Below, in pieces: positions 1 to 63,429 of a stretch of DNA of 63,429 nucleotides (positions within the stretch are counted from its first letter, which is position 1; each line of letters begins with the position of its first letter). This stretch comes from Patescibacteria group bacterium. GTDB lineage: Bacteria > Patescibacteriota > CPR2 > UBA1875 > CAIMLA01. The translations under genes and the position numbers were made by a program. The notes beneath the pieces were generated by a model. It was not told the DNA's origin. It worked only from the letters and a program-made list of their open reading frames with translations, and did not search any database. The stretch is taken from positions 1 to 63,429 of the forward strand of contig JAQUMB010000001.1 in the NCBI GenBank assembly GCA_028718325.1. The letters run 5' to 3'.

Positions 1-186
1 ATCGCCCTTATTTATCTTGAGAAAGAAAAGCTTTGTCTTTTCCTTCAAGGTAAAGGAGCGGGACCTTTCGGGGGATAAACGGCCCGGAGCACTAACGTGT
101 TTCGGGCCTCAACTTTTTGTAAAAAGTTGTTGAAATTTATAAAAAATGTTATAGTTTTGAAAGGTTTTAGTCTATAAATAAGTGAA

Positions 187-2451
187 ATGTCTAAAAAATT
201 AATTGTTAGAACGGCAAAACTTTTAACTGAATCAAAACGAGGCAGTCGCAGCAAAGGCGTTGCTATTACATATGAGCATATCCCACAGGATGTTGAGGAA
301 CGGAATCATGGCTCTATTTATGCTGTTATAAATATCAACGCTCCAAACGGTGATGCCCAGGAAATCACTGAATTAATTTTAGATGCTTTTCATGGTGAAT
401 ATTATCAGGACCTAAGTCGAGATCCATTGTCAAGTTTTGAAACAGCTTTAGCCAAGGTCAACGAAGAGCTTGGCGAAGCCACTCAACAGGGAAACACTAG
501 CTGGCTCAAAAACCTAAATGCAATCTTGGCTGTTTTGAGCGGCACTACATTACATATAACAAAGGCTGGCAAAACCGAAGCATATTTATACCGAGGCGAA
601 AAATCAAGCTTTATTAGCGATGATCTCGGCGGAGATACTGTTAACCCGCTTCGGACTTTCATAAATGTAGCTAGCGGAGAACTCCAAGAAAATGACAAGG
701 TAGTGATCGCCACTCCCGGTGTATTCTTCCATATTTCTAAAGATGAATTACAAAAATACGTTCTAGAATTTCAACCAAAGGTCGCGATTAGCCATCTGGC
801 TGACCTGGTGGAAGGTACTTCTAGTGAAGTTAGTCCAAATGCTATTTTAATCCTTGAGGCAATTACTCCGGAGGTTGCTTCTAATGAAACTTTAGAAGAG
901 CAGCCTGATGAAGTTTGGATTTCAGAACCAAACAAACCAGTCCAAAACGCGATCGATACATCAGCTCCATTCATAAAAAAGGTTTTTTCCATTTTAACCT
1001 TTTCCTGGCTTGGAGTTATCGCTCTAGTCCAAGATTTTGTTATCCCACCTATTCTATTTGGTTATCATCAGACTGGGAAGTTGATTACAAACTTTAGATC
1101 GCAGAATGGGGCTAAAAAGAAGCCAAAGGAAAAGGTTCTAGTCGAGACAGAGGAATCAATCGTACCAAAGGAAGATTTAGATGATCTGGCAATCAAAGAA
1201 TCCGATGAATCGATTTTTGAAAAACCCAAAAAAGCAACTAGCCAAGAGATATTTATCAAAGAATCAGATCATAAGCCCAAATGGCTTAAATTGGAAAAGG
1301 TTGACTTCTCAGTTGCCAAAAATTTCGGACACAAGCTGAAAAAAACTTCAAGCAAGCTAACTACAAAGAGAAAAAATCTATTAATCATAGCTATCATTGT
1401 CCTTGTCTTAGTTGGCGCCGGTGTCTTTCTAACCTGGAGAGGAAAAGACAATAATAAGAATCTAAAACAGGCTCAAGCTTCTTTGACCGAGGTACAAAGC
1501 AAGTATGATATAGGCAAAAGTGCTCTCGCGAGCGGAGAAAAGCAAAAGGCGGCCGAAGCCCTGAGGAGTGCTGAAACAATTGCTAACAGTCTTGTAAACA
1601 ACAAAAATGTTGGTGGTAATGCTAAAAATTTATTAGCCAAAATTGAAACTTCATTAGATCAAGCTGAAGGCGTGGTACGGATAAATCCAAATTCGTTTTC
1701 TGATGCCAAAAACATTGTCGGTTCTAATCCCTTTGGCCCATATCTTATTGCCCAGACCCTATATTTAGTTAATAAGGATAACGCTTCTGTCGCAGCTATT
1801 AGTTCAGCTAGTGGTGAAGTATCAACGGCCATAGATAAGCCACAAGTTGATGGCAAGATTATTGCGGCAACCGCTGTCTCTAGACGTAGCGTTTTGGTCC
1901 TCTTCACCGAAAAGAGCAGTGTTTATGAATTTGACACCAAAGAACTAAAAATGGCCAAACAGGATATGGCTGGTGATGTCGAAAAATCAACCGCTCTGAC
2001 AAGTTATCTGACAAATATTTATAGTCTGGACGGAGTCAATGGCATCGTTTACAAAAGATTAAAGACTAGCACAGGTTATGCCAAAAGAACAAACTATATT
2101 ACCGACGGCAGTAATGTAAAAGGTGGCGCTGGTTTGGCAACAGATAGCAGCATCTATATTTTAGAAAATGACGGGCAAGTCGTGAAATATTTAGCCGGTA
2201 AAAAACAAAACTTCACAATTACTGATCTCCCCTTTACCTTAAGCAACCCAAACACAATTTTTGCCAACGAAGGTGTCAATGGTTTATATATTACTGATCC
2301 TGCAAAGAAACGGGTTGTTATCCTGGACGCAAACGGCAAATTTGTCAGTCAGCAGATTTCTGATAAATTCAATAACTTATCCGGAGTTTATGTCGTTGGT
2401 TCAACGCTATATGTTAGTGCTGATGGTCAACTTTACAAATTAACGATCTAA
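187..2451 (+). CDS. large membrane protein of unknown function (globular N-terminal domain, possibly PP2C/SpoIIE-like; central TM and coiled coil; beta-rich C-terminal domain)
   Basis: Uninterrupted 754-aa ORF. TM segment LLIIAIIVLVLVGAGVFLTW lies mid-protein, followed by a coiled-coil-like region and a repetitive beta-strand-like C-terminus. I could not verify any catalytic motif. Confidence 0.6.
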   Translation: MSKKLIVRTAKLLTESKRGSRSKGVAITYEHIPQDVEERNHGSIYAVININAPNGDAQEITELILDAFHGEYYQDLSRDPLSSFETALAKVNEELGEATQQGNTSWLKNLNAILAVLSGTTLHITKAGKTEAYLYRGEKSSFISDDLGGDTVNPLRTFINVASGELQENDKVVIATPGVFFHISKDELQKYVLEFQPKVAISHLADLVEGTSSEVSPNAILILEAITPEVASNETLEEQPDEVWISEPNKPVQNAIDTSAPFIKKVFSILTFSWLGVIALVQDFVIPPILFGYHQTGKLITNFRSQNGAKKKPKEKVLVETEESIVPKEDLDDLAIKESDESIFEKPKKATSQEIFIKESDHKPKWLKLEKVDFSVAKNFGHKLKKTSSKLTTKRKNLLIIAIIVLVLVGAGVFLTWRGKDNNKNLKQAQASLTEVQSKYDIGKSALASGEKQKAAEALRSAETIANSLVNNKNVGGNAKNLLAKIETSLDQAEGVVRINPNSFSDAKNIVGSNPFGPYLIAQTLYLVNKDNASVAAISSASGEVSTAIDKPQVDGKIIAATAVSRRSVLVLFTEKSSVYEFDTKELKMAKQDMAGDVEKSTALTSYLTNIYSLDGVNGIVYKRLKTSTGYAKRTNYITDGSNVKGGAGLATDSSIYILENDGQVVKYLAGKKQNFTITDLPFTLSNPNTIFANEGVNGLYITDPAKKRVVILDANGKFVSQQISDKFNNLSGVYVVGSTLYVSADGQLYKLTI

Positions 2452-2458
2452 AAAATTG

Positions 2459-3775
2459 TTATATCGTAACTTTTTCTATCTTTAAAATATTTCTAAGCCT
2501 ATTAGGGAGGTTACCATAGCCCCTCTCTAGCATTTCTATGCCCTTCAATGTCGTAGTACCTTTTGCTATAGCTGCTGCGATCAGATAGGCTAGTCCAGCC
2601 CGAAGATCGGGTATTTCTAAAACGCCTTGTGCATTAAGTAAAGTTGGACCTTTAATAATAGCGCTATGTTTAAAGCTTTGGCCTTCGAATCGACATTTAT
2701 TGCCCAAGCAATTTGTTGACAACGTTGTGTTGGCTCCCAGTTTATTAAGTGCTTCCAGATAGCCAAACCTTTGTTCATAGACAGTTTCATGGATCTTTGA
2801 AGTTCCTTCTGCTTGAGTCAAAAGGATTGCAAATGGTTGTTGCCAATCAGTTGAAAACCCAGGATAAACATCGGTCTCAATGTTGGTGGAACTCAATTTA
2901 CTTTTTCGATAAAATTTCATTTTTTCTTCATCGATCAATTCAAATCCTCCACCAATCTTTTGATAATATGAAAGGAAATTCCCTAAAGTTTCCGGGATGA
3001 TTCCTTCTACAATGATTTCACCATCAGAGGCACAGGCTAAACAAGCCCAGGAGGCACCTTCGATACGATCTCCCGATATCTTTGTCTTGGTGCCTTGTAA
3101 TTTTGATATCCCTTCTACCTTTATCGTTCTACCGGGAGAGGTAAAAATAATCGCCCCCATAGATCTGAGCATAGTAATCAAAGCAATAATTTCTGGCTCC
3201 AGGGCTGTATTCTCGATAACCGTAGTCCCTTTTGCTAAAACGCTTAAGAATAAACAAGTTTCGGTTGCCCCGACACTTGGATATGGCAAAGTGATATGTG
3301 TTGATTTGAGTCCTTTCTTTGCATATGCAGTATATCCAGACTCATCACACCTGATAACCCCTCCAAATTTTCTAATTGCTTCTATGTGAAAATCAACATT
3401 CCTTTTGCCTATATTACAACCGCCCAGAACTGGAACCTCAGCTTTTCCAAACCGGTGTAAAAGCGGGCTTAGTAACAATATAGGGATACGATTACTGCCA
3501 GAATCAGGACATGGAACTTTGGATGTTTTTATTTCGGAAGGATCTATTAATAGACTATTTTTCTTCTTGTCATATTCAACCTTTACTCCTATCGCCGTGA
3601 GCATTTCTAGTGTTAAGTCGATATCACCGATGTCGGGAACGTTAGTTAAGACACTCTTTTCTCGGGTCAACAAAGCAGCAACCATAGCTTTGGTTGCAAA
3701 ATTTTTGGCTCCTAGACAGCGAATTGTCCCTTTTATTGGCTTTCCGCCTGTAATTTTATATGCAGATTTCATCAC
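2459..3775 (-). CDS. murA: UDP-N-acetylglucosamine 1-carboxyvinyltransferase
   Basis: 438 aa. N-terminus YKITGGKPIKGTIRCLGAKNFATKAMVAALL and overall EPSP-synthase-fold pattern are typical of MurA. It is last in the argS-capA-murA co-oriented run. Confidence 0.93.
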   Translation of the reverse strand: MMKSAYKITGGKPIKGTIRCLGAKNFATKAMVAALLTREKSVLTNVPDIGDIDLTLEMLTAIGVKVEYDKKKNSLLIDPSEIKTSKVPCPDSGSNRIPILLLSPLLHRFGKAEVPVLGGCNIGKRNVDFHIEAIRKFGGVIRCDESGYTAYAKKGLKSTHITLPYPSVGATETCLFLSVLAKGTTVIENTALEPEIIALITMLRSMGAIIFTSPGRTIKVEGISKLQGTKTKISGDRIEGASWACLACASDGEIIVEGIIPETLGNFLSYYQKIGGGFELIDEEKMKFYRKSKLSSTNIETDVYPGFSTDWQQPFAILLTQAEGTSKIHETVYEQRFGYLEALNKLGANTTLSTNCLGNKCRFEGQSFKHSAIIKGPTLLNAQGVLEIPDLRAGLAYLIAAAIAKGTTTLKGIEMLERGYGNLPNRLRNILKIEKVTI

Positions 3776-3806
3776 TCGTCTATTATAGACTAAAATTTGT
3801 AATTTA

Positions 3807-5303
3807 TCAGTTTTGAAATTCTTTGCTAATCGAGGCTGTAAAAATTCTGTTTAGGATTTGATTTGATTGATCTTCTGTCGTTAATCCCGGTTGATTATAA
3901 TCCTCAATCTGATATGGGATAAGCCTGATGTCAACCAATTTTTTGCTATAAAAGTAAGCCTCAGCCACCACACCTTGCTTAGTTTCCATCGACCACTCTT
4001 GGTCAAAAATAAAATTCCCTAGTGAGTATAATATTGGTTTTCCTTGATAGCTTTCAGCTCCTTGAACAACATGCGGGTGAGTCCCTACTATCAAGTCAGC
4101 TCCTGATTCCATTGCGGCATGGGCAACGTTGACCTGCGATTGGATAGGATCGGCTTGATACTCGACTCCCCAATGAAATTCAGCTACCACAATATCGGCC
4201 TGCTTTTTTGTTTCTTTGATCATGGTTTTAATTCTTGCGATGTCTGTCTGGTCGTCGATTTCCGCCCACGGTTTGATCGCAAATTTAGCCACACCAGCCG
4301 AATCGTCAGTAGCGTTAATGGCTCCTATTATCGAATTAAAGTCGACAAAACCCCATTTCAGGCCGTTTCTTTCAATAAATAAAGACCTGTAAGCCTCCTC
4401 CGAGTTAATGCCTCCGCCGACATAACTGATTCCTTCTTTTTTTAATAACTCTAGGGTGTCATTAAAAACATTTACGCCATAGTTGGTGCTGTGGTTGTTT
4501 GCCAGAGCCACGATATCAACCCCAGCCATTTTTAGTCCAGCAATCGATTTTTGTGGAGCGATAAAACTCATACCTTCATCTGGAGGACTAACTCGATCTG
4601 AAAGCGGCGTCTCCAAATCAGCAAAAGTTATATCCCCTTTCTTAAGAAGATCAGCCATTTTCAGCCATGGATGGGTATAATCATTATACGTTCGCATTTT
4701 GTATGCCACATGCCGACCTAAAATAACGTCACCAACATTAGTCAAAAGCGTTATTTTATTCTGTATAAATGCATTGCTAGCTTTTGATTTATCGCTGGTT
4801 TTCAACTTTAGTTTCAATGTATAATCTGTGGCCGTTTTGTCCCACAATAGCTTATTATCGACTTTTAGAGTTTTTACTCGTGAATCAGCAGTTTGAAAAG
4901 GAACAATTGCTAAGCGATTACTCTTTTCGCCAACTAAGTTAACAATCTCTTGATCCCCCAAAAACTGTACTTTTGGCTGAAAGTTGTCCAAGTTAAATAA
5001 TTTTCTGACATTTTCCCTTTCATCAGCACTTACATAAACATCCTCATTTGATTCATTAGCTAACTTGTTTTTTAATTCAGCAAAAGATATGGTATCAATT
5101 TTGTCTGAAAAGTGATTAATAGGAACATAATATTGTTCATATTCATATACTTCTGTTTTATTATTTTTGCTTGCCTTACCGGCTTTTGGCCAAGGTTGAA
5201 TAAAAACTACCGACAATATAGCCCCAATTATCAATAAAACCGCGCAAAAAATAAGCGCGGTTTTATTATTCCTTAATAATCTTCGTCTGCTTCGTTTCAT
5301 CAC
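3807..5303 (-). CDS. CapA-family (PGA_cap) metallophosphatase-like protein with N-terminal signal anchor
   Basis: 498 aa. Motifs ADLETPLS, ALANNHSTNYG and GTHPHVVQG are characteristic of the CapA/YwtB family. The start overlaps the argS stop by 4 nt. Confidence 0.85.
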   Translation of the reverse strand: MMKRSRRRLLRNNKTALIFCAVLLIIGAILSVVFIQPWPKAGKASKNNKTEVYEYEQYYVPINHFSDKIDTISFAELKNKLANESNEDVYVSADERENVRKLFNLDNFQPKVQFLGDQEIVNLVGEKSNRLAIVPFQTADSRVKTLKVDNKLLWDKTATDYTLKLKLKTSDKSKASNAFIQNKITLLTNVGDVILGRHVAYKMRTYNDYTHPWLKMADLLKKGDITFADLETPLSDRVSPPDEGMSFIAPQKSIAGLKMAGVDIVALANNHSTNYGVNVFNDTLELLKKEGISYVGGGINSEEAYRSLFIERNGLKWGFVDFNSIIGAINATDDSAGVAKFAIKPWAEIDDQTDIARIKTMIKETKKQADIVVAEFHWGVEYQADPIQSQVNVAHAAMESGADLIVGTHPHVVQGAESYQGKPILYSLGNFIFDQEWSMETKQGVVAEAYFYSKKLVDIRLIPYQIEDYNQPGLTTEDQSNQILNRIFTASISKEFQN

Positions 5304-6934
5304 ATTTTCTCAGGTGCCTCAATTCCGATTAAATCTTCCATTACAATTTGCAAGACTATTTTTGTCGCTTCGACCAAACTTAGTCGTGCCGCTGTGAGTT
5401 CAATGTCTTCTTCATTTATAACCCGACATTTGTCGTAAAAGCTATGGAACTTGGTGGCGATATCTTGGACATAGAAAGACAAGAAATGAACAGGGTAATC
5501 ATCAAAAAGGATAATACTCCTGACAATTGATTCTAATTGCGATAACTCGTCTATCAATTCAATTTCTTCTGGAGCAACTAATTTAGAAAGGTTTGCTTTC
5601 TCAACCTTTATTTTTTCAGCATTTCTTAGGATACCGGACAATCTGGCATAAGCATACTTGACATAAAAGACAGGGTTTTTTTCTGTTTTTTCTCTAGCCA
5701 TATTAAGATCAAAATCCATATGGGTGCTAAAGGCACGCGACAAAAAGAAGAATCTCGCCACATCACTCGCTTCGTTCACCGGCCCCCCAATCATTTCAAA
5801 GAGTTCATCCATCGTCACGTAGTTCCCTAGCCTTTTAGACATCCTGATCTCTTTGCCGTCTTGGATCAAACGAACTAGCTGCATCAAAACAATTTTAAGC
5901 TGTCCATCAAACCCCATTGCTTCTGTTGCGGCTTGCATTCGACCAATGTAGCCATGATGATCGGCACCCCAAAAATTTATCACCTTATCGAATTTTCTAG
6001 CTGCAAATTTATCCCAATGATAAGCTACATCATTAGCAAAATAGGTATTTTCACCATCGGCCTTGATCAGGACTCGATCTTTATCGTCACCAAATTTGGT
6101 AGTTCTAAACCAAACTGCCCCATCTTTGTCATACGTTAGGCCTTTTTTCTCGAAATCGGCCAAGGCTTTTTCTACCTCGCCGCTTTCAATTAATTTCTGT
6201 TCGCTGAACCAGTTGTCAAAGTTGATTTTCATCCTTCTGACTGATTTTTTTATTTGATTGTCCAAAATGTCTTGAGCCACAGTTTGCCCTAACTGCTTTG
6301 GTTTATCGCATAGCTCCTTAACTTTACTAATATTTTTTTTGGCCCATTCATCAATATAGTCTCCTCGATAGACTTCTTCTTCTTTCGAAAATCCGGCAGC
6401 AACGAGGACTGAATCCCCTAATATTTTGACTTGATTGCCGCCATCGTTAACTAAATATTCACGTTCTACTTTCGCTCCTGCCTTTTCGTAAACATTTGCC
6501 AAAACATCCCCACCAAAACCGCCTCTTCCATTAGCTAAGGTCAATGGCCCTGTCGGGTTGGCCGAAATAAATTCTATTTGTACTTTTTTCCCCTTGCAAA
6601 GATCATTATTCCCGTATTGTTTTTTTTCGTCTATGATCTGCTGTAAAATGTCATGAAACATAGCTTTTTTTAAGAAAATATTCAAAAAACCATTGATTGC
6701 TTCTGCCTTTTCAAGTCTGTTCCACCCACCCATTACTTTGGCTAGTTCTTTTGCTACTTCATCCGGCTTCTTTTTTAGTTGGCTTGCAATTCTGAATGAA
6801 ATATTTGTAGAAAAATCACCAAACTCCGGTTTGTCCGGACGAGTAATCTCGATGTTTTTTGAAAAAATCTTTACACCAGGATAGTTTGTCTCAATCCTTG
6901 AGATAATTTCATTTCTTATTTTGTCTTCAATCAT
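5300..6934 (-). CDS. argS: arginine--tRNA ligase
   Basis: Class I synthetase motifs ANPTGPLTLANGRG (HIGH-type region), GADHHGYIGR and MSKRLGNYV (KMSK). The ORF-track start at 7015 adds a hydrophobic artefact, so I start the gene at MIEDKIRNE (ATG 6934). Confidence 0.93.
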   Translation of the reverse strand: MIEDKIRNEIISRIETNYPGVKIFSKNIEITRPDKPEFGDFSTNISFRIASQLKKKPDEVAKELAKVMGGWNRLEKAEAINGFLNIFLKKAMFHDILQQIIDEKKQYGNNDLCKGKKVQIEFISANPTGPLTLANGRGGFGGDVLANVYEKAGAKVEREYLVNDGGNQVKILGDSVLVAAGFSKEEEVYRGDYIDEWAKKNISKVKELCDKPKQLGQTVAQDILDNQIKKSVRRMKINFDNWFSEQKLIESGEVEKALADFEKKGLTYDKDGAVWFRTTKFGDDKDRVLIKADGENTYFANDVAYHWDKFAARKFDKVINFWGADHHGYIGRMQAATEAMGFDGQLKIVLMQLVRLIQDGKEIRMSKRLGNYVTMDELFEMIGGPVNEASDVARFFFLSRAFSTHMDFDLNMAREKTEKNPVFYVKYAYARLSGILRNAEKIKVEKANLSKLVAPEEIELIDELSQLESIVRSIILFDDYPVHFLSFYVQDIATKFHSFYDKCRVINEEDIELTAARLSLVEATKIVLQIVMEDLIGIEAPEKM

Positions 6935-6986
6935 ACGGTTATTATAGTCGTTTTTTAGCTTGTTTGATAGTATAATTAAGCATGTT

Positions 6987-7439
6987 ATGGCCAACATTAA
7001 AGTAGTAACAGACAATCGAAAAGCTCGCTACAACTATGAGTTTCTCGAAACCTATGAAGCGGGAATTCAACTCACCGGACCAGAAGTAAAGTCAATAAAG
7101 TCCGGCCATATTAGTATTAATGAGGCTTTTGCTACCGTCAAAGACGAAGGAATTTGGCTATTGAATGCTCATGTCTCTCCTTATAAACCAGCCAGTAAAA
7201 ATAACGATGAACCCACTAGGTCAAGGAAGCTTTTATTGAACCAAAAAGAAGTTGACCACCTTCTCGGGAAAGTACAGACCGAAGGTCTCACACTCGTTCC
7301 GACAAAAGTTTATCTAAGCCATGGCTTAGTCAAAATTGAGATTGCTCTTGCACGCGGCAAAAAAGTACATGATAAAAGAGAAATCATAAAAAAACGCGAC
7401 ATAGATAGAGAAATGTCACGCGAACTTAAGAATAAATAA
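6987..7439 (+). CDS. smpB: SsrA-binding protein
   Basis: NRKARYNYEFLETYEAGIQLTGPEVKSIK and the C-terminal basic tail are typical SmpB. I start the gene at MANIKVV (ATG 6987). A TATAAT sits at 6971-6976, so the leader is very short. Confidence 0.93.
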   Translation: MANIKVVTDNRKARYNYEFLETYEAGIQLTGPEVKSIKSGHISINEAFATVKDEGIWLLNAHVSPYKPASKNNDEPTRSRKLLLNQKEVDHLLGKVQTEGLTLVPTKVYLSHGLVKIEIALARGKKVHDKREIIKKRDIDREMSRELKNK

Positions 7440-7440
7440 A

Positions 7441-8733
7441 TTATTTTTTTGCTACTTTTCGATAAAAGCGTATTAACTGATCCTTGCATTTATTTATTTC
7501 GTGCGCTTTTGCAATCGCTAAAGATTTTTTGCCAAACTCTCTGAGTCTATCTTCGTCTTCAAGAATTTTTAATATGTTTTTTGCCATTCCTTCGGCGTCA
7601 AAGGGTTTCGATATATATCCGTTCTTGCCATCAAGTACTATTTCAGGTATTGCAAGCTTTTTTACCCCCAATACTGGCAACCCCGAAGCCATAGTTTCTA
7701 ATACTACAAGACCTTGAGTTTCTATCGTGCTGGCTGTGACAAAAAAATCATATTCGCAAAGGTCTTGAGAAATTTTATTGATATCATATGCCCCACCAAA
7801 TTTTATCTCTTTGCTTAAATTAAGGTTTTTTACTAAACTCTGAAGCGACTTTTTTGACGGGCCATCACCTAAGATATCAAGCCGAAGATTTGGAATCTTT
7901 TTATGAGCTATCGAAAAAGCTTGGATTACAACCTCAATATTTTTTTCATGACCCAATCTCCCCATATGAATTATTCTATTCTGAATCGAATAATCACTCT
8001 TCTTTTTAAACAAGTCATAATCAATACCGTTGCTTAAAACCTCAACCTTTGTTTTAACCCCTTGCCTAATTAATGTGTCTCTCATCGCCTTTGAAGGAGT
8101 AAGTACCAGATCTGCTCGATTATAAACGACTCTCGTGTAGTCACGCCCAAACCGTTCTGTAAACCTTCCGTTGCTATTCTTTGAAGCCTTTTCAGTTATT
8201 TCCTTTATCCTTTGTCCTATATACGATTGAAATTTAGCTGAACCATATTTTTCTTTCGAGATATCGGCTTCAATCAATGCTTTTAAAAGTTTAGAAGAAT
8301 TGATATATGAAGCAATCTTGTTTATGCCAAACAAGGTAGTTGGCTTCAAATACACTAAAAAATCTGGGATATAGGTGTGATAAGTTTGAATATTTTTAAT
8401 TTTAAGAATTTTTGTAGCCCAGATGCCTATCCAGCCAATGCCTAACGGAGTCTGAATGTGGACTATATCTGGTTTAAATTCCTTAAGATCACTTGTAACG
8501 TTCAAAACAAAAGGCAAGGCTACTTTGTAGTCTTTGTAGGTTGGTGGAGTAACTGATAAATACCGTTTTATGGTAATGTTTGGATACGGTTTGTCTTTGT
8601 ATCGACCACACTTGGGACAAAATATTAGTATCTGATGTCCATCATCAGCCATTAGCTTTGTAAAACGATCGATACTCGTAACGACCCCATCCCTAATCGG
8701 CAAATATGTGTCTGTAAAAATTGCTATTCGCAT
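7441..8733 (-). CDS. glycosyltransferase family 4 (GT-B, retaining)
   Basis: MRIAIFTDTYLPIRDGV N-terminus. C-terminal E-x7-E motif ETQGLVVLETMASGLPVLG. The start was trimmed to MRIAIF. Confidence 0.85.
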   Translation of the reverse strand: MRIAIFTDTYLPIRDGVVTSIDRFTKLMADDGHQILIFCPKCGRYKDKPYPNITIKRYLSVTPPTYKDYKVALPFVLNVTSDLKEFKPDIVHIQTPLGIGWIGIWATKILKIKNIQTYHTYIPDFLVYLKPTTLFGINKIASYINSSKLLKALIEADISKEKYGSAKFQSYIGQRIKEITEKASKNSNGRFTERFGRDYTRVVYNRADLVLTPSKAMRDTLIRQGVKTKVEVLSNGIDYDLFKKKSDYSIQNRIIHMGRLGHEKNIEVVIQAFSIAHKKIPNLRLDILGDGPSKKSLQSLVKNLNLSKEIKFGGAYDINKISQDLCEYDFFVTASTIETQGLVVLETMASGLPVLGVKKLAIPEIVLDGKNGYISKPFDAEGMAKNILKILEDEDRLREFGKKSLAIAKAHEINKCKDQLIRFYRKVAKK

Positions 8734-8789
8734 AGTATATATTACCTTTGCTATTATATAATACAAGTAACGAAAGGATTTGTCACACC

Positions 8790-9512
8790 ATGAAACAAAA
8801 AGTCAGTGTCATCATAGCCGCCTATAATGAAGAACCTCGCATAGCCAAGGTTTTGTCCGTTGTCGAAAATCACCCCTTGGTTGATGAAGTAATCGTCGTA
8901 AATGACGGCTCCAAAGATAAAACTTCTGAAGTAGTAAAAAAATATAAGGTAACTCTGATCGAGAATGAAAAAAATTTGGGGAAAACTCTCTCCGTAAAGC
9001 GTGGCATCGAGAAAGCCAGAAACGATATTGTTTTGATGTTAGATGCAGATTTGGTTGGATTGACTTCAAAAAGCATTAATGCATTAGTTATACCTGTGAT
9101 AAACGGAAAAGTTGACTGGACATTAAGCTTGAGAGGCAACTCTTTTGGTTATATGAAAAAAATGGGAATTGATTGGGTCAGTGGTGAACGGGCAATAAGG
9201 AAAGAGTTACTCAAAGACCCTTTTATCTGGTCCAAACCAAAAGTTGGCTTCGGTCTAGAAACATTGATGAACAAATCATTTATTGATCGCGGAGCGACCT
9301 TTCAATCAATTTATTTGCCAAACTTAAGGGTTGTCAATAAAGCAGATAAGATCGGACTCGTTAAGGGCTGGTATTGTGAAATAAAAATGGTAAGACAGAT
9401 TTCCAGGGTTTTACCTCTCTACAAAGTAATCGCTCAGTTTATAACTATGGCTAAACTTAACAAACGATACAAGAGCAGTCTAAGCTTAGAGCAACAGCCA
9501 AATGAAGCATAA
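8790..9512 (+). CDS. glycosyltransferase family 2
   Basis: VSVIIAAYNEE, VVNDGSKDKT and LDADL motifs (GT-A DxD type). I start the gene at MKQKVSV. Confidence 0.85.
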   Translation: MKQKVSVIIAAYNEEPRIAKVLSVVENHPLVDEVIVVNDGSKDKTSEVVKKYKVTLIENEKNLGKTLSVKRGIEKARNDIVLMLDADLVGLTSKSINALVIPVINGKVDWTLSLRGNSFGYMKKMGIDWVSGERAIRKELLKDPFIWSKPKVGFGLETLMNKSFIDRGATFQSIYLPNLRVVNKADKIGLVKGWYCEIKMVRQISRVLPLYKVIAQFITMAKLNKRYKSSLSLEQQPNEA

Positions 9513-10521
9513 ATCACATCTTATTAGAAACATTATTTTTATACTTCTAATCGCTATTTTTGCTTGGTATATTTTTTCTCATCACGACGAATTTAATAAA
9601 TTTATAAATGCCTTGTCACAAGGAAGTTGGCGCTGGCTACTTTTGGCTTTAGCAATCCAAGCTCTTTACTATTGCATTATCACCCTCATGACTAGATCTG
9701 CCTTCAAAGTAGTCCACATGGATAGAAAATTTTTTGACACACTCCCCTTGGTGTTTGGGGCCCTATTTGTAAATGTTCTTGCTCCTACAGGTGGTCAAAC
9801 GGGTACTATCTTATTCGCCGACGATGCGGTGAGAAGAAATGAGTCCTCACCTAAAGCAGTTATAGCTAGTGTCATATCCACGGTAGTGAGCTATATGGCA
9901 TTCTCATTTATTTTGATATTTTCTTTATTTTATCTCAAGGGGGCCAATCTTTTGAATAATTATGAAGTAATCGGGGCAATCATCTTTATTTTTCCTACTG
10001 TAATTCCTGGGATTTTGATTTTTACTTCTCATCGCTATCCAAAATTTACACTAAAAATCTTAAATATGATTCACAGTTTTGCTCTGAGGATTACAAAACT
10101 TCTTCGTAGAAAGACTAGGCTTTCCAGTGACTGGGCTCAAAAAATTGCAACTGAGCTCTCTGAAGCATCAACTTTGGTACTTAAAAACAGAAAAAAATTA
10201 TTAATAACCTTTCTTTTTGCCTTGGTTGCGTATGCGATCAACATATTGTCACTATTTGTTATATTCGAAGCTTTTGAGCTGCACCTGCATTATGGTGCTC
10301 TGATTGCCGGTTTTGCTTTTGGTGAAGTGGCCAGAATTGTCTCGCCGCAACCAGAAGGAATTGGAGTTGTCGAAGTGGCGATGGCAGTAATCTTTACATC
10401 TTTTGGGGTATCTCCTATCCAAGCAACAGCCATTGCCATTATCTTTAGGGGGTTTAACTTTTGGCTACCACTCAGTGTCGGATTTATCTTGCTCAAAAGG
10501 CTAAAAACTTTTTCACCCTAA
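9502..10521 (+). CDS. flippase-like / lysylphosphatidylglycerol-synthase TM-region (UPF0104) family membrane protein
   Basis: 339-aa polytopic membrane ORF. It overlaps the GT2 gene by 11 nt. This is a family-level call from the overall pattern only. Confidence 0.65.
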   Translation: MKHKSHLIRNIIFILLIAIFAWYIFSHHDEFNKFINALSQGSWRWLLLALAIQALYYCIITLMTRSAFKVVHMDRKFFDTLPLVFGALFVNVLAPTGGQTGTILFADDAVRRNESSPKAVIASVISTVVSYMAFSFILIFSLFYLKGANLLNNYEVIGAIIFIFPTVIPGILIFTSHRYPKFTLKILNMIHSFALRITKLLRRKTRLSSDWAQKIATELSEASTLVLKNRKKLLITFLFALVAYAINILSLFVIFEAFELHLHYGALIAGFAFGEVARIVSPQPEGIGVVEVAMAVIFTSFGVSPIQATAIAIIFRGFNFWLPLSVGFILLKRLKTFSP

Positions 10522-10530
10522 TAATAAATA

Positions 10531-10559
10531 TTGATTTTTATTGCTTTTTGTGCTATAAT
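10531..10559 (+). promoter_or_regulatory. sigma70-type promoter for ssrA
   Basis: TTGATT (10531-10536), 17-nt spacer, then TGcTATAAT (extended -10, TATAAT at 10554-10559). It sits about 24 nt upstream of the tmRNA 5' end. Confidence 0.55.
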
Positions 10560-10582
10560 TCTAAAGTTATTGAACACTAAGA

Positions 10583-10976
10583 GGGGCTGTCAGGCTTCGA
10601 CGGAAGTACATTAAAATCAAAATGATGCAATTCGCGCTTGATTTTTACGCGATACCAAAAAAATCACTTGATAAGTGCAAAAACACTATCTAGCAAGATT
10701 GCTAATGCTTTCCGCATTAACACTTTTGCGCCAGCAGTAGCTTAATTGCTTTCTGCCATCCACCTTTATGAGGCTCGAATCGTGAAGATTGGGTGTTATA
10801 TATGTCGAGACGCTTTTTGGCGACGTTCCTAAGCCAGAACTAAGACTAAGGAAATAGGTCTATCAGGTTTTCTTGGAGTTTTTACTGATAAATCGAATTA
10901 TCAACTTCAAGTACAATTGCTAAAGTCGTTTTGATTTTTCTTTCGGACGTGGGTTCGACTCCCACCAGCTCCACCA
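10583..10976 (+). ncRNA. ssrA: tmRNA (transfer-messenger RNA)
   Basis: 5' end GGGGCTGTCAGGCTTCGACGG and 3' end GGACGTGGGTTCGACTCCCACCAGCTCCACCA form the tRNA-like domain. An internal in-frame tag runs 10677-10745 and reads ...AKTLSSKIANAFRINTFAPAVA-stop. Confidence 0.92.
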
Positions 10977-10980
10977 AAAG

Positions 10981-11020
10981 TAAGCAATAATAAAAAGCAG
11001 CAGAAATTGCTTATTTTTTT
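10981..11020 (+). terminator. intrinsic terminator after ssrA
   Basis: Stem TAAGCAAT/ATTGCTTA followed by a T7 run. Confidence 0.6.
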
Positions 11021-11036
11021 ATGGAAAGGAGAAAAT

Positions 11037-12218
11037 ATGAAAATTTTATTTTTGGAACAACAGCCATGCATCAGGGCTCTCAAATATGCGCTTGGGTTGA
11101 AGAAACATGGAGATTACAATCTGACTTTTGGTTATACAGGAAGATCCTTAACCGATCTATACGGTTATGGGGATGAATTATTTGATAAGATGATACATCT
11201 CCGATTAGATGATGACAGTTTACTCGAGTTGATAAGATCGGATAATTTTGATCTCATTCATAGCCACAATGCTCCGGATTATCTTACTGTCAGCGCTATA
11301 GAATTAATGTCAAAAAATAAAATCAAAATTCCAATTATACATGATAATCACGATGTCATAAGTATGCGAAAAACCCTTTACTCTTCTCATGATGAATATA
11401 ATCAGAAAAAAGCCCTGGAGTGTGAGAAAATCGCTAATACATATGCGGATGCAAGGATAAATGTTACAGAAGGGCTGGCAGAATATGTAATTAATAAATA
11501 TCCGTCAAAAGGACCATCTCTTACATTTAATAATTATGTTCCGGAAGATCTTATCCCAAAAAAACTTTTACCAAAGCTATCAAACACAGATGGCGAAATG
11601 CATTTGATCTATGAGGGGACAATAGATGCCACTCGAAGTGGCGGACATTATGATTTGCTAGAAATGTTTAAAAATATTGCAAAACAAAAGATCCACTTAC
11701 ATATATATACGACTCGAGATGTCCCAGAATATGTCAAGCTAGCAGAAACTAACGATTATGTCCATTTCCATGGCAGCAAACCAACAAAAGCATTGTTAGA
11801 GGAAATTTCTCAATATGATTTTGGCTGGGCTGGGTTTAATGATGAAAAAAATAAGGATCACCTGGACGTGGTTTTGGCAAATAAGGTTATGGAATATATT
11901 GCGTCTGGTCTCCCAATCATTACTTTGAATCATAAAACTCAAGCAAAATTTATTAATGATACAGGATTAGGCTTAGTAGTAGAGGATATCAAGGATTTAA
12001 AAAGTACGATTAATTCAAGCGACACTAACAAACTCAACGGATTAGTACTTTCATATCGTTATAAATATACAATTGAGGCAAATATACATGAGGTGATCGA
12101 TTTCTATAATTTAGTTTTGTCAAATTACAACCAAGATTTAGCAACAAAAAATCACGTTTACCCAAAATTCATAGAATCTCTGCTTCATTCCTCTATCTCA
12201 CTTGCTGAAATACTATGA
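11037..12218 (+). CDS. glycosyltransferase (GT-B, GT1/GT4-like)
   Basis: MKILFLEQQP N-terminus. C-terminal nucleotide-sugar-binding-like VMEYIASGLPIIT. RBS AAAGGAG lies 7 nt upstream of ATG 11037. Confidence 0.7.
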   Translation: MKILFLEQQPCIRALKYALGLKKHGDYNLTFGYTGRSLTDLYGYGDELFDKMIHLRLDDDSLLELIRSDNFDLIHSHNAPDYLTVSAIELMSKNKIKIPIIHDNHDVISMRKTLYSSHDEYNQKKALECEKIANTYADARINVTEGLAEYVINKYPSKGPSLTFNNYVPEDLIPKKLLPKLSNTDGEMHLIYEGTIDATRSGGHYDLLEMFKNIAKQKIHLHIYTTRDVPEYVKLAETNDYVHFHGSKPTKALLEEISQYDFGWAGFNDEKNKDHLDVVLANKVMEYIASGLPIITLNHKTQAKFINDTGLGLVVEDIKDLKSTINSSDTNKLNGLVLSYRYKYTIEANIHEVIDFYNLVLSNYNQDLATKNHVYPKFIESLLHSSISLAEIL

Positions 12219-12338
12219 TATTGTCCTTTACTTGTATGCCTTCGCCATCAATCTGAGTTAGTTGGCGTTAATTAATCTAATTATTCTCTTTCTACTTTTT
12301 ACTTTTAGTTTTTTACTTTAATATATATTTGGAGGGTT

Positions 12339-13256
12339 ATGGAAAAATCAGAGATCCGAAAGGATTATTTTCAAGAAAAATATGTAATTGTGGCGCCCAA
12401 GAGAGCAAAGAGACCACACAAAGTTTTGATCAAGGAAGAAGATCAAGTCACTCTGTGCCATTTTTGTCCCGACCAAATCGAAAAAGAGTCTATCATTTCT
12501 AAAACATCTAGCCATGAAAATGGTTGGGATGTCTTAGTTATTAACAATAAATTTCCCGCCTTGATCGAAGACAACCCGAGAGCTTTTGGTAAGCAAGAGG
12601 TTGTGATTGAAACCCCCGAACATAATAAGGAAATTCACGAATTATCGATTGAGCATATTGAAAAAATTATTGATACCTATATAGACCGGTTTGACACCTT
12701 AAGCAAAATAAAAGGTGTCCGGTATGTGATTGTGTTCAAAAATGAGGGAGGAAAAGCGGGCGCGTCAATCGCTCATGCTCATTCTCAAGTTGTTGCCCTT
12801 CCTCTTCTTCCTCCGGATATTAAGGAAGAATATCAAAGCTACGGCAACTATCAGGTAGAAAACGGGACTTGTCCTTACTGCGATGTTATCAAAAAAGAAA
12901 CGGGGAAAAGCCGTGTTATCTGGGAAAATGAACATTTTTTTGTGGTCTCCCCCTTTGCCAGTCAATTCCCTTATGGAGCCTGGTTTTTGCCAAAGAGACA
13001 CTTCAAAACTATGAATGAAATGACTGTAGGAGAGAAAAAGTCTTTGGCCACTGCTCTCAAAGTACTTCTAGCGAAATTAGATCAGATAGATACAGCCTAT
13101 AATTATTTCTTCCATAACTCTGCTAACGGCGAGGACTATCACATGCACCTGAAATTAGAGCCTCGACCAAATATCTGGGCTGGATTAGAACTAGGGACCG
13201 GCGTTGTTATCAATCCCGTTCCACCAGAAGACGCTGCTAAATTTTATCGACAATAA
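12339..13256 (+). CDS. GalT-family nucleotidyltransferase (galactose-1-phosphate uridylyltransferase / ADP-glucose phosphorylase-like, HIT superfamily)
   Basis: Zinc motif CHFCPD and active-site HxHxQ (AHAHSQV). Length and order of motifs fit the GalT family. Confidence 0.8.
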   Translation: MEKSEIRKDYFQEKYVIVAPKRAKRPHKVLIKEEDQVTLCHFCPDQIEKESIISKTSSHENGWDVLVINNKFPALIEDNPRAFGKQEVVIETPEHNKEIHELSIEHIEKIIDTYIDRFDTLSKIKGVRYVIVFKNEGGKAGASIAHAHSQVVALPLLPPDIKEEYQSYGNYQVENGTCPYCDVIKKETGKSRVIWENEHFFVVSPFASQFPYGAWFLPKRHFKTMNEMTVGEKKSLATALKVLLAKLDQIDTAYNYFFHNSANGEDYHMHLKLEPRPNIWAGLELGTGVVINPVPPEDAAKFYRQ

Positions 13257-13263
13257 AAATATT

Positions 13264-13296
13264 AAAAAGTACCCTCTTTGGAGGGTACTTTTTTTG
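13264..13296. terminator. bidirectional intrinsic terminator between convergent genes
   Basis: AAAAAGTACCCTC-TTTG-GAGGGTACTTTTTTT, a hairpin flanked by A and T runs. Confidence 0.7.
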
Positions 13297-13322
13297 TTTC
13301 TATTTTTGTCCAGACAAAAATA

Positions 13323-14000
13323 TTATTTCTTTGGTAACTGTTTGCGAAGACTTGCAATCAAATCAGCAGCTGCATCTTTTCCGCCAAGACCAAAGGCAAT
13401 AGCCCCAGCCAAGACAAAGAAATAGATAAATCCCTGCCATAATGACAACAGCATATCTTCAGCAATCCCAAGTTGGATCAAAGCTGCAAATGCCGCAAAT
13501 ACAACAACTGCCCATTTGGCAATAGTGCCAAGAACGTCTGAAGCTTTCGTACCGATAGTAATAGCAGTAGTTCTCACTACTCTATCCGCTAGGTCAGCGA
13601 TAACAAAACCGACCAACATAATGACAACGGCAATCACTACATTAGGAATGTAGTGTAGGATACCGACCAATACTGTGTTTACTGCTTCAAGATTAAGGAT
13701 ATCAAAGGCTGGAATCAAAAAAACAATAATAATTGTCCACTGTGCAATATCTCCTAGCAATGAGGCAAACCCAATATCAGTTGGGAAAACTTTATCAAGG
13801 CCGACTGAATCAGTATATTTTTTGACCTTGATGAAGCCTAAAGCTTTGACGATAACTGTCTTTACTGCCCAAGCTACCAACACACCAATCAAGATAACAA
13901 CTAGGGCTGCGATAACCCGTGGAATAAAACCAACTGAAGTTGACAACGAATCCCGAACGCTAGTTGTGGTTGTGGTTAACCATTCATTCATTTTTTTCAC
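13323..14000 (-). CDS. membrane protein with repeated 'conserved TM helix' segments (mechanosensitive-channel-associated family)
   Basis: 225-aa polytopic ORF with internally repeated TM hairpins. Family-level guess. Confidence 0.6.
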   Translation of the reverse strand: MKKMNEWLTTTTTSVRDSLSTSVGFIPRVIAALVVILIGVLVAWAVKTVIVKALGFIKVKKYTDSVGLDKVFPTDIGFASLLGDIAQWTIIIVFLIPAFDILNLEAVNTVLVGILHYIPNVVIAVVIMLVGFVIADLADRVVRTTAITIGTKASDVLGTIAKWAVVVFAAFAALIQLGIAEDMLLSLWQGFIYFFVLAGAIAFGLGGKDAAADLIASLRKQLPKK

Positions 14001-14140
14001 CTCCTCTCAATGTATTTCAGAAGCAACCCTCCGTGCTTCATAATCTAAGATTAGCATAACCCAAAGAGCCCTGTCAAAGCAGATGTCAAGAGTTTTTCCT
14101 TGAAAATCAAGCTTATATTTGCTACACTTTAAGCTGTTTT

Positions 14141-14217
14141 GGGCTCGTAGCTCAGCTGGTTAGAGCGTCGCGTTGACATCGCGGAGGTCTGCAGTTCGAT
14201 CCTGCACGAGCCCACCA
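14141..14217 (+). tRNA. tRNA-Val (anticodon GAC), CCA encoded
   Basis: Cloverleaf folds by hand. Acceptor GGGCTCG/CGAGCCC, anticodon loop TTGACAT, T-loop TTCGATC. Confidence 0.95.
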
Positions 14218-14293
14218 TTATTTTATTTAGTCATATTAGGTTTACTCACACATTCCTCAAATTAAACATATTTGCCATATCTTAAGAAAACAC

Positions 14294-14322
14294 TTGACAA
14301 ATATAATGTTTTGTGATATTAT
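14294..14322 (+). promoter_or_regulatory. consensus sigma70-type promoter of the GC-rich gene
   Basis: TTGACA (14294-14299), 17 nt, TATTAT (14317-14322). It is nearly identical to the promoter at 49149-49177. Confidence 0.6.
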
Positions 14323-14391
14323 ATTAGCCGTAACAAAAAAGTTAAGTACCTTTTTAGATCATATAATCTTCACACGCCCAAGGAGGCTGTC

Positions 14392-14874
14392 ATGCGCCAG
14401 TCCAAGACCATCGTGGCCATCATCGTGGCCGTTGTGATCGTCGGTGCCATGGCGGTCTTCGCCATCGCCATGACGTTCAGCTCGTTCAACCGTGTTGACA
14501 CGGTTGAGAAGCAGACCAAGGACATCACCACGCAGATCAAGACCGTCGACCAGAAGGTCGACGTCGTTGGTCAAAAGGTTGAGGAACTGGCAAAGACACC
14601 AGCCTCTAACCCCGAGCCAGCAGTCGCCGTTCTGCAGATTACACAAGATTTGCAGAATCTGCAGACCAAGGCCGAGCAGAACCTCGGCATTGAGTTCAGC
14701 GAGGTCCAGAGTGTCCTCGACAGTATGAGGTCTGTTTGGCCTCAGCTGAACAAGAGCCAGAGAGAGAAGCTCATGAAAGCCTTTTTCTACACCTTCAGCG
14801 GCACAAAAGTGCTGAGGGGGTTCTCCTCGGCTCAAACAGACTCCGTCTGGGCAATCGTTGACGAACTGATGTGA
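14392..14874 (+). CDS. membrane-anchored coiled-coil protein, unknown function, foreign GC-rich composition
   Basis: RBS AAGGAGG lies 7 nt upstream of the ATG. N-terminal TM is TIVAIIVAVVIVGAMAVFAIAMTF. 36 G+C of 60 nt at 14401-14460. A promoter lies upstream and a terminator downstream. Confidence 0.75.
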   Translation: MRQSKTIVAIIVAVVIVGAMAVFAIAMTFSSFNRVDTVEKQTKDITTQIKTVDQKVDVVGQKVEELAKTPASNPEPAVAVLQITQDLQNLQTKAEQNLGIEFSEVQSVLDSMRSVWPQLNKSQREKLMKAFFYTFSGTKVLRGFSSAQTDSVWAIVDELM

Positions 14875-14903
14875 CCTACCGCGGTCAATAAACGACCGCC
14901 TAA

Positions 14904-14941
14904 GGGCGGGATTGTGTAGCAATACACACTCCCGCCCTTTT
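14904..14941 (+). terminator. intrinsic terminator
   Basis: GGGCGGGATTGTGTA-GCAA-TACACACTCCCGCCC followed by TTTT. Confidence 0.75.
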
Positions 14942-15022
14942 CTATTCTCTTAAAACCCTTGCATTGTTTTTTCACTATATGTCATAATTATCATAAGAAT
15001 AAAAATAAAAAGTGAGGGACAC

Positions 15023-16312
15023 ATGGCAGTAAAAAAATCTTCTGTAATAAAGAAGAAGTCTACGAATGTTAAGAAAAAAAAGTTTTCTCCAGGACTTAAG
15101 AATAAACCAAAATTTTCGTTAGTAATGTTGTCTATCCTTGTTGTAGCGCTGGCTATTCCGGGGATTTATTTAATTTATAACTCAAGGGCAGCGACAACTG
15201 TTGCAGGCGATCCGGAACCAGCACTAGAGCCAGAAGTGTCTGCAGGGGTAACGGCACCAGATGACACTACTGAACTTGCTAAGATGGGAGCAGGACCACT
15301 CGCAGCAAAAGAAACCGTGAACAATAATGCCTTTGGCACATCTACCCCTTGGAGGACTTCAACCGACAAAAATACTTATAACAATGCTCTGTTTTGGAAA
15401 GGTGCTAGTACCGCCAGCAAAAGTTCTTGCGTCTTAGGCACCTTTTCCGCCACATCAAAAAAAGCTTTAATTGTTAACCAACATTATGTCCAATTCAAAA
15501 ATACAGGGTCAAATGCAAATTACTTTATTTTGATACCTGATTATCAAATAAATGGAGGTTCTCCGAGATATACAAACCTAGAGCGACATATACCTGGTTT
15601 TTATACCAAAACAAATAATGCCAAGTATAAATTTGTTGCTGACAGCAAAAGCAATTCGCAAGGATATACAAACTACACAGCCAGACTTTCGGGTTACTAT
15701 CTGTACAAGACTCAAACCATGATAGCTCCAGCAACCGGTACGACCCCAGCCAAGTGGCAGTATAAACTTTATAGAATTAAGTGTGGAGCCAAAAAAGTCA
15801 CAAACATTTATGCTCCGAAGGCTGTTGATGGTGAAGCTTTAAAAAACAAAGCCGTTTCGCAAATCGGTACCAAAGAAGATCCATCAGGCTCAAATTGTGG
15901 GGCTAAGGTTAAACAATACGAAGCGGCTGGAGGACTTTCTTGTGGTCAACCTTGGTGTGCTGCCTTCGCATCTTGGGTATATACTAATACAAACTTTAAG
16001 ATACAAAATAAACCAGCCTTAAAGGAACCAGGCGCCGGACAAATGCAGGCAAGACTAGAGAATTCGGCCTTTAAAAGATATGTAGTTGTTAAACAAGTTA
16101 AATGTGGAAATTATGATTTCCAACCTGGAGATATTCTAATTAGGCATCCCTGGCAAGATGATGGACATGTCGGGATGGTCCGATCCTACTCTGGTGGCGT
16201 ACTAAAGACAATTGAAGGAAATGCTAGTGATATGGTTAAACAGAACGTTTATAAAGGTAGCGAGATATGTCAAAACTGGCAATTCTATGGTGATTGGAGA
16301 AAGTGGAATTAA
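15023..16312 (+). CDS. secreted/anchored CHAP-domain peptidoglycan hydrolase
   Basis: Lys-rich N-terminus plus TM (LVMLSILVVALAIPGIYLIY). The C-terminal CHAP signature has a catalytic Cys in GQPWCAAFASWVY and a His in DDGHVGMV. Confidence 0.82.
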   Translation: MAVKKSSVIKKKSTNVKKKKFSPGLKNKPKFSLVMLSILVVALAIPGIYLIYNSRAATTVAGDPEPALEPEVSAGVTAPDDTTELAKMGAGPLAAKETVNNNAFGTSTPWRTSTDKNTYNNALFWKGASTASKSSCVLGTFSATSKKALIVNQHYVQFKNTGSNANYFILIPDYQINGGSPRYTNLERHIPGFYTKTNNAKYKFVADSKSNSQGYTNYTARLSGYYLYKTQTMIAPATGTTPAKWQYKLYRIKCGAKKVTNIYAPKAVDGEALKNKAVSQIGTKEDPSGSNCGAKVKQYEAAGGLSCGQPWCAAFASWVYTNTNFKIQNKPALKEPGAGQMQARLENSAFKRYVVVKQVKCGNYDFQPGDILIRHPWQDDGHVGMVRSYSGGVLKTIEGNASDMVKQNVYKGSEICQNWQFYGDWRKWN

Positions 16313-16322
16313 CCTTGTTTAT

Positions 16323-16357
16323 AAAAAAAACGACATCCATTGGGTGTCGTTTTTTTA
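16323..16357 (+). terminator. intrinsic terminator
   Basis: A-run, stem ACGACA/TGTCGT, T7 run. Confidence 0.7.
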
Positions 16358-16466
16358 GTCAGGACAAATCCTTAATTCAAATGTATAATAATTATATTAT
16401 GTTACTGCCCTCGTGGTGAAATTTCCGCCAAAGGCGGATCAGCCTCTGGCCGAGGTTAAAAAATAT

Positions 16467-16553
16467 GGGCGAATGGCGGAACTGGTAGACGCGCTACGTT
16501 CAGGTCGTAGTAAGAGCAATCTTGTGGAGGTTCGAGTCCTCTTTCGCCCACCA
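16467..16553 (+). tRNA. tRNA-Leu (anticodon CAG), class II long variable arm, CCA encoded
   Basis: Acceptor GGGCGAA/TTCGCCC, anticodon loop TTCAGGT, T-arm GGAGG-TTCGAGT-CCTCT. Confidence 0.95.
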
Positions 16554-16561
16554 GAAGAAAA

Positions 16562-17098
16562 ATGATCATAGGAATTTCAGGCACAAATTCATCAGGCAAA
16601 GATACCGTTGCTAAATATATAGAGAGCAAAGGATTTTTTCATGTGTCTTTATCCGACATAATACGTGAGGAGATGGGCAAGGAAAACATAGGAATCAACC
16701 GTGATAATATGATTGCTTTTTCAAATGACTTTGGCCAAGCACATGGGGCTGAAATATTAGCCAAAATGGCATTTGAACGATATGGAAATCTGGATAAATT
16801 AGTTATTTCAAGTGTTCGAAAACCAGCTGAGGTTGATTTTTTTCACTCTATCCCCGACTTTAAATTAATCTTCGTCGACGTTCCGGCAGAAATTCGTTAT
16901 GACCGAATGCTAAAGCGCGGACGAGAAGGCGAAGATATATTATCTTTTGAAGATTTCAGGACATTACAAGAGAAGGAAATGAATGGCACAAATTCGCAAA
17001 ATTTGTCGTACTGTAAAGAAAAAGCAGATTATGTAATAAACAATTCAAATACCATAAATATTCTGTATGAGAAAATCGACGAAATAATAGAGAAATAA
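16562..17098 (+). CDS. P-loop nucleotide/nucleoside kinase (dephospho-CoA-kinase-like / dNMP-kinase-like)
   Basis: 178 aa. Walker A GISGTNSSGKDT at the extreme N-terminus, with size and layout of adenylate-kinase-fold kinases. Confidence 0.7.
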   Translation: MIIGISGTNSSGKDTVAKYIESKGFFHVSLSDIIREEMGKENIGINRDNMIAFSNDFGQAHGAEILAKMAFERYGNLDKLVISSVRKPAEVDFFHSIPDFKLIFVDVPAEIRYDRMLKRGREGEDILSFEDFRTLQEKEMNGTNSQNLSYCKEKADYVINNSNTINILYEKIDEIIEK

Positions 17099-17122
17099 AT
17101 TTTTATGAGATAGAATATCAAT

Positions 17123-17713
17123 ATGCTAGAAAAAACACCCATCAAAAATATGTACGATTTAGATGTTCCTCTAATCTTTACAGACGGAACTGATTTTTTT
17201 AAGAAACTTTCTAAAGAATATATTGTTCATGAAACTGGTTTTTTTATACTAGCCCCCTCTGGTGCAGGCAAAACTCACTATATTAACCATCAGAAAGTGA
17301 GAAATTGGATTGATGGCGATATGCTTTGGGAGGGCGCAAATGCCCATCCTAGACCAGGCTGGTGGCTTGAAAATAACGACGTGATAAAACGCGTAGACAC
17401 ACAAAGTGATATTATCACTGTGCAAGCGAAAAAGCTTGGTTTTTGGGTTATGGGAGCCTCGAATAATTGGCTTAGACCCGATGCTATCGTTTTGCCTCAT
17501 TGGACTACCCATAAAAAATATATCAAATACAGAGAAAATAATAATTATGATGGAGGAGCAAAATCGGACAATTTTGATCAAGTTCTCGGCCATCGAAACG
17601 TTATCGAGTCCTGGGCAAAAAAAGGTGTACCAAAATTTAAGTCGATAGAGGAAGCTGCGGATTATTTAGCGGAACAAAAGAATAACCAAAAAGGAGAGAC
17701 ACAGAATGAGTGA
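17123..17713 (+). CDS. small P-loop NTPase/kinase-like protein, unknown function
   Basis: 196 aa. Walker A APSGAGKTHY. I recognise no other motif. Confidence 0.6.
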   Translation: MLEKTPIKNMYDLDVPLIFTDGTDFFKKLSKEYIVHETGFFILAPSGAGKTHYINHQKVRNWIDGDMLWEGANAHPRPGWWLENNDVIKRVDTQSDIITVQAKKLGFWVMGASNNWLRPDAIVLPHWTTHKKYIKYRENNNYDGGAKSDNFDQVLGHRNVIESWAKKGVPKFKSIEEAADYLAEQKNNQKGETQNE

Positions 17714-18611
17714 ACTAGAGAGATCAGGCCAAGCCTCAGGTGGAGACGTAAGAGTTAGTGAAGGCTCCAGCCCTGAGAAACATCCAAATATTGAGAGAAG
17801 TGACTTAACTCCAAGAGAGATAGGTCCCGGTGAAACAGAGATAATTTTCCAAAGACACGGTAAATACGAAAGGGATAAAGAAAGTGATCAGGCTGGGAAA
17901 TTAACAGAAACAGCCCGAGAAAAAGAAGCAAGGGCCGACGAAGACTTTATCCGAAAACAGCTAGAGAATGTTCCCGAAGAAGAAAGAGGAAAGGTTCGAT
18001 TCCTCTTTGTTGGTAGTGACACAAAATACCAAGAAGGACAAAGAAGTCTAGAGACTTCCAACATTTTTCTCGATACAACCCGCAAAATACTGGGAGAGTA
18101 TGGCCTCGATCAGAGTCAAGTCCTGAACAACTCTCCACATATAAAGGGTGGCGAAGAAACTCGACCTATGTCATTGATTCGAGAACCAAAAATGTTCGAT
18201 GAATCCTGGGATTATGTTCAATTTTTAAAAGAAAAATATGACAAGGACGGAGAAGGCCTAGGAAAGGGTTTTTGGGTTGCCTTCGAGGAGGATGTGGAGA
18301 AAGAAGAACGAGAAAAAAGAGGAGCTGAGGGCCCAGATGGTCTTGCTGATCGACTACAAAGATCGCTTGCAATATTTTCTAGGTTTGCTCGTTTTTATCA
18401 CTCTAAACACGAAGACGAAAGATTAATCATTGTTGCAACTACTCATTACGATACAATAAGCCCATTTGTGAAAAGAGAGGTTTATCGGTCAGATATGAGA
18501 GATTATGTTGGCGTAGATTATGGCTCTGGAATTGTTATAAAACAAGATCGAGTAGGTCGAGTAGACACAATTATAGGTGGTAGAAAGTATATGTTACCTG
18601 AACAAGTTTAG
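17706..18611 (+). CDS. histidine phosphatase (phosphoglycerate-mutase-like) superfamily protein with acidic disordered N-terminus
   Basis: RHG motif (IIFQRHGKYE) and a distal His (ATTHYD). It overlaps the upstream gene by 8 nt. Confidence 0.65.
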   Translation: MSELERSGQASGGDVRVSEGSSPEKHPNIERSDLTPREIGPGETEIIFQRHGKYERDKESDQAGKLTETAREKEARADEDFIRKQLENVPEEERGKVRFLFVGSDTKYQEGQRSLETSNIFLDTTRKILGEYGLDQSQVLNNSPHIKGGEETRPMSLIREPKMFDESWDYVQFLKEKYDKDGEGLGKGFWVAFEEDVEKEEREKRGAEGPDGLADRLQRSLAIFSRFARFYHSKHEDERLIIVATTHYDTISPFVKREVYRSDMRDYVGVDYGSGIVIKQDRVGRVDTIIGGRKYMLPEQV

Positions 18612-18721
18612 AATAGAGAAAAACATTGGAGAAACAATCTAATAATTTATTGAGCAGCTCCAACTATTTTTTCATCTATTGTTTAATGATATTTCTTTTT
18701 ATGCTAGAATATTAAATATAT

Positions 18722-18899
18722 TGTGACAATGACGAGGCATCACCACCCTCCGAGTCTCACCCAGGAGCCCAGGTGTATATGGACCAAAGAGTGCCCCGTG
18801 AAATGTCCCCGATGTTACAATCGGGACTAACGCGGGGAAGTCGAGTGGAACCGTCCGTCAGGTGACGGATCTTGACGACCCAATTTAGGTCGTTTTTTT
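18722..18899 (+). promoter_or_regulatory. T-box leader (tRNA-Thr-sensing transcription attenuator) of thrS
   Basis: T-box-like GAGTGGAACCG sits in an antiterminator: A1 GTCGAG/CTTGAC, bulge TGGAA, A2 CCGTC/GACGG. This competes with terminator ACGACC-CAATTTA-GGTCGT plus T7. A candidate specifier ACC-A lies at 18783-18786 on the 3' side of the first stem. Confidence 0.6.
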
Positions 18900-18915
18900 A
18901 TTAAAAGGAGGATTT

Positions 18916-20643
18916 ATGTCAGACAAAAATGTAGAAACAATGAGACACAGTTTAAGTCATGTTATGGCGGCGGCAGTTTTAGAAATGTTTCCGGAAGCAA
19001 AGCTAGCAATCGGACCAGCCATTGAAAACGGCTTCTACTATGATTTTGACCTTCCCAGAACATTAATCCCCGAGGATCTTCCCTTGATCGAAGAAAAAAT
19101 GAAAGCAATTGTAAAAAAGGGTTATACTTTTGAAAAAGCTGAAATCCCGGCAATCGAAGCCCTGCAAGAAACCAAAAAAAATAATCAAATCTATAAAGCA
19201 GATCTGATTCAGGATCTTATGAACCAAGGTGAAAAAACGGTTTCTTTTTACCGCATGAATAGCTTCACTGATCTCTGCAAAGGCCCTCACGTTAAAACTA
19301 CGAAAGAGATCGGCGCTTTCAAGCTTACGTCTATCGCTGGGGCTTATTGGCGCGGTAATGAAAAAAACAAAATGCTACAAAGAATTTACGGGGTGGCTTT
19401 TCCAACCCAGAAGGAGCTAGAAACATATTTAGAAATGCTCGAAGAAGCAAAGAAGAGAGACCACAAGAGACTAGGACCTGATCTTGGATTATTTATGTTC
19501 CACGAGACAGCCCCTGGCATGCCTTATTGGTTACCAAATGGAGTAATTATCTTAAACGAACTTATTAATTTCTGGCGAGTTGAGCATACTGAGCGGAATT
19601 ATGTCGAAATAAAAACTCCTCTTATAAACAAGAAAGAACTTTACGAAATTTCTGGGCACTGGGATCATTATCAAGAAGAAATGTTTATATCAAAAACTGA
19701 AAATAAAGAGATTTACGCCCTAAAACCGATGAATTGTCCGAATGCCATGGTTGTATTTGGCAGCAAAAAAAGAAGTTATCGTGAGCTCCCTATGAGATTG
19801 GGTGATACTGATACTCTTCATCGAAATGAAAGATCAGGGACACTGAATGGGCTTCTCCGGGCTCGTGAGTTTTCTCAAGATGATGCTCATATTTTTGTAG
19901 CAGAAAGCCAAATCAAAGATGAATATCGAAATATTTTCGAAATTGTTGAAAGATTTTACTCAATCTTTGGCTTGGATTATTCTTTCAGATTGGGTACACG
20001 ACCCGACAAATATATGGGTGACAAAAAAATTTGGGACAAAGCTGAAAAAGAATTGAAAGAAATCCTGGTTGAAAGCAAAAAGCCCTTTACTATTTTAGAA
20101 GGTGATGGAGCTTTTTACGGTCCAAAGATCGACATCCTAATGAAAGATTCCCTTGGGCGAGAGTGGCAGATGGGTACTATCCAGTTAGATTTCCAAATCC
20201 CCCTACGATTCAACCTTACTTATACAAACGAGGAGGGCAAGGAAAAGACCCCTGTAGTAATCCACCGAGTTATCTACGGTTCTCTTGAAAGGTTTATGGG
20301 AATATTAGTAGAGCACACTGCTGGGGCCTTCCCACTTTGGCTATCCCCTGTTCAAGTTCGGTTAATTCCGGTGTCCGACAAGTTTATCAAATTTTCCGAA
20401 AGGATTGAGAAACAGTTTAGAGAAGAGAATATACGTGTCGAGATTGATAAGGATACCGAATCAGTAGGCAAAAAGATTCGAAACGCAGAACTTATGAAGA
20501 CTCCATACATGATTGTTGTGGGCGAAAAAGAAGAAAAATCAGGCCTTTTGCCAATCCGCTCATATCTAAAAGGTGATCTTGGAAATTTAAAGCTAGACAA
20601 GTTTATCGAGAAAATCAAAAAGGAAATTAACGACAAAAAATAA
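18916..20643 (+). CDS. thrS: threonine--tRNA ligase (no N-terminal TGS domain)
   Basis: 575 aa. It starts at the editing/second-additional-domain HxxxH (MRHSLSHVMA). Class II motifs follow, and an anticodon-binding C-terminus. Confidence 0.93.
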   Translation: MSDKNVETMRHSLSHVMAAAVLEMFPEAKLAIGPAIENGFYYDFDLPRTLIPEDLPLIEEKMKAIVKKGYTFEKAEIPAIEALQETKKNNQIYKADLIQDLMNQGEKTVSFYRMNSFTDLCKGPHVKTTKEIGAFKLTSIAGAYWRGNEKNKMLQRIYGVAFPTQKELETYLEMLEEAKKRDHKRLGPDLGLFMFHETAPGMPYWLPNGVIILNELINFWRVEHTERNYVEIKTPLINKKELYEISGHWDHYQEEMFISKTENKEIYALKPMNCPNAMVVFGSKKRSYRELPMRLGDTDTLHRNERSGTLNGLLRAREFSQDDAHIFVAESQIKDEYRNIFEIVERFYSIFGLDYSFRLGTRPDKYMGDKKIWDKAEKELKEILVESKKPFTILEGDGAFYGPKIDILMKDSLGREWQMGTIQLDFQIPLRFNLTYTNEEGKEKTPVVIHRVIYGSLERFMGILVEHTAGAFPLWLSPVQVRLIPVSDKFIKFSERIEKQFREENIRVEIDKDTESVGKKIRNAELMKTPYMIVVGEKEEKSGLLPIRSYLKGDLGNLKLDKFIEKIKKEINDKK

Positions 20644-21548
20644 TGAGTCCTAAAACTGCTATTGCCATTGATATCGGCGCGACAAATACACGCGTTGCTT
20701 TGATTGATGAACTTGGGCAACTTGTCTATAAGAACAAAAAGAAAACTTCGCATACAGAATCAAATAATGAATTTATCAACTTTCTAAAAGAATTTATTGA
20801 AGAATCTCTCAAGGAAAAAGAAATTGCTGACTCTTTTGGCATCGGAATTTGTATTGCAGGTTTTATAAATATTGAACAAGGTACTTTAGTTAGTTCTCCT
20901 AATCTGCCAAACAAAAATTTGGAGATTGTGGTTAATTTTAAAGACTATTTTCAAAAAAAAGTGACTTTGAATAACGATGCTAATGCCGCAATTCTTGGTG
21001 AAAAAACCTGGGGACACGGTAAAAATCTTGAGAATTTTATCTACCTCACTTTTTCTTCCGGCATTGGTGGAAGTATTATAACGAATGGGAAACTGGTTAC
21101 TGATAAATGTGGAAACAGCATCGAACCTGGTCACGTAAAAATTGGTTCCGAATACGATTTATTATGCGGTTGCGGTGAGAAAAATCATTGGGAAGCTTAT
21201 GCTTCCGGTCTGAATCTGCCAAATTTCCTTACCGCTTGGGTAGGAAAAAGTAACGTCAAATTGGATTTTGATGGATCTGACGTTTATCAGATTTTTGACG
21301 CCATCAAAAAAAATGACAAAATCGCGAACCAATTTTTTGAACAAGTAATGAAGATAAATCTGATCGGCATAAATGATTTGATCAAGAAATACCAACCTGA
21401 ACTTATTATTATTGGCGGGAGTGTCTACCTTTTTAACCAAGAGTTGTTTTATCAATTCTTACCTAAAAAACCTGAGTTCAAAGCTGCGTTTTTCGGCGAC
21501 AATGAGTCTTTGGTTGGGGCCGTTTCCCCTATATTTTATTCAAAATAG
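20643..21548 (+). CDS. ROK-family sugar kinase
   Basis: AIDIGATNTRVAL ATP-binding N-terminus, GIGGSII, and the CGCGxxxHWE zinc motif. The start overlaps the thrS stop (TAATG). Confidence 0.85.
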   Translation: MSPKTAIAIDIGATNTRVALIDELGQLVYKNKKKTSHTESNNEFINFLKEFIEESLKEKEIADSFGIGICIAGFINIEQGTLVSSPNLPNKNLEIVVNFKDYFQKKVTLNNDANAAILGEKTWGHGKNLENFIYLTFSSGIGGSIITNGKLVTDKCGNSIEPGHVKIGSEYDLLCGCGEKNHWEAYASGLNLPNFLTAWVGKSNVKLDFDGSDVYQIFDAIKKNDKIANQFFEQVMKINLIGINDLIKKYQPELIIIGGSVYLFNQELFYQFLPKKPEFKAAFFGDNESLVGAVSPIFYSK

Positions 21549-21576
21549 ATCAGGATCGTGCTAAAATAACTCAGCT

Positions 21577-22950
21577 ATGAAGTACTATTTTTGGATATTA
21601 GGTTGTGCCATGAATTATTCGGATGCCGAAAGAATTTCGGCGCTTTTTGATTCTTTCGGTTTTCAAAAAACCGAAAATGAAAAAGAAGCAGATATTGTTT
21701 GTGTAATTGCCTGTTCCGTCCGGCAACATGCGGTAGATCGAATTTATGGCAAAGTAAAAGGGTGGAATGAAACGAAAAAGCACCGACAGTTAAGAACAGT
21801 TTTATCCGGTTGTGTTTTAGAAGGTGATAGGAAAAAATTTGAGAAGATATTTGATTTTATATTTGAAGTTAAAGACATAAGTAAACTAACAAAATATATT
21901 GAGGATATGTCATTGCGAGCGGAACGAAGCAATCTCAAAAGATCGCCACAAGTTAGCGACTCTTACGATGACAAAATTGAAGGCTATGGTGATTACCTTA
22001 ACATTCATCCAAAGTATCAATCACCTATTCGCGCTTATGTCCCAATTTCTACTGGCTGTGATAATTTTTGCACTTACTGCGCGGTTCCGTACACCCGTGG
22101 ACGAGAAAAATCACGGCCAATAGAAGAAATCATCGCTGAGATAAGGGATCTGGTTAAAAAAGGCTGTAAAGAAATAACCCTCTTGGGTCAAAATGTAAAT
22201 TCGTATGGAAATGATTATTCTTCGAACAACCGTGAGAAGTCTGATAGTCCTCAACCAGCGTTTTCGAACAATAATAAATTCATCGAGCTCATTAAGATAA
22301 TCGATCAAATTCCTGGAAAATATCGGGTTTATTTCTATTCTAACCATCCAAAGGACATTTCTGATGAGTTAATTACTGTTTTGCCAACACTAAAGCATTT
22401 TCCTCATTATCTTCATCTCCCACTTCAATCCGGAAACGATGAGATATTAAAAGAAATGAATCGTCACTATACCCAAGAAAAATATTTAGGGCTGGTAAAA
22501 AAAATCCGACAAGCATTACCTGATGTTCTGCTTACCACCGACATTATTGTCGGTTTTCCTGGTGAATCAAAGGAGCAGTTTTGGGATACATTAAAAGTCG
22601 TGAAAAAAGCGAGATTTGAAATGATCTTTCTTGCCCAGTTCTCCCCTCGTCCTGGAACAAAAGCAGCCAAAATGGTTGATGACGTATCAAAGGCCGAAAA
22701 GAAAAATCGAGAAACCCTAGTTAACGAGACTTTAACAAAAATTGTTCTAGAAAATAATGAAAAATTAATCGGCACAACTCAAGAAATACTGGTTGATGAA
22801 GCAAAAAAGGACAAACTGTATGGAAGGACAAAAGGTTACAAAGTCGTGGAAATAAAAAAATCACCAACTGTCAAAATTGGTGATTTCATAAATGTCAAAA
22901 TTGAATCAGCAACCGCTTGGAAATTATTCGGGAAGATTGAACTCCTTTGA
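21577..22950 (+). CDS. miaB: tRNA-2-methylthio-N6-dimethylallyladenosine synthase (radical SAM methylthiotransferase)
   Basis: N-terminal MTTase Cys triad region, radical-SAM CDNFCTYCAVPYTRGRE, and a C-terminal TRAM-like domain. Confidence 0.9.
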   Translation: MKYYFWILGCAMNYSDAERISALFDSFGFQKTENEKEADIVCVIACSVRQHAVDRIYGKVKGWNETKKHRQLRTVLSGCVLEGDRKKFEKIFDFIFEVKDISKLTKYIEDMSLRAERSNLKRSPQVSDSYDDKIEGYGDYLNIHPKYQSPIRAYVPISTGCDNFCTYCAVPYTRGREKSRPIEEIIAEIRDLVKKGCKEITLLGQNVNSYGNDYSSNNREKSDSPQPAFSNNNKFIELIKIIDQIPGKYRVYFYSNHPKDISDELITVLPTLKHFPHYLHLPLQSGNDEILKEMNRHYTQEKYLGLVKKIRQALPDVLLTTDIIVGFPGESKEQFWDTLKVVKKARFEMIFLAQFSPRPGTKAAKMVDDVSKAEKKNRETLVNETLTKIVLENNEKLIGTTQEILVDEAKKDKLYGRTKGYKVVEIKKSPTVKIGDFINVKIESATAWKLFGKIELL

Positions 22951-23250
22951 CTTGATATTTTCCCAACCATCATCAACTGATTTCTTCATTTCTTTTTCTT
23001 TTTCTGCTTGAAATTCCACTGTTGGGTCAACTTCAAAATGAGCTCCCGCCCCTTTACTATCAGTGACCCATTCAGGTACTGAGTAGTCCCCTTCTGCTAT
23101 CCGATCATGGGTTGCCTCTCTGATTTGTTGCTCAACTGGTTTCGGCTTTGATTCATCGACCTTTGCTCCAGGAAACTCGATTACCTGACCCTCTGTCTTT
23201 ATCTCATCTTCTGGCTTTGGTGGCGTATAACCTTGTGATTCTACTCCCAT
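22924..23250 (-). CDS. hypothetical acidic protein
   Basis: 108-aa ORF, convergent with miaB and overlapping it by 27 nt. No recognisable motif. Confidence 0.45.
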   Translation of the reverse strand: MGVESQGYTPPKPEDEIKTEGQVIEFPGAKVDESKPKPVEQQIREATHDRIAEGDYSVPEWVTDSKGAGAHFEVDPTVEFQAEKEKEMKKSVDDGWENIKSKEFNLPE

Positions 23251-23309
23251 TTTCTCTCCTTGCTTATGACTAATATTATAAACTATTTCTTGATATAATC
23301 AAAAAGCTT

Positions 23310-24197
23310 ATGAATAAACCAATAATTATTGTAGCCGGGCCAACAGCCAGTGGTAAAACTTCTCTGGCCATAGACCTGGCAAAAAAATTTAATGGTGAAA
23401 TCGTCAACGCAGATTCACGAAGTATCTATCGTGAAATGGATGTTGCTACTAGCAAACCAACTACTGAAGAACGTCAAGAAATTCCTCATCACTTGATTGA
23501 TATCGTTAAGCCGGACGAAACGTTTTCTTTGTCAGATTACAAAAAATTAGCCAACTCAGCTATCTCAGAGATTCAAAACCAAGGGAAAATCCCATTCTTG
23601 GTAGGTGGGACTGGTTTATATCTTGATTCGATCGCCTATGATTACAATTTGGCTGAGACAAAGCCAAATCTAGTTTTGCGAAAAGAATTGGAAAAGTCAT
23701 CAACTACCGAGTTAGCCGAAAAATTAAAGTTACTTGATCCTAATACATATAAAATTATTGATTTAAAGAATAAGAGGCGGCTGATCAGAGCAATTGAGGT
23801 TGCTTCACAAACAAATGAATCCTTTACTTCACTTCAAACAAAAAAACCCAAACCAGCAAATATTTTGTATTTAGTCTTAGATGTACCAAGAGATGTAATA
23901 TACAAGAGGATAGGCCAGCGGATCGAAAAGTGGCATACGGAAGGTCTGGTCAAAGAAGCCGAGGACTTGACTAAAAAGTATTCGATTAATTTGCCTTCCA
24001 TGTCTGCCATTGGCTATAAAGAAATTGGAGAATATATAAATCATAAAGTTTCATTGCCTGAAGCTTTAGAGAATATGAAAAAGAAAACTCGGAATTATGC
24101 TAAAAGACAAATAACCTGGTTTGGAAAGAATAAAGACATCATATATATTAAAAACGGAAAAGAAGCCACAAGGATTATTGAGAATTTTTTGAAATGA
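23310..24197 (+). CDS. miaA: tRNA dimethylallyltransferase
   Basis: P-loop IIIVAGPTASGKTSLAIDLA and an IPP-transferase pattern throughout. Confidence 0.93.
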   Translation: MNKPIIIVAGPTASGKTSLAIDLAKKFNGEIVNADSRSIYREMDVATSKPTTEERQEIPHHLIDIVKPDETFSLSDYKKLANSAISEIQNQGKIPFLVGGTGLYLDSIAYDYNLAETKPNLVLRKELEKSSTTELAEKLKLLDPNTYKIIDLKNKRRLIRAIEVASQTNESFTSLQTKKPKPANILYLVLDVPRDVIYKRIGQRIEKWHTEGLVKEAEDLTKKYSINLPSMSAIGYKEIGEYINHKVSLPEALENMKKKTRNYAKRQITWFGKNKDIIYIKNGKEATRIIENFLK

Positions 24198-24234
24198 ACC
24201 TGAATATAAACTCAAACTTTGCTATACTAAATTT

Positions 24235-25602
24235 ATGCGTATTCTAATAGCAAATCTAATTGCGAAAATTGCTCGGATGACAAGTCGTTTAGCTAAACGT
24301 GGCGGCGGGACTACCCTTCCTGGTCTTTTGGCAGAGAAAATCGCTCCAAACATCATTACTAAGCTTGCCAACCAGCTACCTCAAGGAATTATCCTGATTA
24401 CTGGTACAAATGGCAAGACAACCACAGCAAGAATGTTAGCTGCAGTCCTTGAAGCAAACAACTTGAAGGTTATATACAATTCTTCGGGCAGTAACCTTTC
24501 GCGTGGAATTGCTTCTTGTTTGTCACAAAATAGTAATCTACTTGGAACAAAGATTAATGGCGATATTGGCATTTTTGAAGTAGACGAGGCAACAATGCCA
24601 GAGATTACCAAAAAAGTAACACCAAAAATAATTTTGGTTACCAACCTTTTTCGTGATCAGCTAGATCGTTATGGTGAATTAAACAAAACGGCTTCTATCA
24701 TCGGTTCAGCCATTAAGAGAGTTCCCGAATCAATTGTATTCCTGAATGCTGACGATCCGTTAGTTGCTAGTTTAAAGAAATACAATAAAAACGTTCGTTA
24801 TTTTGGTATTAATGATCACATCGAGACTAAATCTAATGGAGCGATCGATTCAAAAAATTGTTTAGAGTGCGATCACGAACTTAGATATGAACATCGTTAT
24901 TTTGGCCATCTAGGAACTTATGAATGTCCGAAATGTGGTGCAAAAAAGCCAAAATTAGATTACGGTTTGAGCAATCTAAGATTGTCAGTCGAAAAATCAA
25001 TAGCAAACTATGGCTTTTCAGACCACAAAATATTATTAGAAATTCAGTTGCCCGGACTGTATAATCTCTACAATGCTTTGGCAGCTTGTGCAATCGCCTC
25101 TGAAATGAGAATAAAGGATACCACAATCCAAGACTCCATTAAAAAAGTGACAGCTGCTTTTGGTCGAATGGAATCAGTGGAGGTAGGTACGAAAAAGCTT
25201 TTTCTTCTTTTAGTCAAAAATCCCACAGGGTTCACTCAAGTCATCGAGACCTTAAGTTACGACAATAAACCAAAAAGCCTTTTTTTATTGTTAAATGATA
25301 AATTCGCAGATGGAACAGATATTTCTTGGATTTGGGACGCTGAACTCGAATTGCTAAACAAATTGGCTGATAGAGTAGTAGTCAGCGGTATCAGGGCTGA
25401 AGATCTGCTTTTGCGGTTAAAATATGCTGACTTCGACCTTGGGAATGTGATGATTGAGAAAAATGTCGAGCAGGCCCTTGACTTGGCCTTCGCCAACATC
25501 CAAGAAGGCGAAACGCTTTATGTGATGCCGACGTATACCGCTATGTTGGAATTAAGAAAAATTTTATACAACCGTAGTTTAGTAAAGGGGTTGGTCGAAT
25601 GA
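24235..25602 (+). CDS. murT: lipid II isoglutaminyl synthase, Mur-ligase-like subunit
   Basis: Mur ligase P-loop ITGTNGKTTT, the four-Cys ribbon CLECDHE...CPKCG, and a DUF1727-like C-terminus. Confidence 0.88.
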   Translation: MRILIANLIAKIARMTSRLAKRGGGTTLPGLLAEKIAPNIITKLANQLPQGIILITGTNGKTTTARMLAAVLEANNLKVIYNSSGSNLSRGIASCLSQNSNLLGTKINGDIGIFEVDEATMPEITKKVTPKIILVTNLFRDQLDRYGELNKTASIIGSAIKRVPESIVFLNADDPLVASLKKYNKNVRYFGINDHIETKSNGAIDSKNCLECDHELRYEHRYFGHLGTYECPKCGAKKPKLDYGLSNLRLSVEKSIANYGFSDHKILLEIQLPGLYNLYNALAACAIASEMRIKDTTIQDSIKKVTAAFGRMESVEVGTKKLFLLLVKNPTGFTQVIETLSYDNKPKSLFLLLNDKFADGTDISWIWDAELELLNKLADRVVVSGIRAEDLLLRLKYADFDLGNVMIEKNVEQALDLAFANIQEGETLYVMPTYTAMLELRKILYNRSLVKGLVE

Positions 25603-26396
25603 ATAAGAAGCTAACTTTAGCCCATTTTTATCCTGACAATATGAACCTTTATGGAGACCTCGGCAATATTGTCACCCTTTTGAAAAGATGCCAGTGGCAA
25701 AATATTGACCTTGAAATAATCGAAATTAAAAAAACAGACAAGATTGGTCTGAAAAATGTTGATATTATTTTTCTCGGTGGCGGTCAAGACCAAGGACAAA
25801 AAATTATTGCCGACGATTTATTAAGTCGTGCAGATATGATAAAAGAGGAGATAGAAAAAGGACTAGTCGCTTTAACAATATGTGGTGGTTTTCAGCTTTT
25901 TGGGAAATACTTTCAAACAGCAGAAAATGAGCGAATTCCAGGAATTAGTGTTTTTGACTGTTATACTACTGCCGGACAAAAAAGACTAATTGGCAATGTA
26001 ATAGTCGATACCGAACAAAGTGCTAAAGAATGGCTGCCAACGGCTGAATTTCCCCATTATAAACCTTCTAGAACAACCTTAGTCGGCTTTGAAAACCACA
26101 GCGGACAAACAATTTTAGGAGATAATTGCAGACCATTGGGCAAAATTATAAAAGGATTTGGCAATCAAGGAGACAGCAAACACGAAGGTGGTGTTTACAA
26201 AAACGCTTTCGGTACTTATCTCCACGGCAGTTTGTTGCCAAAAAACCCTTGGTTTGCTGATCATTTGATCGCCCTTGCCTACTTCAGGCGTTATAGTGTA
26301 GAAGTTATGTTACATGAATTGGACGATTCTGTTGAAATAAGTGCTCACGAAGCGGCTTTATTACGAGCCGAGACGGCAAAAACTGTTTCAATATAA
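25599..26396 (+). CDS. gatD: lipid II isoglutaminyl synthase, glutaminase subunit (CobB/CobQ-like GATase)
   Basis: Nucleophile elbow LTICGGFQL and a His near the C-terminus (YLHGS). It overlaps murT by 4 nt. Confidence 0.88.
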   Translation: MNKKLTLAHFYPDNMNLYGDLGNIVTLLKRCQWQNIDLEIIEIKKTDKIGLKNVDIIFLGGGQDQGQKIIADDLLSRADMIKEEIEKGLVALTICGGFQLFGKYFQTAENERIPGISVFDCYTTAGQKRLIGNVIVDTEQSAKEWLPTAEFPHYKPSRTTLVGFENHSGQTILGDNCRPLGKIIKGFGNQGDSKHEGGVYKNAFGTYLHGSLLPKNPWFADHLIALAYFRRYSVEVMLHELDDSVEISAHEAALLRAETAKTVSI

Positions 26397-26419
26397 TTGT
26401 TTAATTTAGGAGAAACAAT

Positions 26420-26914
26420 ATGCCAGATGAAAATCTATTAAAGCTTCATCAAAAAACATATTTAAGAATACTAGAAAATTCAGTAGGCTGTCGTTTATTT
26501 AATTCAAATATTGTAAGGAATAAAAACACTAATGAAGAGTACGATGTTTTAGATGATGGGACATTTTCCTGCGCTTTTTTTGTAAGTGGCATTTTGACTC
26601 TCTTCGGTCAAATTGATCGAATGCATTCAACAGTAGAAACTGTTTCTAAAAAACTAACTGAGGATCCTAATTGGGAAGAGGTTTCTTTAAATGATATTAA
26701 GCCCGGAGACGTCCTGGTTTGGGAAAAAGTTACATTCAAAGACGGAACAAGCTCCGATCATAATGGCTTCGCATTAAATAAGAATGAGGCTGTTTCGACC
26801 AGCTACATAGAAAAAAGTGTAACTCGTCATCATATAACCTTTGGCGTAGACAAAAATAATCAGCCAAATAGGAAAATTACAAAAATATTCCGCAATAAAT
26901 TACTTACTTCATAG
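26420..26914 (+). CDS. hypothetical protein, possible papain-fold (NlpC/P60- or CHAP-like) Cys/His protein
   Basis: 164 aa. DDGTFSCAFFVSG (candidate nucleophile Cys) and SSDHNGFAL (candidate His). Weak call made by eye only. Confidence 0.5.
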   Translation: MPDENLLKLHQKTYLRILENSVGCRLFNSNIVRNKNTNEEYDVLDDGTFSCAFFVSGILTLFGQIDRMHSTVETVSKKLTEDPNWEEVSLNDIKPGDVLVWEKVTFKDGTSSDHNGFALNKNEAVSTSYIEKSVTRHHITFGVDKNNQPNRKITKIFRNKLLTS

Positions 26915-26926
26915 TAAAAGTCTTTT

Positions 26927-26954
26927 AAAAAAGAGGCATTTAAGCCTCTTTTTA
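26927..26954. terminator. bidirectional intrinsic terminator
   Basis: AAAAAAGAGGC-ATTTAA-GCCTCTTTTT between convergent genes. Confidence 0.7.
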
Positions 26955-26977
26955 TTTACAAACTTTTATTCAGTTTG

Positions 26978-27262
26978 CTAGACCCACTCTATGCCTGCAA
27001 ACTTATGCTTCGTAGCAATCAAAATCACATCGATCAACCACCAGATACCAAATCCTCCGAAAGTGATTAACTTCAATATCCCCAAACCAACTTGGCCCAT
27101 AATAAATCTGTCAATTCCAAGCTGACCAAGAAAAATGGAAATTACTAAGGTCAAAACCCAATTGACCTGCTTAGTACTGCTTGCAGCAGGGCTTGTCGTT
27201 ACATTAATATTGTTTACAGTTTGAGCAGCCGTGGCCTGCTCTGGTCCTGTTTCTTCTGGCAT
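26978..27262 (-). CDS. TM2 domain-containing membrane protein
   Basis: GQLGIDRFIMGQVGLGILKLITFGGFGIWWLIDVILI is the TM2-domain signature. Confidence 0.85.
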   Translation of the reverse strand: MPEETGPEQATAAQTVNNINVTTSPAASSTKQVNWVLTLVISIFLGQLGIDRFIMGQVGLGILKLITFGGFGIWWLIDVILIATKHKFAGIEWV

Positions 27263-27424
27263 TGTGCCTCCTTTATGTTTTTATTTACAAAGTAATCATA
27301 GCCTTTCTCTTTATTAGAGTCAAATTTACTCATAAAGATGTTCTGGCCAATAAATTATGTCTGTATACTTGTTTTATCACATGAAATGATTTTTACTTAT
27401 AATAAAGTAAAAATCGGAGTAAAC

Positions 27425-28936
27425 TTGTTAGCAAAAATAAATTCCATCGCAGTGATCGGTCTGTCCGGTGAAAAAGTAGAAGTTGAAGTAGATTTGTCAA
27501 ATGGGTTGCCAGCTTTTAATATAGTAGGTCTACCTGACAAAGCAGTTGAAGAATCAAAAGAAAGAGTTCGCAGCGCCATAAAAAATAGCGGCTGCGTATT
27601 CCCTCAGAAACGAATCACAGTAAATCTAGCCCCCGCTGATTTACGGAAAGAAGGTCCCTCGTATGATTTACCGATTGCTGTCGGGATACTCTTAGCAAGT
27701 GAGCAAATCTTTTTCGACTCATCGAAAACCGTTTTCGTAGGTGAGTTGTCACTAAATGGAGATATTCGCCATACAAATGGCATATTGCCTTCGGTTATGG
27801 CAGCTAAAGAGTTAAATTTTGAGACCATTGTGATACCAGGTAAAAATACTGACGAATCTTCAATTATCGATGGCATCGCTATCTTGGCTGCTGACAATTT
27901 GAAAGGAATCGTTCAACATTATCGTCGAGAGACAATTATCGAACCTGTCGTCTACAAAGAGTTTGTTGAAGATGAAAATCAGATATATGAAATAAATTTT
28001 TCCCAAATTGTCGGCCAAGAACATGCCAAAAGAGCCTTAGAAATTGCCGCTAGCGGCGGCCACAATATCTTTATGAGCGGTCCTCCGGGTTCAGGCAAAA
28101 CTTTACTGGCCAAAGCTCTGGTCTCAATCCTCCCACCTTTAACTTACCCTGAGGCACTTGAAGTTACAAAAATTTACTCAATCGTTGGCGAACTTCACCA
28201 AAAAGGGTCTTTAATTCAAACTCGACCTTACCGCAATCCACATCATACAACTAGCGATATCGCACTTATAGGCGGTGGCAAATGGCCTAGGCCAGGAGAA
28301 ATTAGCCTTTCTCATCGTGGCGTTCTTTTTTTGGATGAGTTACCGGAATTTCCTCGTCATGTACTAGAAGTTCTGAGACAGCCCCTAGAAGAAGGTTTTA
28401 TTACTATTTCTAGAGCTAACGGTACTTTGACTTTTCCTGCTCAGTTTATCCTAGTCGCGGCACAAAATCCATGTCCTTGCGGCTATTCAACTGACCCCGA
28501 GAAGCAATGCACCTGCAATGCCGCTCAAATCGTCCGCTATCAGAAAAAAGTTTCTGGTCCGTTACTTGACAGAATGGATCTTCATCTAGAAGTTCCCCGG
28601 GTGAAATATGAAAAGTTGGCTGATAATTCTTTAGGAGAAGATTCTGAGCAAATCCGTAGTCGCGTTATTGCGGCTCGTGAGAAGCAAGAATCACGATTCA
28701 GAGGGACAAGCACTATTTCTAACTCTGAGATGACCCTAAAACAGTTAAAACTATATTGCGTCCTTGATGATGAAGGCAAGAGCTTACTGCTAAGCGCCAG
28801 TAAACAGTTGGGTTTATCTGCTCGTTCTTATCACCGCATCCTAAAACTTGCCCGGACCATTGCTGATCTGGATGATAGCAATGAGATTAAAATCGGTCAT
28901 TTGGCCGAAGCTTTGCAGTATCGCCCAAGAAATTAG
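27425..28936 (+). CDS. comM: YifB/ComM-family Mg-chelatase-like AAA+ ATPase
   Basis: Lon-protease-like N-domain, Walker A GPPGSGKT, and a Cys cluster PCPCGY...CTC. I prefer the TTG start at 27425 (MLAKINS, RBS GGAG 6 nt upstream). The alternative is ATG 27386. Confidence 0.88.
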   Translation: MLAKINSIAVIGLSGEKVEVEVDLSNGLPAFNIVGLPDKAVEESKERVRSAIKNSGCVFPQKRITVNLAPADLRKEGPSYDLPIAVGILLASEQIFFDSSKTVFVGELSLNGDIRHTNGILPSVMAAKELNFETIVIPGKNTDESSIIDGIAILAADNLKGIVQHYRRETIIEPVVYKEFVEDENQIYEINFSQIVGQEHAKRALEIAASGGHNIFMSGPPGSGKTLLAKALVSILPPLTYPEALEVTKIYSIVGELHQKGSLIQTRPYRNPHHTTSDIALIGGGKWPRPGEISLSHRGVLFLDELPEFPRHVLEVLRQPLEEGFITISRANGTLTFPAQFILVAAQNPCPCGYSTDPEKQCTCNAAQIVRYQKKVSGPLLDRMDLHLEVPRVKYEKLADNSLGEDSEQIRSRVIAAREKQESRFRGTSTISNSEMTLKQLKLYCVLDDEGKSLLLSASKQLGLSARSYHRILKLARTIADLDDSNEIKIGHLAEALQYRPRN

Positions 28937-29232
28937 TACTTTACGTTTACTCGGTGAAATAATGGGTCAAGGATCTTTGTGTGATAAGCCAAGATCCAAA
29001 GAATAACTACGAAGGCTACGATCAACCCTGTAATAATGGCTACCTTTTTTAAATCTTTGATAACATAACCAGGAACATTATCTTTAGGTTTTTTGGGGAC
29101 TCCCCCATTTTCTTTTCCCGGTTTTTCGATTTTTGTGTCAGTAAAAATAGGCGTAGTAGGTGTATTCTGACTAAACTTATGAGTTTTCAGCAATTCTTTT
29201 TCTTTTCTTGTCTTTCTTTTTTTCTTAGCCAT
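28933..29232 (-). CDS. hypothetical small membrane protein (basic N-terminus, one TM)
   Basis: 99 aa. Strong RBS AAGGAG 5 nt upstream of the ATG. TM is VAIITGLIVAFVVILWILAY. Confidence 0.55.
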   Translation of the reverse strand: MAKKKRKTRKEKELLKTHKFSQNTPTTPIFTDTKIEKPGKENGGVPKKPKDNVPGYVIKDLKKVAIITGLIVAFVVILWILAYHTKILDPLFHRVNVKY

Positions 29233-29522
29233 TTTTCTCCTTTTCTGTCGGCAAGTTGCTGTTCTAAATGAAGGATTTTTTCTAGAAGATCATCTTCATT
29301 TCTCTGATATTTATCCTCTTCTAGGATCAATAATCTAAGTCTGCGATAGAATATCAAAAGCCCAATAGAGAAAACTTATTAAAATCCTTCTTTTTTGTCT
29401 TATTAAACATTGGCTTGTTGTCCCTTTCATAAAAAATTATAACTTAAACCAAGATTAATGTCAGCTTTAACTTGAAAAAAAAGCAATAATAGTTAATAAT
29501 ATTAAAGCTTTTTGGAGCTCAT

Positions 29523-29981
29523 ATGGATAACTCAATTATTTTATTACTTTCATTTGGTCTCTTTTTTCTAGCTTGGAACATAGCTTTAACGATTTTGATA
29601 TTGAAGATAAGAAAAAAGAATAAGCTTTTTTTTGAATCTAGTGATGAAAATGTCTACGAGCTTTTACAGCACATGGTTGCTGATAACAAAAAAATCAACA
29701 AACGATCCGAAAAAGTAGAGCAAGGCTTGGACGAAATTGCCAGAATCATGAAACTTAGTTTTCAAAAGATCGGGGTCGTCCGTTATAACCCTTTCAAGGA
29801 TACAGGGGGTGATATGAGTTTCAGTCTAGCCCTTCTCAACCTCGAAAATAGTGGAATTGTTATAACCAGCATTCATGGTCGCGGAGCAGATCGAGTGTAT
29901 GCCAAACCAATTGAGAAAGGTAAATCACAACATAATTTAAGTGCCGAAGAAATAGAAGCAATTAACAAGGCGATCGAATAA
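29523..29981 (+). CDS. DUF4446 family protein
   Basis: N-terminal TM, then the GVVRYNPFKDTGGDMSFSLALLN...RVYAKPI pattern typical of DUF4446. Confidence 0.78.
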   Translation: MDNSIILLLSFGLFFLAWNIALTILILKIRKKNKLFFESSDENVYELLQHMVADNKKINKRSEKVEQGLDEIARIMKLSFQKIGVVRYNPFKDTGGDMSFSLALLNLENSGIVITSIHGRGADRVYAKPIEKGKSQHNLSAEEIEAINKAIE

Positions 29982-29991
29982 AGGAGTCAAA

Positions 29992-30423
29992 ATGTTCGAA
30001 AAGAAAGAGGAAGAAATCGTTTCGGGGGCTGCTGAAACAATTGTTGGCACCTCGGTAAAATTGAAAGGGAATCTAAAGAGTGATGGGGATATCACTATTG
30101 ATGGCAGCGTCAACGGTGAGATAAAGACAAAAGGAGCGGTTAACATCGGTTCAAATGCTCATGTTATCGCCAATGTCAAAGCGAAAAAAATTTCAGTAGC
30201 CGGAACTGTACAAGGTAATATTGAGGCAACTGAGAGACTAACTATTACTGAAACTGGTAGAATCTATGGCGATATCATAGCAAATGTTTTATCAATTTCT
30301 GCTGGTGCTATCTTCACTGGGAAATCAACAATGATGGAAAAAATTAAACCAGAAGAAATTGAACCTATTGCTGAAATCGACGAAGTTATTGAAGAATCAA
30401 AAGAAAAAAATACTAAAAAATAA
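29992..30423 (+). CDS. bactofilin (polymer-forming cytoskeletal protein)
   Basis: Repeated beta-helix pattern GDITIDGSVNGEI / VAGTVQGNI / ITETGRIYGDI, with an acidic tail. Confidence 0.83.
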   Translation: MFEKKEEEIVSGAAETIVGTSVKLKGNLKSDGDITIDGSVNGEIKTKGAVNIGSNAHVIANVKAKKISVAGTVQGNIEATERLTITETGRIYGDIIANVLSISAGAIFTGKSTMMEKIKPEEIEPIAEIDEVIEESKEKNTKK

Positions 30424-30431
30424 TTTAGTCC

Positions 30432-31310
30432 ATGTACTATTACATCATAAATCCAGCTGCCGGTGGCGGTAGAATTAATAAAATTCAGGAAAAGCTTAAG
30501 GAACGTTTAAGCGAGCTTGGTATTGCTGGAGAATTTGAAAAAAGTACCGGATCGGCAGATATACCTAAGTTAACAAAAATCGCCACAAGTAAGGGATTTA
30601 AGACAATTGTAGCGGTCGGTGGTGATGGAACGATAAATGAAGTCATTAATTCTCTAGATAACAAGGAAGGTGTTGCTTTGGGCATTATTCCAACCGGTAA
30701 CACAAATGAACTGGCCAATCTCCTTGGTATTCATGACTGGCAGTCGGCTTGCGCAATTTTAGCTGCAAGAAAAATAGAAAAAGTTGACCTTGGGAAAATT
30801 GATGGCAATGTTTTTGTAACTTCTGCTTCCATCGGTTTTGATAACGTTGTCTATGATCTCAAACGGTACCAGAAAACATCACCATTTTCTCGAGGTTTAT
30901 ATCTAGCAAGTTTAACTAAAGCGGCTAGAAATTATAAGCCATTCCAGATAGAGCTTGAGTTTGATCACAAATATAGTGTTAACACTGAATGTTTTAATCT
31001 TTCAGTTTCAAATGGCCTTTTGCTTGACTATCTCCCGGCCACTTCAAAGCCTCAAGATAATATTTTGGACGCAATCCTAATAAATAAATTGAGTTTCAGA
31101 GATATGCTTTTGTATGGTCAAAAAAAGATAAATTTCAATGACAGAAATAGCAGTCGCATTTCAGTTTTTCATACTCAAAAAGTCACAATCAAAACAAAAA
31201 ACCCTGTTCCTGTCAGTGCTGATGGTCAAGTAGTCACTCAAACACCGGTTACAATTTCCATTTCAGATAAAAAATTACGGGTAATCGTCTCACGCAAAAG
31301 GCATTTCTAA
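30432..31310 (+). CDS. diacylglycerol/lipid kinase family protein (YegS-like)
   Basis: AVGGDGTINEV and GIIPTGNTNE motifs. Confidence 0.83.
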   Translation: MYYYIINPAAGGGRINKIQEKLKERLSELGIAGEFEKSTGSADIPKLTKIATSKGFKTIVAVGGDGTINEVINSLDNKEGVALGIIPTGNTNELANLLGIHDWQSACAILAARKIEKVDLGKIDGNVFVTSASIGFDNVVYDLKRYQKTSPFSRGLYLASLTKAARNYKPFQIELEFDHKYSVNTECFNLSVSNGLLLDYLPATSKPQDNILDAILINKLSFRDMLLYGQKKINFNDRNSSRISVFHTQKVTIKTKNPVPVSADGQVVTQTPVTISISDKKLRVIVSRKRHF

Positions 31311-31369
31311 CCTGCGTTGACAAAGATACCCAATTCTGCTAAAATTTGCTTATCATTTAAGAGGTAGGA

Positions 31370-31933
31370 ATAAACAAGCGGATTCGTATTAATGAGCATA
31401 TTCGAGTGCCTGAAGTCAGGGTAATTTCTTTTGACGGCCAACAGCTTGGCATTATGCCTACTACCAAAGCACTAGAGATAGCAAAAAATGAAGGGCTTGA
31501 TCTGATTGAAGTTTCTCCCAATGCTACTCCACCCGTAGTAAAGGTGTTAGACTGGGGTAAGTTTCGATACGAACAACAAAAGCAAAAAACTAAACAAAAA
31601 ACTGTTGAGGTTAAAGGAATTCGTCTTGGTATTAAAATCGGTGAACACGATTTGGTCACCAAGCTGAAGTTAGCTGAGAAATTTTTAGGGAAGAAAGATA
31701 AAGTCAAATTTCAGCTTCGTTTCAAAGGTCGTGAAATTGTCCATAAAGAGCTTGGGATTGATCTACTGAATAAAATTATAGAACGTATGTCTGAATTTGC
31801 TGAGGTAGAGCAACCACCAGAATCTGCCGGCAGGGATATGATAATGGTGCTTGCCCCTATATCAAATAAGAAGAAAAGTGATAATAACAAAGTAACGAAG
31901 GAAGAAAATAATGCCGAAAATCAAAACTCATAG
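31370..31933 (+). CDS. infC: translation initiation factor IF-3 (non-AUG start)
   Basis: The conserved N-terminus [19 protein letters not shown] is encoded upstream of the ORF-track GTG. The frame opens at 31361, and the only candidate starts are ATA 31370 and ATT 31382. GAGG lies at 31361-31364. Confidence 0.88.
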
Positions 31934-32108
31934 CGGAGCGAAGAAGAGATTTAAAACAACATCCACTGGCAAAATCAAACGTCAAGGAGCTTTTGCTAAC
32001 CATCTATTAGAACACAAATCAAAAGATCAGAAGCGCAATTATAAAGGCGATATGGATGTTGCTGGTAGTGACAAAAAAAATGTTAAGAAAATGTTAGGAG
32101 TTGGATAA
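31911..32108 (+). CDS. rpmI: 50S ribosomal protein L35
   Basis: [24 protein letters not shown] is canonical L35. Confidence 0.95.
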
Positions 32109-32449
32109 TGAGAGTAAAAAGAGGCGTCACAAGTCACGCCAAACATAAAAAAGTTATTGCCCAAACAAAGGGCATGATAAAGGTACGCAGAAGCAGCATA
32201 AAAAAGGCCAGAGAAGCCTTATTTAAAGCATGGTCATACCAATATCGAGATAGAAGAAATAAAAAAAGAGATATAAGGCGACTATGGATCATCCGTATCG
32301 GGAATGCCACAAAAATAAATGGGCTTTCTTATTCCAAGTTTACCGCCGGTCTAAAAAGTAAAAAAATTGAACTTGATCGTAAAATTCTTGCCGAGTTAGC
32401 TGTTAACCAACCTGATATCTTTGCAAGGATAGTTGAAAAGGTAAAATAA
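32108..32449 (+). CDS. rplT: 50S ribosomal protein L20
   Basis: [16 protein letters not shown] is canonical L20. Standard infC-rpmI-rplT order. Confidence 0.95.
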   Translation: MRVKRGVTSHAKHKKVIAQTKGMIKVRRSSIKKAREALFKAWSYQYRDRRNKKRDIRRLWIIRIGNATKINGLSYSKFTAGLKSKKIELDRKILAELAVNQPDIFARIVEKVK

Positions 32450-32625
32450 TGAAAAAATATCTTTGTGAATGCAGTAGTTGTAAGGCAAAATTCGAAGGTA
32501 TCATAGAAAAAGAGAAGAATGTTGCTTGTCCAGCATGTGGACACAATAAAACTATCGTTTTAGAAGAAATGGAAATTGGTGAATCAGGTTGTAATGGATG
32601 CTCCGGTTGTTCCGGCTGTCATTAA
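32449..32625 (+). CDS. FmdB-family zinc-ribbon protein (58 aa, below the ORF-track cutoff)
   Basis: My translation is MKKYLCECSSCKAKFEGIIEKEKNVACPACGHNKTIVLEEMEIGESGCNGCSGCSGCH. It has CxxC...CxxC plus a Cys/Gly-rich tail. The ATG overlaps the rplT stop (TAATG). Confidence 0.65.
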   Translation: MKKYLCECSSCKAKFEGIIEKEKNVACPACGHNKTIVLEEMEIGESGCNGCSGCSGCH

Positions 32626-32639
32626 GAATAATTCTTACT

Positions 32640-32668
32640 TAAAAAACACCTTTTAATAAGGTGTTTTT
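32640..32668. terminator. bidirectional intrinsic terminator (rplT operon and rnpB)
   Basis: AAAAAACACCTT-TTAAT-AAGGTGTTTTTT. Confidence 0.75.
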
Positions 32669-32671
32669 TAT

Positions 32672-33217
32672 TGCTTAGTCAATCTATAAGCCGGGTTCTG
32701 TATCCTTACGGACGACAATCATCTATCTAAGCGGCAGGACCTTCCATTTTTGGCTCAGATCATCGCTTTTACGATTTATAGTCCTTGTTAAGCAATTAAC
32801 TTTTCAAAGTCATGTTTCGTAAAAATGATAGGCCCACCTGCCTTGCACCAAATAGGGTTTACCTCTTCTGGTTATCACTAACTAGAACTGTGAGCTCTTA
32901 CCTCACTCTTTTCACCCTTACCCCGCCCTTTCACAAAGTACAGTTTTCTCAAATTTCTATATATAATTCAACTCTGTTAGCTTTCAATACACTGTGCTCT
33001 CTGAAAGAGCGGGGCGGTATTGTTTCTGTGGCACTTTCCCTAGCCTTCCGACTGGTCGCTGTTAACGACTATCCTGATCTTAAGGTGCCCGGACTTTCCT
33101 CCCCGCCTTTTCAAAAAAACAAATCCTACAAAAAAACTACTATAAAACAATCATTTTGGATCAAGTATTCCTTATTGTTTCTCTGAAAGGGCGGGGCGAT
33201 TGCCCAATTAACTAAGC
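32672..33217 (-). ncRNA. rnpB: RNase P RNA, bacterial type A, unusually long (about 546 nt)
   Basis: The minus strand contains GAGGAAAGTCCGGGCAC, GGTAAGGGTGAAAAGAGTGAGGTAAGAGCTCAC, GGTAAACCCTATTTGGTGCAAGGCAG and ACAGAACCCGGCTTAT. P1 pairs GCTTAGTTAAT (5') with ATTGACTAAGC (3'). Confidence 0.9.
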
Positions 33218-33224
33218 ATTGTAT

Positions 33225-33253
33225 ATTATATCACTAATATTAGATAAAATCAA
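33225..33253 (-). promoter_or_regulatory. sigma70-type promoter for rnpB
   Basis: Minus-strand TTGATT, 17 nt, TATAAT. The -10 ends 7 nt before the inferred rnpB 5' end. Confidence 0.55.
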
Positions 33254-33256
33254 GAC

Positions 33257-33661
33257 CTAAAAACCGGCTTCATCGATTGCTTGATTTACTAATCTATCAG
33301 CTAATTTGTTTTTTTCTCTCCTAACATGGATAAATTTTATTGGTTTGAAAAAGGTCAATTCTTGCACTCTGTTGTACAGCTCTTTCAGATTCTGATCCTT
33401 CACTCTGTATTCCCCCTTCAACTGTTTGACCACTAATTCACTATCCAACCGACATTCAAATTCGTCAGCTTCAAAATCTTGAGCTTTTTCGAGTGCAAGG
33501 ATTAGCGCTCTATATTCTGCTGTATTGTTTGTTGTCTCACCAATATATTCCTTATAAGTAGAGATCACCTCGTTTTCTGGGCTAGAAAAAACTACCCCAA
33601 TTCCTGCTGGTCCTGGGTTGCCTCTCGCTCCTCCATCGGTATTAATTATTAACTTTTCCAT
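33257..33661 (-). CDS. rnhA: ribonuclease HI family protein
   Basis: INTDGGARGNPGPAGIG, NNTAEYRALILAL, and a C-terminal Asp region. Confidence 0.83.
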   Translation of the reverse strand: MEKLIINTDGGARGNPGPAGIGVVFSSPENEVISTYKEYIGETTNNTAEYRALILALEKAQDFEADEFECRLDSELVVKQLKGEYRVKDQNLKELYNRVQELTFFKPIKFIHVRREKNKLADRLVNQAIDEAGF

Positions 33662-33706
33662 TTATTTTTTCTTTCTTGACTATTGTTTCTTTTTGTTCAA
33701 ACCACT

Positions 33707-34438
33707 TTAATATCGTGAAATAATAAAAGCTACCAAAAAACCAAGAATGGTTAGGAAGGCAATACTAAAACCTCCCTCTTCATACGCCTCAGGAATCATA
33801 CTATCAGCTAGCATTGCCAAAATTGCCCCGGCAGCAAATGCTTCTAAAATACCAATAGTATTTGGGTTTACATCGTGCAAAAAAACAAAACTTGCAATCG
33901 TTGTCAAGGCTGTAACTGCGGCGACGATCCCCCATATAATAAATATTTTTTCTTTCTTGAACCCTTCTTTTCTGAGACCGGTAATAGATGAGATTCCTTC
34001 AGGAAAATTTGAGAGAACAATAGCGCTAAGCATTAGAATTCCTCGACCCTGGCCATTAAAAATCGATATGCCAAGAGCGACTGATTCAGGGATCCCATCC
34101 AATAGGGCCCCCAAAGTTATAACTTTGCCATTTGTGGCTGATTTTGATTCTACAACCTGAAATTTTTTATGTTTTCTCCCGCCTTTGATATGGATAATAT
34201 AATCACCTGCAATAAAGATAGTACCTCCCAACAAAAATCCAATAATGACAGCATCGAAACCTCCGTGGCCAAAAGCTTCTTCCATCAAACCAAATGTCAG
34301 CGCGCAGATCAAGACACCTGAGCCAAAAGCCATAAAGCGAGCAATAGTCTTTTGCCTTAGATTAAAAATAAGCCCGGTAGTTGCTCCAAATAATAGAGAT
34401 AAGCCACTGATTATTCCAAAAGTTATTGCCTGTATCAT
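33707..34438 (-). CDS. ZIP-family divalent metal transporter
   Basis: 243-aa polytopic ORF with motifs LLDGIPESVALG and NFPEGIS typical of ZupT/ZIP. Confidence 0.83.
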   Translation of the reverse strand: MIQAITFGIISGLSLLFGATTGLIFNLRQKTIARFMAFGSGVLICALTFGLMEEAFGHGGFDAVIIGFLLGGTIFIAGDYIIHIKGGRKHKKFQVVESKSATNGKVITLGALLDGIPESVALGISIFNGQGRGILMLSAIVLSNFPEGISSITGLRKEGFKKEKIFIIWGIVAAVTALTTIASFVFLHDVNPNTIGILEAFAAGAILAMLADSMIPEAYEEGGFSIAFLTILGFLVAFIISRY

Positions 34439-34453
34439 TTATTCGCTACTCTT

Positions 34454-34618
34454 TCAAAGACATTTACTCGTTGGTTTTTCGGTAGCTGGGTTACCGTGTC
34501 TCACCCATTTTCCATCTTTACAAACCCAATTATCTTCACCGCTTAAAAACCTAACACCTGCTACTACAATCAAGCCCGCTACAAAGATTGCCATTACAAT
34601 ATAAATATATTTTCTCAT
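34454..34618 (-). CDS. small membrane-anchored protein (54 aa, below the ORF-track cutoff)
   Basis: My translation is MRKYIYIVMAIFVAGLIVVAGVRFLSGEDNWVCKDGKWVRHGNPATEKPTSKCL. Its ATG overlaps the stop of the upstream gene (ATGA), which suggests translational coupling. Confidence 0.45.
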   Translation of the reverse strand: MRKYIYIVMAIFVAGLIVVAGVRFLSGEDNWVCKDGKWVRHGNPATEKPTSKCL

Positions 34619-34887
34619 TTTTTATGCCAAAAATTTTCCGCTTCGTTCTCCATTTTTTCGAGTCGAGTGTAGTAATCTGGAAACTCGTTGAGATGAGCCA
34701 ACACAATCTTACCGGTAAGCATGACATCATTATCAGTTATATTTGTATGCAGATCGGTCGTTCCATGTTCTAACTCAATATCCATACCACTTCTGAATTG
34801 TTCAATATCCCATCTTGTCCAATCAACACCTAGAGCATCACCTATTGTCTTTGCTTCTTGTCCAGAAAAATGTTTTTCTTCCGACAT
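34615..34887 (-). CDS. conserved hypothetical protein (DUF5661-like by recollection)
   Basis: 90 aa. DIEQFRSGMDIELEHGT...LAHLNEFPDYYTRLEKME resembles a family I recall as DUF5661. Not verified. Confidence 0.55.
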   Translation of the reverse strand: MSEEKHFSGQEAKTIGDALGVDWTRWDIEQFRSGMDIELEHGTTDLHTNITDNDVMLTGKIVLAHLNEFPDYYTRLEKMENEAENFWHKK

Positions 34888-35790
34888 TTATTTTTTCCCG
34901 TTAGTATGATCTTTATCAACCTTGCCATCGAGCATATGGATAGTCCTTTTGCACATTTTTGCGACTTCAGGATTATGAGTAACAATAATAAATGTTTGGC
35001 CCTTACTATTAAGATTCTGGATTAACCCCATCACTTCTTTGGTCATTTTTGTGTCCAACTCACCGGTTAACTCATCACCAAAAATGATCGCTGGATTGTT
35101 TACAACAGATCTTGCGATTGCCACTCTTTGCCCTTGTCCTCCAGAGAGCTCATTTGGTGTATGATCCAACCTATCCCCTAGTCCAACAGATTCAAGAGCT
35201 TTTTTCGCCATTTCTTTTCTTTTCTGGGGTTTAATGCCTGCATATTTTAGAGGTAACATGACATTTTCTAAGGCTGTTAAGCTTGGTATCAAATTAAATG
35301 ATTGAAAAACAAAGCCAAGATCGTTTGATCTGATTTCAGGTAATTTCTTGCTTTTTATCCCAGTTACGTTCATGCCCTTCAGATAAATCAATCCTGCAGT
35401 GGGAGAGTCAAGTAGCCCTAGCATATTCAACAAAGTAGATTTACCGCTTCCAGATGGACCCATAATTGCGACCAAATCACCTTTTTTTATCTCCAAGGTA
35501 ACATTATCTAGAGCATGGACTACAGCCCCCCTATCTTTCGGCCTAGATTTCAAGGTTTTCCCCGTGACAGTTTTATAACTTTCTTCGTATTTTTCTTTTG
35601 AAAAAAGCTCTTGGGCTTTTTCTAGCAGATCTTCGGTATCTTTTTTACACTTCAAGTCTTCTTTTTCACACTCATCTTCATATGATTTATGCAATTTTTG
35701 AATTGCTTTCTGAGCCTTAGAAGCATTTTTCCTTGTTCCTATGATATAGGTTTTTGATATTCTATTTAATTTTATGATTGTTTCTGCCAT
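34888..35790 (-). CDS. ABC transporter ATP-binding protein (MacB/LolD-type) with a charged N-terminal insertion
   Basis: Walker A GPSGSGKST, signature LSGGQGQR, Walker B IIFGDE. About 65 extra charged residues lie between the first beta-strand and the Walker A region. Confidence 0.88.
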   Translation of the reverse strand: MAETIIKLNRISKTYIIGTRKNASKAQKAIQKLHKSYEDECEKEDLKCKKDTEDLLEKAQELFSKEKYEESYKTVTGKTLKSRPKDRGAVVHALDNVTLEIKKGDLVAIMGPSGSGKSTLLNMLGLLDSPTAGLIYLKGMNVTGIKSKKLPEIRSNDLGFVFQSFNLIPSLTALENVMLPLKYAGIKPQKRKEMAKKALESVGLGDRLDHTPNELSGGQGQRVAIARSVVNNPAIIFGDELTGELDTKMTKEVMGLIQNLNSKGQTFIIVTHNPEVAKMCKRTIHMLDGKVDKDHTNGKK

Positions 35791-35791
35791 G

Positions 35792-36952
35792 CTATTCCTC
35801 CCTCAAAGCCTTTACTATATTTATTCTTACTGCATGGTAGGCTGGATAGATACCTGCCAATACTCCTAGAATCACTGCAAAAGCAATTGCAAATACAGAT
35901 ATTCTCGTTGTAAGTAAGAAAATCACATTTCCGCTGACCTCCATGGCATTGTTTATCAATACAACCGTCGCTGATCCTAATGCCCAGCCGATCACTCCAC
36001 CGAAAAAGCCAATTAAGCCAGCTTCTGTCAGATATTCTGTCATAATATTTCGAGTTTTGGCACCAACCGCTTTTTTGATACCAATTTCCTTCGTCCTTTC
36101 TGCAATAGACATTGTCATCGTATTAATAATCGAAAGGCCTCCGACCAGAAGAGAGATTGCAGCAATACCGAAAAGTATCGAGTTCAGAATACCCGTGGCA
36201 CTAGCCACTTGATCTTGAAATGCCTTTGGTCCCTCTCCCTTGACCCCTGCTACTTCCTTGCCGATCTTCTTAGCTAATTCATTTGGGTCAACGCCTTTTT
36301 TTGCATATACCGTAAAGTCAGTAACTAGAAGCTCCGGCTTGACTTGTGATTGGATAACTTGAGGTAAAGTATCGTGATATATTTCCTGGGCATCCCTAAG
36401 GGTCATAAAAACTTCATTGTCTGGGGCTGTAAGAGTTTTGCCCATGATACCTTTGACCTCAAACTCTTTGCCTTTAATTTTTATCTTCTTCCCAACCCCT
36501 GCGTTCAATTTCTTAACCAAGTCTGAACCAATTTGAACCTTCCCATAATCATCCGGCTTTAGTTCTTTCCCTTTGACAATCTCAACCTTGAAAGATTCAA
36601 GGCCAGCCCCCTTGTTATCACTGCCGATGATCATCGGCGGAACACCAAAGTTTACAGCACCCAGGTCGTCCAACATTACCGTAACATCAGACTGCACTAC
36701 CTGGACACCTTCAACCTTCTCGATATCCTTAACTTTTTCAATCGAAAGCGGTGCACCCATAAATGCGTTCCCAGATTTATCGCTAACAATTACCTTGTCC
36801 TTATAATATTTCGTGCCCCCGCTGACTAAAAGATTAATTTTTTCTGCCATCGAACCCATCACGACAAAGGCAAATATTCCAATGGTAATACCCGAGATAG
36901 TCAAGATCGTTCTCGTTTTTCGGCGAAACATATTTTTTAAGATTTCTACCAT
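35792..36952 (-). CDS. ABC transporter permease (FtsX/MacB-like)
   Basis: N-terminal TM, a large periplasmic-type domain, and a C-terminal FtsX-like three-TM bundle. It sits adjacent to the ATPase. Confidence 0.83.
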   Translation of the reverse strand: MVEILKNMFRRKTRTILTISGITIGIFAFVVMGSMAEKINLLVSGGTKYYKDKVIVSDKSGNAFMGAPLSIEKVKDIEKVEGVQVVQSDVTVMLDDLGAVNFGVPPMIIGSDNKGAGLESFKVEIVKGKELKPDDYGKVQIGSDLVKKLNAGVGKKIKIKGKEFEVKGIMGKTLTAPDNEVFMTLRDAQEIYHDTLPQVIQSQVKPELLVTDFTVYAKKGVDPNELAKKIGKEVAGVKGEGPKAFQDQVASATGILNSILFGIAAISLLVGGLSIINTMTMSIAERTKEIGIKKAVGAKTRNIMTEYLTEAGLIGFFGGVIGWALGSATVVLINNAMEVSGNVIFLLTTRISVFAIAFAVILGVLAGIYPAYHAVRINIVKALREE

Positions 36953-37007
36953 TTTTCCCCTTCATTTAACCAATTTATTATAACCTAAATGACCAACCAT
37001 TTAAATA

Positions 37008-37035
37008 GAAATAACGCCTCAATTGAGGCGTTATT
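37008..37035 (-). terminator. intrinsic terminator downstream of the RRM gene
   Basis: AAATAACGCCTC-AATT-GAGGCGTTATTT. Confidence 0.65.
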
Positions 37036-37080
37036 TCTTATGATAGCGTGATCTTTACCTATTTTATTAAGCGTTGATTT

Positions 37081-37362
37081 CTATCGTTTTTCTTTAGGTC
37101 GGGAAACGTTTACTACAACATTTCTGCCACCTACGTCTTTGCCATTCATAGCTTCGATTGCCTTTTTGGCAGAATCCTCGTCACCCATGGTAACGAAGCC
37201 GAAACCTTTGGAACGGCCAGAAAATTTGTCTGCAATTACCTTAGCTTCAACAACTTCACCAAACTCAGCAAATAGCTGACCAAGGGATTCGTCGTTCATA
37301 GTGTAAGGCAGATTGCCTACATAGAGTTTGTTCTTATCGTCCACTCTTGTCCTTTGCCCCAT
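37081..37362 (-). CDS. RRM-type RNA-binding protein
   Basis: RNP2 LYVGNL and RNP1 KGFGFVTM. Confidence 0.85.
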   Translation of the reverse strand: MGQRTRVDDKNKLYVGNLPYTMNDESLGQLFAEFGEVVEAKVIADKFSGRSKGFGFVTMGDEDSAKKAIEAMNGKDVGGRNVVVNVSRPKEKR

Positions 37363-37496
37363 ACGGGGTCCTTAAGTTAATAAACTCAACTTTTTCTATA
37401 TCGATAGAATCAAGCTGACGAGCTAATTATATCCTTGTTTTACTGATATGTCAACAATAATTTACAGTTTACATTGAGCAAATAAAATCTGCGAAA

Positions 37497-37574
37497 TGGT
37501 CGGGGCGAGAGGATTTGAACCTCCGATCTCAGGACCCCCAGCCCTGCGCTTTGGGCCAACTAAGCTACGCCCCG
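37497..37574 (-). tRNA. tRNA-Pro (anticodon GGG), CCA encoded
   Basis: Minus strand: acceptor CGGGGCG/CGCCCCG, anticodon loop CTGGGGG, T-arm GGAGG-TTCAAAT-CCTCT. Confidence 0.9.
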
Positions 37575-37578
37575 ATAA

Positions 37579-38208
37579 TTAATAATAACCGATATTGATT
37601 CCCAGTATGCTCATAAAGAATGTAACGATTGGCCAGATGATCCTTGTCCCACCGACCAAAATAAAGGCTAGTAACAAAATTGGTCCATAAACCTCCAACT
37701 TTGCATTATCCAGTCCCGGAATAAATAACGCGAAAAACTTGGAACCATCAAGTGGTGGAATTGGTATCAGATTAAATATCATTAACACAAGATTTATAGT
37801 AATAGCAGCGATCAAGAATTGGCCCCAGAGTGTCCCCTTGAATCCAGGGATTTGATAAATTGCCGCTAAGATGATGGCTAATACCAGATTAGCTATCGGT
37901 CCGGCTATCGCTGTGAGAGCTGAGCCAAGACGAGGATTGTTAAAACTGTTCGGGTTAATCGGGACTGGCTTTGCCCAACCAAAAACAATTGATGAGCCAC
38001 TGAGTATCAGGACTAATGGCAAAAGGATCGTACCGAAAAGATCAATGTGGACAATTGGGTTGAGGCTGACACGACCAGCGTGTTTGGCCGTAGGGTCGCC
38101 AAGATAGTTAGCTGTCCATGCATGCATAAATTCATGGACAGTTAAGGCAAGTAAGAACCCAATGATACTAAATATTTGATACATGACTTTTGTTGACTTT
38201 AAGCTCAA
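37579..38208 (-). CDS. site-2 protease family (M50) membrane metalloprotease
   Basis: HEFMHAW (HExxH) in the first TM, and LIPIPPLDG in a later TM. Confidence 0.83.
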   Translation of the reverse strand: MSLKSTKVMYQIFSIIGFLLALTVHEFMHAWTANYLGDPTAKHAGRVSLNPIVHIDLFGTILLPLVLILSGSSIVFGWAKPVPINPNSFNNPRLGSALTAIAGPIANLVLAIILAAIYQIPGFKGTLWGQFLIAAITINLVLMIFNLIPIPPLDGSKFFALFIPGLDNAKLEVYGPILLLAFILVGGTRIIWPIVTFFMSILGINIGYY

Positions 38209-38256
38209 ACCATGATACCATTAACTTCGTTGTAATTCAATCTTGGAGAAATGAAA

Positions 38257-38436
38257 AATGAGTGTAGAATGTGAAATTTGTGGTAAAAAACCAATAACCG
38301 GGCATAATGTCAGCCACTCTCATCGTAAAACTAAGAGACGATGGTTGCCAAATTTACAATGGCTAAAATTAGATAGCGGCAAGAAGGTCAAAGCTTGCGC
38401 TCGATGTATCAAGACAACTGCCAAAACGACCAAGTA
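38257..38436 (+). CDS. rpmB: 50S ribosomal protein L28 (59 aa, below the ORF-track cutoff)
   Basis: My translation is [59 protein letters not shown], a typical L28 pattern. Confidence 0.85.
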
Positions 38437-38464
38437 AAAAAACTCCCCATCGGGGAGTTTTTTT
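38436..38464. terminator. bidirectional intrinsic terminator
   Basis: AAAAAACTCCCC-ATC-GGGGAGTTTTTTT between convergent genes. Confidence 0.75.
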
Positions 38465-38469
38465 GATGA

Positions 38470-39099
38470 CTAATATTTGAGAACAACTACTTCGAGTTCT
38501 TCCGGCAAATCTCTGCCGGTGATTTTAAGTTTGTCCATTGGTACTGGGCTAACACTGAATTCCTGCAAAAAAGTTTCAAGCGGGGCAAGGTCAGTCATTT
38601 TCCCTTCCCTATAGTGCATGGGCAAGACTATTTTCGGTTCAATTTGGCTAATCACCTTAATCGCTGCTTTAGCATCAATCGTATATTTTCCGCCAACAGG
38701 GATCATCAATACATCAACCCCATCAACCTTGTCTAACTGTTCACTGGTAAGTTCGGTCCCCAGATCACCTAAATGACAAATTTTGATTCCATCAATTTCC
38801 ATATTAAAGATGGTGATTTGTCCACGTTCTTCACCATGAGAATCATCATGAAAGCCTTTGATCCCCTGAAACTCAGATTCTTTTACTTCATATTCACCCG
38901 GGGAGTCAAGGAGCAAAAACTCGCTTTTAACAACTTCCAGGTAATTGTGATCAAAATGATCGTGACTGACCGTCACAACATCTGCATCTTGCTTTGCCAG
39001 TTTGATCCCAATTTTTTCAGGATCATATGGATCGCTCAAGACAGAAACCTTTTTACCAATAATTTTGAAACAAGAATGACCTAAATACGTAATCTCCAC
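38470..39099 (-). CDS. MBL-fold metal-dependent hydrolase (UPF0173-like)
   Basis: VTVSHDHFDHN metal-binding motif. 209 aa. Confidence 0.82.
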   Translation of the reverse strand: MEITYLGHSCFKIIGKKVSVLSDPYDPEKIGIKLAKQDADVVTVSHDHFDHNYLEVVKSEFLLLDSPGEYEVKESEFQGIKGFHDDSHGEERGQITIFNMEIDGIKICHLGDLGTELTSEQLDKVDGVDVLMIPVGGKYTIDAKAAIKVISQIEPKIVLPMHYREGKMTDLAPLETFLQEFSVSPVPMDKLKITGRDLPEELEVVVLKY

Positions 39100-39108
39100 T
39101 ATTCCTCC

Positions 39109-40122
39109 CTACTTATTCGTTTTTAATTCTTCATAGATAACCGAGATACAGGCTACAACAGGGACTGCAATCAAAGCACCCCAAACTCCCATTAGTTGCA
39201 CCCCCACCAATATCGCGACAATAATAATTATCGGGTTTAGCCCGACAGATTTCTTCATGATTTGAGGCACCAAGATATGGTTTTCTAGTTGTTGAACCAA
39301 TATATACCAAGCGCCGACAATCAACGCCAGAAGCGGTGAGACAGTTAAAGCAACCAAGGCAGCAGTGATCCCAGCGACAATCGGTCCGATAATCGGCAGT
39401 AGTTCTAAAATACCTGAAAGAATGGCCAGAGTTAGCGCCATATCGACTCGCAAAATAGTCAAGGCTATATAATTTGCCAGAAAAATAACTAATGCCAGAA
39501 ATAGTTGCCCCCTGACCCAAGAACTCATTCTGCTTGATATTTTGCGTGATACTGAGATAGAAGTACTGAGATATTTTTTTGGTAAAACAGCTTCTAAAAC
39601 TTTTTCCACTCCATTTTTCTGGACAAGCATGTAAAAAGCGATCACAAAGACAGCAATAAGACCAAAGGCCCCGCTAAAGAAACCAAATGCCTTATTTACT
39701 ATTTGCCCGCTACCATTTCCGCTGATTGAATTGCCTATGTTTTCTAAGGCCTTAAACGCTGGATCCTTAATCGCTGGATTGACGTTTTGTAGATATGTAT
39801 TAATTGTGTCTGCGTATTTACCACTATCTTGGACTAATTGGGTAATCTGATTAATGAGCGGCGGAACGATTAACTCCAAGAATAAAGCCAAGATTGCAAT
39901 GATAGCTAGATAAATAGTCAGGATAGCTAGAGATCTAGGCCAGCGTTTTTTTTCTAGACGATTCACAAAAGGTTCGATGGCAGCCGCAAAAATAAAGGCC
40001 AAAAATAGAATTATAAGAATATCTCTAACCGCCAGAAAGAACCAAATCGCTACTACGGTAGCAATGACCCAAAGAATTGTTTTCGGTGAAAATTCAATTA
40101 CGATACTTTTATTCTTCATCAA
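39109..40122 (-). CDS. AI-2E family transporter (PerM-like permease)
   Basis: 337-aa polytopic ORF. LELLPIIGPIVA and a conserved C-terminal pattern. Confidence 0.8.
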   Translation of the reverse strand: MMKNKSIVIEFSPKTILWVIATVVAIWFFLAVRDILIILFLAFIFAAAIEPFVNRLEKKRWPRSLAILTIYLAIIAILALFLELIVPPLINQITQLVQDSGKYADTINTYLQNVNPAIKDPAFKALENIGNSISGNGSGQIVNKAFGFFSGAFGLIAVFVIAFYMLVQKNGVEKVLEAVLPKKYLSTSISVSRKISSRMSSWVRGQLFLALVIFLANYIALTILRVDMALTLAILSGILELLPIIGPIVAGITAALVALTVSPLLALIVGAWYILVQQLENHILVPQIMKKSVGLNPIIIIVAILVGVQLMGVWGALIAVPVVACISVIYEELKTNK

Positions 40123-40717
40123 CTTTTTCTTCTTTTCCCTCTTTTTTTGTCTCTTCTTCTAGGCTGTCAATTAAAATTTTCTTTGGACTGGCCATTAGCT
40201 CAGTCAAGAAGCGATCGAAAAGCATTTTGCGATCTTCATACTCATTAAGTGTCATGACACAATAATTTACTTCCCTTTTCAGCTCCTTCTCCAGATTCGC
40301 TAAAACCGATTTCATTTTTCTTTTGTCAACTTCCCCTACGACAAAAAGATCTACTTGGCTGGCTGTGTCTCCAACAAAAGCTCCCATAAGTGCAGCATAT
40401 GAGATGTCTCCGGATTTCCTGATCCCAAAAGTCACTTTATCTTCACCCGTTGGTGTTTTGCCAGTTTTTTCAAAGATCCGTTTCAATTCAGAATAAAATT
40501 CAAATTTCGTATTGGCTTCATAGTAAATCTTTCCCTTTTTTTCGTTCGATTTTACAAGTCCTATAGACTTTAAATTTAAAAGTTCTCGTCTCACAGAGTT
40601 AATTTGTTCATCAATGGTTCGGGTAATCTCTCGAACGTAAAAGGCACGGCCTGTGTTTGTCAAAAGCAGTGCCAAAAGTTTTACTCGAGTTTTTGAACCG
40701 AAAAGTGTTTCATACAT
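40109..40717 (-). CDS. winged-helix transcriptional regulator-like protein
   Basis: N-terminal ArsR/wHTH-like FGSKTRVKLLALLLTN...REITRTIDEQINSVRRELLNLKSIGLV. Confidence 0.6.
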   Translation of the reverse strand: MYETLFGSKTRVKLLALLLTNTGRAFYVREITRTIDEQINSVRRELLNLKSIGLVKSNEKKGKIYYEANTKFEFYSELKRIFEKTGKTPTGEDKVTFGIRKSGDISYAALMGAFVGDTASQVDLFVVGEVDKRKMKSVLANLEKELKREVNYCVMTLNEYEDRKMLFDRFLTELMASPKKILIDSLEEETKKEGKEEKVDEE

Positions 40718-40808
40718 TTATGGCTCCTTATTTACTAGCCACATTATAACAAATAAATCGGTGTTGTCCAGTTTTTTATAGCTATATTGTATAAATTATT
40801 TATCCAAA

Positions 40809-42176
40809 CTAAAGTTTTCGAACGGCTTTCTTAAACTGATTCCCGCGATCCTTGTAATTTTCAAATAAACCAAAAGATGCGCAAGCTGGAGATAGTAAAA
40901 CAACGTCACCCCTTTTTGATAGCTCGGCTGCTGTTTTGACCATCTCTTCCATTTTCGTCAGGCCAAAAACACGTTTACCAATAAATTTTGTACTAATATT
41001 CTTTGAGATCTCTGTCGCCATTTCGCCCATCAATATCAAAGCCTTGACTCTTGATTTCTCGATCTCATAACCTAACTTTGCATAGTCAGACCCCTTATAA
41101 CTTCCTCCCAGAATAAGGACAATTGGTTCGTTAAATGACTTAATCGCGGCAATCGCTGTCTCCGGAGTAGTCGAAAACGAGTCGTTGTAATAAGCAACTT
41201 CATTTTTTTTACTCACCAATTCTAAACGATGTTCTAACCCATGAAAACTTTTGACAACTTTCTGGATAGAGTTTATGTCTGCCCCTGCTACATATGAGGC
41301 CAAGATTGCTGCCGTGACATTCTCCAGATTATGCTTTCCTCTCAATAATAATTTGTTTATATTGAGTATCATGACCGGCCCTGCTTTTGTCTGAAGGATA
41401 ATGTTGTCTTGTTTATCTATGTAACAGCCATTGCCAGCCTTTTTCTTACTAAAAAGTAAAATTTCTCCTTTCGAGGTAGCTATGAAGGAATTGAGTACCG
41501 GATAATCTGCATTGATAATTGAATAGTCGGATTTTGTTTGGAATTTAACAATATTTTTTTTTGCTTCACGATATTCGCTAACGTCATGATGATAATCTAA
41601 GTGGTCCTTAGTCACGTTCAAAACAACCGCGATTTTCGGGCTTTTTTGTAAAGATTGGAGTTGGAAGCTTGATAATTCCAGGATAACTAAGGATTGCTCA
41701 GAAAGCTTATCAAGAAATGTAATCGCCGGTAAACCAATGTTTCCTCCGAGGTAGACATCCTTGCCGCTTCTCTTTAGGATTTCATATATTAAAGTAGCTG
41801 TGGTTCCTTTCCCCTTGGTCCCCGTTACTCCGATAATGTTTGCTTTTGATTGATCAAAGAAAAATTCAATTTGACTGGTGAAAATTACCCCATTTTTGAT
41901 CGCCGTCTGTATGTCAGGGTCAAGAATTGGTATCCCTGGAGTTTTAAAAACCAAGTCAACTTCAGCAATTTTTTTTAAGTATTTTTTGCCTAAAAAACAT
42001 TTTATGTTAGATTTTATCTCAGGATTTTTCTTATAAAAATTATTCTTTTCGGTTTGGTCAAAAATAACCGGTTCTATCCCATGGTTCTGTAAATATTCAA
42101 AAGTTGTCTTGCCTTCGGCTCCAAAGCCCAGTACTCCAATTTTCTTTTTCTTGATTATATCAATACTAAGTTCCAT
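40809..42176 (-). CDS. murD: UDP-N-acetylmuramoylalanine--D-glutamate ligase
   Basis: GVLGFGAEGK Rossmann N-terminus and Mur ligase P-loop GVTGTKGKGTT. I start the gene at MELSIDII (42176) to avoid overlap with the upstream gene. Confidence 0.9.
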   Translation of the reverse strand: MELSIDIIKKKKIGVLGFGAEGKTTFEYLQNHGIEPVIFDQTEKNNFYKKNPEIKSNIKCFLGKKYLKKIAEVDLVFKTPGIPILDPDIQTAIKNGVIFTSQIEFFFDQSKANIIGVTGTKGKGTTATLIYEILKRSGKDVYLGGNIGLPAITFLDKLSEQSLVILELSSFQLQSLQKSPKIAVVLNVTKDHLDYHHDVSEYREAKKNIVKFQTKSDYSIINADYPVLNSFIATSKGEILLFSKKKAGNGCYIDKQDNIILQTKAGPVMILNINKLLLRGKHNLENVTAAILASYVAGADINSIQKVVKSFHGLEHRLELVSKKNEVAYYNDSFSTTPETAIAAIKSFNEPIVLILGGSYKGSDYAKLGYEIEKSRVKALILMGEMATEISKNISTKFIGKRVFGLTKMEEMVKTAAELSKRGDVVLLSPACASFGLFENYKDRGNQFKKAVRKL

Positions 42177-42178
42177 CT

Positions 42179-43606
42179 CTATAACAACCCAAAAGTCATA
42201 AGCAATAAGGTAATCGCTGCTCCGCCCATCAATAATATAGTAATGCTGCCAAAGATATTGACCCATCTAGGATTTACAAAGTCACCCATGATCTGTTTAT
42301 CTCGACCTAAGCGAAAAATATAAAATAACAATACCGGAGCAGTTACTCCGTTGACGATTGCCGCAAGGTACAGAGCTTTGATTGGATTAATCCCCAAGAA
42401 ATTCATTGCCAAGCCAACCAATAATGAGATGATAATGATGCCATAAAATCCCTTGGCATGACTGTATTTTCGATATAAGCCTTCATGCCATTTGAAAAGT
42501 TCGGCAACAGCATAGGCAGAGGAGCCGGCCAAGACCGGAACGGCTAGTAGCCCCACTCCAAATATCCCAAGTGTGAATAAGAGATAAGCCGCATCACCTG
42601 CCAAAGGCTTCAAGGCCATGGCTGCCTGTTCAGCACTTTCTATATTGTTTATCCCGTGACTAAATAAAACTGAAGCAGTTGTGATAACGATAAAGAGGAA
42701 AACAATATTGGCATAAGACATCCCAACAAATGTGTCTTTGCGCATATCAGATATTTCATGCTTAATAGCAACTTTGTGATGATCGGCTAAGATTTTTTTG
42801 TCTCTCTCGTCTTCAACTTCTTCGGATGTCTGCCAGAAAAATAGATATGGTGAAATCGTTGTTCCCATTACTGCGACCATAGCCGCGATATACTCTTTGT
42901 TAAAGTGAACCGTTGGAAAAACTAAACTCCTTGCGACCTCAGACCAATTTGGATGAACAATTATGGCAGTCAAAATGTATGCGAAGAGGGTAATTGTCAG
43001 CCATTTAAGAATTTTGGCATAGCGGTGATAAGAAACCTTGATTTCAAGATAAAGAATGATAAGAGTCAAAATTGTTGCGCCAAAATAAAAATTTATCGGG
43101 AGCAATAGCTGAAAGGAAGCCACCATCGCTCCGATATCAGCTCCAATATTTATAGTATTAGCTACAACCAAAAGACAAACTAGCAAGATGATGACTTTTT
43201 TGCCGTATCTCTTGTTCATTGAGCCTGACAAACCTCTTTCAGTGACGATCCCAATCCTGGCGCAAGTTTCTTGAACTGCTGTCATCATCGGTAGCAAATA
43301 AAGTGCCAACCAAGCCAACGAAAGACCATACCTTGAACCAACGGTTGAATAAGTTCCAATACCAGAGGGATCGTCATCAGAAGCCCCCGTGATGACTCCA
43401 GGCCCAAGTGTCTTCAAAAAAGAAGTGTGATGCTTGCCCCGATCCTCCAAAGATAATCCTAAGTATCGCTTAATTTCTTCCTCGGTGATAAAGATTTTTT
43501 CATCTTCTATCACCGGCTCAATCAGATCCTTTTTGATTAAAAAATAAACTTTTTTTGGTGAAAGTTTAAAAATTCTTTCAATTTCTTTTAAAGTATATCT
43601 TTTCAT
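42179..43606 (-). CDS. Nramp-family divalent metal transporter with an N-terminal HTH-like extension
   Basis: GPGVITGASDDDPSGIGTYS is the Nramp signature. The first ~50 aa (YTLKEIERIFKLSPKKVYFLIKKDLIEPV) resemble an excisionase/MerR-type HTH. Confidence 0.82.
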   Translation of the reverse strand: MKRYTLKEIERIFKLSPKKVYFLIKKDLIEPVIEDEKIFITEEEIKRYLGLSLEDRGKHHTSFLKTLGPGVITGASDDDPSGIGTYSTVGSRYGLSLAWLALYLLPMMTAVQETCARIGIVTERGLSGSMNKRYGKKVIILLVCLLVVANTINIGADIGAMVASFQLLLPINFYFGATILTLIILYLEIKVSYHRYAKILKWLTITLFAYILTAIIVHPNWSEVARSLVFPTVHFNKEYIAAMVAVMGTTISPYLFFWQTSEEVEDERDKKILADHHKVAIKHEISDMRKDTFVGMSYANIVFLFIVITTASVLFSHGINNIESAEQAAMALKPLAGDAAYLLFTLGIFGVGLLAVPVLAGSSAYAVAELFKWHEGLYRKYSHAKGFYGIIIISLLVGLAMNFLGINPIKALYLAAIVNGVTAPVLLFYIFRLGRDKQIMGDFVNPRWVNIFGSITILLMGGAAITLLLMTFGLL

Positions 43607-43607
43607 T

Positions 43608-44681
43608 TTAATAACTTACTGTGGCTGTCTGAGGAACAATCTCGAACCAGGTTTGCCCGGGATTAAAGATAATTTCTTTGCCTAAACTATCAAGATATTT
43701 TGTACGTGAATTCTGACTGGATTTCTCCCATGTCCCGACGATCGTTTTTCCATCTTGGAAAATCAGAGCTTTTCCTCTACCAATAGTAGAAATGTTCATT
43801 TTCTGCTCTCCAGCTCGTGATATTCCTGGGCTCATGTTTTCATACTGTACAACAATGTTTTTTACATGAATTTGTGCTCCGGTTACTTTATCCTTGTGCG
43901 GAACTCCGCCAACACTTCTGAGATAATCGTTCGTTTTGGGGACATAAGAATAAGAAGCGACAAAGAGAGGTGTCGAAAAATTGATATTTATTAGTTGAGA
44001 AACCGGTCGCTGATCAGTCGTCGCTTCCTTCTTAAAATTCAATGGCGTTACATTACTTGTCACCGGGATTTTTGCTGCGCTTAACGCTTCGTAAAGCTTG
44101 GCTGTCGTCGTATAAACATTATGGGGCGCATATCTATTGGTTGCTCTCCAAAAATAACTGCCATAATAAAATTGATTAATGTCTGGAATTTTCTGAGCCG
44201 AAACCGCATCAAGCGCATCTATATTTCCGCCCACATGGACAAACACTGCATTATATTCGCTCAACCAATCTATAAAATAAAGCCTTGCCGACCTGACCGG
44301 ACCAATCTCATCAGCATCTTGGGATTGATATATAGCCATAGTCCTAGTTATGCCGCCTTCAGCTAGGGTCTCATAAACTAAATCCGCTTTTGGATAACCA
44401 GACTGGGGTCGGGCATCTGGATGGTTTTCAATAATCACAGCTAACGGTCGTCTACTCGTAACACTTGGGTCAACCAGTAGCCCAGTCAACGGTGCTGCTA
44501 TCCTAGTTTCTTTTGGCTTAGTTTTTAACACAAGTTTTGGAGTTTTGAATTGGACATTACCTAATAAATAATAATTGTAGGCGATTAGGCCACCAGCGAC
44601 CAAGACAGCCATCAAAATCAAGGCTAAGGCAATTTTATGTTTTCGAAGGAATATATTAACTTTACGACTTTTAATCTTCAC
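43608..44681 (-). CDS. DUF3048 domain-containing protein (signal-anchored)
   Basis: N-terminal TM, then IENHPDARPQSG and PVRSARLYFIDW motifs typical of DUF3048. Confidence 0.75.
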   Translation of the reverse strand: MKIKSRKVNIFLRKHKIALALILMAVLVAGGLIAYNYYLLGNVQFKTPKLVLKTKPKETRIAAPLTGLLVDPSVTSRRPLAVIIENHPDARPQSGYPKADLVYETLAEGGITRTMAIYQSQDADEIGPVRSARLYFIDWLSEYNAVFVHVGGNIDALDAVSAQKIPDINQFYYGSYFWRATNRYAPHNVYTTTAKLYEALSAAKIPVTSNVTPLNFKKEATTDQRPVSQLININFSTPLFVASYSYVPKTNDYLRSVGGVPHKDKVTGAQIHVKNIVVQYENMSPGISRAGEQKMNISTIGRGKALIFQDGKTIVGTWEKSSQNSRTKYLDSLGKEIIFNPGQTWFEIVPQTATVSY

Positions 44682-44701
44682 TTTAAAAATTATAGCTACA
44701 A

Positions 44702-44727
44702 AAAGCCCCGATGTCTATCGGGGCTTT
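44702..44727 (-). terminator. intrinsic terminator after rplY
   Basis: AAAGCCCCGAT-GTCT-ATCGGGGCTTT, with a T-run on the minus strand. Confidence 0.7.
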
Positions 44728-44731
44728 AATT

Positions 44732-45427
44732 TTATTCAGTTTTTTCGTCTCCTGACGTTTCCTCGGTCTCTGTTTCTGGCTCTTCCTCGCCGTGTTCAGA
44801 AGGCGGCAGCTCTTCCTCAGGAGAGACTGGTTCTTCTAACTCAGCCATTTCTTCTTCACTCCTCGGTTCCTCAACATAAGCGATTACCTCTTCTGGATCG
44901 CTGAGGATTATAACACCTTCCGGAACTTTCAAATCTGAAATATGAATAACCGCTTCAAAGTCAACTAATGGCACGATATCAACCTCCAGTTCGTGAGGCA
45001 AGTCAGCTGGTAAACATTCTACTTCTATCTCATCAATCGGGGTTAACAAGCTTCCGCTCAGCTCGATAACCGCTACCGAATCACCAACAAAATTTAGAGG
45101 GACGGCGGCTGTTATTTTTTCGTCCATTCTGATTTGTAAAAAATCCGTATGTAATATTTTTTCACTGACTGGGTCTAATGCAACTTCGTGAATCAAGGCG
45201 TTTTTCTTTGAAGTTGTCCCGTCTAACTTTTCAATATCTATAGATACAACGCTATTTCCACCTGCTTCACGATAGCAAAGATCAAAACTATGGGCATCAA
45301 CTGCCAAAATCATTGCCTCTTTGCCCTTACTGTAAATAACCGCCGGAATAAAGCCTTCCCGACGAAGTCCATTAACTTTTTTGGCAAGAGTTCTTTCTTT
45401 CGCTGATATTTTGTATTTTTCAACCAC
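44732..45427 (-). CDS. rplY: 50S ribosomal protein L25 / general stress protein Ctc form, with acidic C-terminal tail
   Basis: LRREGFIPAVIYSKG plus a two-domain Ctc-length protein. Confidence 0.88.
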   Translation of the reverse strand: MVEKYKISAKERTLAKKVNGLRREGFIPAVIYSKGKEAMILAVDAHSFDLCYREAGGNSVVSIDIEKLDGTTSKKNALIHEVALDPVSEKILHTDFLQIRMDEKITAAVPLNFVGDSVAVIELSGSLLTPIDEIEVECLPADLPHELEVDIVPLVDFEAVIHISDLKVPEGVIILSDPEEVIAYVEEPRSEEEMAELEEPVSPEEELPPSEHGEEEPETETEETSGDEKTE

Positions 45428-45493
45428 AATAAATATTCCTTTTCCTTACAAACAAAGGTAATTTTACCAAAAAAAATGATTCCCGTCAATCAA

Positions 45494-45886
45494 TTAAGAG
45501 TTAAATACCTTTTTAAAATTCCCGTCAAAAGAATTAATTTCCTGATGAAAAGTTATCATTTCATCAACTGTTATCGGCCCTTCATCTAGAATTTCAAGGT
45601 TTTTAATATTTAATTCCGGCTTCTGCTTAACCTGACTATTTTCTACAAAAAAATTAACCCAGATTGGAATATGACAGCTTTTGCACGAAACTTGGAGCAA
45701 ACAATAGCCTTCGATTTGACTGATATACTGGACTTGGTCCAGGGTGTAAGCCTCACCGCAATGAGGACAATGCATCATCTCAGTCAAGGTTTTCAATATT
45801 TGCAAAAGGTTATTATTTTTTTCCAAACAGAATCTCCTTATTTTGATTAATAAATTATATAACCTATATTTTACCACCTCTGGCAA
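45494..45886 (-). CDS. hypothetical zinc-ribbon protein
   Basis: CPHCG...CKSCH. The true start may be MMHCPHCG (45778). Confidence 0.5.
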   Translation of the reverse strand: MPEVVKYRLYNLLIKIRRFCLEKNNNLLQILKTLTEMMHCPHCGEAYTLDQVQYISQIEGYCLLQVSCKSCHIPIWVNFFVENSQVKQKPELNIKNLEILDEGPITVDEMITFHQEINSFDGNFKKVFNS

Positions 45887-45908
45887 CTACTTTGAATGGA
45901 TAAACAAC

Positions 45909-47549
45909 TTAAGAACCATGGGATTCTTTTGTCATCGCAGTTTTTCTTACTTTCGGAGTACTCCAAAAAACATCTAAATATTTACCAAGCATCAACCTTG
46001 TCTGTGATTCCAAAGCCGGAATCGCCGAAAAAAACAAAGCTACTACCGGCACCATCACCCATTGCAAGACCATCCCCAAATATTTAAGCCGATAAATGTG
46101 CTTCGGTCTAGGTGGCAGGAGAGCAAAAAAGACCCAGATATTTGCAAAAAGGGTAATCCAAGCCAAGTTCATTATAGTCGAGCTATAATAGGTAACATTA
46201 TGAGCCAAAACAGTGTCTTGAAATCCTTTATTAAAAAGTAAAGGAACCCAGGCAAAGGCAAGTAGGAATGAAGCAGTCGACCAAGAGAAATGCCCAGAGA
46301 ATAGTCTGAAAACTTGCAAAAATTTTTCACCGTAAGATATTTCCGGATGCTTTATAAAGTTCTTTATCACAAAGGGGAAGTCTGAAATCCCCCAAGCCCA
46401 TCTTCGCATTTGCATATATTGATTCTTGAATGTTTCCCAGAGATTGTTACCCAAAACACAGTCTTGGTATACCGGAATAAATAAGGCTACCATTTCATGA
46501 TCACCGTTATAAGCAAAATATGTTCTCCAAAATTGGTGCCCGTCTTCAACAATTGTCTGATTGGACCAAAAATCTGTTATGAGCAGTGTCTTCAAGCTTT
46601 GGCTATGAGACGCAAATGTCCTTAAACGGAAAGGTCGTACTGCTTCGATGATTTGGAAAAAGCTATTACTTACTGCCATCACTCGATTGACCGAGGGCGC
46701 ATCCCAGATATTGTTGAAAAGAATTGGAACCGGTTGATAAGATTTGTGTTCCCTGTTTGGGTCGACTATATATTTGTAAGTCAATCTGGAGAAATACTCT
46801 CTATGAACAATGTGGTCAGAATCCAGAGTTGTAACCAATACATTTTCCGGGTCGATTTCCGGTCGATATTTTTTCATAAAATCCCACATTTTATGCCCTG
46901 CTGAGTAAATATTTGACCCCTTACCTTTTATTTCCCCCGGCTTGTCTTCATGCAGATAGAAAAGTAATGCGTTAAATTTATTCTTATATTTCTTTTCAAG
47001 CAAAGTTTTTCTGTTTTCAAAATCATCTTTTTTGCGAGCTTCGCCTGCCAAAACAACAATTAAGCGATCATTTGGATAATTCGAGTTTACTAATGCTTCA
47101 AAAGTCGGTTCCAAGATATCGTAGTCTTCGGTATAGTTCGCAATCACGACCACCTGATAAATGTCCGCCCAATTTTTTATTAAGTCAAAGTTATCTTGTA
47201 AATTCTTTATCTCTTCATAATCGTGCCATTCTCTTTTTCTCTTACTTTTTTTGTATATCTGTTCGAGTTTGTTTAGAAGTTCCTTTGGATTTTTACTTGC
47301 AAGCTTGCATCGTTCAAGCCATTCCACCTTCATATTTCCCCAGAGCCTGGGGAAACCTCGAAGAAGATTCCGCATCATATTGAGTGCTTTTACAAACCAA
47401 TAAAGACTGAAGGCCAAAATAAAATAAGCAACGATTCTCGGATAAATGGGGGCCAAGACAAATGGAGAAATAAGCATGGACCAAGCCAAAAAACCCGGAA
47501 TAATTTCCAAAAATCTCGTGAACCATCTGCTATCAACCCATTTTTTCAT
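45909..47549 (-). CDS. processive family-2 glycosyltransferase (cellulose/chitin-synthase-like) membrane protein
   Basis: TM helices flank a GT-A domain with LDSDH (DxD) and QMRRWAWG (QxxRW). Confidence 0.8.
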   Translation of the reverse strand: MKKWVDSRWFTRFLEIIPGFLAWSMLISPFVLAPIYPRIVAYFILAFSLYWFVKALNMMRNLLRGFPRLWGNMKVEWLERCKLASKNPKELLNKLEQIYKKSKRKREWHDYEEIKNLQDNFDLIKNWADIYQVVVIANYTEDYDILEPTFEALVNSNYPNDRLIVVLAGEARKKDDFENRKTLLEKKYKNKFNALLFYLHEDKPGEIKGKGSNIYSAGHKMWDFMKKYRPEIDPENVLVTTLDSDHIVHREYFSRLTYKYIVDPNREHKSYQPVPILFNNIWDAPSVNRVMAVSNSFFQIIEAVRPFRLRTFASHSQSLKTLLITDFWSNQTIVEDGHQFWRTYFAYNGDHEMVALFIPVYQDCVLGNNLWETFKNQYMQMRRWAWGISDFPFVIKNFIKHPEISYGEKFLQVFRLFSGHFSWSTASFLLAFAWVPLLFNKGFQDTVLAHNVTYYSSTIMNLAWITLFANIWVFFALLPPRPKHIYRLKYLGMVLQWVMVPVVALFFSAIPALESQTRLMLGKYLDVFWSTPKVRKTAMTKESHGS

Positions 47550-47951
47550 TTAGCCCTTGACTAAGCTTGTTAAGTTAAATTCCATAATAATCAGGGTTAA
47601 TCCAATGATTAGATTGACAAATAGAACAAGATAAGTAATCAAGCGTTCTTTTTCAAAAAAAGCCCATGAGATAAAGATATTGACAATAGAGAGAAACAGA
47701 TAAGAAAGCGGCAAAAAATATAACTTGTACCAAGCAACAGAAGAAGTAACGCCATATATACTATTATAATTTAGAGGAACCATCACGTTCCCACTACTGA
47801 CCCTGAATAGAAGCATCATGAAAAGCATCAGGAGCATTATCGCGCTTACTGTCATCATTACAAGTGAGATAACATCGTGAAAAAACATCCGTCCAAAAAG
47901 TTTGACGAAACGTTCTGTTGAGTTTTGATAAATGGTTTTAATTTTGGTCAT
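47550..47951 (-). CDS. hypothetical polytopic membrane protein
   Basis: 133 aa, four predicted TM segments. It abuts the GT2 gene start, which suggests an operon. Confidence 0.55.
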   Translation of the reverse strand: MTKIKTIYQNSTERFVKLFGRMFFHDVISLVMMTVSAIMLLMLFMMLLFRVSSGNVMVPLNYNSIYGVTSSVAWYKLYFLPLSYLFLSIVNIFISWAFFEKERLITYLVLFVNLIIGLTLIIMEFNLTSLVKG

Positions 47952-47957
47952 ATATTT

Positions 47958-48032
47958 TGGAGCCGCCTCCGAGATTTGAACTCGGGACCTCTGCTTTACG
48001 AAAGCATTGCTCTACCACTGAGCTAAGGCGGC
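47958..48032 (-). tRNA. tRNA-Thr (anticodon CGU), discriminator U, CCA encoded
   Basis: Minus strand: acceptor GCCGCCT/AGGCGGC, anticodon loop TTCGTAA, T-arm CCGAG-TTCAAAT-CTCGG. Confidence 0.9.
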
Positions 48033-48077
48033 TTAAACGACCCCTGAGGGCCCAGGCCACCCGTAGGTCTGTTTCAT

Positions 48078-48152
48078 TGGAGCGAGTGAAGGGAATCGAA
48101 CCCTCGTATCCTGCTTGGGAAGCAGACGTACTAACCATTGTACTACACTCGC
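48078..48152 (-). tRNA. tRNA-Gly (anticodon CCC), CCA encoded
   Basis: Minus strand: acceptor GCGAGTG/CACTCGC, anticodon loop TTCCCAA, T-arm GAGGG-TTCGATT-CCCTT. Confidence 0.9.
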
Positions 48153-48230
48153 ACTAAAATATACCTAATCAGGTTAGAAGCAACCATATTTTAGCACAAA
48201 ATGTACTGCCGCTCAATTTATAAAAGCTTA

Positions 48231-48261
48231 GGGCGACGACCAGTTAGGTCGTCGCCCTTTT
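48231..48261. terminator. GC-rich hairpin at the left edge of the GC-rich island
   Basis: GGGCGACGACC-AGTT-AGGTCGTCGCCC followed by TTTT on the plus strand. It also lies downstream of the minus-strand gene ending at 48287. Confidence 0.55.
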
Positions 48262-48286
48262 AGGAATGTAGGCAGATACCTCTTGG

Positions 48287-48598
48287 TTAGAGTCGGGTAT
48301 GCTGAGACACAAATCTATCACTAGCCTCGTCAACCCTCTTGACGATATCTTCGATTTTGGTCGAACAGATCTTGAGGTCTCTGAAGATCTTCTGAAGATC
48401 ACCCCAAGTGCTTACATCGGTGATTTTTTGATCGATGATTGCTCTTGCTGCATCGAAAAGCACTTCGTGCTCAATCCCTACTTTTTCTCCGTCCATGAGG
48501 ATTACCTTCACAAGGTAAAGAGCCTCAAGTTGGTAATGTTCATCGTGGGTTAATCTGGCCCAGACACCGGGTGCTTCAATACGCTTGACACAGGTCAT
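48287..48598 (-). CDS. hypothetical protein (103 aa) in the GC-rich island
   Basis: I start the gene at MTCVKRIEAPG, with RBS GGAGG 5 nt upstream. No recognisable motif. Confidence 0.5.
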   Translation of the reverse strand: MTCVKRIEAPGVWARLTHDEHYQLEALYLVKVILMDGEKVGIEHEVLFDAARAIIDQKITDVSTWGDLQKIFRDLKICSTKIEDIVKRVDEASDRFVSQHTRL

Positions 48599-48717
48599 TC
48601 TTCCTCCTATCCCCCGAAAAAAACACCACTTTATTTGCCTACAAAGTACTTCTTGATTCCTTAAAATCAAACTTTAACAAAATATCATTTATTATCGATA
48701 ACGTCAAGCTTAATTTA

Positions 48718-48746
48718 TTGACAAATCATATCAATTAATGTAAAAT
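48718..48746 (+). promoter_or_regulatory. sigma70-type promoter
   Basis: TTGACA (48718-48723), 17 nt, TAAAAT (48741-48746). Confidence 0.5.
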
Positions 48747-48773
48747 ATCACTTTGTTGGAGCCTAACAAAAAG

Positions 48774-49004
48774 ATGGGGACAGGGGGTTCTGTGTACTAC
48801 AAGACTAAAGCTGGTAGAACCATAGGTCTAGATCGTGGATCCCATCAAGTAAGTTCCGGCGGAGAGCCCACCAAGACTTACGGCAAGGGCCGTATCTGTC
48901 TCCGCTGTAACAAGACTGTCCTATCAGATTACAACCCCGGAAATATCTGTGCTGGCTGCGGAGGAGGATCCTCTTCAGGATTCAGACACTACGAGCATAG
49001 CTAA
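48774..49004 (+). CDS. small zinc-ribbon protein (76 aa) in the GC-rich island
   Basis: MGTGGSVYYK...CLRCNKTVLSDYNPGNICAGCGGG (CxxC-14-CxxC). Confidence 0.5.
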   Translation: MGTGGSVYYKTKAGRTIGLDRGSHQVSSGGEPTKTYGKGRICLRCNKTVLSDYNPGNICAGCGGGSSSGFRHYEHS

Positions 49005-49028
49005 GCCCTCTCATCTCTCACAGGCTCA

Positions 49029-49081
49029 GGCCTGAGTTTTCTAGAGATTACTTCTCTAGTGAGCTCAGGCCATTACTTTTT
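49029..49081 (+). terminator. compound hairpin terminator
   Basis: Outer stem GGCCTGAG/CTCAGGCC encloses CTAGAGA-TTACT-TCTCTAG. A T-rich tract follows. Confidence 0.55.
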
Positions 49082-49148
49082 ATAATTTCTGATTCTGCGC
49101 CTCTTGTGAGGTATTGGCTATAATTCAAGACAAAATGCTACAAACTAC

Positions 49149-49177
49149 TTGACAAATACATTTTTATGTGATACTAT
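49149..49177 (+). promoter_or_regulatory. consensus sigma70-type promoter, paralogous to 14294-14322
   Basis: TTGACA (49149-49154), 17 nt, TACTAT (49172-49177). 29 of 36 aligned positions are identical to the 14.3-kb promoter. Confidence 0.6.
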
Positions 49178-49351
49178 GCTGTTTCAGATTATTCCAGCAC
49201 CCAAGGTGGATTTGAAGGTTCAAAGGGCAGATTAGAAATATTAGTCTTTCAAAATGAACCTTTATACCTTGCAGCAATGCAAGTGAAGTTTGCACCTTGC
49301 CAAAACGGTCAACAAAATATTCCTGATAATTCAGTGAAGGAGCCGTGAATA

Positions 49352-50356
49352 ATGAAGAAGGCCCGTCTCATAGTAGTGGTACTGATGATCGTCATCATGG
49401 CGATGATGATCTTCGCTGCCACAGCTCAGGCGACGTTCGTTTGGAGTCATGTAGGGGGGGACCCTCTCCACGCGAACGTGACGACCCAAGGCGAATTCAG
49501 TTTTTTGATGTTGAATTCGTCAAAAGTCCGGCTAGCCCTCGGTTACGTTCGGGGGGCTAACCACCAACCATCGTGGGTATTGCCTAATGCCTACAAAGAA
49601 GTGGCAAAAGGCAACATCCATAGTGGAACCGTCTCTCGAGGCACTCACTTAGGTGCCATGAGCTATGGGCGTTATGCAGTCCGAGTTGTCAAGGACACGA
49701 TTTATCGTGGACTGTACAAGAGATTGCCTATATTCTATGTCGTCAGCAAGTCTGTGACGACAAAGACAATAGGCGGAGTTAAGTACCGCGTCACCACGTC
49801 CTACTGGGTGTCCATGGCAAAGCCTTGTGGAAATGTTTTTATCTTCCACAAGAGGGTCACCAAGGTTAAAGTTCCGCCTGAGAAACACGCGGTCTTCGTC
49901 AAGAAGATCAATGCTGACACAGGTGAACAGCTTGCCAACTGGCTCATCAGTGGCGGCGGAAAGTCGGTTACGACCTTGGCTTCAGGCTGGGTCAAGCTCG
50001 GCGACTTTGAGAAAGGGAATCACTTCCCCGTTTCCGAGGAGCTCAAGTTCGGCTGGATGTCGGTCTCTCCGCTGAATGGTGTCTTCCCAGACGTCATGAT
50101 CGGAGACGAGGATGTCTATCTGACGTTCTCAAACAAGCCAATTCCAACGCCCACACCGACACCTACGCCTATTCCGACACCTACACCTACACCTACGCCA
50201 ACATGCACGGGCACACCGCCACCTCCGCCACCTCCTCCTCCGCCGACCCCTACCCCTACTCCTACCCCGACGCCATCATGCACGGGCACACCGCCACCTC
50301 CGCCACCTCCGCCACCGGATCTGTCTTGGTTGGAACGAATGGTGAGTATTTTCTGA
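49352..50356 (+). CDS. secreted surface/adhesin-like protein with a SpaA/Cna-B-like (prealbumin-fold) domain and a duplicated Pro/Thr - Cys - polyPro tail
   Basis: Signal peptide MKKARLIVVVLMIVIMAMMIFAATAQA, RBS GAAGGAG. VFVKKINADTGEQLANW resembles isopeptide/prealbumin-fold domains. The tail reads (PT)n-TCTGTPPPPPPPPPP-(PT)n-SCTGTPPPPPPPPP. Confidence 0.75.
   Translation: MKKARLIVVVLMIVIMAMMIFAATAQATFVWSHVGGDPLHANVTTQGEFSFLMLNSSKVRLALGYVRGANHQPSWVLPNAYKEVAKGNIHSGTVSRGTHLGAMSYGRYAVRVVKDTIYRGLYKRLPIFYVVSKSVTTKTIGGVKYRVTTSYWVSMAKPCGNVFIFHKRVTKVKVPPEKHAVFVKKINADTGEQLANWLISGGGKSVTTLASGWVKLGDFEKGNHFPVSEELKFGWMSVSPLNGVFPDVMIGDEDVYLTFSNKPIPTPTPTPTPIPTPTPTPTPTCTGTPPPPPPPPPPTPTPTPTPTPSCTGTPPPPPPPPPDLSWLERMVSIF
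50141..50317 (+). repeat. coding tandem duplication: PT-repeat + CTGT + polyproline module, two copies
   Basis: ATGCACGGGCACACCGCCACCTCCGCCACCTCC occurs twice (from about 50203 and about 50278), each time preceded by (CCN ACN)n. Confidence 0.85.
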
Positions 50357-50369
50357 CCGTTAACTGAAC

Positions 50370-50403
50370 GGGGAGCTGCTCTGCTCAGCAGAGCAGCTCC
50401 CCC
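50370..50403 (+). terminator. perfect 15-bp GC-rich hairpin without a U-tract (possible I-shaped terminator or processing site)
   Basis: GGGGAGCTGCTCTGC-TCA-GCAGAGCAGCTCCCC. It is followed by CAACTATC, so there is no T-run. Confidence 0.45.
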
Positions 50404-50528
50404 AACTATCTTAGAAATTTCCCTTGGATACAAAAAGGTTGTATTCAGAGGTTATAGCTAATTAAAAAATCCCCTATTGATGTCTTTGGTAAGACATCGG
50501 CCAATAGGGAAAGAAGGAGTCGAAGAAG

Positions 50529-51413
50529 ATGAAGAGTCTAAAAAGAAATTTAAAAAGAAAGGCCTTAGGTGCTTTAGCAGGTTTGATGCTATTTATACCG
50601 GTTTTGGCAATGGCAGCTAGCCCTGCCCTTGACACAACCGATCTATATAAGATTGCGAACCTAAGTAAATCCCCAAATTGGGGGGTTAGTGCTGAGGCTG
50701 ATCCTGGGCAACAGCTTACTTTTATGATCCAAGTTCATAACAAAAACCTGGACAGTGTGGCAAACGATGTCAGAGTAAAAGCTACTTTGCCTAACGGAGA
50801 AGTCACAAGCTATACATCTGTGGCTACAGTAAGTGCCGATAATGCAACATCGGTTACAGGAACAACATCCTTTCATATTTCAAGTCCTGCAACCATTGCT
50901 TATATAGCTGGGTCAACTTCGCTATATAGGAACAACAATGGAACGGCTGAATTTGAGAGAACCCTACCAGACGGAATTACTACTGAGGGTTCAGGTATTG
51001 TTATTGGTGACTTCCAAGGATGTTGGCAATACACTAAATGGGTTATTTTCAAGGCTAGAGTTGTCGCTCCAGAAAATCCAACTCTCTTCTCTTGTAGCAC
51101 AAACACTGCATGTTCGAGTACAAAGCAGTATAAAACAATTGCTGCTTGTAGCGCTGCCTTAGGTAAACCTTGTTATGCAACTGAAAATGAATGTAAGAGG
51201 ACGGCTGCTACATTTTGCCCCTTGCCTACTCCTACACCTACCCCAACTCCAACACCTACTCCTACACCCACTCCAACACCTGCCCCTGTTGCTCTGCCTA
51301 CATCAGGACCTACCGAAGCTGCTGCCGGTATCCTAGGGACACTTGGTCTGTCCGGAGCGTCTGTCGCTTGGATCAAATCCAGACGAAGGCTCATAAACGC
51401 CAAGAAGAAATAA
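50529..51413 (+). CDS. cell-wall-anchored surface protein (DUF11/CARDB-like beta-sandwich, PT linker, LPXTG-like sorting signal)
   Basis: Signal peptide ends ...VLAMAASPA. The C-terminus is (PT)9-PAPVA-LPTSG, a hydrophobic stretch, then KSRRRLINAKKK. Confidence 0.78.
   Translation: MKSLKRNLKRKALGALAGLMLFIPVLAMAASPALDTTDLYKIANLSKSPNWGVSAEADPGQQLTFMIQVHNKNLDSVANDVRVKATLPNGEVTSYTSVATVSADNATSVTGTTSFHISSPATIAYIAGSTSLYRNNNGTAEFERTLPDGITTEGSGIVIGDFQGCWQYTKWVIFKARVVAPENPTLFSCSTNTACSSTKQYKTIAACSAALGKPCYATENECKRTAATFCPLPTPTPTPTPTPTPTPTPTPAPVALPTSGPTEAAAGILGTLGLSGASVAWIKSRRRLINAKKK
51225..51287 (+). repeat. coding Pro-Thr dipeptide repeat
   Basis: PTPTPTPTPTPTPTPTPTPAP encoded by varied CCN ACN codons. 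Confidence 0.85.
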
Positions 51414-51421
51414 GTCTTAAT

Positions 51422-51452
51422 CAAAAATCCCGGGTATAACGCCCGGGATTTT
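51422..51452. terminator. bidirectional intrinsic terminator at the right edge of the GC-rich island
   Basis: AAAAATCCCGGG-TATAACG-CCCGGGATTTTT. Confidence 0.75.
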
Positions 51453-51465
51453 TATATTTATATGA

Positions 51466-51717
51466 TTATTCTGCTAAAAAGACTTCATCTCCCTCACGGA
51501 CATGATCTTTGACCTTTACTCCAACTTCTTGACCCTTTTTTGCCTCAGGAATTGATTCATGATCGAGCTGCATCTCTTTGATCTCTTGCTCAAAATCAGT
51601 AGTGTGACCCTTGAAATGAACCTTGTCGCCTACCTTTATCGGGCTGGCTGCTTTGATAATACCAACGCTGATGTGATCAAAATAATGGCTTATCTCGCCT
51701 ACTTTTTTTGCGCTCAT
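51466..51717 (-). CDS. translation-elongation-factor-like beta-barrel protein (EF-Tu domain-2-like, 83 aa)
   Basis: VGEISHYFDHISVGIIKAASPIKVGDKVHFKGHTTDFEQ...GQEVGVKVKDHVREGDEVF is the typical standalone barrel pattern. Confidence 0.7.
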   Translation of the reverse strand: MSAKKVGEISHYFDHISVGIIKAASPIKVGDKVHFKGHTTDFEQEIKEMQLDHESIPEAKKGQEVGVKVKDHVREGDEVFLAE

Positions 51718-51748
51718 ATAAAGCTCCTTTCAAATTGATTAATAATAA

Positions 51749-52027
51749 TTACATCTTCAAAAATTTCAACAACTCATAGACCATAAAGGCCGGCCAGACC
51801 AATGCTTTTAATAGGCCAACTACACCATCCCAAAAAGTTGTTGCAGTTTGGATGTAGTAAACTGCTGCCCCGATTAGCCCAAGACCGTAAACTGCCCCGG
51901 CACCGGCGTTTGAACCATAATTTTTTTTCTTTCCACAAGATTTCGCCCAGCCTTCGGCTTTTTCTTCAAGCTTTTTTTCGAAATCCTCATCCCACTCTGC
52001 TTCAATTTTTGCTGTTTTTTGTGCCAT
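51749..52027 (-). CDS. hypothetical small membrane protein
   Basis: 92 aa. Acidic N-terminus and two TM segments. Confidence 0.5.
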   Translation of the reverse strand: MAQKTAKIEAEWDEDFEKKLEEKAEGWAKSCGKKKNYGSNAGAGAVYGLGLIGAAVYYIQTATTFWDGVVGLLKALVWPAFMVYELLKFLKM

Positions 52028-52111
52028 TTTGTTTTCTCCTTTTTATATATTTTACCACAAATTACAAAGGTCAGAAAATCTTTTGCAACAGTAAATAATG
52101 CTTGCTGTACA

Positions 52112-52777
52112 TTACAATAAAGTCATTGCGTCTATCCAGCTAGAAAGTTCATTTTTGTTTTGGACATATCCACTATAATCAATTTCTGTTCCCTTATGAA
52201 TTCCCACATGAAGATGCTTGCGTTCGCCATCAGTGTCATGGCTGTATGCCGCTCCAAGTGTTGCCAGATGTTCCCCTGCCGTTATGCTGCTTCCGACCGC
52301 CGGGATATTGCTTCCGTTAATATCCAAGTGCCCATACAACACCGTAACCGCTTCATTGTTTATGTTACAGCTTTGAATAATTACACCGCCATAACCTGAT
52401 ACCCACTGTTTGATCAGTATTTTCCCCTCACACAAGGCAGAAACTGCTATCACTTGAGTTAACTCCGCATTTGTAACTTCAAAATCTGTGCCGGTATGAT
52501 AACCCGTAAAACGTTCAGGCTGAATCGGTGAATTACTTGGCGTAATATATATGCCAAACGGTTTTTTCGTTACTCTATCCTTGGCATGCGAAATGGGTTC
52601 TACAATTTCCGCTGCTTTTTGAGGGCTGGCCGGAGCAGTTTTTTGAGTTTGTTCCTGAGAGCTATTGTTGGTTTCTGAAGGAACATTTTTTTTGAATCCT
52701 GACAATACAAAGGTCAAACCAATCAAAATAATTAGTACAAACAAGAAAATTATTATTATTTTCACTGTTATCTTCAT
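52112..52777 (-). CDS. M23-family metallopeptidase (signal-anchored)
   Basis: HTGTDFE (HxxxD) and HLHVGIH (HxH). Confidence 0.85.
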   Translation of the reverse strand: MKITVKIIIIFLFVLIILIGLTFVLSGFKKNVPSETNNSSQEQTQKTAPASPQKAAEIVEPISHAKDRVTKKPFGIYITPSNSPIQPERFTGYHTGTDFEVTNAELTQVIAVSALCEGKILIKQWVSGYGGVIIQSCNINNEAVTVLYGHLDINGSNIPAVGSSITAGEHLATLGAAYSHDTDGERKHLHVGIHKGTEIDYSGYVQNKNELSSWIDAMTLL

Positions 52778-52883
52778 TAATTAATTTTAGCATATGCTAT
52801 AATAGATATAGAGTAATAATGGCTTTGAACAGCCATATAAAAGATCTTTTTATATGATAATTTACAAATAACTAAGGTTAGCT

Positions 52884-53441
52884 ATGGATAAATTTGAAGA
52901 TATATTTCGCCAAGTCGATCGAAGATTATTTGTTCCGAAGAAATTAGTTGATCAGACTGATTTAGACATGCCTTTGCCGATAGGCTTTGGGCAAACCATA
53001 AGTCAACCGACAACCGTAAAACTGATGCTTGGTTGGCTAGATCCGCAATCAGAGGATAGGGTCATGGATATTGGTTCCGGTTCGGGCTGGACCACGGCGC
53101 TTTTAGCCCATCTTGTCGGACCGAATGGCACCGTCTTTGCCATAGAAAAAATACCAGAGCTGGTCGCATTTGGGAAAAATAATTGTCAGAAGATTGGTGT
53201 CAAAAATGTCCGATTCTTCAAAGCAACCAAAGAATACGGCTTGCCAAAGTTTGCTCCATATAACCGTATCTTGGTCAGCGCTTCAGCCCAAAATCTACCG
53301 ACAACGCTTCTAAATCAATTAGCCGTGGGAGGCAAACTTGTGATACCTGTGAAAAATAGCGTTTTGGAAATTACAAAGACCAAAGATGGTGATATAAATA
53401 TCGAGGAACACCCAGGATTTATCTTTGTCCCTTTGGTATAA
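52884..53441 (+). CDS. pcm: protein-L-isoaspartate O-methyltransferase
   Basis: GQTISQPTTV and SAM motif VMDIGSGSGW. Confidence 0.88.
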   Translation: MDKFEDIFRQVDRRLFVPKKLVDQTDLDMPLPIGFGQTISQPTTVKLMLGWLDPQSEDRVMDIGSGSGWTTALLAHLVGPNGTVFAIEKIPELVAFGKNNCQKIGVKNVRFFKATKEYGLPKFAPYNRILVSASAQNLPTTLLNQLAVGGKLVIPVKNSVLEITKTKDGDINIEEHPGFIFVPLV

Positions 53442-53514
53442 GAGATAGAGTTGCTTTGCTATTTAAAACATATTTTTAAAGAAAAGTGGATAGACTCGAG
53501 ATATTATCTCGTTC

Positions 53515-54513
53515 CTACCCACTATTGATATCATTTACCCCGATCTTTTCCAGTGAGGGTGCCCCTCTTACCTTGTCCTTTCCTCTTTTTTTCGCTAACT
53601 TACACGCATTGTCAGCCTTTAGGAAAAGCTCTTCACTGTTACTGGCGTCTGCTGGGTATGTAGCTACCCCAATGGTGACAGTCAGATGGATGATTTCACC
53701 ATCAACCACAAACTCCACAGACCGTATTGCCCTACAGAAATTTCCGGCTTCTTTGACAGCGTTTTCTTTCGTTGTTTCCGGCAAAAGAACCACAAACTCG
53801 TCACCGCCGTAGCGGGCAACGGTATCAACCCGACGGGTTTTCGTTGCCAAGACATGTGCTATCTTCCGGAGAGTCTTGTCACCAACCTGGTGACCGTACG
53901 TGTCGTTAATCCCCTTGAAGCGATCAACATCGATGACCGCCAACGATAGGTCATGGGAAAACCGATCTGCTCGATCGATTTCCTTTTTGATCTTTTCATC
54001 GAACACCCGTCGGTTATTGAGCCCTGTCAGAACATCTGTCCTCGCACCATAATGGCCCACAGCCCACCTAAGGGTAGACACCAGAATTGTACGCAGTCTT
54101 ACCTCTTGTTCCTCATTTGGCTTTTCAGCTGAATCAAATATTGCCCATGCGTACTTTTCTTGATCCTCATATTCTAAATGGAACCTCGCAGGGAACATTA
54201 ATTCCCCCACACCGGTTTCGAGCAGAATAGGTCCCGACTCCTGTAGCTTAACAACTATCCTAAAGGAACCCGGCATCACTTCGTCGACGATTTCTAAGAG
54301 CGCTTTTGGGAGTCGTTCTTCACTAGAACCAAGGATAATTGGGATGATGCTGTTCACACCACAATCACGATGATATCCATCATGATACACCTTGGCCCTA
54401 TCTTTTTCTCTTTCAAGCTCTTTCGTCAGTTTCCTTATAGACTTGGTGGCCACAAAGAGAGCTGCAGCCATGATGAACACGCTTATCGTGAAGATATCGA
54501 CCGTGATTGACAT
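53515..54513 (-). CDS. diguanylate cyclase (GGDEF domain) with N-terminal TM and an uncharacterised sensor region
   Basis: RYGGDEFVVLLP active site, an RxxD-like RRVD upstream, and N-terminal TM ISVFIMAAALFVA. Confidence 0.88.
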   Translation of the reverse strand: MSITVDIFTISVFIMAAALFVATKSIRKLTKELEREKDRAKVYHDGYHRDCGVNSIIPIILGSSEERLPKALLEIVDEVMPGSFRIVVKLQESGPILLETGVGELMFPARFHLEYEDQEKYAWAIFDSAEKPNEEQEVRLRTILVSTLRWAVGHYGARTDVLTGLNNRRVFDEKIKKEIDRADRFSHDLSLAVIDVDRFKGINDTYGHQVGDKTLRKIAHVLATKTRRVDTVARYGGDEFVVLLPETTKENAVKEAGNFCRAIRSVEFVVDGEIIHLTVTIGVATYPADASNSEELFLKADNACKLAKKRGKDKVRGAPSLEKIGVNDINSG

Positions 54514-54650
54514 CTGGCTGCCCTCCTCTCAAGAAATTTCAAGGTACTCGATCTTGATAAATGATTCCTAGACTGGACAAAGAATTATACCCATAAAGTA
54601 ATCTTTTGTCAAAAATATTTATTAGAAATATCTAGAATGGGGAAATAGCT

Positions 54651-55037
54651 CTAATCTTCCCAAAAATTTTCAACTATATTGCTATCGTTGTGCTTTAGTC
54701 TATTTGAAATAATGAGCAATTCAACGTCTCCTGGCCCTTCGTTCCAAAAACCCCTTACTACTTGTGGTGCAATTCTGATAGCATCATGCGGTTTTAGCTC
54801 TAACACCTTCTCATCTAGCTTGACTAAAATATTACCGGAGATAACAAAAGTGACCTCCTCCTGCTCTTTATGACGATGCCCGTGGCTACCCTTAGCCCCG
54901 GTGTTTGCCGGCATACGCCTGTAAGTAATAGCAACCTGCTCGGTTTGTAGATCATTTTTCATCATTTTCATCTCGCCAGGATAATCGCCCAAAATATCCT
55001 TCACATCAGCCAAATGAACAATCGTATAATCAGGCAT
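54651..55037 (-). CDS. cupin domain protein
   Basis: GSHGHRHKEQEEVTFVISG (GX5HXHX3-4E). I start the gene at MPDYTIV, with RBS AAGGAGT 4 nt upstream. Confidence 0.8.
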   Translation of the reverse strand: MPDYTIVHLADVKDILGDYPGEMKMMKNDLQTEQVAITYRRMPANTGAKGSHGHRHKEQEEVTFVISGNILVKLDEKVLELKPHDAIRIAPQVVRGFWNEGPGDVELLIISNRLKHNDSNIVENFWED

Positions 55038-55105
55038 GATACTCCTTCCTTTTATATTTTGAACACGATTCAAATCTAAATAATCAAATATTTGCAAGCG
55101 TTGAT

Positions 55106-55639
55106 TTATGGGTTAACCGATATTTGAGTAGCTTGAACTACGCCGTTGTTGTCTTTTTGCCCCCAAACCAAGACGGTGTCTTCTGCTTTTACTGTATTTG
55201 CTGAATTGATTGGAAACCTGGTAGTATCGTTAATCTGAACATTATATGACGTTCCGCTTACGTCCATGGTAAATGTCTTGCCATTTACACCCGTAACTTT
55301 TCCGATAATTCGGTTTTGAAAGACTCTATATCCACCCATCATTCCCGGCCGCCCCATATTCCCAAAACCCATATTCCCATAATCTCTGGTGATTCTCGTA
55401 TGGTTATTGCCTATAAACCTGGGCCCAAAATTATTGTGATCAACAAAGAAAGCGCCCAAGCCTATCGCAGCCAAAATAACTAGCAACACACCCAACAAGA
55501 AAGGAAGCTTGTTTCCTTTGTGGTATGTTTCTTCTTTATTGTTTGACTGATTACTTTCTTCGACAGGTTTTGACTTTCTTTCTTCAGTTACTGGCTCAGC
55601 AATTTTTTCGCCTTCTCTTTCTTCCTGTGATTCTGGCAT
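55106..55639 (-). CDS. signal-anchored protein with a DUF5666-like C-terminal beta domain
   Basis: TM LLGVLLVILAAIGLGAFF. C-terminus GKVTGVNGKTFTMDVSGTSYNVQINDTTRF...VLVWGQ. Confidence 0.55.
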   Translation of the reverse strand: MPESQEEREGEKIAEPVTEERKSKPVEESNQSNNKEETYHKGNKLPFLLGVLLVILAAIGLGAFFVDHNNFGPRFIGNNHTRITRDYGNMGFGNMGRPGMMGGYRVFQNRIIGKVTGVNGKTFTMDVSGTSYNVQINDTTRFPINSANTVKAEDTVLVWGQKDNNGVVQATQISVNP

Positions 55640-55718
55640 AATAGCCCCCTTTATTAGTTTAAATCAAACTGATTGTAATCATATAAGCTTAGAAAAAACT
55701 GAAAACGTAATAGGAAAT

Positions 55719-56558
55719 TTACAAAAACAATGGCGTATTGTTTTGTAGAAAAGTCTTTACTGTATTTATCGGTATAGCGAACCCGATTGACTGTCCTTGT
55801 TGGTCGATCGCTGTGTTTATGCCGATCACCTGGCCATCCAGATTGACCAAAGGCCCACCTGAATTCCCAGGATTTATGGCTACATCGATTTGGAGCATAT
55901 TATTCAACGTTTCCACCCCACCGCCAGATAAACTCCCTGCCTGGATTGATCTATTCAAGGCGCTAATAACTCCCACCGTAACCGTATTTTGATATTGCCC
56001 TAGAGCATTCCCGATAGCTATCGCCTCTTGGCCGATTTGCAGGCTGGCTGAATTCCCCAGTACAACATAAGGTAAGTTGTTAGCATCAATCTTTAGCAAG
56101 GCTATATCATTGTTATTGTCCAATGCTTGAATCTTGGCGTTATATTGCTTCCCAGTACTGGTACTAACCGTATAAGTCGCGTTACTGTCGCTAACAACAT
56201 GTTTGTTCGTCAATATCAAACCATCTTTACTAACCAAAAACCCTGTTCCTGCTGTTTGTGAACTCTGGGTGTTACCAAAAAAATCAACTGACTGACTTTT
56301 GCCGCTAATACTGACAACAGCGGGTGAAGCTTGCTTCACTGAGCTGATGACAGCAGAGTTTTCATTGACAGTTTGTTGAGCGCTGGCATTGGTCACGACA
56401 TTTCCGCTTTGTTTCTGATTATTAACAAAAAGGGAGGCTCCCAAAAATCCACCGATCACACTGAAAAAGATATTAGATATTACAAAAGCGAGGATCAATT
56501 TGTACGGTATAACCCTGTTATTTCTTTCGATATCAATTCTATTATCTTGATCTTCCAT
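55719..56558 (-). CDS. trypsin-like serine protease (S1C, HtrA-like, no PDZ domain)
   Basis: Catalytic triad contexts TNKHV, DIALLK and GNSGGPL. N-terminal TM. Confidence 0.85.
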   Translation of the reverse strand: MEDQDNRIDIERNNRVIPYKLILAFVISNIFFSVIGGFLGASLFVNNQKQSGNVVTNASAQQTVNENSAVISSVKQASPAVVSISGKSQSVDFFGNTQSSQTAGTGFLVSKDGLILTNKHVVSDSNATYTVSTSTGKQYNAKIQALDNNNDIALLKIDANNLPYVVLGNSASLQIGQEAIAIGNALGQYQNTVTVGVISALNRSIQAGSLSGGGVETLNNMLQIDVAINPGNSGGPLVNLDGQVIGINTAIDQQGQSIGFAIPINTVKTFLQNNTPLFL

Positions 56559-56685
56559 GATTCCTTCTTTCTTATGGTTTCAGAATATAAAAAATATAGC
56601 AGACAAACCTTAATATTTGCTGAAGATTTAATAAAGAAGACCTGCCTCAGGAGACAGGTCTCATTTGGCAGGTCGTTTGTGTATT

Positions 56686-57168
56686 TTAATATTCGCTTTT
56701 AATTACAAAAAACGAACCCCGAATTGTTCCGGCTAATTTGGATTTCTGCCTAGCAAACTTAAACTTGCCCTCTAACTCCTTTGGCACTTTCATACCTTCT
56801 GAGAGCTTGAAACCGACAGCTCGCTTCTTGGGGTTATCAACCGTATACAGAACATTAACCTCCAGGCCGTCTTCATAGAATACATAGACCCATTTGATAT
56901 TTTCCACTTGAAAACGCGAGGTTTCTAAAGGCTTCGCTTCAAATTCAAGATTTCGCTCTTCTTTTAGAATTCGGCTAACGTATTCAAGGATCTCTTGGCT
57001 TTCACTAGCTGGTATAACTGTAAATTCATGGCCGTATTTATTCATGAAATAACGAGCTTCATTAGCGCGTAAGCCAGCAAGTGCTTTCGCTACAGGTGAA
57101 GATTCTAGGCCAATAGTGGAAACATTATTAAAATCAACTATATAGGACATTTTTTTCTCCTCGGTCAT
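56686..57168 (-). CDS. hypothetical protein
   Basis: 160-aa ORF with a terminator hairpin at about 56640-56665. No recognisable motif. Confidence 0.5.
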   Translation of the reverse strand: MTEEKKMSYIVDFNNVSTIGLESSPVAKALAGLRANEARYFMNKYGHEFTVIPASESQEILEYVSRILKEERNLEFEAKPLETSRFQVENIKWVYVFYEDGLEVNVLYTVDNPKKRAVGFKLSEGMKVPKELEGKFKFARQKSKLAGTIRGSFFVIKSEY

Positions 57169-57180
57169 TATTTTCTCTTT

Positions 57181-57375
57181 TCATTTTATGGCAAGCCGCC
57201 AGATAATATTGATTATGATGACAACTAACAAGAAAGTTACTATCTCCCAAGTCGCCCTTTTGTTTACAGATACAAATGCGACTAATATGGCTAAGGCTAC
57301 GGCAACATATAGTAATTGGAGGATCCAAACGTAGATTGGCAGGCTTAAGAATGTATTATTTAAGAAATCTTTCAT
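57181..57375 (-). CDS. hypothetical small membrane protein (two TM)
   Basis: 64 aa, hydrophobic. Confidence 0.4.
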   Translation of the reverse strand: MKDFLNNTFLSLPIYVWILQLLYVAVALAILVAFVSVNKRATWEIVTFLLVVIIINIIWRLAIK

Positions 57376-57410
57376 ACTATAATTATACGCCCTATTTAAA
57401 GTACTTAGCA

Positions 57411-57536
57411 GGTTAGATGTTTTGCGCCTGTCCGGTCCGAAGCCTCGAGCGAAGGAGGGTCATTAATTTAATAAGCTGACATAAAATCAGCTTATTAAAT
57501 ATGTTCCCTTTGGAGAGTCGAGAAGCGCAAAGATCA
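57411..57536. repeat. intergenic mosaic repeat, copy A (long imperfect palindrome with central hairpin AATAAGCTGA...TCAGCTTATT)
   Basis: 55-nt block 57459-57513 matches 60321-60376 at roughly 85%. The left arm 57421-57466 matches 57900-57942. The ends TTTGCGC/GCGCAAA are inverted. Confidence 0.75.
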
Positions 57537-57538
57537 TT

Positions 57539-57571
57539 AAAAAAGAAGCATCTTGTTTGATGCTTCTTTTT
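57539..57571 (-). terminator. intrinsic terminator
   Basis: AAAAAGAAGCATC-AAACAA-GATGCTTCTTTTTT on the minus strand. Confidence 0.7.
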
Positions 57572-57577
57572 AAGACT

Positions 57578-57760
57578 TTAGAACACTTGAGCAATAATCC
57601 AAATTGCTCCGGCCAGAGCGAGGAAAAATAATCCTAGCCCGACAGGTGATCCCCAGCTGAACCAAGAACCCCACGCGCGCCAGTGCTTCATGTGAGGTTC
57701 GTCAGCTTCAAGCCAGGACTTGTAATCCGCAAGTTGTTCTTCTTGACTTTTTTTAGCCAT
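57578..57760 (-). CDS. hypothetical small membrane protein (Trp-rich, one TM)
   Basis: 60 aa. HWRAWGSWFSWGSPVGLGLFFLALAGAIWIIAQVF. Confidence 0.5.
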   Translation of the reverse strand: MAKKSQEEQLADYKSWLEADEPHMKHWRAWGSWFSWGSPVGLGLFFLALAGAIWIIAQVF

Positions 57761-57899
57761 AGTCGACTCCTTATTATTTAGTTAATAATGAGCCCCTATT
57801 TATGTTAAGCCAGTAGCGATTACATCTCAGAGGCAAAGATTGCCGTGAATCTGGGCTTATTAACACGATTATTATAGCACAAAAGCTCAGTAAATTAAA

Positions 57900-57995
57900 T
57901 TTGGCCTGCCCGTCCAAAACGAGGTGAAGAAGGATCATTATTACAATCTTAAGTCAACTTGCAGAGATCTCTAGAGAACCGTCCCAAGGGTTGCT
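57900..57995. repeat. intergenic mosaic repeat, copy C (degenerate)
   Basis: TTTGGCCTGCCCGTCCAAAACGAGGTGAAGAAGGATCATTATT aligns with the left arm of copy A. It contains the palindrome CTCTAGAGATCTCT-like core. Confidence 0.5.
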
Positions 57996-58050
57996 CCTTA
58001 AAAAACAATCAAAAAGCGGGGTTTACCCAGCTTAATGTTTTTCGCTTTAA

Positions 58051-59166
58051 TTATGACTCTTTCGGTACGGCTGCTGTTTCATCCTTTTTCTTAAACAACT
58101 TCCTTAAACCATGATATTTACGTTCCAGGTAAACCACCAAGACAATAAGCAGTATCAGCAAAAGTCCGATCCCGGTCAGAAAATATATGTTTGTCAAAAA
58201 ATTCCATTTGCTTTCTTTGACTTGGGTCGCCGCAACTGTTGCCTTTGGATTGAACTTTACCCGTAACGATAATGTTTTTTCAGAAACGGAGCCTCCGGCA
58301 TTTTTGGCCGCTAGTTTTACGTCATAATCTTGATTCAACTTAAGACTTGGATGATCAGCTAAGACCAGATTATAGTTATCCAGCTGTTTATCCGGGATAT
58401 CTATAATTTCTGTTTCTACCGCTTTTTGGGCTTCGTAAATATACATTACATAACCGGCCAAATCGGCTTCTTTGTTTTTATCCCAAGAAAAGACAATTTG
58501 TTCGTCTTGATTCCTATCCACCTTAAAGTTAGTTGGTACCGCCAAAACACTGGGCGCAACAACAGGAGCAGTGGCAATGGTAGTAGCTTTTGTGGCAGTT
58601 TTCGTAGTTGTTGGGGCCGTCGGAGTAGTTCCAGATGTAGTCGTCGCAACATCTTTGCCATACTGCTTAAACAGTCTGTCTGCTCCAACAGGGGCTTGCT
58701 CATCACCGGTCAGCGCTACACCTCTCGAATATGTAACTCCGTCTGTACCTGTCATCCAATAGGTCTGGTTATCGATATTACTTGATAAATAGAAAGCATA
58801 TGTTGTTTCGGGGGTAACCACTAGGCTATTTTCAAAAACAAAAGGCTCCCAGGCAGCATCACCGGCGAAGGTAAGGACATGCGTTTCTGAGCCAATCACC
58901 TGTTTTGAAGCAAAGTTTTTGACTGTCATTGTAACACTGGTACCAGTTTGCCTATGCTTGAAATAAACATCAATCGATGTAACTCTATTGTATGTAGGCG
59001 TAAAGGTTTGACCAGTACCACCTATTCCAATTGATCCATAGCCCGTGTTTGATTCAACGGCATAGGACTGATCAAGGACAGAACCATCCCCAGCGATGAC
59101 ACTACCTAGCGGTAGTAAAAAAACGCAGAAGGATGCGCTAATTATAAATAACTTTAATTTTTTCAT
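58051..59166 (-). CDS. surface protein: signal peptide, beta-rich N-domain, Thr-rich linker, fibronectin-type-III-like domain, C-terminal TM anchor
   Basis: Signal peptide MKKLKLFIISASFCVFLLPLGSVIA, linker TTTSGTTPTAPTTTKTATKATTIATAP, and an FN3-like PTNFKVDRNQDEQIVFSWDKNKEADLAGYVMYIYE. The C-terminal TM is followed by a basic tail. Confidence 0.72.
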   Translation of the reverse strand: MKKLKLFIISASFCVFLLPLGSVIAGDGSVLDQSYAVESNTGYGSIGIGGTGQTFTPTYNRVTSIDVYFKHRQTGTSVTMTVKNFASKQVIGSETHVLTFAGDAAWEPFVFENSLVVTPETTYAFYLSSNIDNQTYWMTGTDGVTYSRGVALTGDEQAPVGADRLFKQYGKDVATTTSGTTPTAPTTTKTATKATTIATAPVVAPSVLAVPTNFKVDRNQDEQIVFSWDKNKEADLAGYVMYIYEAQKAVETEIIDIPDKQLDNYNLVLADHPSLKLNQDYDVKLAAKNAGGSVSEKTLSLRVKFNPKATVAATQVKESKWNFLTNIYFLTGIGLLLILLIVLVVYLERKYHGLRKLFKKKDETAAVPKES

Positions 59167-59250
59167 TTCCCTCCCTAACTCAGTTTTTTGAGTATTTTTA
59201 TTTTAGTTTAAGTTTACTCCCTTTTAGCTTAAAAACAATCATTATTATCA

Positions 59251-59280
59251 AAATTAGCAAACCGTTCGGCTTGCTAATTT
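59251..59280 (-). terminator. hairpin / probable terminator distal to repeat copy D
   Basis: AAATTAGCAA-...-TTGCTAATTT, with a T-run on the minus strand. Confidence 0.45.
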
Positions 59281-59284
59281 CTTA

Positions 59285-59420
59285 GTGAGTGTCTGCCGGC
59301 GTACCAATTAATCTTCGATTTGGAAACTTGGTTCCAACATACGTACTTTGGCGAAGCGAGAGGCGCAGGAGCCATCTAACCGAAAATGAGACACTATAAA
59401 AACTATCTATGTCTCATTTT
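59285..59420. repeat. intergenic mosaic repeat, copy D (includes 11-bp-stem hairpin 59383-59420)
   Basis: 59321-59377 aligns with 63276-63332 at roughly 70%. The exact 24-mer GAAAATGAGACACTATAAAAACTA at 59382-59405 recurs at 60407-60430. CATCTAACC is the reverse of GGTTAGATG in copy A. Confidence 0.72.
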
Positions 59421-59424
59421 AGAT

Positions 59425-60210
59425 CTAAACTGGCCTAAGAGTACCGGCAAATACTTGCCAGGCAAGAAGTGACTTTGCTACCAAAGAAAGAATAATGTAC
59501 ATTCTCTCGCCATAGAGATAGTTTCTCCAGGGACCGACTTTTTTGTACTGAAGGAATTGGTTTAGGGCAAAGATGTCAAAGAAAATAAAGATTGAAAAGA
59601 AGATCCAATAAACAAAAGTTGGTGGCTTAGCATCACCGCTACCGGCGCCAAGAAGATAGATCGCAACTGCAATCCAAGGAACAATACCGGCAAAAGTTCC
59701 AAAAATATAGGCAGTCCAATTGGTTTTCTTTGTCGTTTGATTATGCAACTCCATCATCCAGCCAAAGAAAATCATACAGGCGTTTAGGGCAAAAATCAGC
59801 ATTAGACTTATGCCATCATAGATTCCAACAAGCATGGCGATTACAACCATCATAATAGACGAACTAAAGGCATATTCCACCCATCTCATATAATTGGCAC
59901 CTTTTTTAAGATTAGCAACATACCAAGGATAAACACTTGGCAGCGAAAGAATAAAATGGGCGGCAGCTGAAAGAAACAAGAAAAGAGCAATTAGAGGAGC
60001 AATTTGCAAAGTGAATCTTTCCTGCACAACGGGCAAAAGCTTTTGTGCTTGAACGTTAAATTGCAGAAATGATGTTGTTACCGGTAAGGCAAAAGCTGTA
60101 GCTAAAACTAATAAAACAACACCCTGAATAAGGTGCAGAAATCCCATAAAAATATTGAATTTTCTAAGTCCCGAAAATGTTTTCTCGGTTACTTGTTTCT
60201 CGACAGGCAT
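59425..60210 (-). CDS. heliorhodopsin
   Basis: 261 aa, 7 TM. FLHLIQ, AAHFILS, RWVEYAFSSS, FGW, GIVPW and GERMYIILSLVAKSLLAWQVFAGTL (Schiff-base Lys in SLVAKS) match my recollection of heliorhodopsin 48C12 along the whole length. Confidence 0.9.
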   Translation of the reverse strand: MPVEKQVTEKTFSGLRKFNIFMGFLHLIQGVVLLVLATAFALPVTTSFLQFNVQAQKLLPVVQERFTLQIAPLIALFLFLSAAAHFILSLPSVYPWYVANLKKGANYMRWVEYAFSSSIMMVVIAMLVGIYDGISLMLIFALNACMIFFGWMMELHNQTTKKTNWTAYIFGTFAGIVPWIAVAIYLLGAGSGDAKPPTFVYWIFFSIFIFFDIFALNQFLQYKKVGPWRNYLYGERMYIILSLVAKSLLAWQVFAGTLRPV

Positions 60211-60239
60211 TTATCCTCCTATATTTTTGTTATAGCTCA

Positions 60240-60268
60240 ATATTAAACTTCAAAGAGATTAATGACAA
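60240..60268 (-). promoter_or_regulatory. candidate promoter of the heliorhodopsin gene
   Basis: Minus-strand TTGTCA, 17 nt, TAATAT. RBS TAGGAGGA precedes the ATG at 60210. Confidence 0.4.
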
Positions 60269-60289
60269 GCAAAAGAGACTGAGCTTCTT

Positions 60290-60430
60290 TAAAAAGTGCT
60301 TAGCAAAAAGCTAAGAGTGCGTCATTAATATAATAAGCCGACAAAAGTCAGCTTATTAGGTATGCGTTCCATTTGGTGAACTACTCCTTGCCGGAACTAC
60401 TTGGAAGAAAATGAGACACTATAAAAACTA
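60290..60430. repeat. intergenic mosaic repeat, copy B
   Basis: It shares the 55-nt hairpin block with copy A and the exact 24-mer with copy D. The 24-mer here overlaps the stop codon of the ligase gene. Confidence 0.72.
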
Positions 60431-61873
60431 GCCTACATTAACCATACTCATTAATTTCGCTAAAGATGGTTTTCCAGTTAAGGTTTTTGGTATATTACTT
60501 ATTAAGAAAACGGTGTCTGGTCTCCAAGAAGCTGGCAAGTTTTTTTTATAGTACTCCTGAATTTCTCTATTAGACATGTCTGAAACAATAAAAAATAATA
60601 TTTTATCATTTAAGCTTTCCTTGTTTTGTAACCCAGTTACATAGATTTCCTTGATCTTGCTGTTTTGCAACATTGCCCATTCAACATCTCGTGGGTTAAC
60701 CAAATAACCATTTTTCATAATTTTTTCTTGAATTCTACTTTTTAGTTTTAGTTTGTTATTTTCCTTCAAAAAAATGTCCCCGGAACGCCACCATCCATCC
60801 GAAGCAAAGTTGGCTTTAGTCGCCTTTTCGTTTTTATAATATCCCGGGAAGAGTCCGGGGCTTTTGGTTGACAGTTCTTCATTATTCTCTATCCTTATTT
60901 TTACTCCTTTTGGTAGACAGCCAAAGACGCCAGGAGATCTTTCTGATAATGTATTTAGTGCGATAGTCCCTGTTTCAGATGTCCCATAACGATCAAAAAT
61001 TTCCGCTCCGAAACGATCCTTAAATTCTTGCCATAATAAAGGGGATAGATGAGATGAACCAGATTCAAATAGTCGAACTTTATTCAGGTCATAATATTTT
61101 TCAGGGTTATGGTCCATTAATTTTTTGTAAATAGCTGGGACACCGAGAAACATTGAAATTTTTCCCGAGTCTAATAGCTCTAGTGCGCTATCTGGATTAA
61201 AGAAATTTTGTAAAAAAACTGTATTACCATGGAAAAGACTACCCAAAAGCCCAATTACTAACCCATGACGGTGTGACAGAGGCAACGGTATAAATATCGT
61301 ATCATTCCCGGTCCATCCCATAGGTTTGGCGATCGACTCTATATCCCAAAGCTGGTTATAGTGAGTATTCGGGATGACCTTTGGATTTCCGGTTGTTCCA
61401 GATGCATAGAATAAAGTAGAAATCTGTTGTTCGGGTGGCAAGAATTCATTTTTATAAGAGACTGGCCTAAACTTTTTTCTGTATAAATCATCAACTATAA
61501 TTGACTTGATAGAACTTGAAAAATAATTCCGATGTTTATGGTCGGTTATTATAAGGCTTGGCTTCGTTGTGTTAATTATGTTGTCGATCTCTAGCTTTTT
61601 AAAACTAACGTCTATAGGCATCGCCATGTGACCGCTAGAGATAATACCGTAATAAATTACGACAAATTGCCAAGAGTTTGGTAATATGATGGCAATTACG
61701 TGTTGTTTGCCAGTATCACCAAAGTGCTTACGGAGAAAACTTTCTATATTATTTGAATCAGCATAAAGCTCAGACCAATTTAGTGTCTTGTCTTGACAAA
61801 TAAGAGCTTTTTTCAAGCCTATTTTTTTTGCATTATTTTTTAAATAATCAGTTAGATATTTCCCCTTATTCAT
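60428..61873 (-). CDS. AMP-dependent synthetase/ligase (acyl-CoA-synthetase / adenylate-forming superfamily)
   Basis: LFYASGTTGNPKV (AMP-binding P-loop), YGTSETG, and GWWRSGD. I prefer the start at MNKGKY (61873), which overlaps the upstream stop as ATGAATAA. The ORF-track start is 61900. Confidence 0.85.
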   Translation of the reverse strand: MNKGKYLTDYLKNNAKKIGLKKALICQDKTLNWSELYADSNNIESFLRKHFGDTGKQHVIAIILPNSWQFVVIYYGIISSGHMAMPIDVSFKKLEIDNIINTTKPSLIITDHKHRNYFSSSIKSIIVDDLYRKKFRPVSYKNEFLPPEQQISTLFYASGTTGNPKVIPNTHYNQLWDIESIAKPMGWTGNDTIFIPLPLSHRHGLVIGLLGSLFHGNTVFLQNFFNPDSALELLDSGKISMFLGVPAIYKKLMDHNPEKYYDLNKVRLFESGSSHLSPLLWQEFKDRFGAEIFDRYGTSETGTIALNTLSERSPGVFGCLPKGVKIRIENNEELSTKSPGLFPGYYKNEKATKANFASDGWWRSGDIFLKENNKLKLKSRIQEKIMKNGYLVNPRDVEWAMLQNSKIKEIYVTGLQNKESLNDKILFFIVSDMSNREIQEYYKKNLPASWRPDTVFLISNIPKTLTGKPSLAKLMSMVNVG

Positions 61874-63068
61874 TACTAAGCCCCGCTTCTTTTTTGTCAT
61901 GAACAGTTGTATATTCTCTTATTTTTGAAGTCATGTTCTTCGCTACATCTATCACATGTTTTCTATACCGTGCGGCCAAATATATAAATGCGAGAACTGC
62001 CGTATCCAAAATAAAGTTATAGAAAACATTTGATGGAAGAGAAACCATCCAGATATGCAAAGGATAAAGAATGACAGCGGAGAGACCGTAAACAAAAAGC
62101 GGACTCTTTCCTAAAGTTTCAAAAATGCCAAAAGTCCTATTGGCAATCTGCGTCTCATACTTTCTCACCACAAGATATAGGGCTATAAAACAAATAAAAT
62201 CTAGGCTCAATCGCCCTATACCTAAAATATTTTTTTCAAAATAAGTTCCCGTTGAGCTATAAAAATTATTTAACAAGATAATCGTTGAGCTTACGAAATT
62301 AGGCAAAAAGATAACATAACTATAAGAATTTTTTACTAAATTTGAGAGATAAATTAATATCCCATTGAAAATAATAGCACCAACGGCAATCCCGACTACT
62401 AAATAACTAATCTTTTTTTGTAGTGGCTTTGTCATTACCTTAAACTTTTTTTCAGTTACGGGTAGATAATAACCAGCGACTATTCCAAAGAAAAATAGTA
62501 TTTGCCAACCCATATTAAAGCTGGTTCCACGGAATGCCCATATGGCCGCACTTGCTATTAGAATCAACCACCACTTTCGTTTTGCAATAAAATAGAGTGC
62601 AAGAGGAGCGAAAAATATAAAAACGACAAAGTGAACCCAGTAATCAGCCCACCCATAAACATATTGTAAGGTTAATGTTTGATAAATAAGATTGGAGAGA
62701 TTGGTTTGTAATATGTCGAGCTTAGTCCCAGGAGGTAACCCAGCACTTATCCCCCAAAAAGTAAAAAGTAAGGTGAAAAATACCGACCATAGGTACAGCT
62801 TCCCTGATCGTAACCAAATCTTTTTAGTAGTTTTTTTGGCGTTTTTTGTAAATTTTGGACCATAGACATAACCAATCAAAAGTCCAGAAATTAGGAAAAA
62901 ACCTTCAGCCGCTGAAACCCAAAATAACCCACGGCCCGTAATAATATCATAGATAGACGGAAAGCGTTCTATGTGATTAACAATAATTACAAACATAAAA
63001 TACCCTCGGAGTAAATCAAGTCCCAGGATTCTTGGGTTATTAGTTTTTTGTATTAAATCTGTTTGCAC
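61866..63068 (-). CDS. integral-membrane acyltransferase (acyltransferase-3 / OpgC-like family)
   Basis: 400 aa, about 10 TM. N-terminal ILGLDLLRGYFMFVIIVNHIERF matches the family pattern (conserved His). Confidence 0.72.
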   Translation of the reverse strand: MQTDLIQKTNNPRILGLDLLRGYFMFVIIVNHIERFPSIYDIITGRGLFWVSAAEGFFLISGLLIGYVYGPKFTKNAKKTTKKIWLRSGKLYLWSVFFTLLFTFWGISAGLPPGTKLDILQTNLSNLIYQTLTLQYVYGWADYWVHFVVFIFFAPLALYFIAKRKWWLILIASAAIWAFRGTSFNMGWQILFFFGIVAGYYLPVTEKKFKVMTKPLQKKISYLVVGIAVGAIIFNGILIYLSNLVKNSYSYVIFLPNFVSSTIILLNNFYSSTGTYFEKNILGIGRLSLDFICFIALYLVVRKYETQIANRTFGIFETLGKSPLFVYGLSAVILYPLHIWMVSLPSNVFYNFILDTAVLAFIYLAARYRKHVIDVAKNMTSKIREYTTVHDKKEAGLSNE

Positions 63069-63232
63069 TAATCTTCCATTATTTTGATGCTTAGCAACAT
63101 TTTCTATTTGATTTTTGCTTTTGTCCTTTTTACATTCTATTATTAACCTGAAAAATTGCTGAAAGCTTAAGAAAAAGTTGTATCAATATTTTCAAAATTC
63201 TTTTGTTAATTCTATTCCGGTAAGGGTTCAAT

Positions 63233-63271
63233 AAAAAAAAACACGAAATTCATTGAAAATCGTGTTTTTTT
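63233..63271 (-). terminator. intrinsic terminator distal to repeat copy E
   Basis: A-run, stem ACACGA/TCGTGT, T-run. It is symmetrical. Confidence 0.6.
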
Positions 63272-63275
63272 ATAC

Positions 63276-63332
63276 TTGGAACTTTGGTTCCATGAAGCAC
63301 ATATTGGCGAGCCGAGATACGCTGGAGCCTAT
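63276..63332. repeat. intergenic mosaic repeat, copy E
   Basis: TTGGAACTTTGGTTCCATGAAGCACATATTGGCGAGCCGAGATACGCTGGAGCCTAT aligns with copy D. Confidence 0.6.
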
Positions 63333-63429
63333 TTGGGCAAAAGAGACTTCATTCGTTTGGCGATAAGGTTGGTGGCATATACCGGATTGATTCGGTAAAG
63401 CAGGTTCATCATATTGGAATCTTTGCCGG
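63329..63429 (-). CDS. 3' end of an unidentified CDS that continues beyond the window
   Basis: The open frame ...GKDSNMMNLLYRINPVYATNLIAKRMKSLLPK-stop has composition typical of this genome. A second frame is also open, so this call is tentative. Confidence 0.35.
   Translation of the reverse strand, partial: GKDSNMMNLLYRINPVYATNLIAKRMKSLLPK

What the first reader, a model, noticed from the sequence alone, without database searches (positions are those of the whole stretch)
57411..63332. Mosaic hairpin-repeat family filling every spacer of the co-oriented gene run around the heliorhodopsin gene
Seen: five intergenic spacers in a row (57376-57577, 57761-58050, 59167-59424, 60211-60427, 63069-63328) each carry a 60-140-nt element, immediately downstream of a minus-strand gene. 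The elements share blocks in a mosaic way:
- A/B: GTCATTAAT-TAATAAGCYGACA..TCAGCTTATTA..TATG.GTTCC.TTTGG, about 85% over 55 nt (57459-57513 versus 60321-60376).
- D/E: TTGGAAACTTGGTTCC...TTGGCGARSCGAGA..CGC.GGAGCC, about 70% (59321-59377 versus 63276-63332).
- A/C: TTTGSSCCTG.CCGKYC....CGAG.GAAGRAGGRTCATTA (57421-57466 versus 57900-57942).
- B/D: the exact 24-mer GAAAATGAGACACTATAAAAACTA (59382-59405 and 60407-60430). In B it contains the stop codon of the ligase gene.
- A/D: the 9-mer GGTTAGATG in opposite orientations.

Copy A is a long imperfect palindrome (TTTGCGC...GCGCAAA).

A weak sixth relative may lie at 12250-12295 (CTTCGCCATCAAT...TTGGCGTTAATTAATC).

I found nothing comparable in the other ~57 kb.

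Inference: this could be a MITE/REP-like element family, a conserved 3'-UTR stabiliser or terminator module, or a footprint of cassette-like gene shuffling in this locus. I cannot name a known family.
Basis: seen in the sequence. Interest (0 to 1): 0.62.

Follow-up and report, generated by a model that had tools for sequence, protein, structure and literature searches.

The report
Island integration scars around heliorhodopsin gene
The repeated spacer elements are leftover attachment sites and end-pieces of mobile gene islands that inserted one after another behind a tRNA-Asp gene of a Saccharibacteria-like (CPR) bacterium, which means the heliorhodopsin gene and its neighbours arrived as mobile cargo.

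Summary
The repeat family is real. A/B, D/E and the exact 24-mer all beat 2000 shuffles, and A/C is weaker (3/2000). The "sixth copy" at 12250-12295 is not supported.

It is not a REP/MITE family, an integron attC array or a structured RNA. Every block traces to one source.
- **L-module.** A 25-nt piece ending in GCCA, present in A, D and E and degenerate in B, copies the 3' end of tRNA-Asp.
- **Flanks.** The sequence after it copies the flank that follows tRNA-Asp or tRNA-Glu wherever a large-serine-recombinase island sits in related genomes. That flank holds terminator hairpins and, in A and B, an extended -10 promoter. In most copies elsewhere (and in A) an ATG lies 6 nt after the -10, which suggests leaderless expression.
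- **24-mer and 9-mer.** These are the first codons of a small antisense ORF that ends such islands.

A sister strain carries the intact tRNA-Asp 12.6 kb upstream of E. A recombinase/CBASS/restriction island lies between them, and the two strains diverge inside E.

Heliorhodopsins about 90% identical lie in unrelated neighbourhoods. One of those is another module-punctuated array.

Best reading: junction scars from tandem insertion at a tRNA gene. This is a known kind of system, apparently not described for this lineage.

The parts
63302..63329 (-). E: L-module (pseudo 3' end of tRNA-Asp, GGCTCCAGCGTATCTCGGCTCGCCA+ATA). It starts at the stop codon of the SDR gene. Sister strains diverge inside it.
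   Evidence: PWM score 35.2 against a background of 13 or less. L001/L002/L139 match the window only up to 63329/63317. Aligned with real tRNA-Asp 3' ends.
63232..63301 (-). E: island-type flank. Small hairpin GGAACCAAAGTTCC (63276-63292) followed by a bidirectional terminator (63232-63274).
   Evidence: 81-82% identical over 103-116 nt to the sequence that follows the intact tRNA-Asp of sister strain L139, 0/2000 shuffles. Hairpins.
60428..63068 (-). Cargo unit: OpgC-like acyltransferase (61866-63068) and adenylate-forming ligase (60428-61900).
   Evidence: Pfam. The same gene pair, at 58-62% identity, lies in other contexts without heliorhodopsin.
60407..60430 (-). B: exact 24-mer. It is a remnant of the first codons (..ENETL*) of the small antisense ORF that ends islands of this family, and it overlaps the ligase stop codon.
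60290..60406 (-). B: H-type junction module. Degenerate L-module (..TTCACCAAATGGAAC), 12-bp terminator hairpin (60330-60359), ATTAATGA, and CGCA..TGCTAAGCAC promoter block upstream of the heliorhodopsin gene.
   Evidence: nhmmer E 1.6e-27 against a profile of 18 copies. Alignment A2.
59425..60210 (-). Cargo: heliorhodopsin gene.
   Evidence: Pfam PF18761, E 2e-100. Homologues about 90% identical lie in unrelated neighbourhoods.
59382..59421 (-). D: heliorhodopsin terminator hairpin. Its 3' arm is the second copy of the 24-mer (59382-59405).
59346..59381 (-). D: the 9-mer GGTTAGATG (gene sense) followed by the L-module GGCTCCTGCGCCTCTCGCTTCGCCA+AAG.
   Evidence: PWM score 39.9, the best in the window..
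59245..59345 (-). D: second type of tRNA-Asp flank. Hairpin GGAACCAAGTTTCC (59320-59337), spacer, and terminator TTAGCAAGCC..GGTTTGCTAA (59250-59281), upstream of the fn3 gene.
   Evidence: 88% identical over 110 nt to the sequence directly after tRNA-Asp in metagenome locus L132, 0/2000 shuffles.
57868..57943 (-). C: truncated module. ATTAATGA-like piece plus the ~38-nt "R" insert (57900-57934) plus a TGcTATAAT promoter. No L-module and no hairpin.
   Evidence: A/C local alignment 79%, 3/2000 shuffles. The same insert occurs in L129, L135 and L137b.
57376..57539 (-). A: full H-type module with R insert. L-module (57508-57535), hairpin (57467-57499), ATTAATGA (57460-57467), R insert (57420-57459), CATCTAACC-TGCTAAGTAC block, -10 TATAAT (57382-57387), then ATG of the 64-aa gene 6 nt later.
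   Evidence: nhmmer E 2.4e-24. PWM 15.2. Fold z = -4.8. Alignment A2.
57540..57572 (-). Terminator hairpin of the 60-aa gene, immediately upstream (gene sense) of module A.
   Evidence: Inverted 13-mers. Sequence.

Best explanation
The spacer repeats are hybrid junction scars, attR-like. They were left by integrative islands and their decayed or miniature derivatives that inserted one after another at the 3' end of a tRNA-Asp gene.

**Layout of an element's attachment region**
- **Distal arm (P):** a small antisense ORF of about 78 aa whose first codons read ..NETNET.., then the left half of a 25-nt pseudo tRNA-Asp 3' end.
- **Proximal arm (P'):** the right half of that pseudo end (acceptor strand plus GCCA), then one or two hairpins that terminate the tRNA or the upstream gene. 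In the H-type version a regulatory block follows (CGCA-N10-TTyTGCTAAGnAC, extended -10), which usually places the cargo gene's ATG 6 nt after the -10. That spacing suggests leaderless mRNA.

**How the array forms**
Each new insertion behind the tRNA pushes the older units outward. The result is a co-oriented run of cargo genes. Each spacer joins the P arm of a newer unit to the P' arm of an older one.

**Order in this strain family**
tRNA-Asp, then a variable island (large serine recombinase, CBASS and restriction genes, or in the window's strain a restriction system, module F and the SDR gene), then E, OpgC-ligase, B, heliorhodopsin, D, fn3, C, a 60-aa gene, A and a 64-aa gene.

**Shown**
- Homology of the blocks to tRNA-Asp ends, to island flanks and to island regulatory regions.
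- The strain breakpoint inside E.
- The recombinase islands sitting at tRNA-Asp or tRNA-Glu.
- The different contexts of heliorhodopsin.

**Inferred**
- That the large serine recombinase does the insertion.
- That the promoters and terminators work as read.
- That later reshuffling between the near-identical modules by homologous recombination contributes to the mosaic.
For: 1. **Family beyond the window.** There are 24 aligned H-type copies from the window, sister strains, two species-representative genomes (L032 is titled a Saccharibacteria genome; L110's organism was not recorded) and metagenomes. Unrelated genes lie on both sides of them.
2. **tRNA origin.**
   - In L139 an intact tRNA-Asp(GTC) lies 12.6 kb upstream of E. 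Its 3' end and flank are 81-82% identical to E over 103-116 nt.
   - D is 88% identical over 110 nt to the flank of tRNA-Asp in L132.
   - A PWM built from L-modules scores real tRNA-Asp genes outside the training set at 28.1 and 23.6, against a window background of 13 or less. No other tRNA of the window reaches 12.
   - In L032 and L131 the H-type module abuts a tRNA-Glu copy.
   - In L148 modules follow a decayed tRNA-Asp copy.
3. **Island and integrase.**
   - Between tRNA-Asp and E, L139 carries a large serine recombinase, CBASS, HpaII restriction-modification, Vsr, a ParB-methylase and a LexA-like repressor.
   - Three of three sampled recombinase homologues (70-84% identical) lie within 2.3 kb of a tRNA-Asp, a tRNA-Glu or a pseudo L-module. 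Each is followed by the same flank.
4. **Polymorphism.** The window/L003/L004 type and the L001/L002/L139 type diverge inside E's L-module.
5. **24-mer explained.**
   - The motif TCTC[AG]TTT is about ten-fold enriched in the 60 nt upstream of L-modules, 11 observed against 1.0 expected.
   - It encodes the start of an antisense ORF conserved between L127 and L139, 35% identity, E 5e-12.
6. **Promoter block.** The H-type promoter block is homologous to the divergent region between recombinase and cargo in four islands.
7. **Hairpin.** It is the only conserved structure, and 5 of its 9 pairs show compensatory changes.
8. **Mobile cargo.** Heliorhodopsins 89-91% identical sit in unrelated neighbourhoods. 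L142 is another array with at least six modules.
9. **Precedent.** The same logic (partial tRNAs scattered through islands, newer elements pushing older ones inward, some elements with large serine recombinases) is described for Prochlorococcus (10.1101/2020.12.28.424599).
Against: - No tRNA-Asp and no recombinase lie inside the window itself. The anchor is seen only in sister strains.
- The repeats flanking the L139 island are 81% alike, not identical, so no fresh insertion event is documented.
- No empty site, excised circle or alternative joint was found in four metagenomes. Only assembled contigs were available there.
- Breakpoints between related loci cannot be placed at one fixed position. 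Some lie left of TCGCCA and one lies right of CGCAAAA. Homologous recombination explains them as well as a site-specific enzyme does.
- B's L-module is too degenerate to score, and C has none.
- One-gene units of 0.6-1 kb are small for decayed islands.
- Promoter, leaderless start and terminator functions are read from sequence only. No RNA data exist.
Confidence: 0.72

Rival explanations
1. Portable homology cassettes. The modules are conserved intergenic linkers, and cassettes are swapped purely by RecA-type homologous or homology-facilitated illegitimate recombination after DNA uptake. No dedicated site-specific recombinase acts on them today. The tRNA-like piece is only a historical relic.
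For: - L135, L138 and L137 show an X-H-P, X-H-Q, Y-H-P pattern around an identical ~60-nt core.
- Breakpoints are not at a single position.
- The heliorhodopsin unit is bounded by a 24-nt identity on one side and long homology on the other.
- No recombinase gene lies in the one-gene arrays sampled.
Against: - It does not explain why the flank follows tRNA-Asp or tRNA-Glu exactly where a serine-recombinase island sits.
- It does not explain why the distal arm with its antisense ORF is conserved.
- It is compatible with the main explanation as a secondary process.
Confidence: 0.15
2. Integron-like array. The elements are attC-type recombination sites of gene cassettes captured by an integron integrase encoded elsewhere.
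For: - Co-oriented units of 0.6-1.5 kb are separated by 60-140-nt imperfect palindromes of high mutual identity. This resembles chromosomal integron repeats.
- The cargo is diverse accessory genes.
Against: - No tyrosine recombinase is recorded within 10 kb in the arrays sampled.
- The array is anchored at a tRNA gene, not at attI.
- The hairpin is a perfect 12-bp stem without extrahelical bases or paired RYYYAAC/GTTRRRY cores.
- Most units carry their own promoter.
- The blocks are explained by tRNA and island homology.
Confidence: 0.03
3. REP/MITE-like non-autonomous transposable repeats that inserted independently into each spacer.
For: - A short, hairpin-containing, intergenic repeat family with many copies in related genomes.
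- Copy A is a long palindrome.
- A ~38-nt insert (R) is present or absent at a precise point.
Against: - No terminal inverted repeats or target-site duplications.
- The orientation is always that of the downstream gene.
- The right edge runs to the start codon at fixed spacing, and the left edge merges with tRNA genes.
- No copy lies elsewhere in 57 kb of the window.
- There is no match in viral contigs.
Confidence: 0.04
4. A structured cis-regulatory or small RNA (3'-UTR stabiliser, riboswitch or processing signal) shared by the genes of the run.
For: - A and E fold much better than shuffles, z about -4.7.
- The hairpin keeps pairing through compensatory changes.
Against: - No Rfam match even at E up to 10.
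- RNAalifold finds only the 9-bp hairpin in 24 copies.
- In L142 the hairpin sequence can be replaced wholesale.
- The remaining conservation is sequence-level. It is accounted for by a tRNA end, codons of an antisense ORF and a promoter block.
Confidence: 0.03

Closest known systems
tRNA-anchored flexible genomic islands built by tandem insertion of integrative elements (for example the Prochlorococcus islands remodelled by tycheposons; 10.1101/2020.12.28.424599)
   Same: - The island is next to a tRNA gene.
- Partial tRNA copies are scattered through the island as junctions.
- Newer elements push older ones outward.
- Degenerate integrase-less remnants carry niche or defence cargo.
- A minority of those elements use large serine recombinases.
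- The host genome is streamlined.
   Different: - The lineage is different (Saccharimonadales-like CPR bacteria), and so are the target tRNAs (Asp, Glu).
- None of the tycheposon hallmark replication or integration genes was looked for or seen.
- The junctions here carry a conserved terminator plus an apparently leaderless promoter.
- Many units are single genes.
Large-serine-recombinase integrative elements (phage-type integrases; SCCmec-type Ccr islands)
   Same: - A Resolvase + Recombinase + Zn-ribbon protein of about 420 aa is encoded near one end of a 10-13 kb island carrying defence cargo.
- The sites flanking the island are similar but not identical.
   Different: - Target choice at the 3' end of a tRNA gene, with an element-borne replacement of the tRNA end and its terminator, is unusual for this class.
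- No att site or crossover dinucleotide has been defined here.
Chromosomal integron cassette arrays (attC / VCR repeats)
   Same: - Co-oriented short cassettes are separated by conserved palindrome-containing sites of about 60-140 nt.
- The cargo is diverse accessory genes.
   Different: - No IntI and no attI.
- No attC core pairs or extrahelical bases.
- Units have their own promoters.
- The sites derive from a tRNA end.
REP / BIME and MITE repeats
   Same: Short intergenic hairpin repeats at gene ends, sometimes in inverted pairs as in copy A.
   Different: - Fixed orientation and no TIR or TSD.
- Clustered in one island instead of dispersed.
- Composite of tRNA end, terminator and promoter.

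Membership tests
tRNA-targeting integrative genomic island with tandem accretion | An intact tRNA gene at the proximal end of the array | tested here: met
   tRNA-Asp(GTC) at L139:16384-16460, 12.6 kb upstream of E in a sister strain 99.9% identical across the shared region. The window itself ends before this point.
tRNA-targeting integrative genomic island with tandem accretion | Direct repeats of the tRNA 3' end (partial tRNAs) at the distal end and at internal junctions | tested here: met
   - L-modules of E, D and A score 35.2, 39.9 and 15.2 on a PWM. Independent tRNA-Asp genes score 28.1 and 23.6 on the same PWM.
- The flanks are 81-88% identical to real tRNA-Asp flanks.
tRNA-targeting integrative genomic island with tandem accretion | A site-specific recombinase gene inside the island | tested here: met
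   - Large serine recombinase at L139:12727-14031 (Pfam Resolvase, Recombinase, Zn_ribbon_recom).
- Homologues lie next to tRNA-Asp or tRNA-Glu in L150 and L151 and next to a pseudo L-module in L152.
- None is present in the older units of the window.
tRNA-targeting integrative genomic island with tandem accretion | Presence/absence polymorphism with the breakpoint in the repeat | tested here: met
   The window/L003/L004 type and the L001/L002/L139 type diverge inside E's L-module.
tRNA-targeting integrative genomic island with tandem accretion | Excision products (empty site or circular junction) | tested here: inconclusive
   No such joints were seen in four metagenomes. Only assembled contigs were available, not reads.
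Tycheposons (as a gene family-defined group) | Shared hallmark integration and replication genes of the Prochlorococcus elements | not tested
   No comparison with tycheposon proteins was made. The resemblance is in architecture only.
Integron | intI tyrosine recombinase and attI next to the first cassette | tested here: not met
   No Phage_integrase-type hit is recorded within 10 kb in L001, L003, L139 or L142. The first unit abuts a tRNA gene.
Integron | attC architecture (paired R''/R' and L''/L' boxes, extrahelical bases) | tested here: not met
   Only a perfect 9-12-bp hairpin is conserved, and the flanks are not complementary. The IntegronFinder covariance model itself could not be run.
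REP/MITE | Terminal inverted repeats and target-site duplication; dispersed copies in both orientations | tested here: not met
   The edges merge into tRNA genes and start codons. Orientation is fixed. There are no copies in the other 57 kb.
Curated RNA families (Rfam 15) | Match to a covariance model or conserved multi-helix structure | tested here: not met
   No relevant hit at E up to 10. Only one hairpin appears in the consensus fold.

The most novel reading that the evidence does not exclude
The H-type modules may define a working cassette system in Saccharimonadales-like CPR bacteria. In this reading, integrase-less mini-elements consist of one gene plus a ~130-nt site with three parts: a pseudo tRNA-Asp end, a terminator and a leaderless promoter. 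A large serine recombinase supplied in trans excises them as circles and re-inserts them behind tRNA-Asp or tRNA-Glu. This would be a functional analogue of integrons with self-expressing cassettes, and heliorhodopsin would be one of its cargos.
Probability: 0.2. Interest if true: 0.75.

Novelty: new member of a known kind. Interest (0 to 1): 0.45.

Why it matters
- **A route for gene flux in CPR bacteria.** CPR/Saccharibacteria have tiny genomes, and little is known about how they gain and lose genes. This locus suggests one route: islands with a large serine recombinase insert behind tRNA-Asp or tRNA-Glu, pile up, and leave a ladder of recognisable junctions.
- **Self-contained insertions.** Each junction brings a terminator for the tRNA and a promoter for the cargo, so an inserted gene can be expressed without depending on its surroundings.
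- **Status of the neighbouring genes.** The heliorhodopsin gene, the OpgC-ligase pair and defence systems (CBASS, restriction-modification) are accessory, exchangeable cargo in this lineage. They should not be read as a functional operon. This matters for attempts to infer heliorhodopsin function from gene neighbourhood.
- **A search handle.** The ~75-nt conserved core gives a simple way to map flexible islands in related metagenome-assembled genomes.

Tried and rejected
- **First collection scan.** The bare hairpin pattern was too generic and hit terminators in all phyla. Only L032 and L110 were true relatives.
- **Viral contigs.** There was no H-type module, and the two L-module pattern hits were chance matches in coding sequence.
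- **Rfam.** Nothing relevant at the gathering threshold or at E up to 10. No group I intron next to the tRNA-Asp of L139.
- **tRNA-like minihelix idea.** The L-module lacks a 5' partner strand and a canonical T-loop when inspected by eye, so I reject an RNA-level tRNA mimic.
- **"R insert is an inverted L-module".** Not supported by the PWM (below 12) or by the shuffle test (140/2000).
- **Empty site for the heliorhodopsin unit.** The nearest non-identical ligase homologues are only 58-62% identical and lie in other contexts, so this test was uninformative.
- **Upstream walk in the window-type strain.** The only contig carrying it ends at the restriction gene.
- **Sequencing runs.** Only DNA metagenomes kept as contigs hold the locus, so there is no test of 5' or 3' RNA ends and no read-level joints.
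- **Simple promoter and terminator scan.** It added nothing, because the hairpins have few G-C pairs and the promoters are of the extended -10 type.
- **The small antisense ORF.** No Pfam or PHROG family matches it.
- **Base composition.** It does not single out the units.

Full report
**1. What is in the window**

Nearly all genes between 53.5 kb and the window end are on the minus strand. They include:
- a 64-aa gene (57181-57375);
- a 60-aa gene (57578-57760);
- an fn3 protein (58051-59166);
- heliorhodopsin (59425-60210; PF18761, E 2e-100);
- an adenylate-forming ligase (60428-61900);
- an OpgC-type acyltransferase (61866-63068);
- the 3' end of a short-chain dehydrogenase (SDR) whose stop codon is at 63329-63331.

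**2. Check of the observation**

| Pair or claim | Result |
|---|---|
| A/B | 85% over 68 nt, 0/2000 dinucleotide shuffles; blastn E about 1e-10 |
| D/E | 72% over 54 ungapped nt, 0/2000 |
| 24-mer | exact at 59382-59405 and 60407-60430, covering the ligase stop codon |
| A/C | 79% over 82 gapped columns, 3/2000; missed by blastn |
| A/D 9-mer | occurs only at those two places, but the surrounding match is not significant (140/2000) |
| 12250-12295 | indistinguishable from shuffles |

A profile of the family finds nothing else in the window.

**3. The family outside the window**

- Near-identical strains (L001-L004, L139) carry the same run.
- The window-type strains L003 and L004 have a sixth copy, F, upstream of the SDR gene.
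- A specific pattern scan of metagenomes, plus two true hits among the species genomes, gave further copies. A relative holding a 89% identical heliorhodopsin (L142) has at least six more.
- Twenty-four copies align (A2) to this consensus: GGTTCnAGCGCTnCnnGGnTCGCCAAATGGAACATACT-TAATAAGCTGAC(loop)GTCAGCTTATT-tATATTAATGA-CGCAAAATnnnTAATCTGCTAAGCAC-TTTTTnTGnTAAnAT-N6-ATG.
- The genes on either side are unrelated from copy to copy. They include GNAT acetyltransferases, serine and alpha/beta hydrolases, an EEP nuclease, a ferredoxin-type membrane protein, a deoxyribosyltransferase-like protein, the SDR and heliorhodopsin.
- RNAalifold finds only the hairpin. Five of its 9 pairs show compensatory changes. 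In L142 the hairpin sequence is replaced wholesale while its position is kept.
- Rfam has no match.
- In 14 of about 22 copies the ATG lies exactly 6 nt after an extended -10. That spacing suggests leaderless transcripts. This is read from sequence only.

**4. The key: the blocks are tRNA ends and island arms**

- *The tRNA anchor in L139.* The sister-strain contig L139 has an intact tRNA-Asp(GTC) (16384-16460) 12.6 kb upstream of E. Its last 25 nt and the next ~90 nt are repeated at E with 81-82% identity. That stretch holds a GGAAC..GTTCC hairpin, AAGTATAAAAAA and a terminator.
- *What lies between.* The interval carries an AAA_13 ATPase, a large serine recombinase, Vsr, HpaII restriction-modification, an HTH protein, TM2, a ParB-methylase, CBASS (SMODS + SAVED), a LexA-like repressor and small ORFs.
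- *The strain breakpoint.* The window's strain type has other genes there (a restriction system, a 290-aa protein, F and the SDR). The two types diverge inside E's 25-nt block.
- *Block D.* D is 88% identical over 110 nt to the sequence directly after tRNA-Asp in metagenome locus L132.
- *PWM test.* A PWM made from 17 L-modules scores D at 39.9, E at 35.2 and A at 15.2, with the window background at 13 or less. Real tRNA-Asp genes that were not used to build it score 28.1 and 23.6. No other tRNA of the window reaches 12.
- *Other tRNA contexts.* In L032 and L131 an H-type module starts at the CCA of a tRNA-Glu copy. In L148 modules follow a decayed tRNA-Asp copy behind tRNA-Gln.

**5. The flank belongs to the element, not to the tRNA**

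Three of three sampled homologues of the recombinase (70-84% identical) lie in islands with the same backbone (LexA-like repressor, ParB-methylase, HTH, variable restriction systems).
- L150 is next to a tRNA-Asp.
- L151 is next to a tRNA-Glu.
- L152 is next to a pseudo L-module.

Each of these is followed by the same flank type. The H-type promoter block (CGCA-N10-TTyTGCTAAGnAC-TTTTT) is homologous to the divergent region between the recombinase gene and its cargo in four islands (A3). The recombinase's true start is probably the MKYSYCLYARKS methionine, 13 codons inside the called ORF.

**6. The 24-mer and the 9-mer**

- The motif TCTC[AG]TTT is about ten-fold enriched in the 60 nt upstream of L-modules, 11 observed against 1.0 expected.
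- It is the antisense coding sequence ..NETNET.. at the start of a ~78-aa ORF. That ORF begins in the left half of the L-module and reads into the element. It is conserved between L127 and L139 (35% identity, E 5e-12) and has no family match.
- B and D keep only its first codons (NYLEENETL* and SHLTENETL*).
- The exact 24-mer is this remnant. In D, the 9-mer is its HLT codons; A's inverted copy of the 9-mer lies beside the R insert and was not traced to this ORF.
- In both B and D the 24-mer is followed by exactly 33 nt up to the CCA.

**7. Model**

These facts fit classical Campbell-type insertion with tandem accretion. An element's attachment region has this layout:
- left (P arm): the small antisense ORF, then the left half of the L-module;
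- right (P' arm): the right half of the L-module (tRNA acceptor strand + GCCA), then terminator hairpin(s), then the regulatory block, then the cargo.

Insertion at the tRNA replaces the tRNA's 3' end and terminator with element copies. The next insertion leaves a junction made of its own P arm and the older element's P' arm. E, B, D and A are such junctions, and C is a truncated one. The hairpins are terminators. The mosaic sharing reflects two flank types plus remnants of the two arms:
- the small-hairpin type in D and E;
- the large-hairpin H type in A, B and F.

The Prochlorococcus island paper describes the same logic: partial tRNAs, newer elements pushing older ones inward, and some large serine recombinases. 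I found no description of this for Saccharibacteria or Patescibacteria in the searchable literature.

**8. What remains open**

- The crossover point is not defined. Comparisons of the same cargo in different contexts place breakpoints anywhere within the ~75-nt conserved core. One case lies to the right of CGCAAAA. Homologous recombination between modules is therefore an equally good account of the later shuffling.
- No empty site, circle or fresh identical repeat was found.
- It is unknown whether the 0.6-1 kb one-gene units are deletion remnants or are mobilised in trans.
- The ~38-nt R insert is unexplained. It sits exactly at ATTAATGA|CGCAAAA in A, C, L129, L135 and L137b. It is also what makes copy A a long palindrome, which is not a feature of the family.
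- Function of promoters and terminators is inferred from sequence, because no RNA runs hold the locus.

**9. Consequence for the heliorhodopsin gene**

- Heliorhodopsins 89-91% identical lie between radical-SAM genes in a module-punctuated array (L142), and next to an M23 peptidase and an MmeI-type enzyme (L143).
- The ligase's nearest non-identical relatives are only 58-62% identical and have no heliorhodopsin beside them.
- The gene is exchangeable cargo, so its neighbours here say little about its function.

**10. Verdict**

This is a real repeat family, correctly sensed as a trace of cassette-like shuffling. It is best explained as tRNA-Asp-derived integration scars and arm remnants of an island family with a large serine recombinase. 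The kind of system is known. The lineage, the target, and the built-in terminator and promoter are new details. Interest is moderate.

Noticed in passing
L139:16470-16790 (minus strand), just upstream of tRNA-Asp: An 82-aa GIY-YIG ORF is preceded by a partial 5' copy of tRNA-Asp (GGCCCGGTAGTT + 38-nt insert + GGTTAGAACGCCA). It looks like a homing-endonuclease-type insertion with a partial duplication of the tRNA. Rfam finds no group I intron there.
   Followed up: partly
L127:4479-4718 (-) and L139 plus strand about 3745-3970; remnants at window 59373-59405 and 60399-60430: A conserved ~78-aa ORF (N-terminus ..NETNET.., C-terminus ..NF(F/Y)D(L/I)LLR..) is encoded antisense at the distal end of the islands and starts inside the pseudo-tRNA block. 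It has no Pfam or PHROG match. The L139 copy lacks an obvious start codon.
   Followed up: partly
window 57420-57459 and 57900-57934; L129, L135, L137b: A ~38-nt insert (CCyGCC..GGrCAGG) is present or absent at exactly ATTAATGA|CGCAAAA in otherwise near-identical modules (L135 against L137a). It may be a tiny mobile insertion or an added hairpin.
   Followed up: partly
L032:2650-3523 and L131: A whole tRNA-Glu(CTC) gene with its promoter is duplicated around a one-gene GNAT cassette. The upstream copy has a mismatched T-stem and three G-U pairs in the acceptor stem.
   Followed up: partly
L139:12727-14031: The large serine recombinase is probably called 13 codons too long, from a GTG start. 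Homologues are 420-421 aa, and the conserved start is MKYSYCLYARKS. This recombinase family has thousands of homologues at 50% identity or more across Patescibacteria.
   Followed up: partly
L139:4400-12650 (sister strain of the window): The variable island carries a type of CBASS (SMODS + SAVED), HpaII restriction-modification with Vsr, a ParB-N6 methylase and a LexA-like S24 repressor. Related islands swap in type I or other restriction systems at the same backbone position.
   Followed up: no
alignment A2 (24 modules); window 57373-57387: Most modules place the ATG exactly 6 nt after a TGnTAAnAT extended -10, which implies leaderless mRNAs. A minority (F, L110, L128) instead have a leader with a GGAGG ribosome-binding site.
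   Followed up: partly
window 32671-33211: The RNase P RNA match spans 541 nt against a 367-position model, so it carries large insertions.
   Followed up: no

Follow-up and report, generated by a model that had tools for sequence, protein, structure and literature searches.

The contig analysed here carries on its minus strand an open reading frame that resembles a heliorhodopsin (HeR), a protein that binds retinal and senses light. The locus therefore raises the question whether this is a genuine HeR gene, in what kind of organism it stands, from where its retinal could come and whether the genes around it name the protein to which it would signal. In what follows, the window means the whole stretch of DNA that was analysed, a contig of 63,429 nt, of which 57 ORFs were scanned against Pfam. 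Our explanation, which we hold to be very probably correct, is that of a canonical and functional HeR with its own transcription unit in a CPR host, supplied with retinal from outside, and with a partner that is not identifiable at the locus. The gene and the motifs in its translation are the following:

59425..60210, minus strand: heliorhodopsin (HeR) CDS, ATG start, 261 aa (Pfam, NCBIfam, structure, residue mapping, dN/dS)
Residues 24-29 of the HeR translation: FLHLIQ
Residues 83-89 of the HeR translation: AAHFILS
Residues 109-118 of the HeR translation: RWVEYAFSSS
Residues 149-154 of the HeR translation: FGWMME
Residues 175-179 of the HeR translation: GIVPW
Residues 220-224 of the HeR translation: LQYKK
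Residues 234-258 of the HeR translation: GERMYIILSLVAKSLLAWQVFAGTL

The ORF at 59425..60210 is a genuine, intact heliorhodopsin gene. Its product matched Pfam PF18761 with 335.4 bits (cutoff 26.7, E 2e-100) over profile positions 1-242 of 242 and the NCBIfam HeR equivalog NF038020 with 348 bits (cutoff 100) over positions 1-244 of 244, and heliorhodopsins of the PDB matched it at E 3e-77 to 2e-63; the resemblance goes beyond chance. Heliorhodopsin was the sole Pfam family found for this ORF at E <= 1, and Bac_rhodopsin was absent. A preliminary description, made from the DNA alone, had reported a 261-aa ORF with the heliorhodopsin blocks in order, and all motifs quoted there are present in the order given. 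The profile search that it proposed with the Pfam heliorhodopsin model returned 335 bits from end to end, and in the proposed alignment with 48C12 and TaHeR the Lys, the Glu and the two His are all homologous.

Residue mapping placed H26, H85, E112, S242 and K246 at H23, H80, E107, S237 and K241 of 48C12, and Q29, S81, N106, R109, W110, Y113, E154 and Q218 are likewise identical with 48C12. The histidines H26 and H85 also align with H23 and H82 of TaHeR, and the TM3 counterion E112, within RWVEYAFSSS, with TaHeR E108. The TM7 motif SxxxK (S242-L-V-A-K246) aligns with 48C12 S237/K241 and TaHeR S234/K238, the type-1 counterpart being DxxxK. In an alignment of 41 homologous sequences H26, H85, E112, S242 and K246 were invariant. 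The dN/dS ratio against four orthologues was approximately 0.04 (dS being saturated against L092 and L094), so the HeR gene is under strong purifying selection. Judged by its sequence, the gene is canonical and functional.

The AlphaFold model (pLDDT 85, pTM 0.81) has seven helices, with strands spanning residues 41-52 and 57-69, and the predicted structure contains the seven-helix HeR fold with the long beta-hairpin of the A-B loop. It superposed on TaHeR (6IS6) with TM 0.91/0.95 and an rmsd of 1.1 Å, and its best 10 PDB matches were all HeRs (TM 0.86-0.96), whereas type-1 rhodopsin structures reached TM <= 0.67 at 7-15% identity. A type-1 microbial rhodopsin is rejected by this TM ceiling, by the missing Bac_rhodopsin match and by the motif SLVAK in place of DxxxK. 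K+R residues number 10 in the N-terminus plus the BC, DE and FG loops, whereas the C-terminus and the loops AB, CD and EF have 4 between them. By the positive-inside rule this charge bias, an indirect proxy, fits an inverted topology with the N-terminus cytoplasmic and the C-terminus outside. The preliminary description had named a predicted outside N-terminus as evidence against its identification; by the same proxy, the bias favours the N-terminus inside.

By analogy with characterised HeRs, the apoprotein would insert so that the N-terminus faces the cytoplasm, and would bind all-trans-retinal at K246. Absorbed green light would drive a slow photocycle in which no net transport of ions occurs, and the signal would pass to another protein by contact and not via a fused output domain.

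With regard to the chromophore, no crt, blh or other retinal-synthesis family was detected by Pfam among the 57 ORFs of the window, in agreement with the earlier claim that crtE/B/I/Y and blh-like genes are absent from it, and no retinal genes were found within +/-10 kb of HeR in three strain variants. The broader wording of the preliminary description, 'no retinal pathway', holds within the 63 kb and approximately 7 kb of strain-variant sequence that the scan covered, which is about 6-7% of a CPR-size genome (likely near 1 Mb). Rhodopsin-bearing Saccharibacteria are reported to lack blh, rhodopsin-bearing CPR bacteria to depend on external retinal, and HeR to take up retinal fast (PMC9296517). 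Retinal scavenging by this organism is a reasonable supposition and, if the organism does not make retinal, it must obtain the chromophore from other cells or from its environment. The chromophore would enter the retinal pocket from the side, through the opening known from solved HeRs, in all of which a lateral fenestration has been reported (preprint 10.1101/2025.11.27.691015).

The fenestration residues Y168 (TaHeR Y164), F211 and A215 (48C12 F206 and A210) are kept here, and D212, an Asp specific to this lineage, sits where 48C12 has the fenestration Asn N207. These residues bear on a rival explanation, according to which the protein is chiefly a light-harvesting two-chromophore protein that takes up exogenous xanthophyll along with retinal via an outward-facing fenestration; xanthophyll recruitment has been proposed for HeRs in general (10.1101/2025.11.27.691015, an unreviewed preprint). 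The conservation of Y168, F211 and A215 would suit it, and a CPR cell, bounded by one membrane and living on or close to others, could gain access to carotenoids outside it, an argument drawn from the preprint; however, this lineage has Asp where the proposed carotenoid site has Asn, the hypothesis is itself unreviewed, and bacterial HeRs are not known to have an energy-transducing output. We consider a chiefly light-harvesting role improbable; it would in any case be compatible with a sensory role.

The host is a Patescibacteria (CPR) bacterium, represented by a MAG, as follows from the GenBank name, the ThrRS relatives and the HeR clade. GenBank names the source organism Patescibacteria group bacterium. 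All named best relatives of the ThrRS are CPR (Berkelbacteria, Shapirobacteria and others, at 60-66% identity), the nearest relatives of HeR and of the ligase are labelled Saccharibacteria or Saccharimonadales, and an NJ tree places the HeR within a clade labelled CPR, 26/29 CPR sequences having a CPR nearest neighbour. The CPR-like host of the preliminary description accordingly agrees with the GenBank name and the ThrRS relatives. CPR bacteria are described in the literature as monoderm, and no outer-membrane biogenesis family was detected by Pfam among the 57 ORFs of the 63 kb. A recent horizontal transfer of HeR was considered and is not supported, as dS is saturated, the protein falls in the CPR clade, and the identity gradients run parallel (HeR 91-84%, then 73%; ThrRS 86-85%, then 75%).

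The exact HeR sequence was recovered from landfill leachate well metagenomes. In such wells light and retinal producers are both possibly scarce, which may count against a purely light-driven role. Because landfill leachate, the habitat of the organism, is dark, we considered a light-independent role, as a sensor of host retinoid or carotenoid availability or as a structural membrane protein. The recovery of the exact sequence from a leachate well metagenome and the strong purifying selection despite that habitat both favour such a role. All photochemically essential residues are kept, however, a fact difficult to account for if there were no photochemistry; the wells and cisterns that collect leachate are surface-fed, and the same clade is widespread. 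HeRs of sediment organisms, for example that of the TaHeR host, are moreover light-active in vitro. A role independent of light is for these reasons very unlikely.

The signals around the gene, together with the adjoining genes and the copies of a repeat, are listed in the order of their coordinates:

58051..59166, minus strand: fn3-domain protein, 371 aa (Pfam fn3, 25.2 bits), downstream neighbour outside the HeR unit
59382..59405, minus strand: downstream copy of the repeat, forming the loop, 3' arm and U-run of the hairpin after HeR
59383..59420, minus strand: downstream hairpin, which begins 5 nt past the stop codon of HeR and has a 12-bp stem with a U-run at its end
60215-60220, minus strand: RBS AGGAGG, 4 nt upstream of the HeR ATG, read from the sequence
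60240..60268, minus strand: weak candidate sigma-70-type promoter, TTGTCA-17-TAATAT, inferred from a consensus scan (9/12 match)
60299..60358, minus strand: two hairpins between the ligase and HeR, one with a perfect stem of 12 bp (60331-60358), the other with a 6-bp stem and a T-run behind it (60299-60315)
60407..60430, minus strand: upstream copy of the repeat, TAGTTTTTATAGTGTCTCATTTTC, the first three bases of which are the AMP-ligase stop codon
60428-61900, minus strand: AMP-binding ligase (Pfam), upstream neighbour outside the HeR unit
61866-63068, minus strand: OpgC-type acyltransferase (Pfam), overlapping the ligase and outside the HeR unit

The HeR gene appears to be monocistronic, forming a transcription unit of its own, because of the hairpins upstream, the long spacers, its own conserved RBS and the hairpin after its stop. 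The spacers to the adjoining genes measure 217 and 258 nt and both contain hairpins. The upstream spacer (60285-60430) folds with -37.2 kcal/mol (z = -3.2), a terminator scan also gave 60315-60299, and these hairpins probably terminate the OpgC-ligase operon ahead of the HeR promoter. The hairpin after the HeR stop folds with -16.8 kcal/mol (z = -3.3), 1/200 shuffles folding as well, and is plausibly an intrinsic terminator. The RBS of the preliminary description was found as AGGAGG 4 nt before the ATG, and GGAGG is kept at this position in 4/5 orthologues (L094 having GGAGGGG). Its candidate promoter does exist as a 9/12 match, but promoter-like matches are not enriched near HeR (7 observed against 4.3 +/- 2.6 expected from shuffled sequence). 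DNA homology upstream of the ATG reaches 70 nt in L092 and 43 nt in L094, and spans the candidate promoter stretch.

An exact 24-nt direct repeat (59382-59405 and 60407-60430; 0.00 expected by chance) brackets HeR, as had been noted in the preliminary description, which placed repeats on both sides of the gene. The upstream copy has no fold of its own (z = +0.8). Assemblies L001-L005, which are of the same species, carry both copies, no copy of the 24-mer was found in the other 80 HeR loci, and none was found in L088 with up to 3 mismatches. A search for an empty-site allele by a metagenome scan with the ligase gave a single 2.9-kb contig without HeR. The repeat and D212 enter together into one further interpretation: that HeR is a self-contained cassette with promoter, RBS and terminator, of which the 24-nt repeat is the insertion footprint, and that the lineage-specific Asp at the fenestration mouth tunes the uptake of a host-supplied chromophore. 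Taken jointly, the two parts make a long shot. The insertion may then lie between the conserved OpgC-ligase operon and the surface-protein gene, in a flexible, island-rich region. The junction GGCTAGTTTTTATAGTGTCTCATTTTCGGTTAGATGG would be the empty-site allele and, if found, would mean that the 24-nt repeat mediates gain and loss of the HeR cassette. If the chromophore part were true, the extent to which the protein is loaded with pigment, and with it the sensitivity to light, would indicate that the cell touches a host that makes retinal, which would be unusual for a bacterium living mostly in the dark.

The neighbourhood bears on the signalling partner. The long co-oriented minus-strand run previously given as 53.5-63.1 kb was confirmed; it spans 53515 to 63068 and comprises, in order, genes for a GGDEF protein, a cupin, a DUF5666 protein, an S1 protease, a hypothetical protein, the fn3 protein, HeR, the AMP-binding ligase and the OpgC-type acyltransferase. 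The protease had been called HtrA-like; its trypsin domain stands, and it stands alone, a PDZ domain having been sought with Pfam and none detected. The fn3 protein is hydrophobic at residues ~6-25, at its N-terminus, and at ~336-356, near its C-terminus, of which the first may be a signal peptide and the second a membrane anchor; the protein adjoins HeR only in same-species assemblies. The OpgC-ligase pair occurs without an adjacent HeR in L088, L089, L090, L091 and the P0131 contig, and is thus a conserved two-gene module.

It had been suggested that conserved neighbours could reveal the partner, and that the neighbourhood should be compared across relatives. Twelve neighbours in the window were searched by tblastn against 80 HeR loci of other species, and the outcome goes against this expectation: a GGDEF gene lay within 10 kb of HeR in 2/80 loci, a single weak match was obtained for the ligase (29%, L067) and another for the protease (27%, L082), and for the remaining nine there was none in these loci. 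The comparison across relatives was equally unfavourable, as four HeR orthologues at 85-91% identity each stand in a different, unrelated context. When 56 window proteins were compared with the orthologue loci (85-91%) and the loci of the ligase relatives, only HeR was matched in the orthologue loci. A general loss of synteny as the cause of these varied contexts was rejected, since the ThrRS region is collinear over ~20 kb in a relative with 86% ThrRS identity; HeR therefore lies in a flexible region.

When the 975 ORFs lying up to 6 kb on either side of HeR in 81 loci were clustered, no neighbour proved to be universally conserved, no family occurring in more than 10 of the 81. The recurrent families, each in at most 10 of the 81 loci and mostly from Chloroflexi and Actinobacteria, were an ABC exporter, MerR/B12, a response regulator, a histidine kinase, an SDR and a photolyase, by which the published HeR neighbour classes are reproduced. 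No ABC exporter, MerR/B12, photolyase, SDR or two-component gene adjoins the HeR of the window. The SDR of the strain variants L003 and L004 was considered as an HeR-linked retinol dehydrogenase, but no specific link was found, its similarity to the SDR of L069, which abuts HeR, being a generic 30%.

These results weigh on the explanation that HeR works with its neighbours, passing a light signal to the GGDEF cyclase, to the S1 protease or to the fn3, OpgC and ligase genes of the envelope. The co-orientation of all genes from 53.5 to 63.1 kb speaks for it, as do a PAS-GGDEF gene ~3 kb from the OpgC-ligase pair in one relative and the occurrence, 'less frequently', of GGDEF and EAL proteins near HeRs (PMC8612252). 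Set against this are the 2/80 loci with GGDEF, the single weak ligase and protease matches and the nine neighbours without any, the four unrelated contexts of the 85-91% orthologues and the conservation of the OpgC-ligase pair without HeR. The GGDEF gene of the window, besides, is ~5 kb and five genes from HeR, and hairpins and long spacers flank the latter. A functional link with these neighbours is already disfavoured, and we give it hardly any credence. As the neighbours are not conserved and HeR is insulated, the locus names no signalling partner for what we regard as a canonical HeR.

Bacterial and archaeal HeRs are not known to transport ions, and this absence, with the grouping of the present protein among them (52% identity to TaHeR, CPR clade), argues against a light-gated proton transporter or channel, the least probable of the functions weighed here. 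Such a protein would resemble viral V2HeR3, one HeR subgroup, that of giant viruses, being a transporter of protons (PMC9448325), but the paper on HeR neighbour groups (PMC11109279) regards transport as a property of viral HeRs alone.

The finding is not new: GenBank already annotates the exact protein as 'heliorhodopsin HeR [Patescibacteria group bacterium]', and CPR HeRs (Chiriac 2022, Bulzu 2021) and retinal scavenging (Jaffe 2022) precede it as well. Its significance is small beyond bookkeeping. The automatic GenBank annotation is correct, and one more well-supported case is added to the many CPR bacteria that have been reported to carry HeRs while lacking retinal synthesis. The negative result is useful in that the neighbourhood is uninformative on the long-sought signalling partner of HeR, the neighbours being lineage-specific whereas the HeR gene is highly conserved and mobile in context. 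The leachate occurrence and the fenestration Asp are possible test cases for rhodopsin specialists; neither alters current knowledge.

Among the closest known systems is TaHeR of Thermoplasmatales archaeon SG8-52-1 (PDB 6IS6, 7U55, 7CLJ), with 52% identity over the full length (E 3e-77); it shares the five key residues (H, H, E, S, K) and has a Y at the fenestration as well (Y168 = Y164). It differs in being archaeal, whereas this HeR is from a CPR bacterium, and in having N204 in place of D212 and an EF loop shorter by 4 residues. As cited in PMC9296517, the TaHeR host has no retinal pathway and TaHeR quickly takes up external retinal. The founding HeR, 48C12 (PDB 6SU3, 6UH3, 9LJJ), shares 45-47% identity with a TM-score of 0.87-0.89; it is actinobacterial, and its N207, C166 and F162 are D212, T172 and Y168 here. 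The HeR-partner operons AbHeR-glutamine synthetase, TfHeR-photolyase and OcHeR-OmrDE ABC exporter (PMC9529153, PMC9769723, PMC11109279) share with this HeR the presumed mode of light-dependent partner regulation by direct contact. Unlike in those operons, none of their partner classes adjoins here: the adjoining genes are 217 and 258 nt off and neither belongs to the classes listed in PMC11109279, so this gene is of the 'helR alone' class of that paper. SacR of Saccharibacteria (Jaffe 2022, PMC9296517) follows the same ecological logic, a CPR retinal protein without blh whose chromophore must come from other cells, but belongs to a different family, the outward proton pumps with a DTS motif and type-1 topology. 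The published CPR HeRs, finally, comprise 98 HeRs among 86 rhodopsin-bearing CPR genomes, with SLVAK as the commonest motif (Chiriac 2022, PMC9166423), and were catalogued also by Bulzu 2021 (PMC8612252). They show no categorical difference from the present protein, being of the same family and radiation and having the same SLVAK motif; they are from lakes, whereas this lineage is from landfill leachate.

The heliorhodopsin (HeR) gene was taken from the ORF listing as follows:

59425-60210, minus strand: HeR ORF with ATG start, 261 aa

All sequence blocks quoted as HeR motifs in the preliminary description were found in the translated protein, and its assignment to the family was supported by matches to Pfam, NCBI and PDB entries. 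In the Pfam search the protein matched Heliorhodopsin (PF18761) with 335 bits (E 2e-100) over positions 1-242 of the 242-position profile, this being the sole family at E <= 1, and the NCBI HeR equivalog model NF038020 scored 348 bits (cutoff 100). A phmmer search of PDB sequences returned HeRs only, including TaHeR, the HeR of Thermoplasmatales archaeon SG8-52-1 (6IS6, E 3e-77), and entries of the founding HeR 48C12 (E 3e-64 to 2e-63); the resemblance is far above chance. Residues were mapped by alignment to TaHeR and 48C12 in native numbering, via the alignment of the 48C12 entry 9LJJ. This alignment, proposed earlier as a check, matched the lysine, the glutamate and both histidines:

H26: 48C12 H23, TaHeR H23; conserved histidine
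H85: 48C12 H80, TaHeR H82; conserved histidine
E112: 48C12 E107, TaHeR E108; counterion
S242: 48C12 S237, TaHeR S234; SxxxK motif
K246: 48C12 K241, TaHeR K238; Schiff-base lysine

None of these five residues varies when the protein is aligned with 40 homologues (62-91% identity), and it further shares Q29, S81, N106, R109, W110, Y113, S117, M146, E154 and Q218 with 48C12. The protein has the HeR fold. The AlphaFold2 model, built from the 40-homologue alignment (pLDDT 85, pTM 0.81), comprises seven helices and, between helices A and B, a two-stranded sheet (residues 41-69), the hallmark loop of HeRs. The first ten matches of the model in a Foldseek search of the PDB were all HeR chains; TaHeR 6IS6 gave a TM of 0.91/0.95, an rmsd of 1.1 Å and 52% identity, and 48C12 entries a TM of 0.87-0.92, whereas type-1 rhodopsins reached at best only 0.67, with 7-15% identity. 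On the side that the HeR topology predicts to be cytoplasmic (N-terminus; BC, DE and FG loops), lysine and arginine total 10, versus 4 on the opposite side (AB, CD and EF loops; C-terminus), a charge bias which, as an indirect test, agrees with the N-in topology of HeRs.

The identification is correct but already public, the exact protein being annotated in GenBank (MDD5692926.1 and MFA5197308.1) as 'heliorhodopsin HeR [Patescibacteria group bacterium]'. In 1,326 surveyed CPR genomes, 98 HeRs were counted among the 86 that bear rhodopsins, and the commonest motif was SLVAK (PMC9166423); gene-context analyses with Patescibacteria included already exist (PMC8612252). The curiosities that remain at this locus are the bracketing 24-nt repeat, residue D212 and the dark habitat.

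The host is a CPR bacterium. Named close relatives of the threonyl-tRNA synthetase (ThrRS) of the window all belong to CPR lineages, and the species-representative HeR closest to this one (85% identity) is, like the relatives of the neighbouring ligase, labelled Saccharibacteria or Saccharimonadales. In a neighbour-joining tree computed from 84 HeR sequences without bootstrap support, the protein falls inside a clade dominated by CPR-labelled genomes, and a CPR sequence is the nearest neighbour for 26 of the 29 CPR HeRs. The identity gradient of HeR matches that of ThrRS; given these gradients and the CPR clade, nothing suggests a recent acquisition from a host phylum. Two HeR contigs of 9.1 and 2.9 kb (L009 and L029), from MAGs labelled 'uncultured Gammaproteobacteria', nest in the CPR HeR clade and probably represent mis-binning, not diderm exceptions. 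Compared with the orthologues L092 and L094, dN/dS was 0.04 (dS 1.5-1.9), and dS was beyond correction against L093 and L007; the ratio of 0.04 therefore indicates strong, long-lasting purifying selection, and the gene is no relic. An identical HeR sequence and locus (L003) was found in IMG metagenome 3300037067, which was sampled at a municipal landfill in Southern Ontario (leachate well LW3; 10.1101/2024.05.30.596742). Landfill leachate is a largely dark place in which to find a light-sensor gene that is under strong purifying selection.

Spacers of 217 and 258 nt separate HeR from the upstream AMP-binding ligase and the downstream fn3 protein, respectively, with the following elements:

60331-60358, ligase-HeR spacer: perfect 12-bp hairpin (fold)
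60299-60315, ligase-HeR spacer: second hairpin, then a T-run (fold)
4 nt 5' of the HeR ATG: RBS AGGAGG
5 nt after the HeR stop: 12-bp hairpin ending in a U-run (-16.8 kcal/mol, z = -3.3)

The upstream spacer region folds at -37.2 kcal/mol (z = -3.2), and its hairpins are best read, on sequence grounds, as the putative end of the OpgC-ligase operon. The RBS proposed previously is present and conserved, GGAGG being kept at this position in 4 of 5 orthologues (GGAGGGG in L094), while the promoter proposed with it, TTGTCA-17-TAATAT, is a weak consensus match only. DNA homology to two orthologues reaches 43-70 nt 5' of the HeR ATG, into the stretch of the promoter candidate. Because of the spacers, the flanking hairpins and its own RBS, HeR appears to be a stand-alone, monocistronic gene.

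The suggestion that conserved neighbours could point to the signalling partner was not borne out. Among the 12 window neighbours, only the GGDEF domain recurred, within 10 kb of HeR in 2 of 80 other-species loci; the ligase and the protease gave one weak match each (27-29% identity) in these loci. The latter (55719-56558, minus strand) had been called HtrA-like and contains trypsin-type domains only, with no PDZ detected. Gene context differs in each of the four closest orthologues, and DNA homology to them is limited to the ORF and at most 70 nt upstream:

L092, HeR identity 89%: radical-SAM and Fic genes
L093, HeR identity 91%: M23 peptidase and type II restriction-methylase
L094, HeR identity 90%: VanW-domain protein
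L007, HeR identity 85%: a further, different gene set

General synteny loss is ruled out as the cause, since the ThrRS region is collinear over ~20 kb between the window and a relative with an 86%-identical ThrRS. HeR thus lies in a flexible region, because its contexts vary while ThrRS synteny holds. This region borders a strain-variable defence island, with CBASS in the same-species assemblies L001/L002 and SDR plus restriction-modification in L003/L004. The DNA past the OpgC gene (63069-63429 and beyond; L001 1-7143, L003 1-4778) is strain-variable, carrying LexA-like, SAVED and SMODS (CBASS) genes and a ParB-methylase in L001/L002 and, in their stead, an SDR and Eco57I-type restriction-methylase in L003/L004; it looks like a defence-island hotspot adjoining the HeR region. 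The overlapping OpgC-ligase pair (60428-63068) is kept without HeR in relatives (ligase 51-62%, OpgC 37-66% identical) and probably acylates an envelope polymer. One of these relatives has a cupin directly 3' of the ligase, another a PAS-GGDEF gene ~3 kb off.

Across 81 loci, no family occurred in more than 10 as a conserved HeR companion. The recurrent families were ABC exporter, MerR/B12-binding regulator, response regulator, histidine kinase, SDR and photolyase, and these neighbour classes are already published (PMC11109279; PMC8612252). In a Saccharibacteria locus, HeR is followed at a distance of 5 nt by an SDR-family oxidoreductase (L069 6153-6944), which fits the published SDR operon class; the SDR of L003/L004 is not its specific kin, the likeness being generic (30% identity).

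The preliminary description had also placed repeats on both sides of HeR, and an exact 24-nt direct repeat, TAGTTTTTATAGTGTCTCATTTTC, does bracket the gene (60407-60430 and 59382-59405; chance expectation 0.00). The upstream copy opens with the stop codon of the ligase gene and the downstream copy forms the 3' half of the hairpin after HeR. Every same-species assembly contains the repeat; none of the other 80 HeR loci does, nor does L088 (mismatches allowed), a relative's locus with the OpgC-ligase pair and no HeR beside it. An empty-site allele without HeR was looked for and not found. The repeat may have been left behind by whatever event brought HeR to this site, or it may belong to an intergenic repeat family of the species.

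Elsewhere in the window, a bacterial class A RNase P RNA (32671-33211, minus strand) matches over 541 nt against a 367-position model, which implies ~170 nt of insertions; a 124-aa ORF overlapping it (32812-33186, plus strand) is probably spurious. A tmRNA (10583-10976, plus strand) is predicted to encode a tag peptide of unusual length, AKTLSSKIANAFRINTFAPAVA, with PAVA at its end. Positions 48000-52000 have a GC of 0.46 versus about 0.38 elsewhere and may be acquired DNA; directly after a tRNA-Thr/tRNA-Gly pair lie the ORFs 49352-50356, with no significant Pfam match, and 50529-51413, with only a sub-threshold match to DUF11.

No match to phytoene synthase or desaturase, lycopene cyclase, polyprenyl synthase, Blh or carotenoid oxygenase was found among the 57 window ORFs searched against Pfam, and the precomputed Pfam tables of three strain variants, which span HeR +/-10 kb, contained no retinal/carotenoid families either. 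The scan covers the 63-kb window and the variant flanks, a small share of the genome; the remark that no retinal pathway was in sight is correct for the window and says nothing on the whole genome. The suggestion of retinal scavenging matches published reports, in which the external-retinal argument for CPR has been made and blh was not detected in Saccharibacteria that carry rhodopsins (PMC9296517); a passage of that paper cites HeR as loading external retinal quickly in organisms without a retinal pathway.

By analogy with characterised HeRs, the protein would insert N-in and bind all-trans-retinal at K246 with E112 as counterion, its photocycle would be slow and without ion transport, and it may signal through protein contact. 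Contact partners have been published for HeRs, namely glutamine synthetase, photolyase and an ABC exporter (PMC9529153, PMC9769723, PMC11109279). The organism would take retinal from outside via the lateral fenestration of HeR, the lining of which keeps the conserved residues Y168, F211 and A215 in this protein. Asp at position 212 spans the whole 84-91% HeR clade and occurs in 16 of 114 motif-matched homologue sequences, which include the query's own cluster, with Asn in the other 98. The solved HeRs carry a fenestration Asn here (48C12 N207, TaHeR N204), whereas the present protein has Asp, D212 (about 59575-59577).
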